Position numbers and translations under genes: made by a program
Origin: Okamejei kenojei
Taxonomy: Eukaryota
Assembly (NCBI GenBank): GCA_035221665.1
Contig: CM069159.1
Coordinates: 19,468,001 to 19,532,000, forward strand
DNA: 64,000 bases
Reading direction: 5' to 3'
The notes under the pieces: generated by a model
The model's input: only the letters and a program-made list of their open reading frames with translations
Database searches by the model: none
What the model was told of the DNA's origin: nothing
In this document: one piece after another, positions 1 through 64,000 of the stretch
How the letters are laid out: the number at the start of each line of letters is the position of its first letter
Position numbering within the stretch: the first letter of the stretch is position 1

Positions 1-196
1 TTAAATATAGCCAATGAACTGGCCTCAACCACCTTCTGTGGCAGAGAATTCCAGAGACTCACCACTCTCTGTGTGAAAAATGTTTTCCTCATCTCGGTCC
101 TAAAGGAATTCCCCCTTATCCTTAGACTGTGACCCCTTGTTCTGGACCTCCCCAACATCGGGAACAATCTTCCTGCATCTAGCCTGTCCAACCCCT
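1..196 (-). mobile_element. CR1-type LINE 3' fragment (runs off window start)
   Basis: Near-identical to 7985-8180 of the CR1 copy whose minus-strand ORF reads ...RTRGHSLRIRG..FRTEMR..FFTQRVV.LWNSLP. Confidence 0.85.
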
Positions 197-1696
197 TAAA
201 TGTGTGGGAATCGCTGGTCGGTGCGGACTCGGTGGGCCAAAATGCCTGTTTCCTCTAAACTAAACTCCAACTTTTCCCTCGGCATAACCGCTCGCCTGGT
301 GGAACTGTTGCAATGATTACTTGTCTTATTCACCAGTGAGTTAGTCTCTTTCAATGCATTCTCACGATGCTTCCTGTGCAAGGTGCTCCTTCTGTGGCAG
401 GTGTGTTCTATATCTCCGTATGACCAAGACTCAAATGTACAGCGTTTTTGAAAGCTTGATTTTCTTTAATGGCCGATGGCCCTGCAAAACGATTTCCCAG
501 AAATGATCTCAAACTTGAATTGCAAATTAAAATCTTGGAATGGTTCCAATAGGAGTGAATGATGCTTATATTAAATCATAGATGGAAGGAGACGGTACTA
601 AAGTCAGGCTGGCAATGTCAAATTGTGTTTCCTTTGTACGATTTTTTTTTAATGCTTTACAGCAAGAAGTGCTGATGTGGTCGATTTCACCATATTTTGC
701 ATTGTACATATTTGAGTCCCGTATTGTGCAACGTGGCACATTGTGACTACCACATTTACTGTTATCCAGTTGTGTGATTCAGCTCCCATCTCTTGTCATC
801 GTTGTACTGTTGCTCCCTCTGTCTGGAACTAATTACCCTCACAATGCCAGTTTGGTGCCGCAACCTTTCAAATTCTTCAAAGGTTTTTATTCCAAGATTA
901 TAACCCCAGGTTAGAGCTATGATCTTTTGAACCACTTAGTTTCCTGCCTGTTTGTGAACAAGAAAAAGTGGACTGGCTAATCTTATCTGGCCTTCTACAA
1001 GTTGCATCTTTTAGTCAAGTAACGGATTACAGTCCTGTGTTGTATAGTTGTTCTGCTGTCTTTTTACTATGTTATTCTTTTGTTTCTTTTATAAAGCACT
1101 ATGAATTGCTGCTTGTATGAATGGTGCTATATAAATAAATTTGCCTTGCCTTGCCTTACAGCCACAAATCAGGGTTGAATGAACAAAATAATAGTGCTGT
1201 AGAAATAAAGAAATGCAGATGCTGGCTAATACCCAAAAGGGCACAATGTACCGGAGTAACACATTGGGCAGGTTGTATCTTTGGAGAACATGGATAGGCG
1301 ACATTTCAGGTCACGACCCTTCTAAGCAGCACTTTTGAGTATCAACCAGCGTCTGCAGTTCTTTACTTCCATATTTTCAATACACATTTTGCTGCAACTT
1401 TGGATTCAAGTTCACGTATTCCATCAAGTTCCCATTGCACCCCAATCCCTCCCCCATTTCATCTTCTGTATTTTTACCCTTCCACCGTTCTCTTCTAATC
1501 TGGGAAAATAGCAAGAAATGACAGATTAACTGTAAATGTGGACAACTCAGAATCGAGCCTGTTGCAGTCAGCTATAGTGAAAGTGAAACATAATGCAAAA
1601 CTGTGATTAAATTAGTTGCATTTTGGTTGTGGGAATTAATTATTTGAAAGTGAATTTTGCAGTGGTTGTATTTATGAAAATACTGCAGGAGAATTA

Positions 1697-2322
1697 TGGG
1701 CAGTGCAGTGGTAGAGTTGCTGCCTCACAGCACCAGAGACCCGGGTTGGATGCTGACTACAGGTGCTGGCTGTACAGAGTTCGTAAATTCTCTCCGTGAC
1801 CTGTGTGGGTTTTCTCCTGGTACTCCGGTTTCCTCCTACAGGTTTGTAGGTTAATTGCCTTCGTTAAAATTGTAAATTGTCCCTAGTGTATGTAGTATAG
1901 TGTTAGTATGCGGGGATAACCGATGTTGGAGAAGTCCAGAACAAGGGGTCACAGTTTAAGGATAAGGGGGAAGTCTTTTAGGATCGAGATGAGAAAATCA
2001 TTTTTCACACAGAGAGTGGTGAATCTGTGGAATTATCTGCCACAGAAGGTAGTTGAGGCCAGTTGATTGGCTATATTTAAGAGGGAGTTAGATGTGGTCC
2101 TTGTGGCTAAAGGGATCAGGGGGTATGGGGAGAAGGCAGGTACAGGATACTGAGTTGGATGATCAGCCATGATCATATTGAATGTTGGTGCAGGCTTGAA
2201 GGGCCGAATGGCCTACTCCTGCACCTATTTTCTATGTTTCTATGTTTCTCTGATAACTAATCGGTGCGGACTCAGTGGGCTGAAGGGCCTGTTTCCGCGC
2301 AGTATCTCTAAACTAAACTAAA
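1697..2322 (+). mobile_element. tRNA-derived SINE (HE1-like) interrupted by a CR1 3' fragment (~1921-2251)
   Basis: A/B-box-like head (GCAGTGGTAGAGTTGCTGCCTCACAGCACCAGAGACCCGGGTT), (CTAAA)n tail, and GATAAC repeated on both sides of the nested CR1 piece. Related copies at ~11650-11820(-), ~27210-27480 and ~40250-40556. Confidence 0.75.
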
Positions 2323-2630
2323 CAATTCTAAAAATACTCAGCAGATCAGAGTGTAACTGGAGAGAGAATGAAACAGACTTAATATTTTGGAACAATTGTT
2401 AGATGACCTTTCATTCTGGACACACATGCAACCCAACCTGACAGTGCATGTGGCACTGAAAATGTGTTGATGCACCGTTGATGATGATGATTGGATTCTG
2501 ACTGCACACTGAACGTTGTTCATTTTACTTTTTTAATACTGATCCTCCTTGCATTGTTAATTAATATTCTGGAATTTAAGGTGCTTGATGCACAGTTATT
2601 TCTACGCTGAACCTTTTCTCTATCCTGCAG

Positions 2631-2731
2631 AATTGCGAAAGGATGCGAGTCGACCTCCTGCCGTGAGCTCGTAGTTGTCCGCTCGCTCAAAAGTCAGGTC
2701 AGGACTTTGCCCGATTGGTGTGCATCCAACA
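2631..2731 (+). other. Candidate 5' (probably non-coding) exon of the plus-strand IgSF gene
   Basis: Strong acceptor (ccttttctctatcctgcag) and donor (CA|GTAAGT); contains a short uORF, ATG-RVDLLP-TGA. No transcript evidence. Confidence 0.4.
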
Positions 2732-2877
2732 GTAAGTAAGTTAGCTTTTGTGGAGATATTTCAAAATAACAAAGCAAAGAGTTGAGGCAATGAAGAAATG
2801 AAAATACTGGAAAAATGTGGCTTTTTTTATAATTTTGCTATCCAAACTTTAGACTAAATGTTGAAAGAATACCAAAT

Positions 2878-3730
2878 CATGGTTGCTATGCACAAGAATC
2901 GCTTGGATTATTTCTCCCGTTTCATCTTAGTTGCACAAAGTGACCTTATAACCCACTTTTTCTAAAGCATGTGAGAACTCAAATCCATCTTAGCTGATCA
3001 CAGCAAGAAATGCTGCTCCATTTTCCTAATTGGTTGTATGAAACAGGAATTGGGTGCATACATTTTGCAATCTGCCCAAAGCACAATTTTTAACTTCAAG
3101 ATTTGGGCTAATAATAACTGACGGACATAAAATTCCAACTTTCATTCCTTATACATTAGTTGGTTAGATCAAGACATAAATGAAATATGTTTAAGAAGGA
3201 ACTGCAGATGCTGGAAAATAGAAGGTAGACAAAAACCTGGAGAAACTCAGTGGCTGAGGCAGCATCTATGGAGTGAAGGAAATAGGCAACGTTTCAGGTC
3301 GAAACCCTTCTTCAGATTGAGATGAAATATGGGTATTTTCAAAACGCTGAATATATTTTCTTTTTGTATTTGTTTTTAAACAGGCATTAAACATTTAAAA
3401 GTCACCCTGATATCCGGCAAACAGGGATCGCTGAAGTGTCCCCACTCATTAAAGATCACAGATAAAAATTATATTTTGTACTGGAATAAAGAAGCTAAAA
3501 CAATTTGCTATGAGAATTTCAATGAGAAAGCTGGTGTACAAGGGTGTACTGGATTTCAACTTCTCGTAAAGGAAGAAGAAATTACCTTAACTATTGCAGA
3601 AGTGAAATACTCAGATTCTGGAAACCACACTGGCTACTTGTACACAAAAGATGAACATTTTGAATGCAAAGTAAACTTGCTTGCAAGACAAGGTAGGTGT
3701 TTTAAAAATTGGTGTGGCTTTGAGGTACTT
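2878..3730 (+). repeat. Local ~850-bp segmental duplication (partner ~8910-9758) carrying an IgV exon plus upstream intron
   Basis: Direct by-eye alignment gives roughly 97% identity; both copies include the same repeat insertion in the intron. Confidence 0.95.
3384..3692 (+). pseudogene. Leaderless duplicate IgV exon (open 309-nt phase-1/phase-1 exon)
   Basis: ttttaaacag|GCATT...CAAG|gtaggt. Encodes IKHLKVTLISGKQGSLKCPHS...YWNK...TICY...GCTGFQLL...DSGNHTGYLY...FECKVNLLARQ. It lies upstream of the only signal-peptide exon found. Confidence 0.7.
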
Positions 3731-3899
3731 CCAGTTTTGGTGTCTTCAGCAAACTTGCTCACCAACCCATCTACATTTACGTCCAAGTCATTTATATGTC
3801 TCGCAAACTACAGAGATCCCAGCGGAACTCCACTGATCACAGACGTCCAGCCAGAATATCTACCTTTCACCACAACCCTCTAACTGCTATGAATAAACT

Positions 3900-4960
3900 A
3901 GTTCTGATTCCATACGACCAAGTCATCATGAATCCCATACATCTTAATCTTCTGGATCAGAAGTATAATGCAACAGTTTAGAGGAAAAAGTCTAATGTCC
4001 ACAATGAGAAAGGTTGGAGATTGTATCCTAGCTTATGGAAGCACAATTCAAAAGGCTGATAAAAGAGGTGAATAATTTCTTGAGTCTAATGGTGTGTGCT
4101 TTTAAGTTTCATAACTTCTGCCAATTGGAAGTGGTGAGAAGAAGAAATGACCGAGGTAGAAAAGATCCTTTATTATGTTGGCTGCTTTCTCAACGCAGTG
4201 AAATGTAGATGGAGTTAATGGTGGGAAGTCTGATCTGTGTGATGGTCTGAGCTACATCTTCATAACTTCAATATCTTGTGTACTTGGGTAGAGCTATTCC
4301 TAAAGCAAGCTGTGGTGCAACCCAACAGTATGCATTTGTAGATCTGCAGAAGTATGCAAGGGTCGTTGGAGATGTGCCAAATTCCGCAGTCGCCTAAGGA
4401 AGTAGAAACGCTGATGTGCATTTTATACTGTGGCTTCAATGTGGGTTATTCCACAACAGATTGTTGATAATATTTACGTCTAGAAACTCAACCATTTCCA
4501 CTTTGGCACCATTGATGCTGATTGGGAAATGTATTCCACCACAGTTCCTGAAATCGATAACTATCAACTTGGTTTTGTTGAGGGAGAGGATATTGTCTTG
4601 ACACCATGTTACTAAGCTCTCTATCTTATCATTGCTCGTGATTGCTCGGTAACTCTGCAGTGGTGTCATCTGTAAACTTGTAGATGGAGTTAGAGCCGAA
4701 TTTGGGCGCACAGTCGCGCGCGTGTGTATGTATGGAGAATATAGTAGGGGAATGAGAAGGCATCCTTGCAGGGTACCGATGCTGAGCATTATTGTGTTGC
4801 TGCGTATCATCACTGATTGTGGTCTATGGGTCTGAAAGTAATCGCCCAGTGGCAAAGTTGGGTGATAATTCCTAGGTCCAGGTGTTTGTAGATTAGTTTG
4901 AATGGGTTTATGGTGTTGAAGGCAGAGCTGTAGTCAATAAATAGGAGTCTAATTTTGGTG
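3900..4960 (-). mobile_element. Degenerate L2/Rex-Babar-like LINE RT fragment
   Basis: Minus-strand ORFs contain RLLFIDYSSAFNTI, GTLQGCLLIPLLYS and WCQDNILSLNKTK RT motifs. Confidence 0.75.
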
Positions 4961-5129
4961 TACCAGAGAAATAAGGGGAGAGGGGCATACAGAGATAAGG
5001 AAGTGTAAGGTGTGAAAAGGAGACAGAGGATAGAGTTCAAGGAACATAGAAAAGAGACCCTTGATATCACCTTTGTCTCATTTTTACATTTTACACTTCC
5101 TTATCTATATATATCTCCCCCTCCTCTGA

Positions 5130-5770
5130 TAACCATATAATATAACCATATAACAATTACAGCACGGAAACAGGCCCTCTCAGCCCTTCCAGTCCGTGCC
5201 GACCATTTGTTTTCCCCTAGTCCCATCTACCTGCACTCAGACCATACCCCTCCATTCCCTTCACGTCCATATACCTATCCACTTTACTCTTAAATGTTAA
5301 AATCGATCCTGCCTCCACCACTTCTGCTGGAAGCTCATTCCACACAGCCACCACCCTCTGAGTAAAGAAGTTCCCCCTCACGTTACCCCGAAACCTCTGT
5401 CCCTTAATTCTCATGTCATGCCCTCTTGTTTGAATCTTCCCTACCCTCAATGGGAAAAAAGTTATCCACGTCAACTCTGTCTATCCCTTTCATCATTTTA
5501 AAGACCTCAATCAAGTCCCCCCTTAACCTTCTGCGCTCCAAAGAATAAAGACCTAACTTGTTCAACCTTTCTCTGTAACATAGTTGCTGGAACCCTGGCA
5601 ACATTCTTGTAAATCTCCTCTGTACTCTCTCTATTTTGTTGACATCCTTCCTATAACTAGGCGACCAAAATTGTACACCATACTCCAGAATTGGTCTTAC
5701 CAATGCCTTGTACAATTTTAACATTACTTCCCTACTCCTATATTCAATGCTCTGATTTATAAAGGCCAGC
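5130..5770 (-). mobile_element. CR1 LINE 3' end
   Basis: ORFs LYKALVRPILEYGVQFWSP...IERVQRRFTRMLPG and FFTQRVVAVWNELP, followed by a short tandem-repeat tail. Confidence 0.9.
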
Positions 5771-5798
5771 CTGAAGAAGGGTCTCGACCTGAAACGTC
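5771..5798 (+). ncRNA. Minimal type-I hammerhead-ribozyme-like motif in a Penelope-type short repeat (best representative copy)
   Basis: CTGAAGA-A-GGGTC TC GACCT-GAAAC-GTC matches the CUGANGA / stem II / GAAA / NUH core. Confidence 0.6.
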
Positions 5799-6016
5799 GC
5801 CCATTTCTTCTATTCAGAGATGCTGCCTGTCCTGCTGAGTTAGTCCAGCATTTTGTGCCTATCTACAGTTTAAACCAGCATCTGCAGTTCCTTCCTACAC
5901 ATTGTTCCCACATTGTTGATTGTTGAATTTCAGCCACTGTGTTACAGAATATAGAACGGGAAGGATGCATTTTTTCATTGTTTAACCATTCCCTTTCTTT
6001 GCAGATTTCCACAGAA

Positions 6017-6083
6017 ATGGGTGGATTACCAAGCATCATCCATGTTATCTTATTAACATTCGTACTGGAAGCAAATTCTGAGA
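6017..6083 (+). CDS. Signal-peptide exon MGGLPSIIHVILLTFVLEANSE
   Basis: Acceptor ccctttctttgcag ends at 6004, Kozak-like gaaATGG, hydrophobic core, phase-1 donor GA|GTAAGT. Confidence 0.85.
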
Positions 6084-9000
6084 GTAAGTACTGAATTGAT
6101 GCAACCGATGAAACAAAGTGGACAGATAAATATACAGTTATGAGGCCGTGGATACAAGATACCACAGATGTTGATTTACCAAGGAAAGGCACCCAATGCT
6201 GGATTAACTCAGTGGGTCGGGGAACGGCCATGGAGAAGATGGATAAGTGCCCTTCTGGGTTGAGACCCTTCTTCCGACTCATCGCGTATCCATGTTCTCC
6301 AGGGAACCTGCCATTTGCTGAGCTATTCGAGCATTTTGTGTCTTTCCTCAGTTATGAGGCTGGCTGCTTGCTTACTCAACATATCTTTGCTGTGTCAAAA
6401 TTCTAGTTAAATCCTTATTTATAAAGAATCCATTAAATGAGGAAGCAACACAAACAATATCTAATGTTTCCCTAGCTGCGCAGCAGCTTGGCTTGCCTCT
6501 GGTCAGTTACCATGGTTTGGAATTCCCCTCCTCATATCATCTAAATTAGCGCTTCAATGCACGAGATGCTAGATTTCAGCTCTGAATCACTGAACCTGCA
6601 CCATGACAACAGATTAAATTTGCTCTTTGATGTTAGGAGCAAACCGTACTAAATTTTCCAGCTTTGGAGCAGTTGCAGGATTTCAAATGAGTAGTGAAAT
6701 TGTTTTAAGATGCGTGGAAGGCCACAGTAGGGCAGCTGTAAGCACAAAATCTTACCTGGATAATTTAAAATAAAATACCCGTTGCGATCCAATGCTATTG
6801 TTGCAATGATCACAAGAGGAGTATTCCAATGAGATTGTTTCTCACAGTTTCTATGCCCACAATATCATCTGCGTCAATGCAATTTAATATTTTCTTTTGG
6901 TGAATCTGTCCCTGTATATTTGGGTAGAATTATTTTTTTATATTATAATTATGATAAATAGTACGTTGGATAACAATGCAATTATAGTTGCAAATGGGTT
7001 ATTTCAGTGCAAGATGTTAATGTAACGATATTTGATATTTTAGAAAATTATTATTTGCCATTGCTAAATGAAGGATGTTATTGTGGTATAATTAAAAAAA
7101 ATCTCTCAGGAGATATATCGGAAAACACAACATTTCTATTGTAGGTTTCAAAGGGAGAACTTTGAATTTGTTGGGTTCCTGGAATATGCTCAGTTTACAA
7201 ATTATTTAAACGATGGGAACTTGGTTACACTTACCAACATGCAATTATTTAATTTGCTATTTGTGGGAACAGAAGAACATATGCAAAATAGATTTTAAAA
7301 TAATTGAGTAGAAATTTGAAATGAAAGTCAAAGGAACAGAATTATTGGAACAGCGTTCTTTGCAAATATGTTCCAGTTTGCACATTTTACATGTACAAGA
7401 GAGGGCAGTTTTCTATCCCAATCTGTTGAAGTTAAATTATTTTAAACCTCATTGTTGTGTTTGGCATACGTGAGAGAATGGATTGCTTCCAGTTCTATTT
7501 TCTCGCAGTTCCATCCAAACGATTTTATACCATGTTCAATGCAGAGTGAAGTCCAACAAAATGACGCAGGCTCAGCATTGAAAACTGTCAGAGATTTTTC
7601 CTGGAATAAATGTCGGCACAATTTGGCAATAACTTATTTGCAAGGAACTTTGCTCCAGTAATTCACTTCCATTGGCTCCCATTCAAAATTTTAAATGTGT
7701 TTATATTTCAGTATGTGGTTGACTTGAATCTAGTTCTAATCATTCTTTTAATTATAACTTTTTCACGACAAAACCCAGCTCCTCTGTTGTCTGGCTGTTC
7801 TATCTCTCTCACCCTTTTTCATAGAATCATAGAAAATAGGTGCAGGAGTAGGCCATTCGGCCCTTCGAGCCTGCACTGCTATTCAATATGATCATGGCTG
7901 ATCATCCAACTCGGTATCCTGTACCTGCCTTCTCTCCATACCCCCTGATCCCTTTAGCCACAAGGGCCACATCTAACTCCCTCTTAAATATAGCCAATGA
8001 ACTGGCCTCAACTACCTTCTGTGGCAGAGAATTCCACAGACTCACCACTCTCTGTGTGAAAAAATATCTTCTCATCTCGGTCCTAAAAGACTCCCCCCTT
8101 ATCCTTAAACTGTGACCCCTTGTTCTGGAGTTCCCCAACATCGGGACCAATCCTCCTGCATCTAGCCTGTCCAACCACTTAAGAATTTTGTAAGTCTCTA
8201 TAAGATCCCCCCTCAATCTCCTAAATTCCAGCGAGTACAAGCCGAGTCTATCCAGTCTTTCTTCATATGAAAGTCCTGCCATCCCAGGAATCAGTCTGGT
8301 GAACCTTCTCTGTACTCCCTCTATGGCAAGAATGTCTTTCCTCAGATTAGGAGACCAAAACTGTACGCAATACTCCAGGTGTGGCCTCACCAAGGCCCTG
8401 TACAACTGCAGTGGAACCTCCCTGCTCTTGTACTCAAATCCGTTTGCTATGAATGCAAACATACCATTCGCTTTCTTCACAGCCTGTTGCACCTGCATGC
8501 CTACTTTCAATGACTGGTGTACCATGACACCCAGGTCTCGTTGCATCCTTTTGCATCCTTCCTTGTGCCCTCTCTCACTTCTCACCTTCTATCATTCCTC
8601 CAAGCTCTCTTGTCATTCTCCTCCTCATCCCTCTCTCCCTCTCCCTCCCCGCTTGCTCTCGCTGGCTAGCTTTCTCCCGGCCTACCCAGTTCTTTCATTT
8701 TTTCAAACCTCTAGAAATTGCTGAGCATTTGATTAAAGTGACGGAAGTTCAGTGTGTGACCAGCCACAATTAACATACCTTAATCAATTCAATTACATGA
8801 TTTGACGTCACAGGATTTGACCTCATGTTGTTCTAAATTGTATGATAAATGTAAGCACACACTAAAACATTGCTGTACTGGAGACATAGTTTTGTCCAAG
8901 GTATAAAGCCATGATTGCTATGCACAAGAATTGCTTGGATTATTTCTCCTGTCTCATCTTAGTTGCACAAAGTGACCTTATAACCCACTTTTTCTAAAGC

Positions 9001-12000
9001 ATGTGAGAACTCAAATCCATCTTAGCTGAACACAGCAAGAAATTCTGCTCCATTTTCCTAATTGGTTGTATGAAACAGGAATTGGGTGCATACATTTTGC
9101 AATCTGCCCAAAGCACAATTTTTAACTTCAAGATTTGGGCTAATAATAACTGACGGACATAAAATTCCAACTTTCATTCCTTATACATTAGTTGGTTAGA
9201 TCAAGACATAAATGAAATATGTTTAAGAAGGAACTGCAGATGCTGGAAAATCGAAGGTAGACAAAAACCTGGAGAAATTCAGTGGCTGAGGCAGCATCTA
9301 TGGAGTGAGGAAATAGGCAACGTTTCAGGTCGAAACCCTTCTTCAGATTGAGATGAAATATGGGTGTTTCAAAATGCTGAATATTTCCTTTTTGTATTTG
9401 TTTTTAAACAGGCATTAAACATTTAAAAGCCACCCTGGTATCCGGCAAACGGGGATCGCTGAAGTGTCCCCACTCATTAAAGATCACAGATAAAAATTAT
9501 ATTTCGTACTGGAATAAAGAAGCTAAAACAATTTGCTATGAGAATCTCAATGAGAAACCTGGTGTACAAGGGTGTACTGGATTTCAACTTCTCGTAAAGG
9601 AAGAAGAAATTACCTTAACTATTGCAGAAGTGAAATACTCAGATTCTGGAAACTACACTGGCTACTTGTACACAAAAGATGAACATTTTGAATGCAAAGT
9701 AAACTTGCTTGTAAGACAAGGTAGGTGTTTTAAAAATTGGTGTGGCTTTGAGGTACTTTCAAGTCAAATATTATGACAAAATCAATTCATAGCTTGGGAT
9801 TTATTTATTGTGACAGTAAATCCATTGTATGTGTCATCTATGCATTGGCTGGAGGAAAGCTGGATTCCAGGACTGAAAAGTTTGTGCTGATGTTTCCTCA
9901 GAGTTGCAGACCAACTTGTTGCCAAGCTTCACTTGAGTAACATAGCATAAGCTAGAATGACAGTGATGTTTCTGTTCTCTAAATATGTAACATGGGAGCA
10001 CAGAGGGTACCGTTGCTGCTTTGCAATATCGATCGTGACCTATAGCATGGAAGAGTACAGCACAAGAATAGGCTATTCAACCCACAATGTCTGCCGAACA
10101 TGATGCCAAGGCCATTTCTTATCTACCTACACATGATCTATATCCCTCCATTCACTGCATATCTACATGACTATCCAAAAGTCTATTAAATGCCACTAAC
10201 GAACATCTGCCTCAACCGCCAATCCCAGCAGTGCACTCCAGGTACTCACCACCCTCTGTGTAAAGACAATAAACGTGCCCCACACATCTCCTTTAAACTT
10301 TGCCCCTCTTACCATAAAGATGCGTTCTCTAGTATTTGATTTTTCCATCTTGGGGAAAAGATTTCTAGCTGCATTGCGATGTGCTATGTATAACTTCATA
10401 GCTATGCCCTCTAGTGTTGGGCATTTCCACCTGGTGGGGGTGTGGGGGGAGGTTCTGACTGTCTTCTCGATTTTTGCCTCTCATCATTTTATATACTAAT
10501 GTTAGTTCTCCTCGCAACCTCCGGTGTTCCAGAGAAAACAATCCAAGTCTGTCCAGTCTTAGTCCCCTGTAGCTAATGCTGCCTAATCCAGGCATCGTTC
10601 AGGTAAACCTTCTAAGCCCTCCACATCCTTCTTTTAATGGGGCAACTAAAACTGCAGTCTATACTCCAAATGCACCTAACTAAAGCCATACAAAGCTGCA
10701 TCGTGACTTCCTGGCTGTTGTACTCAAGGGTATAACCTCTGGCACCAACTCTGTGGCATTTCAATCTCTCACTGTATGGCCTTTCCCCAAGTGCTTGAGT
10801 TTTCTGGGCAGCTCAAAGATGTGCTGGAGAGTCAATTGGCCACTTTAAATTTCTGCTGGTCTAGGGGAGAAGTAGTAGTGGCAGTGAGGAGGGAAAACGC
10901 ATCAGAGAGAGAACAGACTTCAGGGAAACAAGTAGAGGAAATGGAACCAACAGGATTTCTGGCTGCTATTGACTTGATGTGCTGAAAGTCCCCTGTATTG
11001 TAAGGAAGTTTAGTTCAATTTCAGCTTACCCATTCTTACACAGCTGTTTAGAGATACAGCATGGCAACAGGCCCTTTAGCCCACCGAGTCTATGCCGACG
11101 ATCGATCACCCGATCACGCTAGTTCATAAGTTCATCTGTTGTAGGAGCAGAATTAGGCCATTCGGCCCATCAAGCATACTCTGCCATTCAATCATGGATG
11201 ATCTATCTTTCCCTCTCAACCCCATTTTCCTGCCTCCATAGCCCCTGACATCCGTACTAATCAACAATCTGTCAATTTCCACCTTAGAAATCTCCATTGT
11301 TGGCATGCACAGCCTTCTGAGGCAATAAATTCCATCGATTCACCACACACTGACTAAAGAAATTCCTCCTCATCTCCTTTCAAAGGTTATGTAAACTCTC
11401 CCAATAGTGGAAACATCCTCTCTACATCCACTCTATCCAGGCTTTTCACTATTTGGTAAGTTTCAATGAGGTTCCCAATCATCTAAACTCCAGCTTGTAC
11501 AGGCCCACTGCCATCAAACACTGATCGCATGTTGACCCAATCATTCCTGGGATCATTCTCGAAATCCACTTCTGGACCCTTTCCAGCGCCAGCACATCTT
11601 TCCACAGATATGGTGCCCATATATCTATGTTCTATGTTATCCCACTAGTTCTATGTTATCCCACTTTCTCATCCACTCTCTACACACAAGGGAGACACCC
11701 AACCGGACGAAACCCACACGGTCACGGGGAGAGTGTGTAAGCTCCACACTGACAATACCCAAGTCAGGATTGAACCCAGGTCTCTGGTGCTATGAAGCGG
11801 CAGCTCTATCAGCTTCGCCCAGTTTAAAAATAAATCTGCAGCAGCCAAAGTAGTGAGTGATTACAGAGTTAAATATAATACATTGAACTTTGTTTACAGA
11901 AGGATGTTTCTCGTGAAACTCAAGTAGAAATCAGCTGATATTCATGTGAATGTGACTGTACAGTCAGTGAGACCACAGGGGGTGGGGGAGGGGAGGTGAT

Positions 12001-15000
12001 ATTTATGGTTTACTTCCTTGATCTTTGTTCCAGAAAGTCATCTTAAGTAAGTATGCAGAGACCATCACCTGCTTTATATCTATAATTAAACATTTTTCTG
12101 AGGTAGCATTTCTATCTCACCGCCATTTAAATGGGCACCGGTCCAAAGTGGGCACTGTTCTTTGTTGTTCAGTGTATTATCCTCAAGTTATTTAAAACAC
12201 CGACATCTCTGTGCAATTGTGTACTTTGTAGTTGTGTTTAAGATTGATTTGCCTAAAGTGCAAATTTTCTGCCTGGATTAGAGTGTGTGAGAGAGGGTGG
12301 ACAGACTTGAATTGATTTCCCTGGAGTGTTGGAGGTTGAGGGGGCACCTGATGGAAGTGTATACATTTATGAAAAGCCTTGCTTGGGTCGACGGCAGAAC
12401 ATTGTTTCAGTGGAAATTTCAAAGCCTGGAGAGCATAGTGTTGTGAGTGGGGCAAGAAATAAAAGGGAAGTGTGGGGCAAGTGTTTTTACACAGAAGTTG
12501 GTGGGTGTTGCTAATGCGCTGCCATTGGTGGTGGTGGCGGCAGGTATAGTTGTGGTGTTTAAGAGGCTGTTAGCAAGGGATATGGATATGCGGGGTATGA
12601 ATCACATGGACGTAGAGGAGATTCATTTAACTTGGCATGGATACATAAAAACATTGAAACATAGAAAACAGGTGCTGGAGTAGGCCATTCGGCCCTTCGA
12701 GCTATCACTGCCATTCAATATGATCGAAGCTGATCATCCAAACTCTGTTCCCTGTTCCTGACTTTTCCCCTTATCTCTTGACTCCTTGAGTCCTAAGGGA
12801 TAAATCTAACTCTCTCTTGCAAAGTGGACATTGTGGGCCAAAGGGTAAGGTCCTGTGCTGAACTGTTCTATTTAAAAAAATTCTCATTTAACACTCTGCA
12901 CTAGATCAGATGAAATGTATGGTGAAGCCTTATCACTAACTATTAAAATCAAGAGCTGATATTTCTACTCCAAGTGACAATTTCAAATGCTGTGGCCTAT
13001 TGTCAAGATTTGGCCTGTATCACACTCATGAAGATTCACCTACACTTTCAAATTGGAGGTGAAATCTTCATAATATCTGAAAGTTTATATTCCTCCCCAC
13101 CCACCAAATCCCATAACCATACATACAGGATGGAACTGCAGATGCTGGTTTATACCAAAGATAGACACAAAATGTCGGAGTGACTGAGCGGGTCAAGCAG
13201 CATGTTTGGGGAAAAGGAATAGGTGACATTTCGGGTTGAGACCCTTCTTCATACCCCTTGCATGGTGGTAATTGAGAGAGATGGTAATAAACAGGATATA
13301 GCTCTAACCTCCAGAAAAAATGCAGGAAGAACTTGTTAGGATCATGATAAATTTGCATGAACATTTGCATTACTAATTTGCCACTTAGTCTTGATTTGAC
13401 CCAAAACAAATCTTTTGGCCTACTTGCTTCCTGCTATTCATATTTTTTCAAACAAAAAGCGATTGAGAAATAATTATTCCAATAACTCACAACTTATAAT
13501 CATAGTTGGCATCCATTATATTAATTCTTAATTAAACCACCCTAAGTTGCAAGAGATCAGTCCAATGAGCAATTGATTTTAGTTTGACTAGCTTTTGTAG
13601 ATTTTGTAAAGTTAATTGAGGAAGTCTTTGGAAACTGAAATCTCTCTCTGTCTTCCTGTTTCTTTTAAATTTAAATTCCTATAATACAGTTTCAGTTTGT
13701 GAAAATGCACTCTTGAAAACCGTTCATTTAGTCAGCCATAAAAAGCATGATTTATATTTCACATTTTATTTTAACAGCTGAAAATCTATGTGGTAAAAGA
13801 AGGGGGCTCATTGTGTAAACTTCCCAGTGCTGAGAGTAGTCATCACTGCTGACTGGCTCAAGTAAAGCACACGAGTCCCACTACCACAGTCAGCAAAATT
13901 CAAATAATTGTTTGAGATTGCATTTCTGATGTTAAAAATTACTGGAGGCAGAAGAGATGCCCTCTGATACCCTCTCGCCCTGCACATCTTTGAACTTTGT
14001 CCCACTCACTTTAAAACAATGCCCAATGATACCCTCTCGCCCTGCACATCTTTGAACTTTGTCCCACTCACTTTAAAACAACCTTCAATGTTTCCACTCT
14101 GGGGAAAACGGTCCTGACTGCCTACCCTTTCCGTGCCTCTCGTAATATTATATACTTGTATCAGGTCTCCTGCCAACTTCTGATGCGCTAGAACTAGGGA
14201 GTAAAATGTTGTGATTCTTCTGCAGATTTAGTTTAGATGCATGTTAATGATTTGGAGTAAAGCACAAAAACCTCTGCTGCCCAGAAAGATTTCTCCACTC
14301 CTACCCAGAGTGAAGAGAGGGAGGAGGAATGGTTATAGCTGGACTGCTTTGAGTTGGAGCTTGTAGACACTTGATGGGCCCAATAGTCACCTCCTGTGTT
14401 GTGACCATCGTCATAGCCTCATCAAAGCTTTGGCCCAAACATGGAAGAAAGAGTTGAATTTTCAAAATGAGACTTGAGTGACTGTCCTTGACATCAGGAC
14501 AGCGTTTTTGCTGAGTGTGACATTGGTTGAAACAATACAATTAATATCCATGAGTTTAAAAGGGAAGATACTTCCAGGGTTGGAGTTGTACCTCTCACTC
14601 AACCCAACCCCCCGATCTTACTCAATTGGATCCTCAAAAAGATGCCTGGGCCCAACCATCATCAGCATCTTCATCAATGACCTTCCTTCCATCAGTCGGT
14701 TGGGAAGTGGGAATATTTGCTCGTGATTGCACAGTGTTCAAGTTCAATTACAATTGTTGCCCCTCAGAAAATGAAGCCATCAACGACCATCAGCGCTAAA
14801 CAATACCAAAAAGTTGTGTATTATGTAGCAAATAACAGTGGTGCCACTAAAGTGAACATGCCCAACGTGGAAGTGTCTAACCATCAACAGATTCAGCAAA
14901 ATGACCATCACTGATCCTGCATATTGTAGACAGTTGGAACCTTTTTCCCAGGATAGAAAAGTTCAACACTAGAGGGCACAGCTATAAGGTGAGAGGGGAA

Positions 15001-18000
15001 GGTTTAATGGAGATGTTGGGGGCAACACAGGAGGTGTTTGGGGCCTGGAACTCATGCCAGGGGTGGTGATGGAGGCAGATACAATAGTGGCATTTAATAG
15101 GCTTTTAGATAGGCGCATGGAAGCGCTGGGAATAGAGGGACATCGATCATGTGCAGGCAGATGTGATCAGTGTAACTATGGCATCATTTTCAGCGCAGAT
15201 ATTATGGGCCGAAGGGCCTGTTCCTGTTCTGTGTTCTATATTCTACGGCCTATTGTCAAGCAATGGACCAATTGCATAAATTCCATGGCTACAAGACTAG
15301 GTCAGAGGCTGGCTATTGGATTGTGAGTGACTCTCCTACCAGCTGCTGGGCTCCCAACTCCCTCCTGGGAAGTCTGTCAACACTGCTGGTGCACAGGATG
15401 TGGGGTGGGGTTTGGAGGAAGAGGTGGGCAGAAAATGTGGAGGGATGGGGGTGAAACAGGGATTGTAAAATTGGGGTGTAACGGGTGGAAGTTGGGTGGA
15501 AGAATGGGTTCAGCTATTTTTGTTCAGCTAACTAGACGACACATGTTCCCTTAAGCCCAAATTGTGTGTCAACAAAAATCCCTAAGTAGGGACATCCTTG
15601 CTTTAAGATACATGAATCATTTTAATTTAAAATACAACACATGGGAGAAATTAATTTGAAACTACATATTGAATTTCTGGGCTATATTGTCTACTTCCTC
15701 AGCCAGTAAATCACAAAGCAGACAACTTTAACAATGTTGATGTGAACAATTACAATGAGCTCCACTCATGAAAGCATTCAATGGTAAATATTACTACATG
15801 CCTGTTCAATGGATGTAAGAGAAGATTAAACGTGTAGGAAGGAACTCAGATGCTGGTTTACACTGAATATAGACACAAAATGCTGGAGCTTCGTTGTCAC
15901 CTTCCTATAGCTTACAATGATCTATTCTCCATTTTCCTTGATATTTATCCCCTTTGATCTCTCATTTTCATTCCTTCCCCTTCCATATCACTCATTTCCC
16001 TCTCCCCTGACTCTCAATCTGAAGTAGAGTCTCGACCCGAAACGTCGGCCATTCCTTCGATCCGGAGATGCTGCTTCTGCCACATTTATTCCTGATGCCC
16101 CTTTTACTTACATTCTCACCAATCATAACCAGTGTGCAGATAAGGCCAATTAGTGTCTGACCTTGGAGTTGTTATTGAGCTCTTGTGGCTCGACCTTTTC
16201 GTGCGGCTGCTGGAGAGTTGCCAGCGGTGACTGTATGGAAAACCAACGTGGGCGTGAAGGCGCCACAGCTGCCTCCTCAGCCTCCGAGTCGTACAAGCCT
16301 GGCTTTGTCTGGCAGGTTGCTTCTACAGCCTGATCTTGTTTGGTACTGCAGTGTGGGAGGCCATTGACAGGAAGTGTTGGGGCCTTGTGACTTTGCCTGT
16401 TCGGTGGGTGAGGTAGTCAGTTGGTTCTCGACGTAGGCTGGCGTTAACTGGTCGATGGATACGGTGTCAGTTTTTCCATTCCGATAGATCACAAAACTTT
16501 TGGGTAGGCTTTGGATGACTTGGTAAGGGCCATTGTGTGCTTGCATAAGAGGTCGGTGGACGGCATTGTGTCGGACCAAAACGTGCACAGCGTTGGAGGT
16601 CAGCAGGCAGGTAGACCATTGCAGGTGTTCGCCGTGTCAGTGTTGGCCTGAGTAGCTGCATAGTTCATTGTAATCGATCGACATACCTGCTTGGATCATA
16701 GGATCTGTCTGCGGGGATTGGTTTGACAAATTTGCAAGGCAGCTTCAGAGTTGTGCGGTAAACCATTTCAGCCGATGAACATCCTAGGTCTGCTTTCACC
16801 GCCATACGAATGCCAAGCAGAACCAGAGGCAACTGTTCACTCCAGGCCGTTCGCTTGTTGATGATACGCAATCATTCGGATCTGGTTCGTACCCAAGAGG
16901 TCGGTTAGTGTTTGAAACAGAACGGACTCGAATTGCGGTCCACGGTCTGCTGCGATCATACTTGGGATCCCAAAGACCGAAATCCATCGGTCAACAAAAG
17001 CGCGGGCTATTGTTTCCGCAGAAATGTTGATAACTGGGATAGCATCTTGCCATCTTGTGAACACAAGTGAGCAGATATGTGTAGTTTCTTGACGGTGGGA
17101 GTGGGCCGACCAAGTCCAGGTGCACATGCTCAAAACGGATGTTCGATACACCATAAGGGGTCCTAGTGTGCCTGGAGATCATGGATTGTTGACACGGTAG
17201 ACATGTCTTCACCCATAATCCAATGTCATGCTTGATGAAAGGCCAGATGAAACTTTCAGAGAAACCTTCAGCTGCACATCTTGCCCGGCCGGATGTGATA
17301 AGTTGTGCAGCGCGCTGAAAACTTCTCGACACATCGTCCTAGGCACAAACGGCCTTGGTTTGCCAGTGGAAGTGTCACATATGATGGTTTCTCTCGTGTC
17401 ACCGATAGGTACATCTTCCAGTTTTAGGGCTGTATGTGTCCGGTGGTAATGGATAAGATCGGGATTAGTATGCTGCACGCGTGCCATGGCATAAAAATCA
17501 ATGAGTGTGGCCGCATTCAGAGCATCGACCTCCAGTCTTGATGGGGCATCGGCAACCGATTTGCTTTTACTTGAATGTGCCTGATGTCACTGTGGAGAAT
17601 TGCAGAATGATGTCCAAGTGGCGGATTTCCCGTGGTGAATCGTTCCCCACACTTGCACGAGTAGTGTATGTGAGCCGGTTGGTGATCCGTATAAATAGTG
17701 AATTGATGGCCTTCCAACAGGTGGTGGAAATGCTTGATGGCGAGGTTCATAGCCAAATGTTCTCGCCCGAACGTACTGTACTTCATCTGAGTCTGAGTGG
17801 GTGATAATTTTGCTGAAAAGAATGCCAGAGGCTCCCACCTGCCATTGACTCGCTGCTCCACGATGGCACCCATGGCGTTGACGGAGGCATCAGTGGTGAG
17901 TGAAAATAAGGCACTGGGCTTCTGATGGACCAGCAGTTGCGTTGGCGAGCGTCCTCTTAACAGGCGTTGAAGGCTTGCACAGCATCCTCGGGTAAACCAA

Positions 18001-21000
18001 CGGTTTCTTTGAAGACTATTTGTCTGAAACCTTTGAGACAAAGTTCTCAAGTTGGTAGAAAGCGGCAGTAGAAATTCATCATCCCCAAAAATCGGCATAA
18101 TTGATTTAACAAATTTGGTACTGGGCAGTTTCGGATTTCCTGCACCTTCGATTCACCGGGAAAGATTCCATTCTCAGTCACGTAATGCCCGAGGAAAGTG
18201 AGTACGCGAGCGCCAAACATGCATTTGTTCGTGTTAATGGCAATAACATATTCGTCAAGACGCCGGGACAATAATCCGAGGTGTTTCTTGTGTTCATCTT
18301 CGCTGGAGGTCGCTATCAACATGTCATTGATGTACGCGTAGAATAAACCGAGGCCGGAGAGTATATGGTCCATGAAACGCTGGAACGATTGTGCTGCGTT
18401 CCGCAACCCAAACGGCATCCGTAGAAATGCTGAGCTACTCTAGCATTTTGTGTCCATTTTAAGACTGATTTCTCCACCACCTACATGTATTTCCAGCTAT
18501 CTGCACAATATTTTTTGAATCAATCAAAAAATATTATATAATCATTCTGCTATGAAAGGATATTTTGAAAAGCAAAAACACTGCTGATTGCACTGGGTTG
18601 TAACAGATTTCATATCTTCAAAAAGCTCCAGGCGATTAGCACAATTTTTGCTCAGCTAGGGCTGTGATGGACTTTTCTGCCAACATAAATAATGCATTTC
18701 ATACTTCAGTGTTCCTTTTATGAAATCTGAACAGGTGTTTTGGAAATTCAAGTGATGTATTTCAAGTGACCTTGTCTGATTGATGTTTTCCATTTTATTA
18801 CAGTTGGCAGAATGTTACCTGGTTCTCATGGCATTTGTACAACAGCAGGTATGAATGTAAGGGCTTAGCTAATCTTTCAAATGGCGAAAAAAAAGCATTG
18901 TTGAATGTGGGAAATTACAAATTGCTTTGATGTAATTCAAGCTCCAGAACTCTTGCCGCCTCCTCATGGTATTGTGGAATCGTATAATGATACAGCACCA
19001 ATGTCGGCCCTTCCAGCTTACCCCGTCCACACCAACCATGTTACACTGCTAACCCCATTTGCCTGCATTAGGCTCATATTTCTTCCTATGTTTCCCTCCC
19101 AAGTATCTGTCCAAATACCTTTTCAACATGGTAATTGCATCCGTCTCCATTACCTGTCCTGGCAGCTCTTCCATAGATTCAGCACTATTGTACCAAACTT
19201 TCCCCTCAGATCTCCTTTAAAGTTCTCACTGTAAACCTGTGCCCTCTAGTTGTGGGTTCCACTGGGTTAAATTCTCCAATTATTTATCACATCAGTGCCC
19301 CTGATAATTGTATAATTGTTATTGAGGTCATCTCTCAACCTCATGTGATATTGTAATGATAAACCCTATCTAATCCCTCCATGTAACAACACAACTCAGT
19401 TCCAAGCAATGCTAATGAATCCCTTCAGTGTTTGCTTTATAGCTATTACATTTTTCCTGCCCTATGCTGACCAGAACTGTACATACTTATTGCAATCTAA
19501 CCAATATTTTGACTTTCCACCATCTGGAACCCACGTCAAGATTTTGATGGAACATCATTCATTTGCCAGAACACATTCCACCTGTCCAATAATATTCAGG
19601 ACAAATTAGCCTGCTTTATTGGCATGCACCAAAATGGAAACATAAGTGATTCACAAATGCACTACAATCCTCACCAAGGTTGTGTCTACACTTGACCTCA
19701 TCAAATAAAAAAAATGAGGGCAACAGACCATGGTGGACACTACCACCCTGTGTTTCCATAGAACAGTGCAATACAGGAACAGGCCCTTCAGCCTGCAATG
19801 CCTGTGGCGAACATAATGCCAAGTCCAACCCTTATCTGCCTGCACATAATCTCTATCCCTCCATATCCATGAGTTTATTCAAAAGTCTCTTTAATGCCAC
19901 TATCAACCTGCATCTTCCCTGGAAGTGTGTTCCAGGCACTCACTTCCCTCTGTGTAAAAAAACAACCTGCCCAGCACATCTCCTTTAAACTTTGCCCCTC
20001 ACCTTAGAGCTATGCCTTCTAGTGTTTGATATTTTAATACTATGTCAAGCACCAACTTGACTTGGAAATATTTCACAGTGCCTTTATCATCAAAGATTGA
20101 ATTCCTGGAAATTCCTCATCATTTCTTGAAAGTAAGCATGCAGGTACAGCAGGCAGTGAAGAAAGCTAATGGCATATTGGCCCACATAACAAGAGGAGTT
20201 GAGTATACAAGAAAAGAGATTCGTCTGCAGTTGTACATGGCCCTGGTGAGACCACACCTGAAGTATTGTGTGCAGTTTTGGCCTCCTAATTTGAGGAAGG
20301 ACATATGCTAAATGCAGGAAACGTGTTGTGGGAGTCCAGAACCAGGGGCCACAGTTGAGGAATAAGGGATAGGCCATTTAGAACTGAGTTGAGGAAAAAC
20401 CTTTTCACCCAGAGAGTTTTGTATTTGTGGAATTCATTGCCTCAGAAGGCAGTGGAGGCTGATTCACTAAATGCATTCAAAAGAGACTTAGATAGGGCTC
20501 TTGGGGCTAGCTGAATCAAGGGATATGGGGAGAAGGCAGGAACGCGGTACGAATTTGAGAATGATCAGCCATGACCACATTGAATGTCGGTGCTGGCTCG
20601 AAGGGCCGAAGGGCCTACTCCTGCACCTATTGTCTATGTAACTATGTAATTCCATTCACGAGAAGGATTGAAATAATTCCAGTATGCAGGAAAGAACTGC
20701 AGATGCTGATTTAGATCGAAGATAGACACAAAATGCTGGAGTAACTCAGTTGGGCAGGCAGCATCTCTGGATCCTGAGAGACAAATGGGGTGGACATTGA
20801 ATAACAGTGATGTCCACTTCACATAAAAAAATAATATTGCAACAGTAGGCTGAATCTCCAGGCATCTCATACAGCAGGAATTGTTAATTGCCCAACTCAT
20901 CCTCTGAAAATGCCCTTGATTGAATTTGTCCTCATTAAGGCGATGATTAAATTGTAAAGAAATCGACCATCAGATTAATTTGTATTATTGACGTGCTTTA

Positions 21001-21115
21001 GATGTTTTGAAAAATAATTTGTGTAATTCATGCAAAACTTTTATTCGTTTCAGGTCTATTCTTGCTGCTACTCCCACTTGCTGTGGCCATTTGGAATTTT
21101 CCAATCCTCTTGTAG
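6017..21115 (+). CDS. Putative GPI-anchored single-IgV protein, 165 aa (exons 6017-6083, 9412-9720, 13778-13792, 18804-18848, 21054-21115)
   Basis: All junctions are GT-AG and phase 1. Total 498 nt is open to a TAG. Architecture: signal peptide, V domain, short stalk, hydrophobic C-terminus, no cytoplasmic tail. Confidence 0.7.
7820..8545 (-). mobile_element. CR1 LINE 3' portion
   Basis: ORF 7902-8585: QRDLGVMVH...AVKKANGM...LYRALVRPHLEYCVQFWSP...RGDLIETYKI. Confidence 0.92.
9412..9720 (+). CDS. IgV-like domain exon
   Basis: SIKHLKATLVSGKRGSLKCPHS...ISYWNK...TICY...QGCTGFQLLVKEEEITLTIAEVKYSDSGNYTGYLYTKDEHFECKVNLLVRQ. B-strand Cys, C-strand Trp and the LTI..V..SDSG.Y motif are present. 309 nt, phase 1/1. 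Confidence 0.9.
10040..10730 (-). mobile_element. Older CR1 LINE 3' fragment
   Basis: LDRLGLFSLEHRRLRGEL and FTQRVVSTWSAL remnants. Similar decayed pieces at ~11130-11620, ~12280-12870, ~13900-14190, ~14930-15245 and ~18970-20040. Confidence 0.75.
13778..13792 (+). CDS. Candidate 15-nt micro-exon (AENLC)
   Basis: cattttattttaacag|CTGAAAATCTATGTG|gtaaaa; symmetric phase 1, so it can be included or skipped without changing frame. Confidence 0.5.
16170..18425 (-). mobile_element. Degenerate Ty3/Gypsy pol fragment (RT-RNaseH-integrase), no LTR recognised
   Basis: MPFGLRNAAQSFQRFMD...YINDMLI (RT), LTTDAS..GAIVEQ..WEPLAFFS (RNase H), HVHLDLVGPLP / DRGPQFES / YHQQANGLE (integrase); multiple frameshifts. 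Confidence 0.92.
18804..18848 (+). CDS. Stalk / GPI omega-region exon (VGRMLPGSHGICTTA)
   Basis: ttttccattttattacag|...CAGCAG|gtatga; 45 nt, phase 1/1, open frame. Confidence 0.65.
20128..20640 (+). mobile_element. CR1 LINE 3' fragment with internal deletion
   Basis: KVSMQVQQAVKKANGILA...LVRPHLKYCVQFWPP followed by the CR1 3' end. Confidence 0.85.
21054..21115 (+). CDS. Terminal hydrophobic exon GLFLLLLPLAVAIWNFPILL* (GPI-signal-like)
   Basis: cttttattcgtttcag| acceptor in phase 1; 20 uncharged, mostly hydrophobic residues ending at TAG. Confidence 0.75.
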
Positions 21116-23235
21116 AAACGCAAATGTCGCGAGAGACCGAGTTCTGAAAATCTGCAGTTCTTGAAATATAACTTACCATTCAAGTAATGTGCAATATAAA
21201 GTGGATATTTGCAAAACATGCTCCAGCAACATTTCAATTAAAGTAATCTGAGGGACAATCCTGAAAAGTTGCAATACAACGTACCACTTTCGGCCTGTGT
21301 GCATGACATTTTGGGCCGTATATTGAACTGTTACATTCCTTTGCCTATTGTGATATGAGGGCATTTCAGCAGGGAATGAATTATGATTTGTAATGCTTCT
21401 GTGCATTTTCCTAAGTTAAGCATCCATGACATCTTAAAGTTACAGGCCATATTCTGCGAACAGTGTTTTGACATTTTATTGTGCGCTAATGAGATTGATT
21501 TATTTTTACATCAAATAATTTAATTGTCTTTTCAAATATTTTGATTTTGTGAGGCTCCAGAAGGTAATATATAAATGTAGGACTGGATATAAAAATACAA
21601 ATTTCAAAAACAATGGTTAGTGACAATAGTTAGTGGTATTTGTCATTTAAAAAGTCCTTCCAAGTCTCTCCAGACTGAATGTGTTTATTGGTTCAGTGAA
21701 TGCCAATACAGCAAGATTTAGTTTGTGGTGAACTACTTCCCATTGAGGCAAACTTTGTCTTTTACGTTTTGTTTTAAAAGATGAAACTGTAATTAGTAAA
21801 ATTAATTTCATTATTTTTAACAAAGCAGGTAAAACTTAAAATAAAAAATGTTGACTTTGAACTCACAAGTCAGAGGTATAGTGGAAGTTTGGAGAAGGGT
21901 AAGTAGGGACTTCTCTCTGCTTCCATAATCTGCTGTGATTACGGCCTACACGTTTATCCAATCACAACAAGGACATTTGAAGCCCTATATACAGATCTGT
22001 TTAACATTTATTCAAACATTACAGAACCAAAATAGTTCAGGTCATTTCTAATTTGGAATTGACATTATTTCCTGTCCATCATACCAAATATATGAATTAA
22101 AATATTTTTGTGAACTAAACTCGGTAATTTTTGCTCTTGGATTGAGTGAATCTGTGCTAACTGTGAGAGCAAATAACTATGGTACTCTGGAAATGGGGTT
22201 GGACAAGCAAATTATGGTGATGAAACTAATCTTCTGTAAAGGTTGCTAGTTTGCTCACATCCAACAGTTGTACTGATCAAGTGAACCAAAATAATTCGGG
22301 TCATTTCTAATTTGGATCACCATCAAATCATGTGATAAAATTGAAGTGCCGATCTGACTCTTATTTAAAATTAAAAGTTCATACAAGTGAATCTGCGGTT
22401 CAACATCATATTAACAATCAACATTTTCCAAGCCCACCATTGAATCGGAGTACCTAGTCCAATGATCGCATTCCCAGTGGCAGCAAATGGTCGTTCTAAG
22501 CTGGGGACGGCCTATTTATACACTACGCCAACAGGAAATAAGTATGAAGAAATAGTCTTATCTCATCTTGCTATGGATAATTCATAATAGTTCTGACGTT
22601 TTAAACTCAGATTTTAATTGTAACAGTAACAATAACATTTGTGACATCATGTTTCGTATATGTCTGTATCTGTGTCTTGTGAATTGTGCATTTGTCACAG
22701 GTGAATTTAAGAATAGTTCTAATGTTGTGTTGCATGTATTGTTCCCTGTGACAGATGCTTGGGAATATGTACATTTTGATTTTTGGGATCTAATCACTCC
22801 TGTTGCATTCTCAACGTAATCAATATATCTTCAGAAGCTGAACAGACTCTTGCATTAATATTGAAAATCTGTGAAATTACATTTTTTTGTGATAAAGTTG
22901 CAGGTCAAAGTAAATTCAAAAAAAGATTATATTTTGTCTGGTCCTCTGCACATCAATCACTGTAGTGTGATCCACTACCAATAGCCTTGAAACAAAATAC
23001 CCTGAGGACCTATTCATCATAGTTTGGGCTAGACCAGGCCGACCTCTAGAGTGTGCTACCAAGATACTATCAGCACATATCCTGCCCTACCAGAGGCTCA
23101 AACGCCCTTGAACACAGTGACACAGCTATCGAAGACATCTATCACTCCATCTGACTTACACACTCTGCTCCTCTTTCCTGCATACAAGAAGAAACTGAAT
23201 CAATAGCATTTGGTATTGAAAGTCGTACAGTATTT

Positions 23236-23968
23236 CAATCTCAGAAGAAGAATGGCATCATATGTGTGTAACACTACAGACATCCACCAATTGACAAAAT
23301 TGTAGAGAATTTAATTGGAAAAATTTGATTTGTTTCTTTATTATGCCTAACATAAAAAGCAAGCAAATTCTAAGGCAGCAAACATGCTGGAGGCAATGTG
23401 GTCAAACAGATGCAAACCATGCAAATATCTTCTGGAGTTGCCCAAAAATAGAAACATTTTGGGACTGAGTGAATTCAGAATTAACGGAGGTATTAGGATA
23501 TATAGTCTGCAAGAAGTGTTCCATTTTATACCTGGGTAATATAACTACAGTGGTGCTGAAGGAAGACCATTACTTGGTTAAAATCCTACTCACAGCTGGC
23601 AGAAAGGCCATTACAAGAAACTGTCTCGCAGCGGACACACCCAGACTAAGACAATGGTTAGACATAGTACAGGAAATATTTGTCATGGAGAAAATGACAT
23701 ATTCTCTAAGAGTGAAAGAAGACGAGTTTAACAGAAAATGGGAAAAATGGATCAGGAATAGAAGTAAAGACATCAACACTGTAAAATTTTATAGACAATA
23801 ATGTAAGTTATTGGAAAATGTTTTAATATGAAAATAGTTCTATATACTGCATCATTAATTGTAAACTGAACCCCCCGCTACACTGTTGTACGTTTCATTG
23901 TAATGTTGTATGTTTCGTTGTTATATTTGTGTATACATAAAGGCAATAAAAACTAAAGTGGAAAAAAA
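23236..23968 (+). mobile_element. 5'-truncated L1/Tx1-like LINE with target-site duplication
   Basis: ORF2 C-terminal-like ILLTAGRKAITRNC...QWLDIVQEIFVMEKMTY...KWEKW, then AATAAA and an A-rich tail. 18-bp TSD GAAAGTCG(T/G)ACAGTATTT at 23218-23235 and 23969-23986. Confidence 0.8.
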
Positions 23969-26900
23969 GAAAGTCGGACAGTATTTGTCTGAATAAACAT
24001 GAGCTCCTTCATTACTGTTTTGAGTCGGTAGACTGGTCCATGTTCAAGCGCTCGCCCCTAAGTGGGTACACTGGTTTTGTCACAGTGTTCATCAATAAAT
24101 GTCTAAAGGACTACATGTCAAAGATGTCAATATGAGTGTTCCCCAACTGGAAACAATGGATGAACTGTGACATCCATTGCTAAGTAAGGATCAAGTCTAA
24201 GGCGTTCAAGTTGCGTGATCCCGATGTGTACAAGAAATCTGGATAGCACCATCATAAAGACATTAGGAATGCCAAGAGACAATTCCGGACAAACCACTAA
24301 AAGCCTGTTGATTCTGGCAAACCTTGCATGCTATAATGGACTACATGCCGAGTCAATCAGAATCACTAGCAATGACATTCCCCTTCCAGATGAGCTCATG
24401 CATTCTATGCTCGTCTCGAACACCACATCAATGGAATTATGTCACCCACCCCCTTGGGTGCTCATGTACCACACCCAGCTGCTTGGCAGCTGGGCAAAAG
24501 ATACAAATGTTTAAAAGCATGTATCACCAGATTCAGACAAAGCTTCTTCCCCAATTTTATCAGACCTCTAAGGATGAAATCCCCCAACCCCCAATCTATT
24601 TGTTGCAGCTCATGTACTTTCTTTAATCTGCAATTTCTATGTAGTTCTAACACAATATACACCACTCTGTTCTCTTTTGCATTACCTGATGCATTCATGT
24701 ATGGTGTGATTTGCCTGGATAGCACCAAATCAAAGATCATTACTGTACTTTGGTACACATGACATTAATAAACCGACATCAATGGAAATAACAATAGTAT
24801 GACTGAGCCTTTTTTTTATTTCAGCAGATGTTGCTATTAACTTTGCACTGACCAAATTATGAACTTTGCTTTTTTGCTTAAAGTATTGTGATGGTTTACA
24901 AACAGATGTGCAAATTTAAAATTATAAATTGGAAAATTAATATTTTATTCTCCAGTTTATCAAAGTAGAATATATGTATTTAAATAAATACGTAGTTTAC
25001 TTATTACTATTAAAATATGTGTACAATTTGCATGTTTTGAACATCTTTGTTGATATAAACTTTCGTGCATAGAAACCTAAAAACATTTGTGAGCTAATAT
25101 GAATTGTGTCAGGCGATGCAGTGGTATGATTGAATCTAAATGTGTGCTATGGTTCTTAAAGTATTTTAGCTCTCAGCCAGGAACATTAAGTTATTTGTTT
25201 TTCTTTTTGACCATACATAACACTGCTGTCATCTTCAACTTTGAAAAATCTGCTGAAGTAAATATGAAGTTGTAGAATTTCTGCTTATATAGACTTAGTG
25301 CAGTTTTCCTATGAAGCCTTTTAAATTTGCACATAAGATCGCAAAAGTAATATATAAAATATAACCGATACTGAAAAGATGACAATAGTAAAAAATTGCC
25401 GGAGTTTGGACAATGTCTATGGAGAGAGGACCTGAGTCGACATTTCATCTTTTGTTTTACCTGTAAATGTTTTTGACCTAAGAATGGACTGTGTGATTTA
25501 CATTCCATTGCACAGTATTTTGCTTTTAATTAATGGTTAATTTGTACACTTGGGGACAATTTGGTATTTAAAATGCTTCCAAAGTAGGCCAGAAGTAAAC
25601 TTTACATTAAAAGATCAGTCGGACCACATGCTTACTGGGTCTCGCCACCATGTTGGAATCCATGGCTAACCAGAGAAATGATATAGATACTGAACGCAGC
25701 CCATTTTAGTACATTTAGTTTAGTACATTTCTTGCTATTCCTACCGTATAACATCTGCTAAATTACTACTTTCAATTTTTAATTGGAACACGTCATGTTA
25801 TAACATCTTACCTTCTTTGGTCTGAATTGAGTAGCTCTTTAATTGCTCGGAAGAAGGGTTCTAACCCTAAGCGTCACCTATTCCTTTTCTCCAATGATGC
25901 TGCCTGACCCAGCGTTTTGTTACTCCAGCATTTTGTGTCTATCTTCGGTACAAACCAACATCTACAGTTCCTTCGACATGGTTTATCTTCTAATCCTTGA
26001 CAATTTCAATTAAGAATCGTGAATGATAAAGGAATTATTAATAATTTACTTTTGAATTAGATGGTGATTAATGTCACATGCAAAAGATATTTAGGCTATT
26101 AATTCAATTATGTGTAATGTTGATGCATCAAGCCCTATTAAATGCAGTCCTATGTACTCTTTGTAAAACAACAGTTTACAATTGGTATTTCAATACCACT
26201 AAATGAGATGTAATTATTAGTGTGCTGTTTTTGATATTATGCATAGTACTTAGGCCAAATATGGTGTCCCAAAGAAATGCAATTGGTAATGCCTTTTAAG
26301 AACTTGTTATTTATGATTTGCACTCATTCATGTTGATAAACTCAATCTGAATCCTTTGTAGTTGAGAACTGGCACCCCATCCATTCTCCACTATCCCTCC
26401 AATTCCCTCTCATCTCTGTTGTAGTGACAGTCATCACTAAAGAGATCTCTCCACAAGGACTGTGACTGCCATGGAGGTGATAGAGAAATGTTTGAGGTTA
26501 TGGAAAATGAGGTTGGCAGAATCTAGAATATGGAAGGTTCATTGATTTCCCAACTATGGAGTGGGGAAATTGGTGTCTTATGTTCACAGTGGCCCCGACT
26601 ACCTGAGCTCAATGGCAGTACTAAGTCCAGAGATTATAGCTCTATCATGGTTACCAGTTCATAGACCTCTCAATCTCTTATAGATGACCTGTAGGTCACA
26701 TTATTCCATGGACAGTTGACTATTGCATCAAGATATATTCCTCATTTTGTTGTGTATTCTTTACAAAGATTGCAAGTTATGACCAAAAATGATTTCACGA
26801 GTGAGATACATGATGGATGCATGAAAGAACATGCTAGTAAATCATGACAGAATGTGCTAGTGGAACGATCCTCAAGAGCAAATTAGAGCAATCTAAAAGA

Positions 26901-27659
26901 GGCACAAAATGTTTAAAGTGCATCTTGCTTATTGAAAAGAAAGAGAAAAAAGGTTGAATCCCCAGGAACATGTGTTGGATGGTCAGTGGAATGTGAATTT
27001 TAATGGGGGGGAGGGGGGGCTGTGGGGGGTCAGTGGTGACACGTGTCACTAAAGCAGCCATATCTGAGCCGTTGAACTGATTGGCTTGCTGGATGTTTTC
27101 AGAAGGCAATTAATATTGAATCATATTGCTATGGGTTGGGAGCTCTATTGGCCAGACGGGATTTCCTCCTCTAAAATACATTAATGAAAGTTGTTTTATT
27201 TTATTTTGCAACAGTGGTGTAACGGTGCATTACAGCGGCAGAGTCCCGCATTTGATCTTGACTGCGGGTGTTATCTGTGCGGAGTTTGTAGGTTATCCCT
27301 GTGACCGTGTGGGTTTTCTCCAGGTGCTCATGTTTCCTCCTAGTGCCAAAGACATGTAGGTTAATTGGCTTCAGTAAAATTGTAAATTGTCCCTGGTTAT
27401 GTAAAATAGTGTTAGGGTATGAGGTGATTGCTGGTTGGCGTGGGCTGAAGGGCTTATTTTCACATTGGATATCTAAAGTCGGACGATTTGCTTAAGGCTA
27501 TTGGAAAGCAAAAAGAAAAATGGCAAGACGGCTGCCAATTTAAAATGAAGGTCATCCATATAATCTGAGTAACAAAAGGTTTGCACAGCTGCAAGGGAAA
27601 AATTTCCATACCACAGCATGGAGCGGTTACCAGTAAGTTGGACCCTTGAAGACCAAAAA

Positions 27660-29503
27660 AGGTGAATTTATTAAGGAACAAGGAAATGGCAGATGAGTTA
27701 AACAGGAACTTTGGATCTGTCTTCACAAAGGAGGACACAAACAATGTTCCTGATATAGTAGTGGCCAGATCTGGGCTGTCAGAGGAACTGAAGGAAATCC
27801 ATAATTGGCAGGAAATGGTGTTGGATAGACTGATGGGACTGAAAGCTGATAAATCCCCATTGCCCGATGGTCTGCATCCCAGGGTACTTGCTGATAAATC
27901 CCCACGGCTCTAGAAATCGTGGATGCATTGGTGATAATTTTCCAATGTACTATAGACTCAGGAACAGTTCCTGTGGATTGGAGGTTAGCTAATGTTATCC
28001 CGCTTTTTAAGAAAGGCCGGAGAGAGAAAACGGGGAATTATAGACCAGTTAGCCTGACATTGGTGGTGGGGAAGATGCTGGAGTCAATTATAAAAGATGA
28101 GATAGCCGCACGTTTGGATAACAGTAACAGGATCAGTCCGAGTCAGCATGGATTTACGAAGGGGAAATCATGCTTGATTAATCTTCTGGAAATTTTTGAA
28201 GATGTAACTAGGAAAATGGACAAGGGAGAGCCAGTGGATTTAGTATACCTGGACTTTCAGAAAGCATTTGATAAGGTCCCACATAGGCGATTAGTGGGCA
28301 AAATTAGGGCACATGGTATTGGGGGTCGAGTGCTGACGTGGATAGAGAAGTGGTTGGCAGACTGGAAACAACGAGTAGGGATTAACGGGTCCCTTTCAGA
28401 ATGGCAGGCAGTGACTAGTGTGGTACCCCAAGGCTCGGTGTTGTGCCGCAGCTATTTACAATATTAATCAATGATTTGGATGAAGGGATTCAAAGTAACA
28501 TTAGCAAATTTGCAAATGGCTTACTCCTTATTCTTAAACTGTGGCCCCTGGTTCTGGACTCCCCCAACATCGGGAACATATTTCCTACAAATTTGCAGAT
28601 GACACAAAGCTGGGTGGCAGTGTGAACTGCGAGGAGGATGCTATGAGAATGCAGGGTGACTTGGAAAGGTTGAGGGAGTGGGCAGATGCATGGCAGATGA
28701 AGTTTAATGCGGATAAATGTGAGGTTATCCCGTTTGGTAGCAAAAACGGGAAGGCAGATTACTATCTAAATGGCGTCAAGTTGGGAAAAGGGGTAGTACA
28801 ACGGGATCTGGGGGCCCTTGTACATCAGTCTATGAAAGAAAGCATGCAGGTGCAGCAGGCAGTGAACAAAACGAATGGCACGTTGGCCTTTATAACAAGA
28901 GGATTCTAATATAGGAGCAAAGAGGTCCTTCTGCAGTTGTACAGAGCCCTAGTGAGACCACACCTGGAGTATTGTCTGCAGTTTTGGTCCCTTAATTTGA
29001 GGAAGGACATTCTTGCTATTGAGGGAGTGCAGCATAGGTTTACAAGGTTAATTCCCGGGATGGCGGGACTGTCATATGCTGAGAGAATGGAGCAGTTGGG
29101 CTTGTACACTCTCGAGTTTAGAAGGATGAGAGGGGATCTCATTGAAACATATAAGATTGTTAAGGGTTTGGACACGCTAGAGACAGGAAATATGTTCCCG
29201 ATGTTGGGGGAGTTCAGAACCAGGGGCCACAGTTTAAGAATAAGGAGTAAGCCATTTAGAACGGAGACGAGGAAACACTTTTTCTCACTGAGAGTGGTGA
29301 GTCTGGAAGAGGGCGGTGGAGGCAGGTTCTCTGGATGCTTTCAAGAGAGAGCTAGATAGGGCTCTTAAAAGTTGTGGAGTCAGAGTATATGGGGAGAAGG
29401 CAGGAACGGGGTACTGATTGGGGATGATCAGCCATGATCACTTTGAATGGCGGTGCTGGCTCGAAGGGCCAAATGGCCTACTCCTGCACCTATTGGCTAT
29501 TGA
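27660..29503 (+). mobile_element. CR1 LINE ORF2 (RT) 3' ~1.8 kb
   Basis: GNYRPVSLT, QHGFTKGKSCLINL, YLDFQKAFDKVPH, VPQGSVL and KFADDTKLGG motifs, then the CR1 3' tail. Confidence 0.95.
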
Positions 29504-31238
29504 TTACTGAGCCCGTGATGCTGACATAGCTAATCAAGAACTCTTTTCTCATGTTATGATGTTTACTGCCAAATCTGGCTCAAGATCAAGGCAAAAACAT
29601 GTTTTGTTCTTTGGCAGATGTAAAAACCTAACCTTCCCAATGTGCCACATACTTGGGACTTTAATTACATGCAAACGTTAATGTAACATGCAAGTAGTCT
29701 TGGGTTCACTCCATTACCATAAAGTCAAGAAAGTGTGATGTGTCTGAAGAAGGGTGTCGACCTGAAATGTCACCTATCCATGTTCTCCAGAGATGCTGCC
29801 TGACCTGTTGCGTTACTCAAGCACTTTGTGTCCTTTAGTGTATTAACCAGCATCTGCAGTTCCTTGTTTCTACGCCTTATTCCAAATTAGCATTCAAGGC
29901 AGAATCGTAGTAAATTAGATTCCACAATTAAGGAAATGCTTCATTTAACATGGCATACATCAAGTGGAATGTATCATGCTGAGACAAACCATTTAATCCA
30001 ACAGCGGCAGTGTCACAGTCCACACAAATCTTCTCCATCGCTAACACTTTCTCACTCCACAGATGTTTCCTCTACAACTGGCGGTTCTGCCATTTTCTCG
30101 TGTTATTTTAGTTCCAGTGCAGTTTTGTAAAATTATCAGGATGTTAGTAAATATTGGCTATTTTATTAGGGGACTAAAAAGAAACAATGGCATTTTGACA
30201 TTTTGTATTTTGGGAGAGTTTGTTTTATATTTTCATAATTCTTTACTTCCTTATCGACAGACTCGGCGCAGATGATTAACAGCATCTCCTCCTCACTGAC
30301 CTTCAACACAAGGGCACATGGCTGTGTGCTTGGCCCTCTGCTTTACTCTCTTTTCTCCCATGATTGTTTGGCCAAGCACAGCTCCAATGCTATCTACAAA
30401 TTTGCTGAGGACACCCGCAGCTGTTGGCTAGCTCCCAAGTAGCTGACAAGTCAGAATGCAGGAGATAGAACATGTGGATGAGTGGTGCTGCAACAACAAC
30501 CTCTTGCTCAACGTCAACCAAAATTAGAAACTAATCCTTGACTTCAGAAAAGGGAAGTTGGGAGACGACGTGCCTGTTTTCATTGCTAGTTCAGCAACAG
30601 AGAGTTAACAGCTTCACATTCCTGGATGTTAAAGTCTTGGATGATCTGTCATAGGCCTAGCACATGCATACACTCAGTAAATGATACACATGGATTTCTT
30701 CTATGAATGATCCGTGCCATTCAGTCAGGGAACTCCAGCAGGAAAATTGTGGTTTTGTAGTTTTCACAGAGCCGGAGGATACAATAGAAAATGAATTGCA
30801 GGAAGCTGTAGCCAAAGAAAAGACTTTTAACTTCATATATTTCCCAAGAGGGGATAACCGAGATTCTTATTTGACACTTTTCTCTTTCACATTTGGTTCT
30901 ATTCAGGGTTGTCAGTTCTAACTGACTTCAATTCATGGAAGGTTTTTGTGGATTGGTATGTTACTCAGCCACACTCTGATCATTGACTCATTCTTGTCCT
31001 CCGACAATTTTCTCAAATCAGAATCATGGCTTGTGAAATCATTGCTTTCTTCATCAATACCTTTTGTAAGACATTTATGATATTGAGGGAAAATGTAGTT
31101 CTGTTTAATACCATTGTGGATTTTCTGATGAGCTATTCACTGTTTGTTATGAAGGCTTTTCTTTAAATCAGAGATGACGAGAAAGGTTGACAGTCCAAAC
31201 AGCATCTTATATTGTTGGATAACTACTTTACCTGACTG

Positions 31239-32279
31239 TAGGTATGTTACAAAACTTACCTTGAGCGGCGCTGTAGTTCTGCCACTCCCCGTGTGCGCGA
31301 CTTTGGCACCTTTCAGAGGGGGGTGGGGAAGGGGGGGGTGTTTAAAATGCCGTTGTTCTCCAGACGGCAAATCAATCCTTCTCAGGGGATTTCTTGAAGA
31401 GAAATCGCTCCGACATGAAGGTATTTTTAAACTACGCTAGATCATTTATTAGCTAGAGTAATTTAGAAATCATCTTCTAAAGCCGTGAGTGCCGACAACG
31501 GGAAGGATTTTACGTAGGGGATAAAATAAGGTACACAGTTTATTTTTACATAACAACGTGCTTCATAGGAAGCCTTTAATCAAATTTTCATGTTGCGAAA
31601 AGGGGACAAAAAATATATACCAACTGGCAGTGTTTTTCCTGCCGACTGTGGGTTAAATTCACCGCAAATCGCAACATTCCAATCCACCGCATTCCACTAA
31701 TACCCACTCGCAAGCTGATTTAAATGGCCATTAATTTACGGAAATTAAACACTAAATTCCTTCCATTTGGCCTATAAATTGATGACAATGAGATTTTAAA
31801 ATCATGTTATATTGTGAATTATTGTGTGAATGTTATTTGGATACTTAGGCAATTTAAAAATGTTTATCTTTTCTTAAGAAATGGATAGATGTTTAGATCT
31901 AGTAATTGAATTTTGTAATTAGCTACAATTAGGTAACTAACTAATATATGCTTTACTTTCAGGCCATCCAAGTAGGATTGTTTCATATTTGTTTCAGGAT
32001 GCTCTAATCTATAATAACTGAAAATTTCTTTCAGTTCTCTTAATGTTTAAGAAAGTTATGGGCTTTTGACTATCCTCGATCACAACTTTTGTGTTAAGTC
32101 AATGAAAAAGCAATAGGGAACAAGATGCTAATTTCCGAGTATGAATATGACCATAACCTTTTTAATACTGAAGATATGAAAGTGAATTAGGTGTCAGATT
32201 AAACTTCTTTTTATGCTTTATCTGATGGGATAAATTGCAGACTTGATTTTTTAAATCTCAAAATTTTGTAGCATTGCTA
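31239..32279. mobile_element. Non-autonomous DNA transposon (MITE-like)
   Basis: Imperfect terminal inverted repeats TAGGTATGTTACAAAA ... TTTTGTAGCATTGCTA, with CTGACTG duplicated on both sides (31232-31238, 32280-32286). Confidence 0.65.
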
Positions 32280-33309
32280 CTGACTGTGGAAGTAATGAAA
32301 AATACTGAACGAGCGCATACTAAGTGACATCTTGTGAACATGTCTAAACTTCCAATACTCTAACAAATGAAGAAATGTGCTTTATTTATACCAAATAATT
32401 ATAACACGCAGAGCAACATTTCTGACTGTGGCGTTCTCCGAAGAGGTAAACACTCCTGTGAGCTGTACACTAAAACAATGCATAAGCAGAGTTCGTCATA
32501 TGCTTTAATTTCAAAAGAGGTACACACTCAATATTACATGTTACCGGTAATGTTCCATTGATGTAGATGCTGGTAAGTTAAAATCAAATCTAATATTGTT
32601 TTCAGTGAGTTTAATGGTTTCTAAAACAATGCACATTTATGATAAGGTAGACAAAAATGCTGGAGAAACTCAGCGGGTGAGGCAGCATCTAAGAGTGAAG
32701 GAAATAGGCAACATTTCGGGTCTCGACCAGAAACGTTGCCTATTTCCTTTGAATGCAAAGGAAGCTTGTTAGTCTTTGTAAACACTTCCAGCCAATGCAA
32801 GATAGACCTTATGGAACCATCTTAGCGAGGAGGAGCAGGGGGTGGGAGAGATCAGGAAAATGGTCAAACAAGTTTGCCAAATGTCAATTTCAGATATCAA
32901 TGTCTAAATGCCTGAACATCTGTTGCAAGTACTTTTTAGCCAATCTGTGGTAATAACTTCAAACATATGTCAGCTCATTTAGATCCATCACTTATTGGGA
33001 CTTTATTGGCTCTTGATATAAAGTTTAAAAAAAAAATAACTAAAGCTATCCACGAAGAATAAGCCATCTCTTTATTACCTTTCAGCTGAGATCACAAGCT
33101 CATGAGAAAATTATTTATTTGTAGGGGACCAAAAGATTGGGGAATGGAAAAGTTACATTTACCAAAGAAAAGAAAATCCACTTGTTAAAAAAAAAAATAC
33201 ACTAAGTGCTGGAGCACCCGAACAGGTCAGGCATCATCACTGGAGAACATGGATAGGCAACATTTTGGGTGATGACAATTCTCAGATTGCCGAGAAGGAG
33301 TTGGGGTGC

Positions 33310-33560
33310 TAGAGAACAAAACTGTTTGATGTAACCAACAAAAGGGCAGGCATTGGTGGAGTCCATGCGAGTGCCCATGGCGACAAATTTAACTTGAAGA
33401 AAGTGCAAGGAATAAAAAAAGAAGTAATTGAGAGTGAAAAGATTCCACCAGGTGGAGAGGAATGTTAGTGGAGGGAAACTGAATTGGGCTCTGTTCAGGG
33501 AAAAAGTGGAGGGCCATGAGACCAGGTGGGGATTGGAAGTGTAAAGGTAAATCCTCTTGT
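33310..33560 (-). mobile_element. Penelope-like element RT fragment
   Basis: LFTLNYFFF.SLHFLQVKFVAMGTRMDSTNACPFVGYIKQ resembles the PLE RT motif (F.Q..GVAMGT.M.P.YA.LF.G). Confidence 0.75.
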
Positions 33561-33665
33561 TCCTCAAGAAATACAGACTTTTTTCAGGAATACACCAGGA
33601 AATTGGGTTTCTACAAGAGGGCGTAACAGAAAGATCTAACTGGCCTCTGTAAAACTATCATGTGC

Positions 33666-33765
33666 TCAGAATTCAGAAGTAATTATGTTTTCTTTTTGGC
33701 TATTAACATTTTCCGGAGAGTCACTTTTGGCCAATCTGCTTTGGTTCCTGTGTTGCTTTGAGTTC
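33666..33765 (-). CDS. Cytoplasmic exon NSKQHRNQSRLAKSDSPENVNSQKENIITSEF*
   Basis: Strong acceptor ctttgctctttgtctttctcattag; open in the required phase 2; 3' boundary uncertain. Confidence 0.55.
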
Positions 33766-35287
33766 CTAATGAGAAAGACAAAGAGCAAAGTTGTGAGGAA
33801 TAAGTTCCCAAATTAATCTGTGATGCTCAATTAAGAACCACCCAGGAATATAAATCCAGAGTGATTATTCACAGCTTCTTCCTCAAACACACAACCAACT
33901 CTGTCACTCCACCCAATCCATTTACTTTTTTAGTAAAATGCCTTAGGTTATTTACCAATTTCAACATCAGTACAAGCAAATTCTACTCAAAGTTTAATGA
34001 ATTTTCAACTATAAAGAATGACAAAGGCGTGCCCGTATTCTATGATTTATCTTCTGAAACTACTTTCAAGTGATTCCTCAGGATCAATTTTGGACACCCT
34101 TTTTTCCACACTGTGAAGATATCCAGTTAACCTCAATTTTATCATTCTATTTATCTGTTATGCACTTCTGGCCATGTTACTCCCAGTTTTCTCAGCATGG
34201 CCCGGATGTGTATATCAATGAAACATTGGAAGTTAAATGCAATTACAAAATGCTTTAATTGCAAAGGAATCTGAGTACAAAGAGAGACACATTTGGTTCC
34301 AATTGCATACGAGTCTGGTGGGACTGCATCTCAAATATTATGTACTGGTCTGGTTTCCCAATCCAAGAAAGGAATTTATGTGATGAAGAGAGAGTAGTTG
34401 ATTCCTGGAATGGTGGCATTGTCATGAGGAGACATTAGGCAGACTGGGCCTATACCAATTATATTATATGTGGTACATTGTGATTGCATTGAGGCATTAA
34501 AAGTTATTATCATGGGAAAGTGAGGATGATGTTTCCCAAGACGAGCATGTTCGGAACCAGCATTTACAGTCTCACAATAAGGAGGTCACCATTCTGGACA
34601 GGAAGGAGAACAAGGTCCTTCACCTTGAAGATAAAGGTGTTTAAAATTCTTACCTGGGTGGAGGCTTAGTCAGTCGAGAGGGAGATGGGGAGAATTTTGG
34701 ATAATAAGGGATATGCAGGAAAGTTGTATTGAGATAAAATATCAAAGCAATGATCTTATTGAAGAGTTGAACAGGTGCAAGGGACCAATGGCCTGCATGT
34801 GTTCTTGTGTGATGAGCAGATTGAATGTGAATGTTTGCAGCTTCTGGTACATTTTCTGTCCATCATCAAGGCCATAAAAAATGACTCGCTGTCTGCACCT
34901 GCCGCAGCTGACCTTAGCCCGTGATCTGACAAATCTCTCATCTGAATCTTTTTTACTTTCAGATGGGGCTGTTGCAATGCTCTCTGACCAGCCCCATGGG
35001 CTTCTCTCACCTGTGGTTCAGCCAAACCATGGTGTTAAGCATTTGGTCTTACACTAAACCTTATTCCCTTTATTGTGTATCTATACACTGTGGATGGCTT
35101 GATAGCAATCATGTATTGTCTTTCTGCTCACTAGTTAAATTTTCACTGTACCCCGAGTCTGAGTTTCAAAATTCCTCATATCCTTGCTCCTTGCTGTTGT
35201 AAACCTGCTTACTACTTAATGCATATTATTGGAGAAAAAATGTTCATCATTTGTATAAAAAGGATAAAAGGCTATTGTAATGCTTAC

Positions 35288-35312
35288 CTCCATTTGCAGA
35301 AGCAGTCCCGAT
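35288..35312 (-). CDS. Cytoplasmic mini-exon DRDCFCKW(R)
   Basis: cctttttattgtatag|...TGGAG|gtaagc; 25 nt, phase 1 to 2. Confidence 0.65.
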
Positions 35313-35439
35313 CTATACAATAAAAAGGACACATTATTAGGGAAATTCTCCCATACGTGTCATTTTTTTCATCTGGAATCTGATTTTCATAATCTAGAAA
35401 ATTTGTTTTTATTCAATGACTTGACACATTTGACACTGG

Positions 35440-36328
35440 CAAACGGCCTGGTGGAGAGGTTCCACCGGCAGCTCAAGGCAGCACTGAAGGCGCGACCCTC
35501 AGCCCGGACTGGATGGAAGCACTGCTGTGGGTCTTGTTGGGCATCCGAACTGCGCCTAAGGAGGACTTGGGCTCAAGTTCAGCGGAGCTCGTTTACGGGT
35601 CGCCGCTCACGGTGCCCGGGGAGTTTGTTCCGTCGGCGCCGCGGCAGCAGGGACCGCCCTCATCCACCCTACAGCGCCCTCACGAGTGAGTTGGCAGGCA
35701 CGCGCCCGTGCCCACGACCCGCCATGGGACATTCCGCCCGCACGTGCCATCCGCATTCTGGGACTGCCCCTATGTTTTCCTGTGCTGTGACGCCCACCGG
35801 ACGCTGGTCCAGAGGCCGTATGAGGGCCCGTTACGATTGCTGGAGCATTGAGACGACCTTTGGACATGGGGGGCCGGCCGGAGGCCATGTCGATTGACCG
35901 GTTAAAGCCGACACATTTGGACATTGACCAGCCGGTGCTGGTTGCCCAGCCTCGTCCGTGAGATCGCCCCTCTTTGCAGCTCCCTCCTCCTGTCCCTCCA
36001 CCTGTGCCTCCGCCGGCCGCTCTGTTGGCCGACTTCCGTACGCGGTCCGGTCGGGTTGTACGCCCGCCGGTGCATTTCGTGCCTCCTGTTCTGGGGGGGG
36101 GGGGGGGAGCTGTGACGGCTCCCAAGGGTCAGGCTATTCCTCTCTCGAACCCCTCGGCATGGGAATGAACTAGTCCGGGGGCGGCCCTTAGCGACACGGT
36201 TAAAGGACAGGGGTTTATGCGCGATTGTTTTCTTGCAGACCCGACTGGACAAGAGAACAACAGCGAATAAAATATCTCCCGAAACACCCGGCTCCTTGCC
36301 TTCATTTCGGGCTTATCGCCGCGCTACA
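35440..36328 (+). mobile_element. Gypsy 3' end: integrase C-terminus, polypurine tract (~36093-36110) and 3' LTR (36111-36328)
   Basis: ANGLVERFHRQLKAALKAR and RTRSGRVVRPP remnants, a G-run PPT, and a TG...CA-bounded 218-bp LTR containing AATAAA; GC-rich. Confidence 0.88.
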
Positions 36329-36818
36329 CCATCAACCTTTCAAATTTTGACTCAACTGTTCTACATTGAGTAGAATGCTCATCCATCATTTTTGTAGGAC
36401 CATCTCTCTGAGTATTGCATGTTGCCACACTCTATTCAACTGTAATAATGGAGCTGACCATCGTAGGAATACTTTATTCCATAGGTATCGTACCTTGAAT
36501 TAATTTGTCATTCCAAATTCTTTCATTTCAATAAATAATCACATCAAGTGGGGAATGTTTCGGAAATAACAGCAGATGTTGGTTTAAATCGAAGATAGAC
36601 ACAAAATGCTGGAGTAACTCAGCGGGACAGGCAGCATCTCTGGATGCTGATGAACAGTCTGATGAAGGGTCTCAACCCCAAATGTCGCCCATTCATTCTC
36701 TCCAGAGATGCTGCCTGTATCGCCAAGTTACTCCAGCATTTTGTGTCTACCTAAGTGGTGAATGTTAACAGCTATTAAAACTTCTGCTTCACATTTGTTT
36801 GTTTACTAGTTAATTTAC

Positions 36819-36896
36819 CTTTCCTGCAGCAGAGCAGTAACAAAATCACAGTCGTCATGAAGATGGGCACCGTTACAAATCGGACAGGGAAATGAC
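36819..36896 (-). CDS. Transmembrane exon (S)HFPVRFVTVPIFMTTVILLLLCCRK
   Basis: tttttgttgtcttacag|...GAAAG|gtaaat; 78 nt, phase 1/1; hydrophobic span followed by a basic stop-transfer. Confidence 0.85.
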
Positions 36897-37349
36897 CTGT
36901 AAGACAACAAAAATGTGGGTTTCTTGTGGTTTGCATCAGTATAAAAGAACGCAGGCAAATATCAGTTAAATTGTCTTCCTTGCGAATCGATTCAGGGCAG
37001 TATTAATATCATGAATTGCAAATTCATTTCTCATTAATGCTGCTGTAGATTCTCCATGCCATTATTTGTGAGATAGGATTGTACCAGCCCATCTAGGTTT
37101 AGATTTCTTATTGACATGTTCACCGAGGTACAGTGAAAAGCGTTGTTTTGGATGACATCAAAGATCACATAAATACAATCGCATCAAACTCAAGCACAAT
37201 AAATAAAGCAAGGGAGAAGATGCAAAGTGCAGAATATAGTTCTCAGCATTGTAGCACATCAGTTTCATAGACAAAGCCCATGATAGTAAGTTTGCAGATG
37301 ATATCAAGATTGCTGGGCTCACGGACTGTGAAGAAGGATGCCAAAGTTT

Positions 37350-38000
37350 ACATTATTTTGGCTGCTTTTGTGAGGCAGAGTGGAGTGTAGATGGAATCAA
37401 TAGTGGGGAAGCTCTGGTCTGTATGATGGTCTGGGTACATCTACTATCTCTGCCATTTCTTGCAGCCTGGGCAGAACTGCTCCAAAACCAAGATGTGTTG
37501 CAACCCAACAGTAGGCATTCTATGGTGCTTTTGTGGAAGTTTGTAAGAGTCATTGAATAATATTATTTTATAAGAGTCATTGAACTAATAATATTAAAGG
37601 CAAGAAAATTGAAGATCTCAACCATTTCCGCTTCATGGATGGTGATTTGGGCATGTTTTGCACCACACTTTCAGACATTGATAACAAGCTCACTCATCTT
37701 GTGAACATTGAGGGAAAGGTTATTGTCGATTTGTATAGACTTCTGTCCATATTTTAACAACACCATTTTACTAAGTACTCTATCTCCTTCCTTTCTTGTC
37801 ATTGTTCATGATCCAGCCCACCACACTGGAGTCATCTGCAAATTTGTGGATGGATTTTGAACCAAATTTGGCCGTACAGTCGTTAGTGTATCTGGAGTAT
37901 AGTAAGGGACTGAAAAAGCATCCTTGCAGGGCACTGATATTGACAATTATTGTGGAGGAGGTGTTGTCAGATTGTTGTCTGGGCATCAGAAAATCAAGAC
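37350..38000 (-). mobile_element. L2-like LINE RT fragment
   Basis: QGCFFSPLLYS.YTNDC...IHKFADDS motif. Similar decayed L2 pieces at ~22970-23210, ~23990-24780 and ~30270-30660. Confidence 0.75.
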
Positions 38001-38875
38001 TCATTGAAAGAATCCAAATGTTATTGATTTACTGCAATCCATTCAAATTGCAGTTAAGACTCGTATACTCATTGTATAATGTTGGCATAAAGTGAGAGGG
38101 GGAATGTTATTGGATAAGTGAGGGGCAATTTTTTTTTTGCATAATGTGGTGGGGGCCTGGAACACACTGCCAGGGCTTGTGGTGGAGGCAGCTACGATAG
38201 TGGTGTTTAAGAGGCTTTTGGATAGGCACATGGATATGCAGGGGATGGAGTGATATGGATCTTGTACAGTCAGATGAGATCAGTTTAACTTGGCATCATG
38301 TTTGGCACAGAAATTGTGATACACTCTTCTATTTTAATAGCTGACATATCTGACCACCATAGAATATTAATATTAATATAAAAATACCATTAATGTTAAT
38401 TTGTGATTCCAATGTTCGATTGTTCTCATTGACATTAATTCATTCCATCACCAATGTACTTACCCTCTGAAATGGGGATGCTTATATAGATGAATGCAAT
38501 TCAGGCTGCTTCATGTATGGTTCACATAGGCAAAATATGGCAACCGAGCCTTCCTTTCAAGAACTAGAGAGCTGTTCTAAGCTACTATCTACCTCATTGG
38601 AGACCCTTGGACTATTTTTAATTGGACTTTACTGGACTTTATCTTGCACGAAACATATTCACACTATTCCTTTATCATGCATCTATCTGTACAGTGTGGA
38701 TGGCTCGATTGTAATCATGTATTGTCGTTCTGCTGACTGGAAAGACCGCAGTGTAGAATATCATTGATTTGGCAGGAGCCACAGTTGTTACAGGAACCTG
38801 ATTTTGCACATCACCCCTCTATAAATTAACAAATTAGAAAAATATTGTGATTTTGGCCAATATAATGGTACTTAC

Positions 38876-39189
38876 TTTTCCAATCTGATGTCAGGTATAC
38901 TCTCACAGATAATTCTTTGTCGCCATATGCATTGGAAGCTTTGCAGATATACTTTCCATTGAAGGAATCATCAATCTTCTCTTTCTGCAGAATTGAATGA
39001 CTTAATCCATTATCAAATTGTATCCTTTCAGTTTGCTCTCCTGATTTCATCCAGATGACCTTGGATTACTGTCCGTGGTACAATTTAGTTGAAGATACGA
39101 CTGAGGTTCAACATAGATGATGTCTTGGAGCAGAGGCTGCAATTGATGCGCAATGGAATTCCTGTAATGTATTGCTGGCTGTGGACCAT
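38876..39189 (-). pseudogene. Ig C2/I-set exon with frameshift (same lesion in copy 60219-60532)
   Basis: YGPQPAI...YLQLNCTTDSNP [frameshift; TGA at 39047-39049] KVIWMKSG...FNGKYICKASNAYGDKELSVRVYLTSDWK|gtaagt. 314 nt, not a multiple of 3. Confidence 0.85.
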
Positions 39190-39779
39190 CTCAATCAGAA
39201 CAGTGAAAAAAAAGGCATTAGTCACAAGGGCAGCTTCAACAAAGCTTTGAAAGTACCACCTGTCACCCCTTGGTATTTGTGCCTCATTTTTAACCTGTTA
39301 TTTAAAATAGATTTTGTATATTTGAAATAACATTTTGATTAACAATACTGAATGTTTTATAAAAATTGTGGAGGTTATTTGGCCAATTACTCCAGTGTTG
39401 GCATAAAAGAGTCCCAGGATTTTGCCCATAGGGGGCTTGTCTTGCCATACAAGACTCCATCACAAGAGGTGTGGCCACGTACTAAGTGAAAAAACAGCAC
39501 CTAATGTTCTGCTCGGGTAGCTTACACCCCAATGGCATGACATTGGATTCTTCAATTGACAGTTATACTTTTCCTAGCCCTTTGGCCTAATGGGTGGCTT
39601 CAACCAAATGGGCCCATGAGAAGTGAATGCAAACAGACTGGCAATTAATCCAAGTTGCCATGACAGTTCAAGATTTGATGGTTTGTTTGGGATCAGTGGT
39701 GGTGAGAGAAAGGCAGCAAGCTTAATAGTTGACTGATAAGAAGTGCAATTTGTTTTAATACTGTCTGAGGTTTGTGGAC

Positions 39780-40090
39780 ATTTGAACATCCCTGTTAAGA
39801 TTTTAGCAACGTGCAGGTTATCTCAATTTGGTCTCCACTACATTGGAGGAACCAATGCAAGATGGTGTTGTAGTTTTGATGAGCACCTGCACTCAGTGCT
39901 TGTAGATATCACCCTTCCTAGTATTTTCCACTTAATTCCCAATTCTACATCTATTCTGACCTGGAAATCAGTGGCCTGCTCCACTCCCAGTAGCGACGCC
40001 CGACATAAACTAGAAAAACATCTATCATCTGTTGAGGTACTTTTGCAATTTTCTGGAATGAATATTACATTTTCCAACTTCAGATACTGC
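39780..40090 (+). mobile_element. Penelope-like element GIY-YIG endonuclease remnant
   Basis: C...FGLHYIGGT.AR....FDEHLHSV...ARHKLEKHL resembles the PLE GIY-YIG domain (GLLYIGET...F.EHL.SV). Confidence 0.7.
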
Positions 40091-43000
40091 TCTCCTATTG
40101 TGTCCTTATGTTCCTTTCTCAAACACTTCATTTGAACAGTCATATGCTCTTAATATCTGATCTTTCTTAAATTATCTCCATTGTCTTGCCCCTTCATTCT
40201 CCCTCCAGCTATGCTTTGTAACTGTCAACCCTGCACTCCAGTAGAGTTACTGCAGCAGTAGAGTTGCTGCCTTACAATGGCAGAGATCCAGGTTCGATCC
40301 TGATGAAGTAGGGTGCTCTACTGAATTTGTCGTCCTCCCGTGACCTGCGTGGGTTTTCTCCGAGATCTTCAGTTTCCTCCCATACTCCAAAGATGTACAG
40401 ATTTGTGGGTAGGCTTGGTATAAATGTAAATTGTATAAATGTAAACTGTGCCTAATGTGTGTAGCAGTGTGTTAATGTGTGGGGATAGCTGGTAGGCGCA
40501 GACTCAGTGGGTCGACGGGCCTGTTTCCATGCTGTATTTCTAAACAAAACTAAACTCTCTCCAGCCTCACCATTTCCAAGGAAGGGTCTATGAATCAAAT
40601 TATTGTTTCTCTTACATCTGGACTGGGTGAGTTTTTCCAACATTTTGGTTCATGTTTCAGGTTTCAACATCTGTAGTTTTATGCATTAACTTCCTTAACT
40701 TTCTTCATTCAACTTAGTAAAATTCCACCTTCTTCAATCTTTCTGCAAGAACTGCATTCCTAAAACACTGTAATTATTCAAACAAATGTTTTTTCTCGCC
40801 TCTAGATCCTTGCTGAAATGGATAGCTAGAAATGTCCACCATGTTCCAGCTAACTCAATAATTGAGATTGAGAAAAGCATTGTTGAAATTTGTTACCAGA
40901 TAGAAGTATTTGCTATGTGGTCCATGGACTATAAATCTTTGCAGAATGCATTAGGAGTGACAATAATGCCTCATTGGGTGATTTCTATCCTTTGTCACCA
41001 GCCATGCTGTTTCGCTACATTTACAACATTGCATAGCTATCAGCATGGATTACTCACCAGGTAGGTCCCATTCAAAAATAATTAATTACAAACTGTTAAC
41101 TCTCAATCATCAGCAATGTCCATGAAAAGTAATGTTGGCATTGTTATCCTATGGAACGTGCTCACTTGTAGCCTACACCCTAGTGCTTAGTTTGGATTTT
41201 GATAGAACCACTTCATTTCACACCACATCCTGGCCAAATTTTCTAAGACTACAAGATCCAGAAGACCTTCACTACAGTCAATGTGAAAAACAGTCAAAGC
41301 TGCATTTCAGACTGAATAAATCAAGGTGGGAGGACAGTTTAATGATGTATCCATTTCTGACATTACCTAGTTATTTAAAAGGCTAGGTGAAATACTTAGA
41401 ACTTAGCCCATGTCCATGGTATTTAATTGGAAAATTGTAATGAAGAGCATAAAATAAACATACTTACAATTATACATTGAGTGTTATGTGTTGCATTGTC
41501 ACTCTTTGCTTGTTGCATGGATAGGATCTGACAAGTACAAAACTGTCCTGTGGTCTTGCAAGGTGGGAGTAAAAACTAATTTGATATTGTTTGCGTTAAA
41601 TGAGCCATCAGAGTTCCTGGAGGGGGAGAGTTTTGTGGGTAATATAAAATTCTGGTTTTGTAGCTTGAGTGTTGTGAAGAAGTTGCCATCGCATTGTGAT
41701 GTTCTCAGGATAAAATCCCCATGCATGGCAGTACAAAACAGATGCTTTCTCTGCTATTAAATCTCCCTGAGTCATTAGAATTTTTGGTGTAGATTCTGGG
41801 ACTGTAACAAATAACATGAAACAAAGTTATATGCTGCGGATATATACTTACATACTTATCCTTTCGTGCTAAATTTAAAAAAAACAAAGCATGTTAATTA
41901 GCATTTGTCCACTTAATGTATATAGGTCTGAAGAAGGGTCTTGACCTGAAACATCACCCATTCCTTCTCTCCAGAGATGGCTGCCTGTCCCCCCTCTGTG
42001 TTACATCAGCTTGTGTGTCTATCTTTAATTAATATGTAAAAAAGCAATTCCACTTCAGTAAGCTGTGAATCAATCAGTGATATATATTATTTTTAACCTG
42101 GTGAAACCAATGTCTTGTAGAACCCACATAAAAAGCCTTTCCATGTGTTATAAATTGTATTGTTAATTGTCAACTTGGACACAGAGCATGACCTACTCGG
42201 CTTTGGCCCCCTTAGTTATGGCTGACTTTGGGTGATCCAGGATGTCTTCCCTCTATGGGGACGCCTGTGCTTGACTTTGTTTAACGTGGGGAGACTGGTT
42301 TGCACAGACAGCCAACCCACAGTCCTTGTCAGATCTGGGTCAGGATCCAGTGGCATGGAGTCCAAGTCGACCGGAGACCCTTTGCTACTGCAGCCTTCAT
42401 CCCCTTCCCAGCTGTTGTTGACGCTCCCAAAATGTCAGCCATCATCCTCCGCCTGTTCCATGTTGAGGACTTGGTTGGATTGCTCCTTGCCCACTATTGT
42501 TTTTTGATATAATCTATATTAAGCAAAGACCTCTCAGGGCATATGTTGGTAAGGGACACTAAAAGTGGAGATAAACTCAGTGGGTCAGACTACATCTCTG
42601 GAGAAGGATCAGGTGACGATTGGGTCTTGACCTCTCAGGACCTTTTTCACCTTCAGTTGTGAGTACTGTGGGGGAGAAGTAAAAACAGAGCCAAGATCCT
42701 ATATGTCTTGGGTTGGTCAAACTGTTCAGGAGAGGGGGAGTAGAGTTAGGGGCCAAGGATGGAATAATTGTCGAGATCTCTGTAGGAAGCAGGAACAATT
42801 GAAGGATCCATTTTTCCGGACAAATAATAGAGAGTTGTTTTATGCAGGAATAGACAGAGTTACAAGTTATATATTTAACTGTTAGTGCCACCCCCGAGTA
42901 TACTTGCGGTCATTGGCCTAAAGTGAAAACAAAACTTGGCAGATGAACAGGTAAAACAGAGATGCATTTAAAAACATAAGAGATGGATTTAAACAATTGT

Positions 43001-43439
43001 TGTGGGTCCTGAAACTGAACACCCAGGATTAGAATGTGGACAAGGAACCAGAGATATGTCCAAAAGAAAGGTGCAACATTCTTGGATGAAGATATGCAGA
43101 CAAGGATGAGGAAGGGAATGGTGGCAGTCTGATAAGGGGTCAGGTACATTGCAGGAGAGAGGAATAATCTGCCAGGAGAAGAGAAAAATGTAAAGACCAT
43201 GGTACGAATCTTTCAGACTTAACCCCTCCCCCCCCCCCCCCCCCTTGATTAAGCAGTGATGAATGAGAATTTTGGAGGGGTTATAGAGTTATTGTGCTGT
43301 ATAGAATGAAATAAGCCCTGTGGACAACCATAAGCCATTCCCGACAAGGTTAGGATTGGTTCTAGTCCCATTTTCTTGCGCTTACAACCTAAGTGTATGT
43401 GCAATAGGTTATCTAACTGCAAACGATCTATATTATTCA

Positions 43440-46400
43440 GTAGTTTACTGAATATAAATAGTAAGATTAAACGAGACCTACGTTTGAAGTTTGATCTTTA
43501 TTAAGGAGTTACGTGGTGGATTACGTGAAGAAGTCCCGGCCAGTTCGCATGCGGCATAATCTTCAAAGCGCGGTGTTGAAAACACTAATAACAGTTATCA
43601 AAGTACATTGTAAGTTGAGCATACTTGAGAACTACCAGATGACCTTTGTGAGAGAGGGTGGACTTGGAGGGCATGTAATCCACACACCGTTGATGTCTTA
43701 TAAAATAAAGAATCAAACTTCAACTGGTAGGTTCTCGTTTAATCTTCTATTTTACTTTGGAGTCAAACGAGTGATTCCAGAAGGGTTCAAAAGCTTCGTG
43801 TTTTCAGGCCGCAGAATTCAAAATCCCTGCTTCTCACTGCATGATTTGACTCGGATATGAGAAATAATCAATTAGGGGCATTATGGTGACATTGCATTAA
43901 CTGCAGTAACACATTTATTTGAATAACAAAAGACAGTAACCCCTCTAACACAGGGGAATTAAAACGACATTTTACGGTATTAGCAACTGCCCCGGTTCGG
44001 CAATCGGACGTTTGTAGAACGGTGAAAAGCAACTCATTTGACCACCCGGCGGCTGCGAGAATATGGTTCGAATGGGACGTCTACCGCCCTTCCGCCAAGG
44101 TGCTGCTGCCCTAGTGAAATGAGATGTAAAAAACATCGTGTTATACCTGCTCAAACCAATACTTATTTCAACCACCTCAGAGAATAGTCTGTACTGAAAC
44201 TTTTGTTGGCTTCCTGTAACAACCCGGTTTCCATATTTCGTAAGGCCTGTAGCTTCATTGTATTGCAGCAATGTGGTCTTTAACATAGACATGGATCCGT
44301 GGGATATGCGAATAAAAACAATCTTGAACTCTGTACACACCTGGCCTGCTCTGTTGGGTAGGTCCATAAATGTAGAAGGTCAAAAATGCAGCCAACTTCC
44401 ATTCCGTCTAGCTGCAGCTTTTGCAATGTCTGCACTCATTGAGCTGTTACTGAGCCATGAGCTTGACCACCTTTTCATGGTGACTTTGGCCAAAGTCAGA
44501 GATGTGTCAGGTGTCCACTGACGGAAAGTAGCTTGAGGACCAAGCTTACATCCCAGATTTGCGTTATACCTGGGTTAGAGGTCTGGAGTTATATTTCATT
44601 CCATAATCGAGAAACGAGGAGTATGAGACCCAAATAGGATGTTCTTCTGACCCCATCAATTGAGTACAAGACAATTGCACTTTAGCTGATGATCGCCTAT
44701 TACTCTACCCCTAATATAATGGGAGTGTTTACAGAACTCTAGAATATGCAAAAATTACCTGCCGTACAATATCCAATTTTATTTTGTACAACATAAAACT
44801 ACCATTTTTTAACTTCACAGAAATATTACTGCTTTTGAGTTCCCATCCTCCAGGCTGCTGGTGGCATGTCCACAGTTCGCCCAGACAGTACTCGTCCCAG
44901 ATTGGCCTTCTTAAACCTGCAATTAACAAATCAATACGGTCATTTATGGATGCTGTTCGCCAGTACCGGGATGCACCAGTAAATCCCTTTGTTTGGAACA
45001 GCATCAGGGGTTGTATCATTCAACTCCATTATCAAAGGGAACCATGGCGAGTAGGCCTGTGGGTTATCACCAGCCACCCCTGAGTGGCATCCTGCTTGAT
45101 TTTAAGCAGGACACCGACTTATGAGACTGAATGGTGGAAATGCAGATATAAACATACCACCCATGTATTGAGATAGCGTCAGTTGCTACTGCCCTGGATC
45201 TGTGTTCCCTTAAACTTATTTGGTTGCTGGTGGTGGAGTCTGGATGCGAACAAGTGTTATCTGGCCTTCCATATTTGACAGCTATATTCATTGAATACGT
45301 TCCGATTCAACATCGCCATTCTGTGTGGTCATGGAGTTTTCGTGACCTGTGTCTGCCACTATATTGAATCTACCTGGTAGATGAATAGCTAAAAAAGCCA
45401 AATATTGTTGTCTATACACCAGGGTCCCCCCCCCCCCAGAATTAAATTAGCCAGTTTTTCACAAGATGCCGATTGTCCACCCATGTGATTAACATACACA
45501 CTGCCGTGGTGTATGTCAATTTGAAGCCTAAATGCAGGTTTAGTTTGTGTTAGAACAATATGCCTTGAGTCCATAAATAAACTGCCAAAAGCTCTAAGTT
45601 AGTAAAGTTAATTCCCCATGTCTTCAGAAGCATGTCTTCTTCCGCCATTCCATCTGCCTCCACAGTGGAGCTCGTATCGTGGACCCAAACCTTGTGCACT
45701 GACATTCTGTCTGTAAGACCATGAAGGCTGTTCCAATCATAATTTGGGGAACTACTGGAACATGCTGTATCCCACCACTGCTGGTCAGTAAACAGCATCT
45801 GCGGAGAACGTCAGGGGCCTTTTATTAATTGGCCGAATGTTCTGGGAGTGCCTGTTCCTTTGCCCTCTGTATATGCGGGTAGTGCAAAGGCCCATACTGA
45901 ACTTTCCGAATAAAGCTGGCACTAATTTTCGGTGCAGGTGGCCACTTCATATGTGAAGGTTGGTGCTCTTCAAAAGCTTAATGCAACCATCATTTTATTC
46001 CACTCTTTTCTCCCATGGGTTGAGTCACTTCTTGTGAAGTGAATCAATTGTGAAACCCAATTAGTCTAATTTGTTGGGTATGTGGTGTTAATTTGGATTT
46101 CTAGGGATGATGGGTGATACCCCAATTTTTCATAAGTGAATGTAACATCTGCAACGGATCTTCAGATAATGTCATTGGTTCGTCCTATGATTAAGATATC
46201 ATCAAGTTAAATGCCATAACCACACTGATCCTGGACTCTAAGTAGCCCAGTACATGGCTGTAAACCAAATTAGTGAATATTCTAGGAGCTGAGTTAACCA
46301 AGTAGGCAGTTGCATTGGGGAATTGCCATAATTGATTAATCCAGGTAAATTTCAAGGCTTTCTATCTTCCAAATGAAACTGACACTGTGTTATGTGCATT

Positions 46401-47905
46401 TTTCAGATCTATAGTTGCACATATAACACTCATCTGGAAAGCAGTTGCTTGGCAGGAACAAATGTTTCCATTTGAAGTGTCTATACTGTACAAAAGGGTT
46501 ATGACCTTTGTCAGATCAAAATAATTATACATCCTCCGTACTTATTTGGTCGGGGAGGAATAATATTGGACTTGGTGACCGACCTCTCAATGACGCCTTT
46601 ATTACACTATATGTGCAAGTTCAGCCTGAACCCTCCACAATTTCTTCTGTTTGTGTAATATTGGAGTGTTTGCTAGGTCCATGCTGGGGGGCCAATCACC
46701 ATTTGGATCGAATCAATCGAAACCCTTGAATTATACTCTCATGATAATGGATCTGAGGTTAATTTGCTTCCATTCCTCTGGAAACAGATGTATCTAGCCC
46801 CAAGTTTCGGCTGTGTTGTACTTAATATGTTCCCATGAGAACGGCCCACCTAACTTCCTTGGTAACTGGTGTGACACTGCTGTCCCAAGTCTACTGGCGG
46901 GAAGCCATCACGTGTTGTCCGTGTTCCGCTGTAGAGTACCAAGGCGCCTTGCGGCGACGGCCGGACTGTTCCTGGTGTAGACCCGGATTCGGCACCTCTT
47001 CTGTGGGATACCTTCTCCTCACAGATTTGCCGGACGATCGGTGTCTTAATCATGCCACAGTTTTTTGCTTCGTCATCCTAACTCCTTCACGCGAATCGCG
47101 AGGTCTTACCCAAAGTGTAGGTTGGGTGGCTGCACATTGTGGGCTTGCAAGAGCGCTGCAAACTTAGGGTTTGTCACTCTTCCTGTGGGACAATGATCTC
47201 AAAGTGGGCGACTGCCAAGCAACCCATAGTGCCTCTTGAGGCGTCTCAGACAGATTGCCCTCCAGCCATTGTTCTAGCGAATGCGTGATTCCTGAACACG
47301 CAGCTCCAGGATTCTCTGCTGCTTTAATTCCTGGGCACGCTTTGCGCACGCCACATTCTGACCACATATTACCTTGTGTACTGGTGGTCACTTTTGCAAC
47401 ACGCAGGCCTTGGGGTTCTTGCGTATGCAACAGGTGCTCCATTTGGGATAAACCATTCAAAAACAGTGTCCAGCTCGGAGGGGAATCTTCCCGGCCCGAC
47501 TCCCCCGATCCGTGGGCATGGTCCAGACTTTGAATTGCCTTATCCTTGACTTGGGGCAGGCATCCGTGCTTTGCAGCACTAATCTGCAGTCGCCCGCTCC
47601 AGTCCGGCGGACTGTGCACGGGATGAGGCAGACGTTCACAGACCGCACGCCCGCGGCTGTCTACGATTTTGCGCAGGTCGCCTCATTCCCCTTTGCCCGT
47701 TGTCCTTGGTGCTACTAAAGAGATACACACGGCACCACAGCAAAACGGACTTGAACTCTAGCTAAGTTTTTCCCACTTACCCTGGAGTCTAATTACTTAC
47801 CGCTGGAGGAGCTCTGTTCCTTCCAGCATCCGTGCGCCATAGCGGCTGACGTAATTGAGTGCATGCGCCACTGGGGGACTTCTTCACGGTATCATCTCAC
47901 GTGTT
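43440..47905 (-). mobile_element. DIRS1-type tyrosine-recombinase retrotransposon, near full length (low-quality sequence)
   Basis: YR C-terminus FTSHFTRAAA...FYKRPIAE (43972-44367); RNase H remnants NLELLAV and LQID...YVNHMGG; RT remnant LDDILI (~46190-46215); terminal inverted repeats plus an internal complementary region. Confidence 0.85.
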
Positions 47906-48672
47906 TCTGATTAAAATTTAATTCTAAACAAGTATTGATATATTAGGCAATCCAAATATGTGGAAGAGTTGTATTTTAAGGAATTGTGAAGCCTGCTAAT
48001 AGAGTCACAACAGGCGTGGAAACAGGACTTCGGCCCATCTTGCCCACGCTGACCTAGTTGCCCCATCTAAATTGGTACCACCTGCCCGCACTTGCCATTA
48101 AACCCTCTAAAACCCATCCTACCCTTCCTGCCCAATACCTGGTGCAGTAATAATATTGAAAGAGGCACAAATTAATTTCAGTGATAGTCTTAATACCTAT
48201 CCTATGATTCTTTGCATTAACTGCTTATGCTGCAGATCTGAGTGAAAATGTAAATTTTTGTAAACGCTGGAGTATATCTGGCAGAGCTGTGCTGTGGTAA
48301 TATAAAACCTTTAATTGTTCCTCTTAACCACTGTTGTAAACCTATGCTTGCTCAGTGTTTCTACTTGGAGAAGACTTTATTTTATGATCCCTTTACCTTG
48401 GTACATAACGCACAGACTTCATTTGACAGAACTTTCACATGGGTGTAAATTACTTATTCTTCTTCTTGGTTGGATGGAATTACTATTTATTAGCCCGACT
48501 TCCCATGGACGTGATTAAGCAATATCATGTGTATCTAAATGTGGTATGATATGTAAACTTTATTCATTACACATATTAGTGGGCTGCATTTCTGCAGATA
48601 TTATTTAAATACTGATCATAAACTGTATTGTGTAGTGACTGGAGATCATCATAGTTTTGCAAATAACTTGAC

Positions 48673-49010
48673 CTTAAACCCATATTGGGGTCCTTGGCCC
48701 ATTTCATTGAATTGGAGGGAAGCATTTAGTAACATTCCCTCACAAAGTATATGTGTATACAGAGTGACAAACGTTACATTTTTCAATCTTCAGTTGTTAC
48801 GTAAAGTGTTTGAAAACATCCTGAGGGGGAGGAGGTGGATTGGCTGAGCGTTTGTAAGTTGCTTCAGACCCTTTCGGCGATGGTCCGTATACCAGGAACT
48901 CGGTGCCTGGCATCACACTTGCATTATAGTATATGTACAGGTTACGTGACGGTTTGTTGCTCATACATGACCAGGCGGGCTGGGTCAACTCTGTGAATTC
49001 AGCGGTACTC
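48673..49010 (-). CDS. IgV exon with J-like G-x-G motif (low-quality sequence, several apparent indels)
   Basis: Across frames: TAEFTELTQP / VMYEQQTVT / TCTY / SWYTDH / QLKIE / NVT...ILCEGMLL...MGQGP. Acceptor tgttccatcag. Confidence 0.6.
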
Positions 49011-49948
49011 CTGATGGAACATATAATATATTTGTTATTTTTACGTCCATTAATAATCCCGCAGAAGCTCACTTAAACAACACAGTGTGCGGGATCATTG
49101 ATCAGACGCGAAACTGGTGGGCCTAAAAGGCCTGGTTTCCCAAAACTGTATCTCTTAATTAAGCAATAAACTATTAATAAAACTAAACTTAACTAAATGC
49201 AAATGCTGAACTGGGAGACAAAAACAGAATGCTGGCAGATTCAGTGGTATAGCTGAATCTCGGCGAGGCTGAAGGTTATTAATTATGTGTTGGGGTGTGT
49301 CCTGTAGGGGGGGATTAGAAAGATGACCAATATGTAGCAGGATGGTGGGAGTAATGGGATGGGATTAGTTGGCAACAGTTTAGAACCAGCATGGGGAGCA
49401 GGGAATGTGCAATGGATCATTGGGTGGGGTGGATGAAGGAGATGAAAAGCAGATGGGGAAGAGGGCCTAAATTTCTACATTGGCTTTCCTTGCATCAATT
49501 ATTTTTTTTAATATATAATTGTGCTTTTTTAAATTTATCGTATATTTTTTTTATTGGATTATTAATTTTTGATGTCCATTATTGAAAATGAAGCCATTTT
49601 TAATTATTTGGTATATTGAATGGAGATGCATGAATATGTGTTATAAAGTTTCATTAGATAACTTATTATAAAATTAACCTAAACAGTATTTAACTATTAA
49701 TGCCCTCATCAACAATTCTACTCTAAAACAATACCAAACTATACAAATCTTTACATAATTTTCCCTAACCTTTCTTCCATTACACCCCTTCCCCATTACC
49801 CCCCATCCCACACACCCACATCCTAACCCCCATCCTCTCCCCCCCTCCCCACAATCCCCTAATCCACTCCCCCCCATACCTTCATTACAAACACACACAT
49901 CTAACCCCCCACAAACCAACAACCCAAACCCCAAAACAACACAACACC

Positions 49949-50448
49949 NNNNNNNNNNNNNNNNNNNNNNNNNNNNNNNNNNNNNNNNNNNNNNNNNNNN
50001 NNNNNNNNNNNNNNNNNNNNNNNNNNNNNNNNNNNNNNNNNNNNNNNNNNNNNNNNNNNNNNNNNNNNNNNNNNNNNNNNNNNNNNNNNNNNNNNNNNNN
50101 NNNNNNNNNNNNNNNNNNNNNNNNNNNNNNNNNNNNNNNNNNNNNNNNNNNNNNNNNNNNNNNNNNNNNNNNNNNNNNNNNNNNNNNNNNNNNNNNNNNN
50201 NNNNNNNNNNNNNNNNNNNNNNNNNNNNNNNNNNNNNNNNNNNNNNNNNNNNNNNNNNNNNNNNNNNNNNNNNNNNNNNNNNNNNNNNNNNNNNNNNNNN
50301 NNNNNNNNNNNNNNNNNNNNNNNNNNNNNNNNNNNNNNNNNNNNNNNNNNNNNNNNNNNNNNNNNNNNNNNNNNNNNNNNNNNNNNNNNNNNNNNNNNNN
50401 NNNNNNNNNNNNNNNNNNNNNNNNNNNNNNNNNNNNNNNNNNNNNNNN
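49949..50448. other. Assembly gap (500 N)
   Basis: Run of exactly 500 N flanked by low-complexity, error-rich sequence. Confidence 1.
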
Positions 50449-53400
50449 TGCTCGATGGGGGCCTATGGCCTTCTCCTGCACGATACTTTGGATATTGTTT
50501 ACTGAGCCGTGATGCTGACTTGCTTATCAAGAACTCTTTCTCATGTTATGTTGTTTACTGCCAATATGGCTCTAGTTCAAGGCAAAAAAATTGTTTTGTT
50601 ATTTGGGAAGTATTAAAAACCTAACCTCCCAATGTGCCACCATACATGGGTCTTTAATTACATGCCAAAAGTTAATGTAACATGCAAGTTGTCTTGGTTC
50701 TAACTCCATTACCATAAAGTCAGTAAGTGTGTTGTGTTTGAAAGATGGGTGCGACCTGGAAATGTCACCTATCAATTGTTATTCCAGAGATGCTGATTGA
50801 CCTGTTGCGTTACTCAAGCACTTTGTGTCCTTTAGTGTTTTAACCAGAATCTGCAGTTCCTTGATTCTACGCTTATTCCTAATTTGCTTGTCAAGGCTGA
50901 TTCGTAGTAAATTAGATTCCCTCAATTTAAGGAATGGCTTAATTTATCATGGCATGCATCAAGTGGAATGTATCTTGCTGAGACTTATCCATTTAATTCA
51001 ACAGCGGCAGTGACACAGTCCAACACTAAATATTCTCCATCGCTAACTCTTTCTCACTCCTCAGAGGTTTCATCTTAAATCTGGAGCGTTCTGCCACTTT
51101 TTCTCGTGGTATTTTAGTTCCAGTGCGATTTGTTAAAATTATCTGGATGTTGGTAATATTGGCTATTTTTTTAGGGGTATTAAAAAGTAACAATGGCCAT
51201 TTTGCATTTTGTATTTTGGTTAGAGTTTGTTTTATATTTTCATTATTATTTTACTTTCCTTATCGACTGACTCGGCGCAGATGAGTAACGCATCTACTCT
51301 CACTGACCTTCAACACAAGGAACTGCACCTGTGTGATTGGCCCTCTGATTTTATCTCTTTTTTTATCCCATGTTTGTTTGGCCCATAGCACAGATCCTAA
51401 TGCTATCTATCAAATTTGCTGTGGACACTACGCAGTGTTGGCTAGCTCCCAAGTAGCTGACAAGTCAGAATGCAGGGTTTAGAACATGTGGTTGAGTGGG
51501 GCCTGCAACGAAATCTCAGGCTTCAACGTCAACAAAATTTAGAAAACTTTTCCTTGACTCATGGTAAGGAGTTGGGAGGCGAAGTGCATGTTTTCATTGT
51601 GCTAGTTCAGTATCCTGAGTGTTTAAAGTTAACTTTCCTGGATGTTAAAGTCTTGGATGATCTGAATGGCCCTTAGCACAGCAGTCTCTCTGTTAATGTT
51701 ACACATGGATTTCTTCTATGAATGATCCGTGCCATTCAGTCTGGAACTCCAGCAGGAAAATTGTGGTTTGTGATTTTTCACAGAGCGGGGTTACATTAGT
51801 AAATGATATTGCAGGAAGCTGTAGCACGTGAAATTTCTTTTAACTTCAATATAATTACAAAGAGGGGATATACGAGGTTCTTATTTGACTCTAGTGCTTC
51901 TCTTTCACAGTTGTTCTTTTCAGGGTTGTCAGTTTTAAATGACTTCAAATTCATGGTAGGTTTTTGTGGATTGGTATGTTACTCAGCCACAATTGATCAT
52001 TGTCTCATTCTTGGTCCTCCGAACCTTTTTTCTCAAATCAGAATATTGGCTTTGTGAAAATAATTGCCTTTCTTCATCTTTACACTTTTGTAAGACATTT
52101 ATGATTTTGAGGGATAATGTAGTTATGTTTTATACCATTGTGGATTTTCTGTCTGAGCTATTCACTGTTTGTATGAAAGGTTTTCTTTATAATCAGAGAT
52201 GACGAGAAAGGTTGACCGTTCCTTATCAGAATCTTATATTGTTGGTTTAACTTACTTTTTACCTGACTGTTGGTTATTGGTGATAAACTTTCCATTGTGC
52301 GGAGCTTTATGTAGCTTATGCCACTCACATGTGGCGCGACTTTGGCACTTTCTGAGGGGTGGGGGGGGGTTTTGTTTTTAAAATTGCCGTTGTTCTCAGT
52401 CGGCAAATCACAATCTTCTAAGGGGATTTCTTGGATGAAGAAATTCGCTCCGACTTGAAGGTTTTTTAAAACTTCGATAGATATTGTATTAGCTTAGAGT
52501 ATTTTAGAAAATATTATTTAAATCCGTGGAGTGCCGACATCGGGATGGATTTTACGTAGGGGAGGAAAATTAAGGTTAACACTGTTTATTTTTACATTTA
52601 ACATACGTGCTTCATTGAAGACTTTATCAAATTTTCATGTTGCGGAATACAGGGGACTTAATTTATATACGTATGGCAAGTGTTTTTCTGCAGACTGTGG
52701 GGTTAATTCAACGCAATTCGAAGCATTCCAATCCACCGCATTCCCTATAATAACACTATCGGCTACGCTGATTTTTATGGACATTTTATTTTCACGTGGT
52801 ATGTTAACTCTAATTTCTTCTGTTTGGCCTTTTTTTGTCGGGACATTGTGATTTTATTATCTTGTTTTTGTGTGTAGTTTTGTGTGAATGTTTTTGGAAC
52901 TTAGGCAATTTTAAAATGTTTATATTTTCTTAAGTAATCGGATTGATGTTTAGATCTAGTATGTGATTTTTGTAATTAGATTCTTTTGGTATCTACTTAT
53001 TATTCGGCTGTATATTTACGGTCATCCAAGGTTAAGTTTGTTTCATTTTTGTTTCAGGAGCTTTAATTCTTGTATAATATGATAATGTCTTTTAAGGTAT
53101 CTTTATTTTTCAGTTATTATGGCTTTTGACTGTCCTAGATCACATCTTTTGTGTTAAGTCAATGAAATACCATTTAGGGAACAAGATGATATTTTACGAG
53201 TATGAACTGGCCATACTTTTTTATATAATGAAGTTTATGAATAGAGATTTAGGTGTCAAAATGACACTTCTTTTTATGATTTTTCTGATGGGTTATATAT
53301 TGCTGAATTGATTTTTTTATATCTATATAAATAGACACCTTTGTTGCTTTGCTTACTGACTGTGGAGTAATGAAAAATACTGAACGAGAGACACTATAGT

Positions 53401-56400
53401 GTCTTCTGTGTACCAAGTCTAAACTTCCAATTCTATAAAAAATGTAAGATATGTGCTTTATTTTATACCATATAATTATAACTCGATGTGCATAACATTT
53501 CTGACTGTGGCGTTCTCCCGATGAGGTAAACATTATTGTGTGATTGTACACTAATAAATATGCAAAAGCAGTGTTTGTCATATGCTTTAATTTCATAAAA
53601 GAGGTACACACTCAGTATTACATGTTAATGGTAATGTTCCTTTGATGTAGATGCGGTAAGTTATAATAAATCTTATTATTGTTTTCAGTGTGTTTTATGT
53701 TTTCTAAAATAATGCTTTTTATGATAAGGTAGACAAATATGATGGTGTAACTCAAGCGGGTGAGGGCAGCATTTCTAAGAGTGAAGGAAATAGGGCTACA
53801 TTTTGGGTTCGACCAGAAAACGTTGACTATTTCCTTTGAATGCAATGGAAGCTGAGCTTTGTTATTCTTTGTAAAAACACTCTTCCTGACAAATGCAATG
53901 ATAGACCTTATGGAGGCTTACGATCTTTAGCGAGGAGGAGCAGGTGGTGGGAGAGATCAGGAAAATGGTCAAACAAGTTTGCCACAAATGTCAATTTCAT
54001 ATATTACACTCTAAATGGGGGGGGGGGGGAGAACTGAACATCTGTTGCAAGTACTTTTTAGCCAATCTGTGGTAATAAACTTCAAAACATTGTCAGTCAT
54101 TTAGATCCATCTCCTTTGGTACTTTATTGGGACTCTTGATATAAAGTAAAAAAAAAACAAATAACTAAAGCTATCCACGAGAATAAGCCATCTCTGTATT
54201 ACCTTTCAGCTGAGAGCACAAGATCATGTGAGAAAATTATTTATTAGATTGGGAATGGAAAAGTTACATTTACCAAAGAAAGAAAATTCCATCTTGTTAA
54301 AAAATTTTAAAATACACTAAGTGTTTTTTGCTGGAGCACCGAACAGGTCAGGCTTTCAGCAATCACTGGAGAACATGGATAGGCAACATTTTTTGGGTGT
54401 GAGGACAATTCTCAGATTGTCGAGAAGGAGTTGGTCGATTGTGAGAAACAAAGACTGTTTGATGTAAACCAACAAAGGGCAGGCATTGGGTGGGGAGTCC
54501 ATGCGAGTGCCCATGGCGACAAATTTAACTTGAAGAATGTGCAAGGATTAAAAAAGAGTAATTGAGAGCGAAAAAGATTCACCAGGTGGAGAGGATGTTA
54601 GTGGAGGGAAACTGAAATTTGGTCTCTCTGGTTAGGGAAAAAAAGTGGAGGCCATGAGACTGGTGGGGGATGGAAGTGTAATAAAGGTAAATCCTCTTGT
54701 TCCTCAAGAAATGACATTTTTGTCTTCAGGAATACACCAGGATATTGGGGTTTCTACAAGAGGGCGTAACAGAAAGATTTCTAATGGACCTCTGTAAAAC
54801 TATCATGTCGATAATTCAGAAGTAATTATGTTTTCTTTTTTGGGATATTATCATTTTCCGGAGAGTCTTTTTTGGCCAATCTGCGTTTGGTTCCTGTGTT
54901 TGCTTTGAGGTTCCTAAGTGATAAGACAAAGAGCAAAGTTGTGTGAAGGAATATTGTTCCCAAATTAATCTGTGATGCTACAATTTTGAAGAACCCCCGA
55001 GGAATATAAATCCCAGATGTGTGTTTTCACAGCTTTCTTCCTCAACACAACAACCAACTTGTCACTCCACCAATCCATTTTACTTTTTTAGTAAAAAGCC
55101 TTAGGTTATTTACAATTTCAAACATCAGTACAAGCAAATTTACTAAAGTTAATGAATTTTCTCAACTATAAAGAATGGACAAAGGCGTGCCCGTATTCTA
55201 TGATTTATCTTCTGAAACTACTTTCAAGTGATATCATCTAGGATCAATTTTGGACACCCTTTTTTCCACTCATGTGATAGATATCAGTTAACTCAAATTT
55301 TATCATTTTCTATTTATCTGTTTTGCACTTATGGCCATGTTTATCCTAGTTTTTCAGCATGGCCCGGATGTGTATATCAATGAAACATTGGAAGTTAAAT
55401 GCAATTACAAATACTTTAATTGCAATAATGGCATTGAGTACAAAGAGCGACACATTTGGTTCCATATTGCATACGAGTCTGGGGTGGGACTGCATTCTCA
55501 AATATATGTACTGGTCTGGTTTTCCCAATCCTTGAAGAAAGGAATTTTATGTGATGAAGAGAGAGTAGTTGATTCCTGGAATGGTGGCATTGTCATGAGG
55601 ATAGAGCATTAGGCAGACTGGGCCTATTACCATTATATTATATGTGGTACTTTGTGAGTTGCATTGAGGCATTAAAAGTTATTATCACTGGGGTAAAGTG
55701 AGATGATAGTTTCCCCAAGACGAGCATGTTCGGAACCAGCATTTACAGTCTCACAATAAGGAGGGTCACCATTCTGACAGGAAGGTAGAAACAAGGTCCA
55801 TTCACCTTGAGGAAGATAAAGGTGTTTAAAATTCTTACCTGGGTGGAGGCTTAGTCAGTCGAGAGAGATAGATGGGGAGATTTTTGGGATAATTAGGGAT
55901 ATGCAAGGAAGTTGTATTGAGATAAATTTCTAGCAAATGATCTTATTGAAGAGTTGAACAGGTGCAAGGGACCAATGGCCTGCATGTGTTCTTGTGTGAT
56001 GTGCAGATTGAATGTGAATGTTTGCAGCTTCTGGTACACTTTTTTGTCCATCATCAAGGCCATAAAAATTGACTCGCTGTCTGCACCAGCCGCAGCTGAC
56101 CTTGAGCCCGTGATCTGACAAATCTCTCATCTGAATCTTTTATTTACTTTCAGATGGGGCTGTTGGCAATGCTCTCTGACCAGCCCCTTGGGCTTCTCTC
56201 ACACTGTGGTTCAGCCAAACCATGGTGGTTGAAGCATTTGGTCCTTACACTAAACCTTATTCCCTTTATTGTGTATCTATACACTGTGGATGGCTTGATA
56301 GCAATCATGTATTGTCTTTCTGCTCACTAGTTAAATTTTCACTTGTTACCCGATCTGAGTTTCAAACTTTTTACCTCATTCCTTGCTCCTTGCTGTAGTA

Positions 56401-59400
56401 AACCTGCTTACTACTTAATGCATGTATATTATTGGAGAAAAAATGTTGATTCATCATTTGTATAAATAAAAAAGATAAAAGGTACTAGTTGAATGCTTAC
56501 CTCCATTTTGCAGAAGCAGTCCGAATCTATACAATAAAATGTGACACATTATTAGGGAAATTCTCCCATATCGTGTTCATTTTTTTTTATCATCTGGAAT
56601 TGATTTTCATAATCTAGAAAATTTGGATTTTATTCAATGACTTGACACATTTGACACTGGCAAACAGCCTGGTGGAGAGGTTTCCAACGGAAGCTCAAGG
56701 CAGCTCTGAAGGCGCGACCCTCAGCCCTGGACTGGAATGGAAGCACTGATGTGGTCTTGTTGGGCATCCCGAACTGCGCCTTAAGGAGTATGGGCTCAAG
56801 TTCAGCAGGGTGAGCTCGTTTTAGGGTCGCCGCTCACGGTGCACCGGGGTGTTTGTTCCCTCGGCGCCGGGAGGGACGGCCCTCTGGGTCCACCCTACAT
56901 ACAGAACGGCCCTGTGCACTTACGAGTGAGTTGGCAGGCCACGCGCCCGTGTGATTGACCCGCCTTGGGAACATTCCGCCCCCGCACGTGCCATCCGCCT
57001 TTGGGTTGACTGCCCCTTGTTTTTTCTGTGTGCTGTTGGACGCCCACCGGTGGTCCAGAGGCAGTATGAGGGCCCGTTCCAAATTGCTGGACGCATTGAG
57101 GACGACCTTTGGAATTGGGGGGCCGGCCGGGAGGCCATGTTGATTGACCCGGTTTTTTTTAAAGCCGGCAGGACAATTTGGGACATTGGACCAGCGGGTG
57201 CTGGTTGCCCAGCCTCGTCCGTGAGATCGCCCCTCTTTGCATGCTCCCTCTACTGATCCTCACCTGTGCTCCTGCAGCCCCGCTGTTGGCCGACTTACCG
57301 TACCGCGGTACCGGTCGGGTTGTACGCCCGCCAGTGCATTTTGTGCCTCCTGTTCTGGGGGGGGAGCTGGTGACGGCTCCCAAGGGTCAGGCTATTCCTC
57401 TCATCGAACCCCTCGGCTGGGAATGAACTAGTTGGGGGCGCCCCTTAGCGAACATCGGTGTTAAAGGACAGGGGTTTATATACGACGATTTTTTTTTTCT
57501 TGCATGACCGACTGGACAGAGATTCAACAAGCGAATAAAATATCTCCCCCGTTTAAACACCCGGCTCCTTGCCTTCATTTCGGGCTTATCGCCGCGCTAC
57601 ACCATCAACCTTTCAAATTTTGACTCAACTGTTCTACATTGAGTAGAATGCTCATCCATCATTTTTGTAGGACCATCTCTCTGAGTATTGCATGTTGCCA
57701 CACTCTATTCAACTGTAATAATGGAGCTGACCATCGTAGGAATACTTTATTCCATTGGTATCGTACCTTGAATTAATTTGTCACTTCCCAAAAATTCTTT
57801 CATTTCAATAAATAAATTATCACATTCAAGTGGGGAATGTTTCGGGGAAATATAACAGCAGATGGTTGGTTTAAATCGAAAGATAGACACAAAATTTGCT
57901 GGTTGAGTAACTCAGCGGGACAGGCTGCATCTCTGGATGTGATGAAACAGTCTGATGAAGGGTCTCAACCCAATTGTCGCATTTCATTCTCTTCAGAGAT
58001 GCTGCCTGTCCCGCCGGAGTTACTCCAGCATTTTGTGTGTACTACCTAAGTGGTGGAGTGTTAACAGCTATTCTTTCTTCTGCTTACATTTAGTTTGTTT
58101 ACTGTTAATTATATCGTTCCTGCAGCTGTGCAGTTACAAAATCACAGTCATCATGAAGATTGGCAAGTTTGCATTAATCGGACAGGGAATGATCTGGAAG
58201 ACAACAAAATGGTGGGTTTCTTGTGGTTTGCATCAGTATAAAAGGACGCTGGCAATATCAGTTTTAAATTGTACTTCCTTGCGAATCGATTCAGGGGCAG
58301 TATTAACTATCATTGAATTGCAAATTAATTTCTCATTAATCAGCTGTTATGTATTCTCCATGCCATTATTTGTCAGATAGGATTGTACCAGCCCATCTAG
58401 GTTTTAGATTCTTTTTGCCATGTTCACCGAGGTACAGTGAAGAGCGTTGTTTTGGATGACATCAAAGATCACATTAAATACAATACGCTTATCAAACTCA
58501 AGCACAATAAATTAAGAGCAAAGGAGATAGTTGATTAGGGAAGATGCAAAGTGCAGAATATAGTTCTCAGCATTGTAGCACATCAGTTTCATAGACAAAG
58601 CCCATGATAGTAAGTTTGCAGATGATATCAAGATTGCTGGGCTCACGGACTGTGAAGAAGGATGCCAAGTTTACATTATTTTGGCTGCTTTTGTGAGGCA
58701 GAGTGGAGTGTAGATGGAATCAATAGTGGGAAGTCTGGTCTGTATGATGGTCTGGGTACATCTACTATTCTCTGCCATTTCTTGCAGCCTGGGCAGAACT
58801 GCTCCAAAACCAAGATGTGTTGCAACCCAACAGTAAGGATTCTATGGTGCTTTTGTGGAAGTTTGTAAGAGTCATTGAATAATATTATTTTATAAGAGTC
58901 ATTGAACTAATAATTTTAAAGGCAAGAAAATTGAAGATCTCAAACATTTCCGCTTCATGGATGGTGATTTGGGCATGTTTTGCACCACACTTTCAGACAT
59001 TGATAACAAGCTCACTCATCTTGTGAACATTGAGGGAAAGGTTATTGTCGATTTGTATAGACTTCTGTCCATATTTTAACAACACCATTTTACTAAGTAC
59101 TTCTTCCTTTGCCTTGTCATTGTTCATGATCCAGCCACACCTACTGGAGTCATCTGCAAATTTGTGGATGGATGGATTTTGAACCAATTTGGCCGTACAG
59201 TCGTTAGTGTATCTGGAGTACGTAAAAGGGACTGAAAAAAAAGCATCCTTGCAGGGCACTGATATTTGACAATTTATTGTGGGAGGTGTTGTCAGATTGT
59301 TGTCTGGGCCATCAGAAAATCAAGACTCATTGAAAGAATCCAAATGTTATTGATTTACTGCAATCCATTCAAATACGTGCAGTTAAGACTCGTATACTCA

Positions 59401-60594
59401 TTTGTATAATGTTGTCATTTAAAGTGAGAGGGGGGAAAGTTTATTGGATAAGTGAGGGGCAAGTTTTTTTTTGCATAATGTGGTGGGGGCCTGGAACACA
59501 CTGCCAGGGCTTGTGGTGGAGGCAGCTACGATAGTGGTGTTTAAGAGGCTTTTGGATAGGCACATGGATATGCAGGGGATGGAGTGATATGGATCTTGTA
59601 CAGTCAGATGAGATCAGTTTAACTTGGCATCATGTTTGGCACAGAAATTGTGATATACTCTTCTATTTTAATAGCTGACATATCTGACCACCTTAGAATA
59701 TTAATATTAATATAAAAATACCATTAATGTTAATTTGTGATTCCAATGTTCGATTGTTCTCATTGACATTAATTCATTCCATCACCAATGTACTTACCCT
59801 CTGAAGTGGGGATGCTTATATAGATGAATGCAATTCAGGCTGCTTCATGTATGGTTCACATAGGCAAAATATGGCAACCGAGCCTTCCTTTCAAGAACTA
59901 GAGAGCTGTTCTATAGCTGCTATCTACCTCATTGGAGACCCTTGGACTATTTTTTAATTGGTCTTTAACTGGACTTTATCTTGCAAAACGAATACATATT
60001 CACTCTATTCCATTTATCATGCATCCATCTGTACAGTGTGGGATGGCTCGATTGTAATCATGTATTGTCGTTTGCTGACTGGAAGACCGCAGTGTTAGAA
60101 TTATCATTGATTTGGCAGGAGCCACAGTTGTTACAGGAATCTGATTTTGCACATCACCCCTCTATAAATTAACAAATTAGAAAAATATTGTGATTTTGGC
60201 CAATATAATGGTACTTACTTTTCCAATCTGATGTCAGGTATACTCTCACAGATAATTCTTTGTCACCATATGCATTGGAAGCTTTGCAGATATACTTTCC
60301 ATTGAAGGAATCATCAATCTTCTCTTTCTGCAGAATTGAATGACTTAATCCATTATCAAATTGTATCCTTTCAGTTTGCTCTCCTGATTTCATCCAGATG
60401 ACCTTGGATTACTGTCCGTGGTACAATTTAGTTGAAGATACGACTGAGGTTCAACATAGATGATGTCTTGGAGCAGAGGCTGCAATTGATGCGCAATGGA
60501 ATTCCTGTAATGTATTGCTGGCTGTGGACCATCTCAATCAGAACAGTGAAAAAAAAGGCCCCCCCCCCCCCCCCCCCCCCCCCATTAGTCACAA

Positions 60595-60625
<31 letters not shown>

Positions 60626-63600
60626 TCAGCTTCAATCAAAGCTTTGAATAAGTACACCTGTCACCCCTTGGTATTTGTGCCTCATTTTTAACCTGTTATT
60701 TAAAATAGATTTTGTATATTTGAAATAACATTTTGATTAACAATACTGAATGTTTTATAAAAATTGTGGAGGTTATTTGGCCAATTACTCCAGTGTTGGC
60801 ATAAAAGAGTCCAGATTTGCCCATAGGGGGCTTGTCTTGCCATACAAGCCTCCATCACAAGAGTGTGGCCACGTACTAAGTGAAAAAACAGCACCTAATG
60901 TTCTGCTCGGGTAGCTTACACCCCAATGGCATGACATTGGATTCTTCAATTGACAGTTATACTTTTCCTACGCCCTTTGGCCTAATGGGTGGCTTCAGAA
61001 CCAACATGGGCCATGAGAAGTGAATGCAAATCAGACTGGCAATTAATCCAAGAGTTGCCATGACAGTTCAAGATTTGATGGTTTGTTTGGATCAGTGGTG
61101 GTGAGGAAAGGCAGCAAGCTTAATAGTTGACTGATAAGAAGTGCAATTGTATACAGTACTGTCTGAGTTTGTGACATTTGAACATCCCTGTTAGATTTTA
61201 GCAACGTGCAGGTTATCTCAATTTGGTCTCCACTACATTGGAGGAACCAAATGCAGATGGTGTTGTAGTTTTGATGAGCACCTGCACTCAGTGGCTTGGT
61301 AGATATCCCCAGCTTCCTAGTATTTTCCACTTTAATTCCCAATTCTACATCTATTCTGACCTGGAAATCAGTGGCCTGCTCCACTCCCAGTAGCGACGCC
61401 CGACATAAACTAGAACAACATCTTATCATCTGTTGAGTACTTTTGCAATTTTCTGGAATGAATATTACATTTTCCAACTTCAGATACTGCTCTCCTATTG
61501 TGTCCTTATGTTCCTTTCTCAAACACTTCATTTGAACAGTCATGCTCCTTAATATCTGATCTTTCTTAAATTATCTCCATTGTCTTGCCCCTCATTCTCC
61601 CTCCAGCTCTGCTTTGTAAACTGTCAACCCTGCACTCCAGTAGAGTTACTGCAGCAGTAGAGTTGCTGCCTTACAATGGCAGAGATCCAGGTTCGATCCT
61701 GATGTAGGGTGCTCTATACTGAATTTGTACGTCCTCCCCGTGACCTGCGTGGGTTTTCTCCGAGATCTTCAGTTTCCTCCCATACTCCAAAGATGTACAG
61801 ATTTGTGGGTAGGCTTGGTATAAATGTAAATTGTATAAATGTAAACTGTGCCTAATGTGTGTAGCAGTGTGTTAATGTGTGGGGATAGCTGGTAGGCGCA
61901 GACTCAGTGGGTCGACGGGCCTGTTTCCATGCTGTATTTCTAAACAAAACTAAACTCTCTCCAGCCTCAACCATTTCCAAGGAAGGGTCTGATGAATCAA
62001 ATTTATTTGTTTCTCTTACATCTGGACTGGGTGAGTTTTTCCAACATTTTGGTTCATGTTTCAGGTTTTAACATCTGTAGTTTTATGCATTAACTTCCTT
62101 AACTTTCTTCATTCAACTTAGTAAAATTCCACCTTCTTCAATCTTTCTGCAAGAACTGCATTCCTAAAACACTGTAATTATTCAAACAAATGTTTTTTCT
62201 CGCCTCTAGATCCTTGCTGAAATGGATAGCTAGAAATGTCCACCATGTTCCAGCTAACTCAATAATTGAGATTGAGAAAAGCATTGTTGAAATTTGTTAC
62301 CAGATAGAAGTATTTGCTATGTGGTCCATGGACTATAAATCTTTGCAGGAATCAATAGGAGTGACAACATGCCTCATTGGGTGATGTTCTATCCCATTGT
62401 CACCAGCCATGCTGTTTCGCTACATTTACAACATTGCATAGCTATCAGCATGGATTACTCACCAGGTAGGTCCCATTCAAAAATAATTAATTACAAACTG
62501 TTAACTCTCAATCATCAGCAATGTCCATGAAAAGTAATGTTGGCATTGTTATCCTATGGAACGTGCTCACTTGTAGCCTACACCCTAGTGCTTAGTTTGG
62601 ATTTTGATAGAACCACTTCATTTCACACCACATCCTGGCCAAATTTTCTAAGACTACAAGATCCAGAAGACCTTCACTACAGTCAATGTGAAAAACAGTC
62701 AAAGCTGCATTTCAGACTGAATAAATCAAGGTGGGAGGACAGTTTAATGATGTATCCATTTCTGACATTACCTAGTTATTTAAAAGGCTAGGTGAAATAC
62801 TTAGAACTTAGCCCATGTCCATGGTATGTAATTGGAAATTGTAATGAAAGAGCATAAAATAAACATACTTACAATTAACATTGAGTGTTATGTGTTGCAT
62901 TGTCCACTCTTTGCTTGTTGCATGAAGGACCTGACAAGTACAAACTGTCCTGTGGTCTTGCAAGGTGGGAGTAAAACTAATTTGACTTGTTGCGTTAAAT
63001 GAGCCATCAGAGTTCCTGGAGGGGGAGAGTTTTGTGGTAATATTAACATCTGGTTTTGTAGCTTGAGTGTTGTGAAGAAGTTGCCATCGCATTGTGATGT
63101 TCTCAGGATAAAATCCCCATGCATGGCAGTACAAAACAGATGCTTTCTCTGCTATTAAATCTCCCTGAGTCATTAGAATTTTTGGTGTAGATTCTGGGAC
63201 TGTAACAAATAACATGAAACAAAGTTATATGCTGCGCTATATACTTACATACTTATCCTTTCGTGCTAAATTTAAAAAAAACAAAGCATGTTAATTAGCA
63301 TTTGTCCACTTAATGTATATAGGTCTGAAGAAGGGTCTTGACCTGAAACATCACCCATTCCTTCTCTCCAGAGATGCTGCCTGTCCCCCTGTGTTACATC
63401 AGCTTGTGTGTCTATCTTTAATGTAAAAAGCAATTCCACTTCAGTAAGTGTGAATCAGAAATATTATTTTTACCTGGTGATAACCAATGTCTTGTAGACC
63501 CACATAAAAGCCTTTCCATGAGTGTTATAAATTGTATTGTTAATTGTTAACTTGGACACAGAGCATGACCTACTCTGCTTTGGCCCCCTTTGGTTATGGC

Positions 63601-64000
63601 TGACTTTGGGTGTCTCCAGGATGTCATTCCCTCTATGGGGACGCCTGTGCATGACTTTGTTTAACGTGGGGAGACTGTTGCACAGACAGCCACCCCACAG
63701 TCCTTGACAGATCTGGGTCAGGATCCAGTGGCATGGAGTCCAAGACGACCGGAGACCCTTTGCTACTGCAGCCTTCATCCGCCTTCCCAGCTGTTGTGAC
63801 GCTCCCAAAATGTCAGCCATCATCCTCCGCCTGTTCCACTGTTGAGGACTTGGTTGGATTGCTCCTTGCCCACTATTGTTTTTGATATAATCTATATTAA
63901 GCCAAAGACCTCTCAGGGCATATGTTGGAAGGGACACAAAAAGCTGGAGTAACTCAGTGGGTCAGACAACATCTCTGGAGAAGGAACAGGTGACATTTCG
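50449..64000 (+). repeat. Second copy of 29455-42622 (probable false duplication / overlapping contig end)
   Basis: Collinear over >13 kb, including all repeats and exons. Indel density is highest next to the gap, and long poly-C/G runs are inserted (e.g. ~54017, ~60559, ~60598). Confidence 0.9.
62873..63199 (-). CDS. Ig C1-set domain exon (intact copy; error-ridden copy at 41468-41801)
   Basis: PESTPKI...SVLYCHAWGFYPENITMRW...RNSDGSFNATSQISFTPT.QD..TVCTCQVLHATS...ITLNVN. C1 hallmarks GFYP-x-x-I-x-x-x-W, N-x-DG-x-F and C-x-V-x-H. 327 nt, phase 1/1, AG...GTAAGT. Confidence 0.92.

What the first reader, a model, noticed from the sequence alone, without database searches (positions are those of the whole stretch)
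6017..21115. Thy-1-sized, putatively GPI-anchored single-IgV protein
Seen in sequence: five phase-1 exons join into 165 aa, with a signal peptide, V domain, AENLC-VGRMLPGSHGICTTA and a final GLFLLLLPLAVAIWNFPILL* with no cytoplasmic residues. Established: this layout (small residues such as S-H-G or C-V-G, a spacer, then a hydrophobic terminus) is the GPI-attachment signal, and single-V GPI proteins are few (Thy-1/CD90, CD160). Inference: I see no convincing sequence resemblance to either, so this may be a novel lineage-specific surface protein.
Basis: partly seen in the sequence, partly recalled or inferred. Interest (0 to 1): 0.75.

Follow-up and report, generated by a model that had tools for sequence, protein, structure and literature searches.

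The report
Shark-skate GPI-type IgV gene, not Thy-1
This is a real, spliced skate gene, shared with sharks and still unnamed, for a small single-immunoglobulin-domain protein that is likely tethered to the cell surface by a GPI lipid anchor; it has four coding exons rather than the five proposed, and it is separate from the skate's own Thy-1 gene.

Summary
All five segments have AG/GT ends in phase 1. Transcript-type contigs from two studies, however, join the V exon straight to 18804-18848 and then to the last exon, skipping the 15-nt 'AENLC' segment; 9 of 9 skate-type relatives lack it too. The protein is 160 aa, and the Thy-1-like 'C-V-G' site disappears. Orthologues exist in another skate and two sharks (33-79% identical, all unnamed); nothing specific was found outside elasmobranchs. 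All full-length forms keep leader, one IgV domain, short stalk and a hydrophobic end without cytoplasmic tail, so a GPI anchor is likely (about 0.8; no predictor or assay run). It is not THY1: the true skate THY1 lies 4.8 Mb away beside USP2. The domain folds as a generic compact IgV with no family-specific match. Two oddities: the core cysteine partner switches between strands F and G across species, and the V domain varies more than leader and tail. An undescribed member of a known kind; moderate interest.

The parts
6005..6083 (+). Leader exon (ATG at 6017, purine at -3 and G at +4; 22 codons of signal peptide; phase-1 donor)
   Evidence: the leader is 21/23 identical in P0002. Junction to the V exon not seen directly in contigs
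9412..9720 (+). IgV exon, residues 24-125; Cys41 (strand B), Trp56, Cys64 (C'), Cys77 (before D), Gly106 in place of the strand-F Cys, Cys117 (G); sequon N103
   Evidence: Pfam V-set E 5e-5, under the cut-off; AlphaFold model pLDDT 89; contig starting at 9412
13778..13792 (+).
   Evidence: skipped in contigs of 2 studies; absent from 9 of 9 skate-type relatives; weakest splice sites
18804..18848 (+). Stalk exon (15 codons) with the likely omega site S133-H-G and the spacer
   Evidence: covered exactly by spliced contigs; S-H-G aligns with S-S-G in bamboo shark
21054..21115 (+). Last coding exon: 19-residue uncharged hydrophobic tail and stop; the 3' UTR follows
21116..23250 (+).
   Evidence: contigs run from 21051 past the end of the stretch laid
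3384..3692 (+). Orphan duplicate of the V exon upstream of the leader exon (856-bp duplication 2878-3733, 97% identical)
2631..2731 (+). Candidate non-coding 5' exon (AG...GTAAG); not tested with reads
   Evidence: sequence only

Best explanation
A single-copy, spliced elasmobranch gene encodes a 160-residue precursor with one compact IgV domain that is likely GPI-anchored and likely acts as a surface ligand or adhesion/recognition molecule for another Ig-type protein. Shown: four coding exons, splicing of the last three, conservation in sharks, no cytoplasmic tail, separateness from THY1. Inferred: the leader takes it into the ER; GPI transamidase would cut after S133 and remove the 8-residue spacer and the 19-residue hydrophobic tail (with the fifth cysteine, C137), leaving a roughly 110-residue glycoprotein with two disulfides, C41-C117 (strands B-G, replacing the usual B-F bond) and C64-C77. 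Having no intracellular part, it would act in trans on a partner or signal through a co-receptor in lipid rafts, as Thy-1, CD48 and CD160 do (my knowledge). The variable C'-D and F-G loops would form the binding face. Partner and tissue are not known.
For: Splicing. Orthologues with the same layout: Rhinoraja longicauda 76%, unnamed Logan cluster 79%, Chiloscyllium punctatum 36%, Mustelus asterias X1 33% over the whole length; the bamboo-shark protein's only matches in this genome are this exon and its orphan copy. GPI layout: no charged residue after R128; small-residue site followed by an 8-residue spacer and 19 hydrophobic residues, within the 5-10 and 15-20 ranges stated in PMC9997660 (passages); S-H-G aligns with S-S-G in Chiloscyllium; C137 is absent from both sharks and would be removed with the propeptide. 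Fold: model pLDDT 89, strands placing Cys41 on B and Cys117 on G; Z 10.3-11.6 to many IgV domains; the Atlas's own model of the bamboo-shark protein matches V/I-set clusters at TM 0.57-0.68. Cysteine switch: Chiloscyllium has CysF and no CysG, skates and Mustelus the reverse; a CysB-CysG bond is documented in titin Ig domains (PMC5766482, passages). By language-model features the nearest clusters are Thy-1 (0.95-0.96), which I read as shared architecture.
Against: No GPI or signal-peptide predictor and no experiment. In Mustelus X1 the aligned site is L-N-G, and the nearest rule-fitting site (N137-T-G) leaves a short spacer. Mustelus also has a 138-aa model without the hydrophobic tail. The runs are only guessed to be RNA and two were flagged 'probably DNA'; the contigs nevertheless join exons at the splice sites. 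Disulfide pairs are inferred from strand positions; no coordinates were available. The good model came from an alignment padded with 20 other skate V-set exons, THY1's among them; with 4 sequences alone folding failed (pLDDT 44). The ligand role rests on analogy only.
Confidence: 0.6

Rival explanations
1. It is the highly diverged elasmobranch counterpart of a known single- or two-domain GPI-linked immune IgV gene (CD160-, CD48/CD58- or BTLA-related) from the paralogous 1q/3q/11q/21q Ig regions, and works as that kind of lymphocyte ligand.
For: Immune IgV genes diverge fast enough to lose detectable sequence similarity. 2B4 ranks at or near the top in both structure searches, and CD48 is listed in one. 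CD160's exon plan (non-coding exons, leader, Ig, two short 3' exons; recalled) resembles this one. The gene sits beside a birth-and-death cluster of V-C-I receptor genes on the chromosome that carries CBL-, OAF-, USP2- and neurotrimin-like genes.
Against: No non-elasmobranch protein scored above multi-Ig background among 1.84 billion representatives or in the 5.8-billion search with the family profile (4 hits of 5044 candidates). The top structural scores are ties within 1 Z unit across unrelated families. CD48/CD58 have two domains and lack the B-strand Cys (recalled).
Confidence: 0.2
2. The hydrophobic end is an uncleaved membrane anchor with no cytoplasmic tail (or the protein is partly secreted), so it is a tail-less type I protein, not GPI-linked.
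For: The tail is long and hydrophobic enough to span a membrane (19-residue Kyte-Doolittle windows up to 2.4); the Mustelus omega site is imperfect and a tail-less isoform is annotated.
Against: No basic stop-transfer residues follow the segment in any of the 5 full-length forms examined; it carries Pro and Asn within; a small-residue site lies at the right distance in skates and bamboo shark.
Confidence: 0.15
3. It is THY1 or a recent THY1 duplicate.
For: Same size and architecture; Thy-1 clusters are the top feature matches; same chromosome as THY1.
Against: A separate gene at G000:C29:24.312-24.316 Mb, about 130 kb upstream of USP2, matches solved Thy-1 at E 2.3e-8 and has three coding exons ending in K-C-G plus a GPI-type tail. 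The finding's V domain has no Thy-1 hit at E up to 10 and shares only 8 of 25 residues around the generic D-x-G-x-Y motif with skate THY1. Exon plan and cysteine pattern differ. Very old common ancestry is not excluded.
Confidence: 0.05

Closest known systems
Thy-1/CD90
   Same: About 160-aa precursor, leader + one IgV + C-terminal GPI-type signal; nearest clusters by language-model features; same chromosome.
   Different: No sequence match; skate THY1 is another gene 4.8 Mb away; four coding exons against three; no A-strand or omega-site cysteine; extra C'-D cysteine pair; B-G instead of B-F core pair in skates.
CD160
   Same: Single IgV, GPI-linked, extra intradomain cysteine pair, similar exon plan (all recalled).
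   Different: Not among the listed sequence or structure matches; the extra cysteines sit on C' and before D rather than on C and C' (recalled); HVEM binding untested.
CD2/SLAM family (CD48, CD58, 2B4)
   Same: Compact V domain without the canonical B-F bond; 2B4 Z 11.6 (rmsd 1.9, 90 aligned), CD48 Z 11.0; CD48 is GPI-linked (recalled).
   Different: One domain rather than V+C2; keeps the B-strand cysteine; structural scores tie with B7-H6, TREM2, CD47 and CD80.
Titin I-band Ig domains with CysB/CysF/CysG
   Same: Use of a strand-G cysteine as partner of the strand-B cysteine (PMC5766482, passages); the cysteine lines up in the profile alignment to titin I65-I70.
   Different: Titin is intracellular, I-set and multi-domain; the likeness is convergent and concerns the core disulfide only.
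Uncharacterised models LOC144608712 (Rhinoraja longicauda), LOC144479844 (Mustelus asterias), chiPu_0001670 (Chiloscyllium punctatum)
   Same: Orthologues: full-length alignment, same layout.
   Different: 33-76% identity; none has a name or function; none of five identifiers occurs in the paper library.

Membership tests
IgSF V-type domain | B-strand Cys, C-strand Trp, D-x-G-x-Y motif, V-type sandwich | tested here: met
   Pfam V-set score 23.9 is under the cut-off of 26; no C'' strand in the model
IgSF V-type domain | Canonical B-F disulfide | tested here: not met
   Gly106 at the F-strand position in the window; Cys is present there only in Chiloscyllium
GPI-anchored proteins | N-terminal signal peptide | tested here: met
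   hydropathy of residues 1-21, conserved in orthologues; SignalP not available
GPI-anchored proteins | Small omega/omega+2 residues, 5-10-residue spacer, 15-20 hydrophobic residues, no cytoplasmic tail | tested here: met
   S133-H-G, 8, 19, none (spacer and tail ranges from PMC9997660; omega rule recalled); met in skates and Chiloscyllium, imperfect in Mustelus
GPI-anchored proteins | PI-PLC release / dependence on GPI transamidase | not testable with these tools
   needs expression
THY1 | Position next to USP2 (recalled for human) | tested here: not met
   USP2-like exons at C29:24.44-24.45 Mb with a Thy-1 gene beside them; this gene is at 19.47-19.49 Mb
THY1 | Sequence similarity to Thy-1 | tested here: not met
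   no hit to 9pms at E up to 10; the control exon hits at 2.3e-8
THY1 | Three coding exons, A-strand Cys and omega-site Cys | tested here: not met
   skate THY1 shows them; this gene does not once AENLC is removed
CD160 | Sequence or structure match to CD160 | tested here: inconclusive
   not in the rows shown, which are cut at 50-60
CD160 | Binding to HVEM / MHC class I | not testable with these tools
   needs binding assays
CD2/SLAM | V + C2 two-domain ectodomain | tested here: not met
   contigs join the V exon directly to the stalk exon; orthologues are 156-159 aa
CD2/SLAM | Closest fold among V domains | tested here: inconclusive
   2B4 ranks first but ties within 1 Z unit with many families

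The most novel reading that the evidence does not exclude
An undescribed shark-and-skate family of GPI-linked IgV proteins under diversifying selection: a polymorphic ligand or decoy for the neighbouring cluster of antigen-receptor-like V-C-I genes (a linked receptor-ligand pair, as CD48 is for 2B4) or for a pathogen, with the orphan V exon acting as a gene-conversion donor of new binding faces, and with a core disulfide that has been rewired between strands F and G during evolution.
Probability: 0.15. Interest if true: 0.7.

Novelty: new member of a known kind. Interest (0 to 1): 0.38.

Why it matters
Single-V GPI-linked proteins are few, and cartilaginous fish are the oldest lineage with adaptive immunity. 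A further family kept in both sharks and skates adds to the ancestral set of surface Ig molecules and gives a concrete target for expression and partner searches. The F/G cysteine switch among orthologues is a natural test of how an extracellular Ig core disulfide can be rewired. Without a partner, tissue or phenotype it is a catalogue addition rather than a surprise.

Tried and rejected
AENLC exon and C-V-G omega site: rejected. THY1 identity: rejected. The first fold from 4 sequences failed (pLDDT 44) and was not searched. Structure searches gave only family-wide ties: PDB Foldseek, VIA-align, viral library (many viral Ig proteins, none standing out); neither Thy-1 nor CD160 is in the rows shown, which does not exclude them. 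Weak Pfam hits to Adeno_E3_CR1, Izumo-Ig, V-set_CD47, Ig_CD22 and DIX (E 7e-4 to 0.09, 1-4 of 7 members) were set aside. The joint table was swamped by repeats. A search for longer relatives of the neighbouring C-type exon found none (0 of 34 candidates). The family profile could not be searched against the own genome; two single-protein searches found only the gene and its orphan exon, so distant paralogues are not excluded. Exon candidates of the upstream gene at 19.32-19.37 Mb could not be named. Paper searches: (listings only) found nothing on this gene; PMC12227049 holds none of CRTAM, Thy-1, GPI, nectin or PRARP in its main text (term search); no supplements were read, and genome-paper tables could list these genes. 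Earlier findings of this scan: none returned. No complex prediction was run, as adjacency was the only ground for a partner.

Full report
Observation. The window is G000:C29:19,468,001-19,532,000 of a 2.76-Gb genome; the closest named relative of the protein is from the skate Rhinoraja longicauda, so I treat the organism as a skate (inference).

Transcript evidence. Eight runs held part of the V exon; none is on record as RNA. Four laid on 5900-22000 each gave a 301-nt contig starting exactly at 9412 (depth 32-81) and a 2271-2289-nt contig lying on 21051-22000 with 81 further letters upstream, while the listed pieces in unique intron stretches had depth of about 2-5. Laid on 18700-18960, 3 of 4 runs, from two studies, gave one contig covering 18802-18850; its loose letters are the last bases of the V exon in front and the first bases of the last exon behind. 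So the V exon is spliced directly to the stalk exon and AENLC is skipped. The tool flagged two runs as probably DNA, but joins at splice sites mean spliced molecules; a processed copy is unlikely because the own genome shows only two V-exon matches, both here. All nine skate-type relatives lack the five residues. The segment has the weakest splice sites of the five under my rough weights, and five other pseudo-exons in that intron score as well. The supported product is 160 aa. No contig led to a transmembrane or cytoplasmic exon, though contigs lose rare forms.

Family. The word-based search gave 2 hits of 16 candidates. A profile against 1.84 billion representatives gave 26 hits: three full-length single-domain proteins (E 2.5e-89, 6.5e-25, 1.2e-16) and 23 longer multi-Ig proteins whose best single domains score 26 bits or less. 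The two new ones are from Chiloscyllium punctatum and Mustelus asterias, both unnamed. A profile including them found nothing further (4 of 5044 candidates). Whole-length identity to the window's protein is 79, 76, 36 and 33%. The bamboo-shark protein hits only this locus in the genome. The family therefore spans sharks and skates and was not detected elsewhere; fast divergence could hide bony-vertebrate orthologues.

GPI signal. The last charged residue is R128. S133-H-G is followed by 8 spacer residues and 19 hydrophobic ones, inside the ranges of 5-10 and 15-20 given in PMC9997660 (passages read); the small-residue rule for omega is from my knowledge. Chiloscyllium has S-S-G at the aligned place; Mustelus X1 has L-N-G and fits less well; Mustelus X2 lacks the tail. 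Cleavage at S133 would remove the odd fifth cysteine, C137, which sharks lack, and leave four. I put GPI anchoring at about 0.8; no predictor or assay was available.

Domain. Pfam V-set scores 23.9 bits, under its cut-off. Folding with four sequences failed. With 8 family sequences plus 20 other skate V exons it gave pLDDT 89 and a V-type sandwich without a C'' strand; this padding favours an Ig answer, but the Atlas's own model of the shark protein also matches V/I-set clusters (TM 0.57-0.68). The 50 best solved structures lie between Z 10.3 and 11.6, led by 2B4, B7-H6, TREM2, a TCR chain, CD47 and CD80: no family stands out. C41 (strand B), C64 (C') and C77 are invariant in all seven aligned sequences. 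The usual F-strand cysteine is present only in Chiloscyllium, which lacks the G-strand cysteine that skates and Mustelus have. This either-or pattern implies a B-F bond in one lineage and a B-G bond in the others (inference); B-G bonds are documented in titin Ig domains (PMC5766482, passages read).

Not Thy-1. Language-model features rank Thy-1 clusters first for both a skate and a shark member, so I looked for the real THY1. USP2-like exons lie at C29:24.44-24.45 Mb and OAF at 23.71-23.74 Mb. About 130 kb upstream of USP2 on the same strand is a V exon that matches solved Thy-1 at E 2.3e-8 and belongs to a three-exon, 165-aa gene ending in K-C-G and a hydrophobic tail. The finding's domain has no Thy-1 hit at E up to 10. 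Its own neighbours are a neurotrimin/OPCML-like gene at 19.14-19.18 Mb, an unnamed multi-exon gene at 19.32-19.37 Mb, a tandem cluster of V-C-I Ig genes at 19.51-19.70 Mb with several broken copies, a CBS-like gene at 19.82 Mb and an exon I recognise from memory as BSX-like at 19.93 Mb.

Variation. The V domain is less conserved than leader plus tail: 76/102 against 51/58 for P0002 (Fisher p 0.066), p 0.011 for P0007, and p 0.12-0.49 for the other three comparisons, uncorrected. Within the eight-member Logan cluster most differences fall in the V domain, including indels in the C'-D loop. An orphan copy of the V exon at 3384-3692 differs at 8 codons, all non-synonymous (chance about 0.13); its flanks differ about as much (97% over 856 bp), so drift would suffice. 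The contigs of study P1 differ from the main exon at 7 places; of the 5 shown, all change the amino acid and 4 match the orphan copy, yet the same transcript ends with the main-copy codon 123. Allelic variation with gene conversion would explain this; I could not establish that those runs are the window's species. These are hints of diversifying selection, not proof.

Mechanism and verdict. Most likely a GPI-linked, single-IgV surface ligand or recognition molecule that acts through a partner, since it has no signalling tail (0.6 overall); a diverged counterpart of CD160- or CD48-type genes (0.2), an uncleaved tail anchor (0.15) and a THY1 copy (0.05) are the rivals. No paper in the library names the orthologue identifiers, and topic searches found nothing on the gene (listings only, no supplements read). 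It is an undescribed member of a known kind with two features worth following, the disulfide switch and the variable V domain. Interest 0.38.

Noticed in passing
window 2878-3733 (V exon copy 3384-3692) against 8910-9761: Orphan duplicate of the V exon upstream of the leader exon, splice sites intact, 8 of 8 coding differences non-synonymous; no second leader, stalk or last exon in 864 kb. Transcript contigs of one study share at least 4 of its variants, suggesting polymorphism or gene conversion.
   Followed up: partly
window 29459-49697 against window 50450 to L023 (G000:C29:19.50-19.54 Mb), and L023-L042: 20-kb tandem duplication (89%) carrying minus-strand V-C-I Ig genes. In the window both I-type exons and one C-type exon are frameshifted and one V exon is decayed; an apparently intact plus-strand copy has exons at C29:19,688,735, 19,697,362 and 19,704,004. 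Its V exon has a joined J-like end and best matches antibody light-chain V domains.
   Followed up: partly
L053:2434-2467, 3546-3887, from 6171 (G000:C29:24.312-24.316 Mb): The skate's true THY1: three coding exons, 165 aa, about 130 kb upstream of USP2.
   Followed up: yes
L022:7860-8305 (about 2 kb upstream of the window): GC-rich island with repeated GCGCATGTGC/GCGCAGGCGCA motifs (NRF1-like, recalled) ending in a GTGAGT donor: possible promoter and first exon of this gene, which would point to broad expression.
   Followed up: no
L008-L013 (G000:C29:19.325-19.374 Mb, + strand): Multi-exon gene that looks otoancorin/mesothelin-like to me from memory; Pfam and PDB searches of single exons did not name it.
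   Followed up: partly
L074:7344-9083 (G000:C29:19.82 Mb, - strand): Cystathionine beta-synthase-like exons between the Ig cluster and a BSX-like exon, on a chromosome otherwise carrying human 11q23-25-type genes.
   Followed up: partly
window 16280-18439 (- strand); 49949-50448: Decayed LTR-retrotransposon-type pol fragments within the intron between the V and stalk exons (by eye); a 500-base N gap lies at the junction of the large duplication.
   Followed up: no

Follow-up and report, generated by a model that had tools for sequence, protein, structure and literature searches.

The minus strand of the window (the whole 64,000-nucleotide stretch of Okamejei kenojei DNA analyzed here) carries a gene that is probably a frameshifted activating member of a cluster of V-C1-C2 receptors. 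Judging from its sequence, this gene and its ITIM-bearing partners would likely constitute a paired receptor, the two forms of which see one ligand and send opposite signals. The best reading of the family as a whole is that it represents an undescribed, ancient paired-receptor family.

The sequence-only reading had described ordered V, C1, C2, transmembrane (TM) and tail exons. All of these were confirmed on the minus strand, but they contain no intact reading frame. The exons lie in a block that occurs twice, and the features of the originally flagged copy and of the second copy are as follows.

33666..33765, minus strand: last coding exon, flagged copy; tail without tyrosine, ending in ITSEF
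35288..35312, minus strand: 25-nt cytoplasmic exon, flagged copy
36819..36896, minus strand: TM exon, flagged copy; intact, its outer end carrying an Arg (FPVRFV)
38876..39189, minus strand: C2/I-set exon, flagged copy; 314 nt, frameshifted by a 7-nt deletion
41468..41801, minus strand: C1-set exon, flagged copy; differs from the clean copy by nine 1-nt indels
48673..49010, minus strand: V exon, flagged copy; error-rich, G-Q-G legible, the same 10 nt absent as in the second copy
49949..50448: 500-N assembly gap separating the two block copies
54810..58195 (approximate boundaries), minus strand: TM, small and tail exons, second copy; indel-damaged
60219..60532, minus strand: C2/I exon, second copy; the 7-nt deletion again, near 60403
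62873..63199, minus strand: C1-set exon, second copy; intact, 327 nt
69985-70322 (extended coordinates, past the window end): V exon, second copy; 338 nt, with the 10-nt deletion

Pfam assigned the clean C1 exon of the second copy (scanned at 62871-63197) to C1-set (E=4.5e-12), paralogous intact V exons to V-set, and the C2 exon to I-set/Ig_3. The C2/I exons of the two copies are one substitution apart. The better V exon was located past the window end, as had been anticipated, and it also reads G-Q-G-T, so that the G-Q-G noted in the G strand held up. The tyrosine-free tail ending in ITSEF resembles that of the stingray homologue P0049. A leader exon for the window gene was looked for and none was found, no RSS-like sites were present in the five V regions scanned, and a word-index search (a weak search) with the C1 exon against longer proteins gave no match.

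Two deletions recur in both copies. Ten nt are absent from V when it is set against the paralogue V193, a comparison made with paralogues rather than orthologous DNA, and 7 nt are absent from C2 when it is set against DNA contigs from two related organisms. Because both deletions are shared, the gene looks null in this genome, and on these lesions the activating member has likely turned into a null allele or pseudogene here; SIGLEC16P is the human case of an activating member gone null. It is unlikely that the gene is instead intact in life, with both frameshifts being assembly errors, and encodes a working activating receptor in O. kenojei. Although the region is error-rich and at least one clean version exists of each of the C1, TM and tail exons, both copies have the 7- and 10-nt deletions, whereas the other differences are mostly 1-nt indels, and two relatives retain the 7 nt.

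The window gene belongs to a small cluster of V-C1-C2 receptor genes, and its ITIM-bearing partners are arranged head-to-head with it at a distance of about 150-240 kb. One of them, B2, is intact and ITIM-bearing (491 aa, 10 exons), with AG acceptors and GT donors except for a GC donor after the leader. The outer TM Arg occurred together with the lack of an ITIM in 8/8 Arg forms listed, and 14 of the 15 long-tailed forms had an ITIM/ITSM pattern. Two Logan proteins of 515 and 441 aa, from 2.3- and 1.9-kb contigs, extend from the leader or V through the tail, implying that the ITIM form is transcribed and spliced in a skate. The Arg-form structure is that of genomic order and automatic gene models, with no V-C1-C2-TM transcript for any Arg form, and the full V is missing in four elasmobranch Arg models (P0048, P0049, P0051, and P0060). 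Read runs X1, X3, X4 and X5 cover introns, and thus behave as DNA with no bearing on expression; X7 and X8 yielded no aligned reads.

Both Arg and ITIM forms are present in elasmobranchs and in the coelacanth, where the two proteins have consecutive accessions and are 98% identical in V and 97% in C1+C2. Two features of the paired IgSF class are present, namely similar ectodomains joined either to an ITIM tail or to a charged TM with a short tail, and clustered genes with a homogenized ligand-binding exon. From these features we are fairly confident that the window gene is the predicted activating half of an Arg/ITIM paired system, which the sequence-only reading had missed. Activation by the Arg form would come about through pairing with an FcR-gamma or CD3-zeta dimer, and the ITIM form would recruit SHP phosphatases. 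TM exons that we take to be FcR-gamma-like and CD3-zeta-like are present in this genome.

The V domain of the window gene was 75-82% identical to those of the ITIM partners, compared to 30-34% for C1+C2, and the DNA likeness between the forms ended about 45-55 nt outside the V exon. In the C1+C2 tree, elasmobranch Arg forms (98/95) were apart from ITIM forms (99/99), while in the V tree the window gene was nested among skate ITIM Vs (88/93). AU tests rejected the alternative groupings for V (p=0.0009 and 0.0003) and for C1+C2 (p=5e-7), indicating that homogenization between Arg and ITIM forms in skates concerns the V exon only (AU p<0.001), with a single shark Arg-form V (Pristiophorus) anchoring the conversion test. 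Through gene conversion of the V exon, the two forms likely retain matching ligand specificity.

Homologues were found in sharks, rays, paddlefish, sturgeon, eels, tarpon and coelacanth, automatically labeled as Siglec-, MAG- or SIRP-like. The family had been proposed to be specific to chondrichthyans, which does not hold, as Polyodon, Huso, Acipenser, Conger, Albula, Megalops, Aldrovandia and Latimeria also have members. Among the matches listed, sturgeons and paddlefish had Arg forms only, eels, bonefish and tarpon had ITIM forms only, and there were no members from tetrapods, gar or chimaera. The sequence-only reading was right to see a non-rearranging V(J-like)-C1-C2-TM receptor, and, consistent with its remark that no nameable mammalian gene matched, the searches run yielded no mammalian orthologue. 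Relatives in sharks, sturgeons, eels and coelacanth suggest that this on/off immune-sensor pair is likely very old. A VJ-C1-C2 pair spanning skates to coelacanth under wrong Siglec/MAG/SIRP labels is a testable candidate for ancient paired signaling.

The first domain, with four conserved cysteines, precedes C1 and C2. GxGT is present in every one of the 26 family V domains (FGxG is not conserved), as is an extra Cys pair with the spacing seen in NITR I domains, and the elasmobranch consensus is YxCxVx[VI]Pxx[YF]PP. Domain 2 scored as C1-set over C2-set_2, or as C1-set alone, in 5/6 full proteins (sharks and ray-fins); in the coelacanth C2-set_2 was higher. The family V clade was supported at 86/85, with two SIRP Vs outside, and the deep C1 and V trees resolved no sister family. 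A fold search with the V model gave generic V-set ties at Z 11-12 (TCR, scFv, PD-1, P0, and SIRP), light chains dominated the PDB sequence matches, and the ESM Atlas returned mixed V-set clusters. For the suggested link to the antigen-receptor precursor, there was nothing beyond generic V-set likeness, and the V tree had no resolved sister group.

That the family consists of divergent SIRP or Siglec homologues, a known paired family as the automatic names say, is quite improbable. Besides those names, this reading draws on SIRPs being the best outside matches to the full profile, on MAG and CD22 leading the three-domain fold search, and on GxGT occurring in SIRP Vs. The Siglec V-set has an essential F-strand Arg and no F-strand Cys. 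This Siglec-type feature is absent from the family Vs, which keep the canonical B-F Cys pair and the J-like GxGT: the F-strand Cys is present in 12/12 aligned Vs and is followed by E, V, A, K or M, never by Arg. The Siglec-like part is confined to C1+C2, which resemble Siglec/MAG domains 2-3 (domain 3 being Siglec-like), and MAG and Siglec-8 match only this part of the profile. SIRP alpha/beta share with the family a VJ-type V followed by C1 and paired ITIM and charged-TM forms, and SIRP-alpha matches the V+C1 of the family profile. However, the SIRP ectodomain is V-C1-C1 with a mid-membrane Lys in the TM, whereas the third domain of the family is C2/I (Ig_3/I-set) rather than C1 and its TM Arg is at the outer end. 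Further, SIRP Vs scored 29-30 bits against 40-46 for NCR3, CD28X-like and NITR I domains, the family V clade excludes the two SIRP Vs, and no grouping with SIRP appeared in the V or C1 trees. The origin of SIRP is stated to be unknown (PMC9652883).

In place of membership in a known family, the undescribed paired family appears by analogy to work like Siglec-11/16 without belonging to it. In both, inhibitory and activating genes are head-to-head, gene conversion homogenizes the ligand-binding V exon, and the activating member is often null through a small deletion. Exon-limited homogenization with loss of the activating member would place this pattern in a cartilaginous fish.

The closest V backbone is that of the CD28 family (CD28H, CD28HL1-3 and CD28X) and NKp30/NCR3 (CD28X-motif V 45-50 bits, frog NCR3 40-44), with a proline-rich F-G loop and then GxG. 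NKp30 has a TM Arg, like the Arg forms. However, the CD28 family (PMC11599192) has one V followed by TM and tail, compared to three Ig domains here, and its EIP/PPP motif in the CDR3 loop had no match in the Vs studied here. The NITRs of ray-finned fish resemble the family in a germline-joined J-like motif, in ITIM and charged-TM forms, and in that two of their four extra I-domain cysteines are spaced like the extra pair here. They have a V-I layout that lacks a C1, with six Cys in the I domain (bioRxiv 10.1101/2021.06.11.448072, PMC2442602), while the family has the Cys pair in the N-terminal domain, then C1 and C2. This pair, which has been described as unique to NITR I domains, is now found in a second family. 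Masking the extra Cys dropped the NITR I score to 33-38 bits, and a reciprocal NITR search placed a V cluster on C25 (45 bits; read as light-chain-like) above this family (31.5 bits). NITRs are reported missing from coelacanth (PMC6795676).

UrIg, UrIg2 and other non-rearranging VJ-C1 genes, a class that includes PRARP and Xenopus VJC1, share a single-exon VJ plus C1 without RSS. According to PMC12227049 and PMC10751288, UrIg is MHC-linked, UrIg2 lies in the Ig/TCR complex, and further C domains are C1-type; the family differs in combining a single C1 with a C2, a TM and paired tails, near B3GAT1 and JHY. Siglec, SIRP, CD28-family, NITR and nectin identities were all rejected by the features tested. 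It is conceivable, though doubtful, that an activating/inhibitory pair of germline-joined VJ plus C1 already existed in the last common ancestor of jawed vertebrates, with a V descended from the same source as the NITR I domain and the NKp30/CD28 group. If true, this overlooked pair would fill the place of a paired receptor of NK or myeloid type that sharks, rays and coelacanth have been missing.

The repeated block (29459-49697 and 50450-70997) lies on either side of the gap. Relative to the second copy, the flagged V exon has 25 indels and the flagged C1 exon nine. Differences between the copies are mainly 1-nt indels and transversions (in one example, 123 indels, with transitions making up 11/109 substitutions), while true paralogues differed by seven indels, with 38/48 substitutions being transitions. 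As the block repeats across the gap and the differences are mainly 1-nt indels, the flagged copy most likely arose as a false duplicate in the assembly. The cluster does hold true paralogues (B1/B2 and a third TM-tail copy), but a true recent tandem duplication is very unlikely, since the copies flank the gap, each is worst in sequence quality near it, and their indel and transversion differences are unlike those of true paralogues.

The neighbors of the locus are OPCML/NTM-like, JHY and B3GAT1; synteny with MHC paralogons had been suggested as a check, and these neighbors do not show the region to be MHC. JHY adjoins CRTAM in human, and this neighbor, the shared V-C1-C2 layout, and the high rank of nectins and Necl-4 in the fold search would fit an adhesion molecule of the nectin/CRTAM/CADM type belonging to this chromosome block, a reading that is nonetheless hardly credible, as the V scores of CADM3 (11 bits) and nectin (20 bits), the members of this group that were compared, were low, these Vs have no GxG and form a separate clade (96/94), and opposite Arg/ITIM tails with V homogenization fit signaling pairs better. 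IGSF6 orthology, considered because of an OTOA-like neighbor, was ruled out as METTL9 maps to C22, and CD28H synteny was ruled out as CHAF1A, the marker of the CD28H region, maps to another contig, C28. A Pfam scan of 267 flanking ORFs gave mostly repeats.

Six-frame reading of the window placed an ordered series of minus-strand V, C1, C2/I, TM and tail exons where the sequence-only reading had put them:

48673-49010, minus strand, V exon
41468-41801, minus strand, C1 exon
38876-39189, minus strand, C2/I exon
36819-36896, minus strand, TM exon
35288-35312, minus strand, 25-nt exon
33666-33765, minus strand, tail exon

The earlier C1-set call was also borne out, the clean copy of C1 matching Pfam C1-set at E=4.5e-12. 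The V exon itself encodes the G strand and ends in a GT donor; the five V regions scanned showed no RSS-like site. A search for a leader exon of this gene found none.

The block 29459-49697 is repeated at 50450-70997 (extended coordinates, the window numbering continued past its end on the same contig), on the other side of a 500-N gap. The copies differ mainly by 1-nt indels and transversions: over 47.5-49.5 kb, 123 indels were counted and 11 of the 109 substitutions were transitions, compared with 7 indels and 38 of 48 for a true paralogue pair, and in both copies quality was poorest beside the gap. We regard the flagged copy as a probable artefact of assembly, a false duplicate of the window gene. 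A second overlap of the same type, 107-186 kb versus 198-261 kb (extended), surrounds the gap 185865-186364, with 13 indels between V130 and V220 (V exons named by extended kb position), and is a probable second false duplication. V of both copies of the window gene lacks 10 nt that are present in its paralogue V193 (extended 192823-193167, L033), which places a stop inside the V exon, and C2 of both copies lacks 7 nt that two related organisms retain, each in one DNA contig. Since these deletions are multi-base and common to both copies, unlike the error pattern, we read them as real; the gene is likely null in the O. kenojei genome assembled here.

Of the 44 proteins retrieved with the V, 11 were judged on inspection to belong to the family, and two profile searches gave further members (5 of 12 matches in one, 10 of 14 in the other). 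Their sources label them Siglec-5/10/11/12/13/14, MAG-like, sialoadhesin-like, SIRP-like, hemicentin or hypothetical. The proposal of a chondrichthyan-specific family did not survive, as the hosts include not only skates, rays and sharks but also Polyodon, Huso, Acipenser, Conger, Albula, Aldrovandia, Megalops and Latimeria. Of 25 listed proteins, eight carry an outer TM Arg without ITIM, 15 have long tails (14 with the ITIM/ITSM pattern), and two are short and uncharged. The coelacanth has both Arg and ITIM forms, under consecutive accessions and with ectodomains 97-98% identical. The ITIM form is represented by two Logan proteins (515 and 441 aa) on contigs of 2326 and 1866 bases; the exons they cover extend over ~29 kb in the O. 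kenojei genome, which, for this form only, implies spliced mRNA in a skate. The paired-receptor family is real and wider in range than first proposed. It is probably undescribed so far: a full-text literature search, covering specialist papers in part, found no published description among the papers listed, and the supplements of PMC11599192 could bear on this.

In the O. kenojei genome, the V matches with E<=0.005 (10 of 11 matches) all fall within one stretch of the window's contig, which holds two neighbouring genes:

B1, V at 220.7 kb (extended), strand opposite to the window gene
B2, V at 282.8 kb (extended), strand opposite to the window gene

Assembled from exons, with its 28-nt exon chosen as the best match to a homologue, B2 encodes an intact 491-aa leader-V-C1-C2-TM-tail protein with the tail motifs TIYAVV, VSYADI and SEYSVV. 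B1 has a stop directly after TM (extended 236735-236836, L028) and an Amblyraja model terminates at the same residue, which suggests a tail-less form common to both. A third Arg-TM and tail copy, which lacks both C1 and C2 and has a GC donor after TM, lies at extended 96.0-104.0 kb (L014-L015). The intact V193 is separated from it by a gap, and together they could form one V-TM(Arg) receptor with the NKp30 layout. A decayed V exon fragment lies ~700 nt downstream of V193 (extended 192160-192405, minus strand). Likeness to proteins of Leucoraja and Amblyraja points to a skate.

The V of the window gene has been homogenised with that of the skate ITIM forms. In C1+C2 trees, the gene clustered with the Arg forms of sharks and rays and was separate from the ITIM forms of elasmobranchs (support 95/94, and 98/95 in a second tree with five near-duplicate or short rows removed), and sturgeon and paddlefish Arg forms joined this group at 88/86; in V trees, it was nested among skate ITIM forms. 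AU tests gave p=0.0009 against joining the window V to the one shark Arg V with five bony-fish/coelacanth rows omitted, p=0.0003 with all 23 rows, and p=5e-7 against joining window C1+C2 to skate ITIM forms, values that are somewhat flattering because the tested groups were named only after the first trees were seen. DNA likeness to B1 and B2 (84-85%) is limited to the V exon plus ~50 nt, with almost none in the C exons. Exon-limited conversion and a single exon swap would each be consistent with this pattern.

GxGT occurs in every one of the 26 family Vs examined, as does an extra pair of cysteines that are spaced 12-15 residues from each other and lie 19-20 residues ahead of the F-strand Cys. 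A V model (mean pLDDT 86) matched V-set folds without a clear best. The nearest outside domains were a CD28X-motif V of the O. kenojei genome, a frog NCR3 and two teleost proteins that we take for NITRs because their I domain has six Cys. In these I domains the spacing of the extra Cys pair recurs; once the Cys columns were masked, their score fell to 33-38 bits, about the same as for SIRP and light chains, and a reciprocal search favoured other Vs over family Vs. The family Vs formed a clade (86/85), with no sister group resolved in the V tree. The V exon L041 (G000:C6:14706724-14707038, in the O. kenojei genome) fits the published CD28X motif YxC-x6-PPP-x5-GxG. The nearest other C1 exons of this genome, L006 (contig C26) and L007-L008 (in a cluster of such exons on contig C18), read as tapasin-like and B7-H6-like. 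Near-identical plus-strand V-set exons at window 3384-3692 and 9412-9720 (Pfam E=0.006 and 9e-5) have the B-strand Cys and the extra Cys without the F-strand Cys, and are not family members.

An outer TM Arg prefers FcR-gamma or CD3-zeta, and the O. kenojei genome contains a CD3-zeta-like TM exon (L196, contig C12) and an FcR-gamma-like one (L197, contig C24), which we take to belong to the genes of those names. ITIMs recruit phosphatases, and the ITIM forms of the family would do so. In the predicted activating form, the Arg would pair with an ITAM adaptor through an acidic residue of the latter, in the way that PMC4016189 describes for receptors of the charged-TM type and FcR-gamma or DAP12. 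That paper dates the appearance of the common gamma chain to bony fish; L197 comes from a cartilaginous fish. Siglec-11/16, as described in PMC5701461, follow the same pattern as the skate pair, a common null allele included.

The cluster has the following neighbours (extended coordinates):

-330 kb, exons with best match OPCML/NTM
about -140 to -94 kb, stereocilin/otoancorin-like exons (weak Pfam)
345-353 kb, PALP-family gene, read as CBS-like
487-496 kb, JHY
643 kb, B3GAT1

Human OPCML, NTM, JHY and B3GAT1 lie at 11q24-25.
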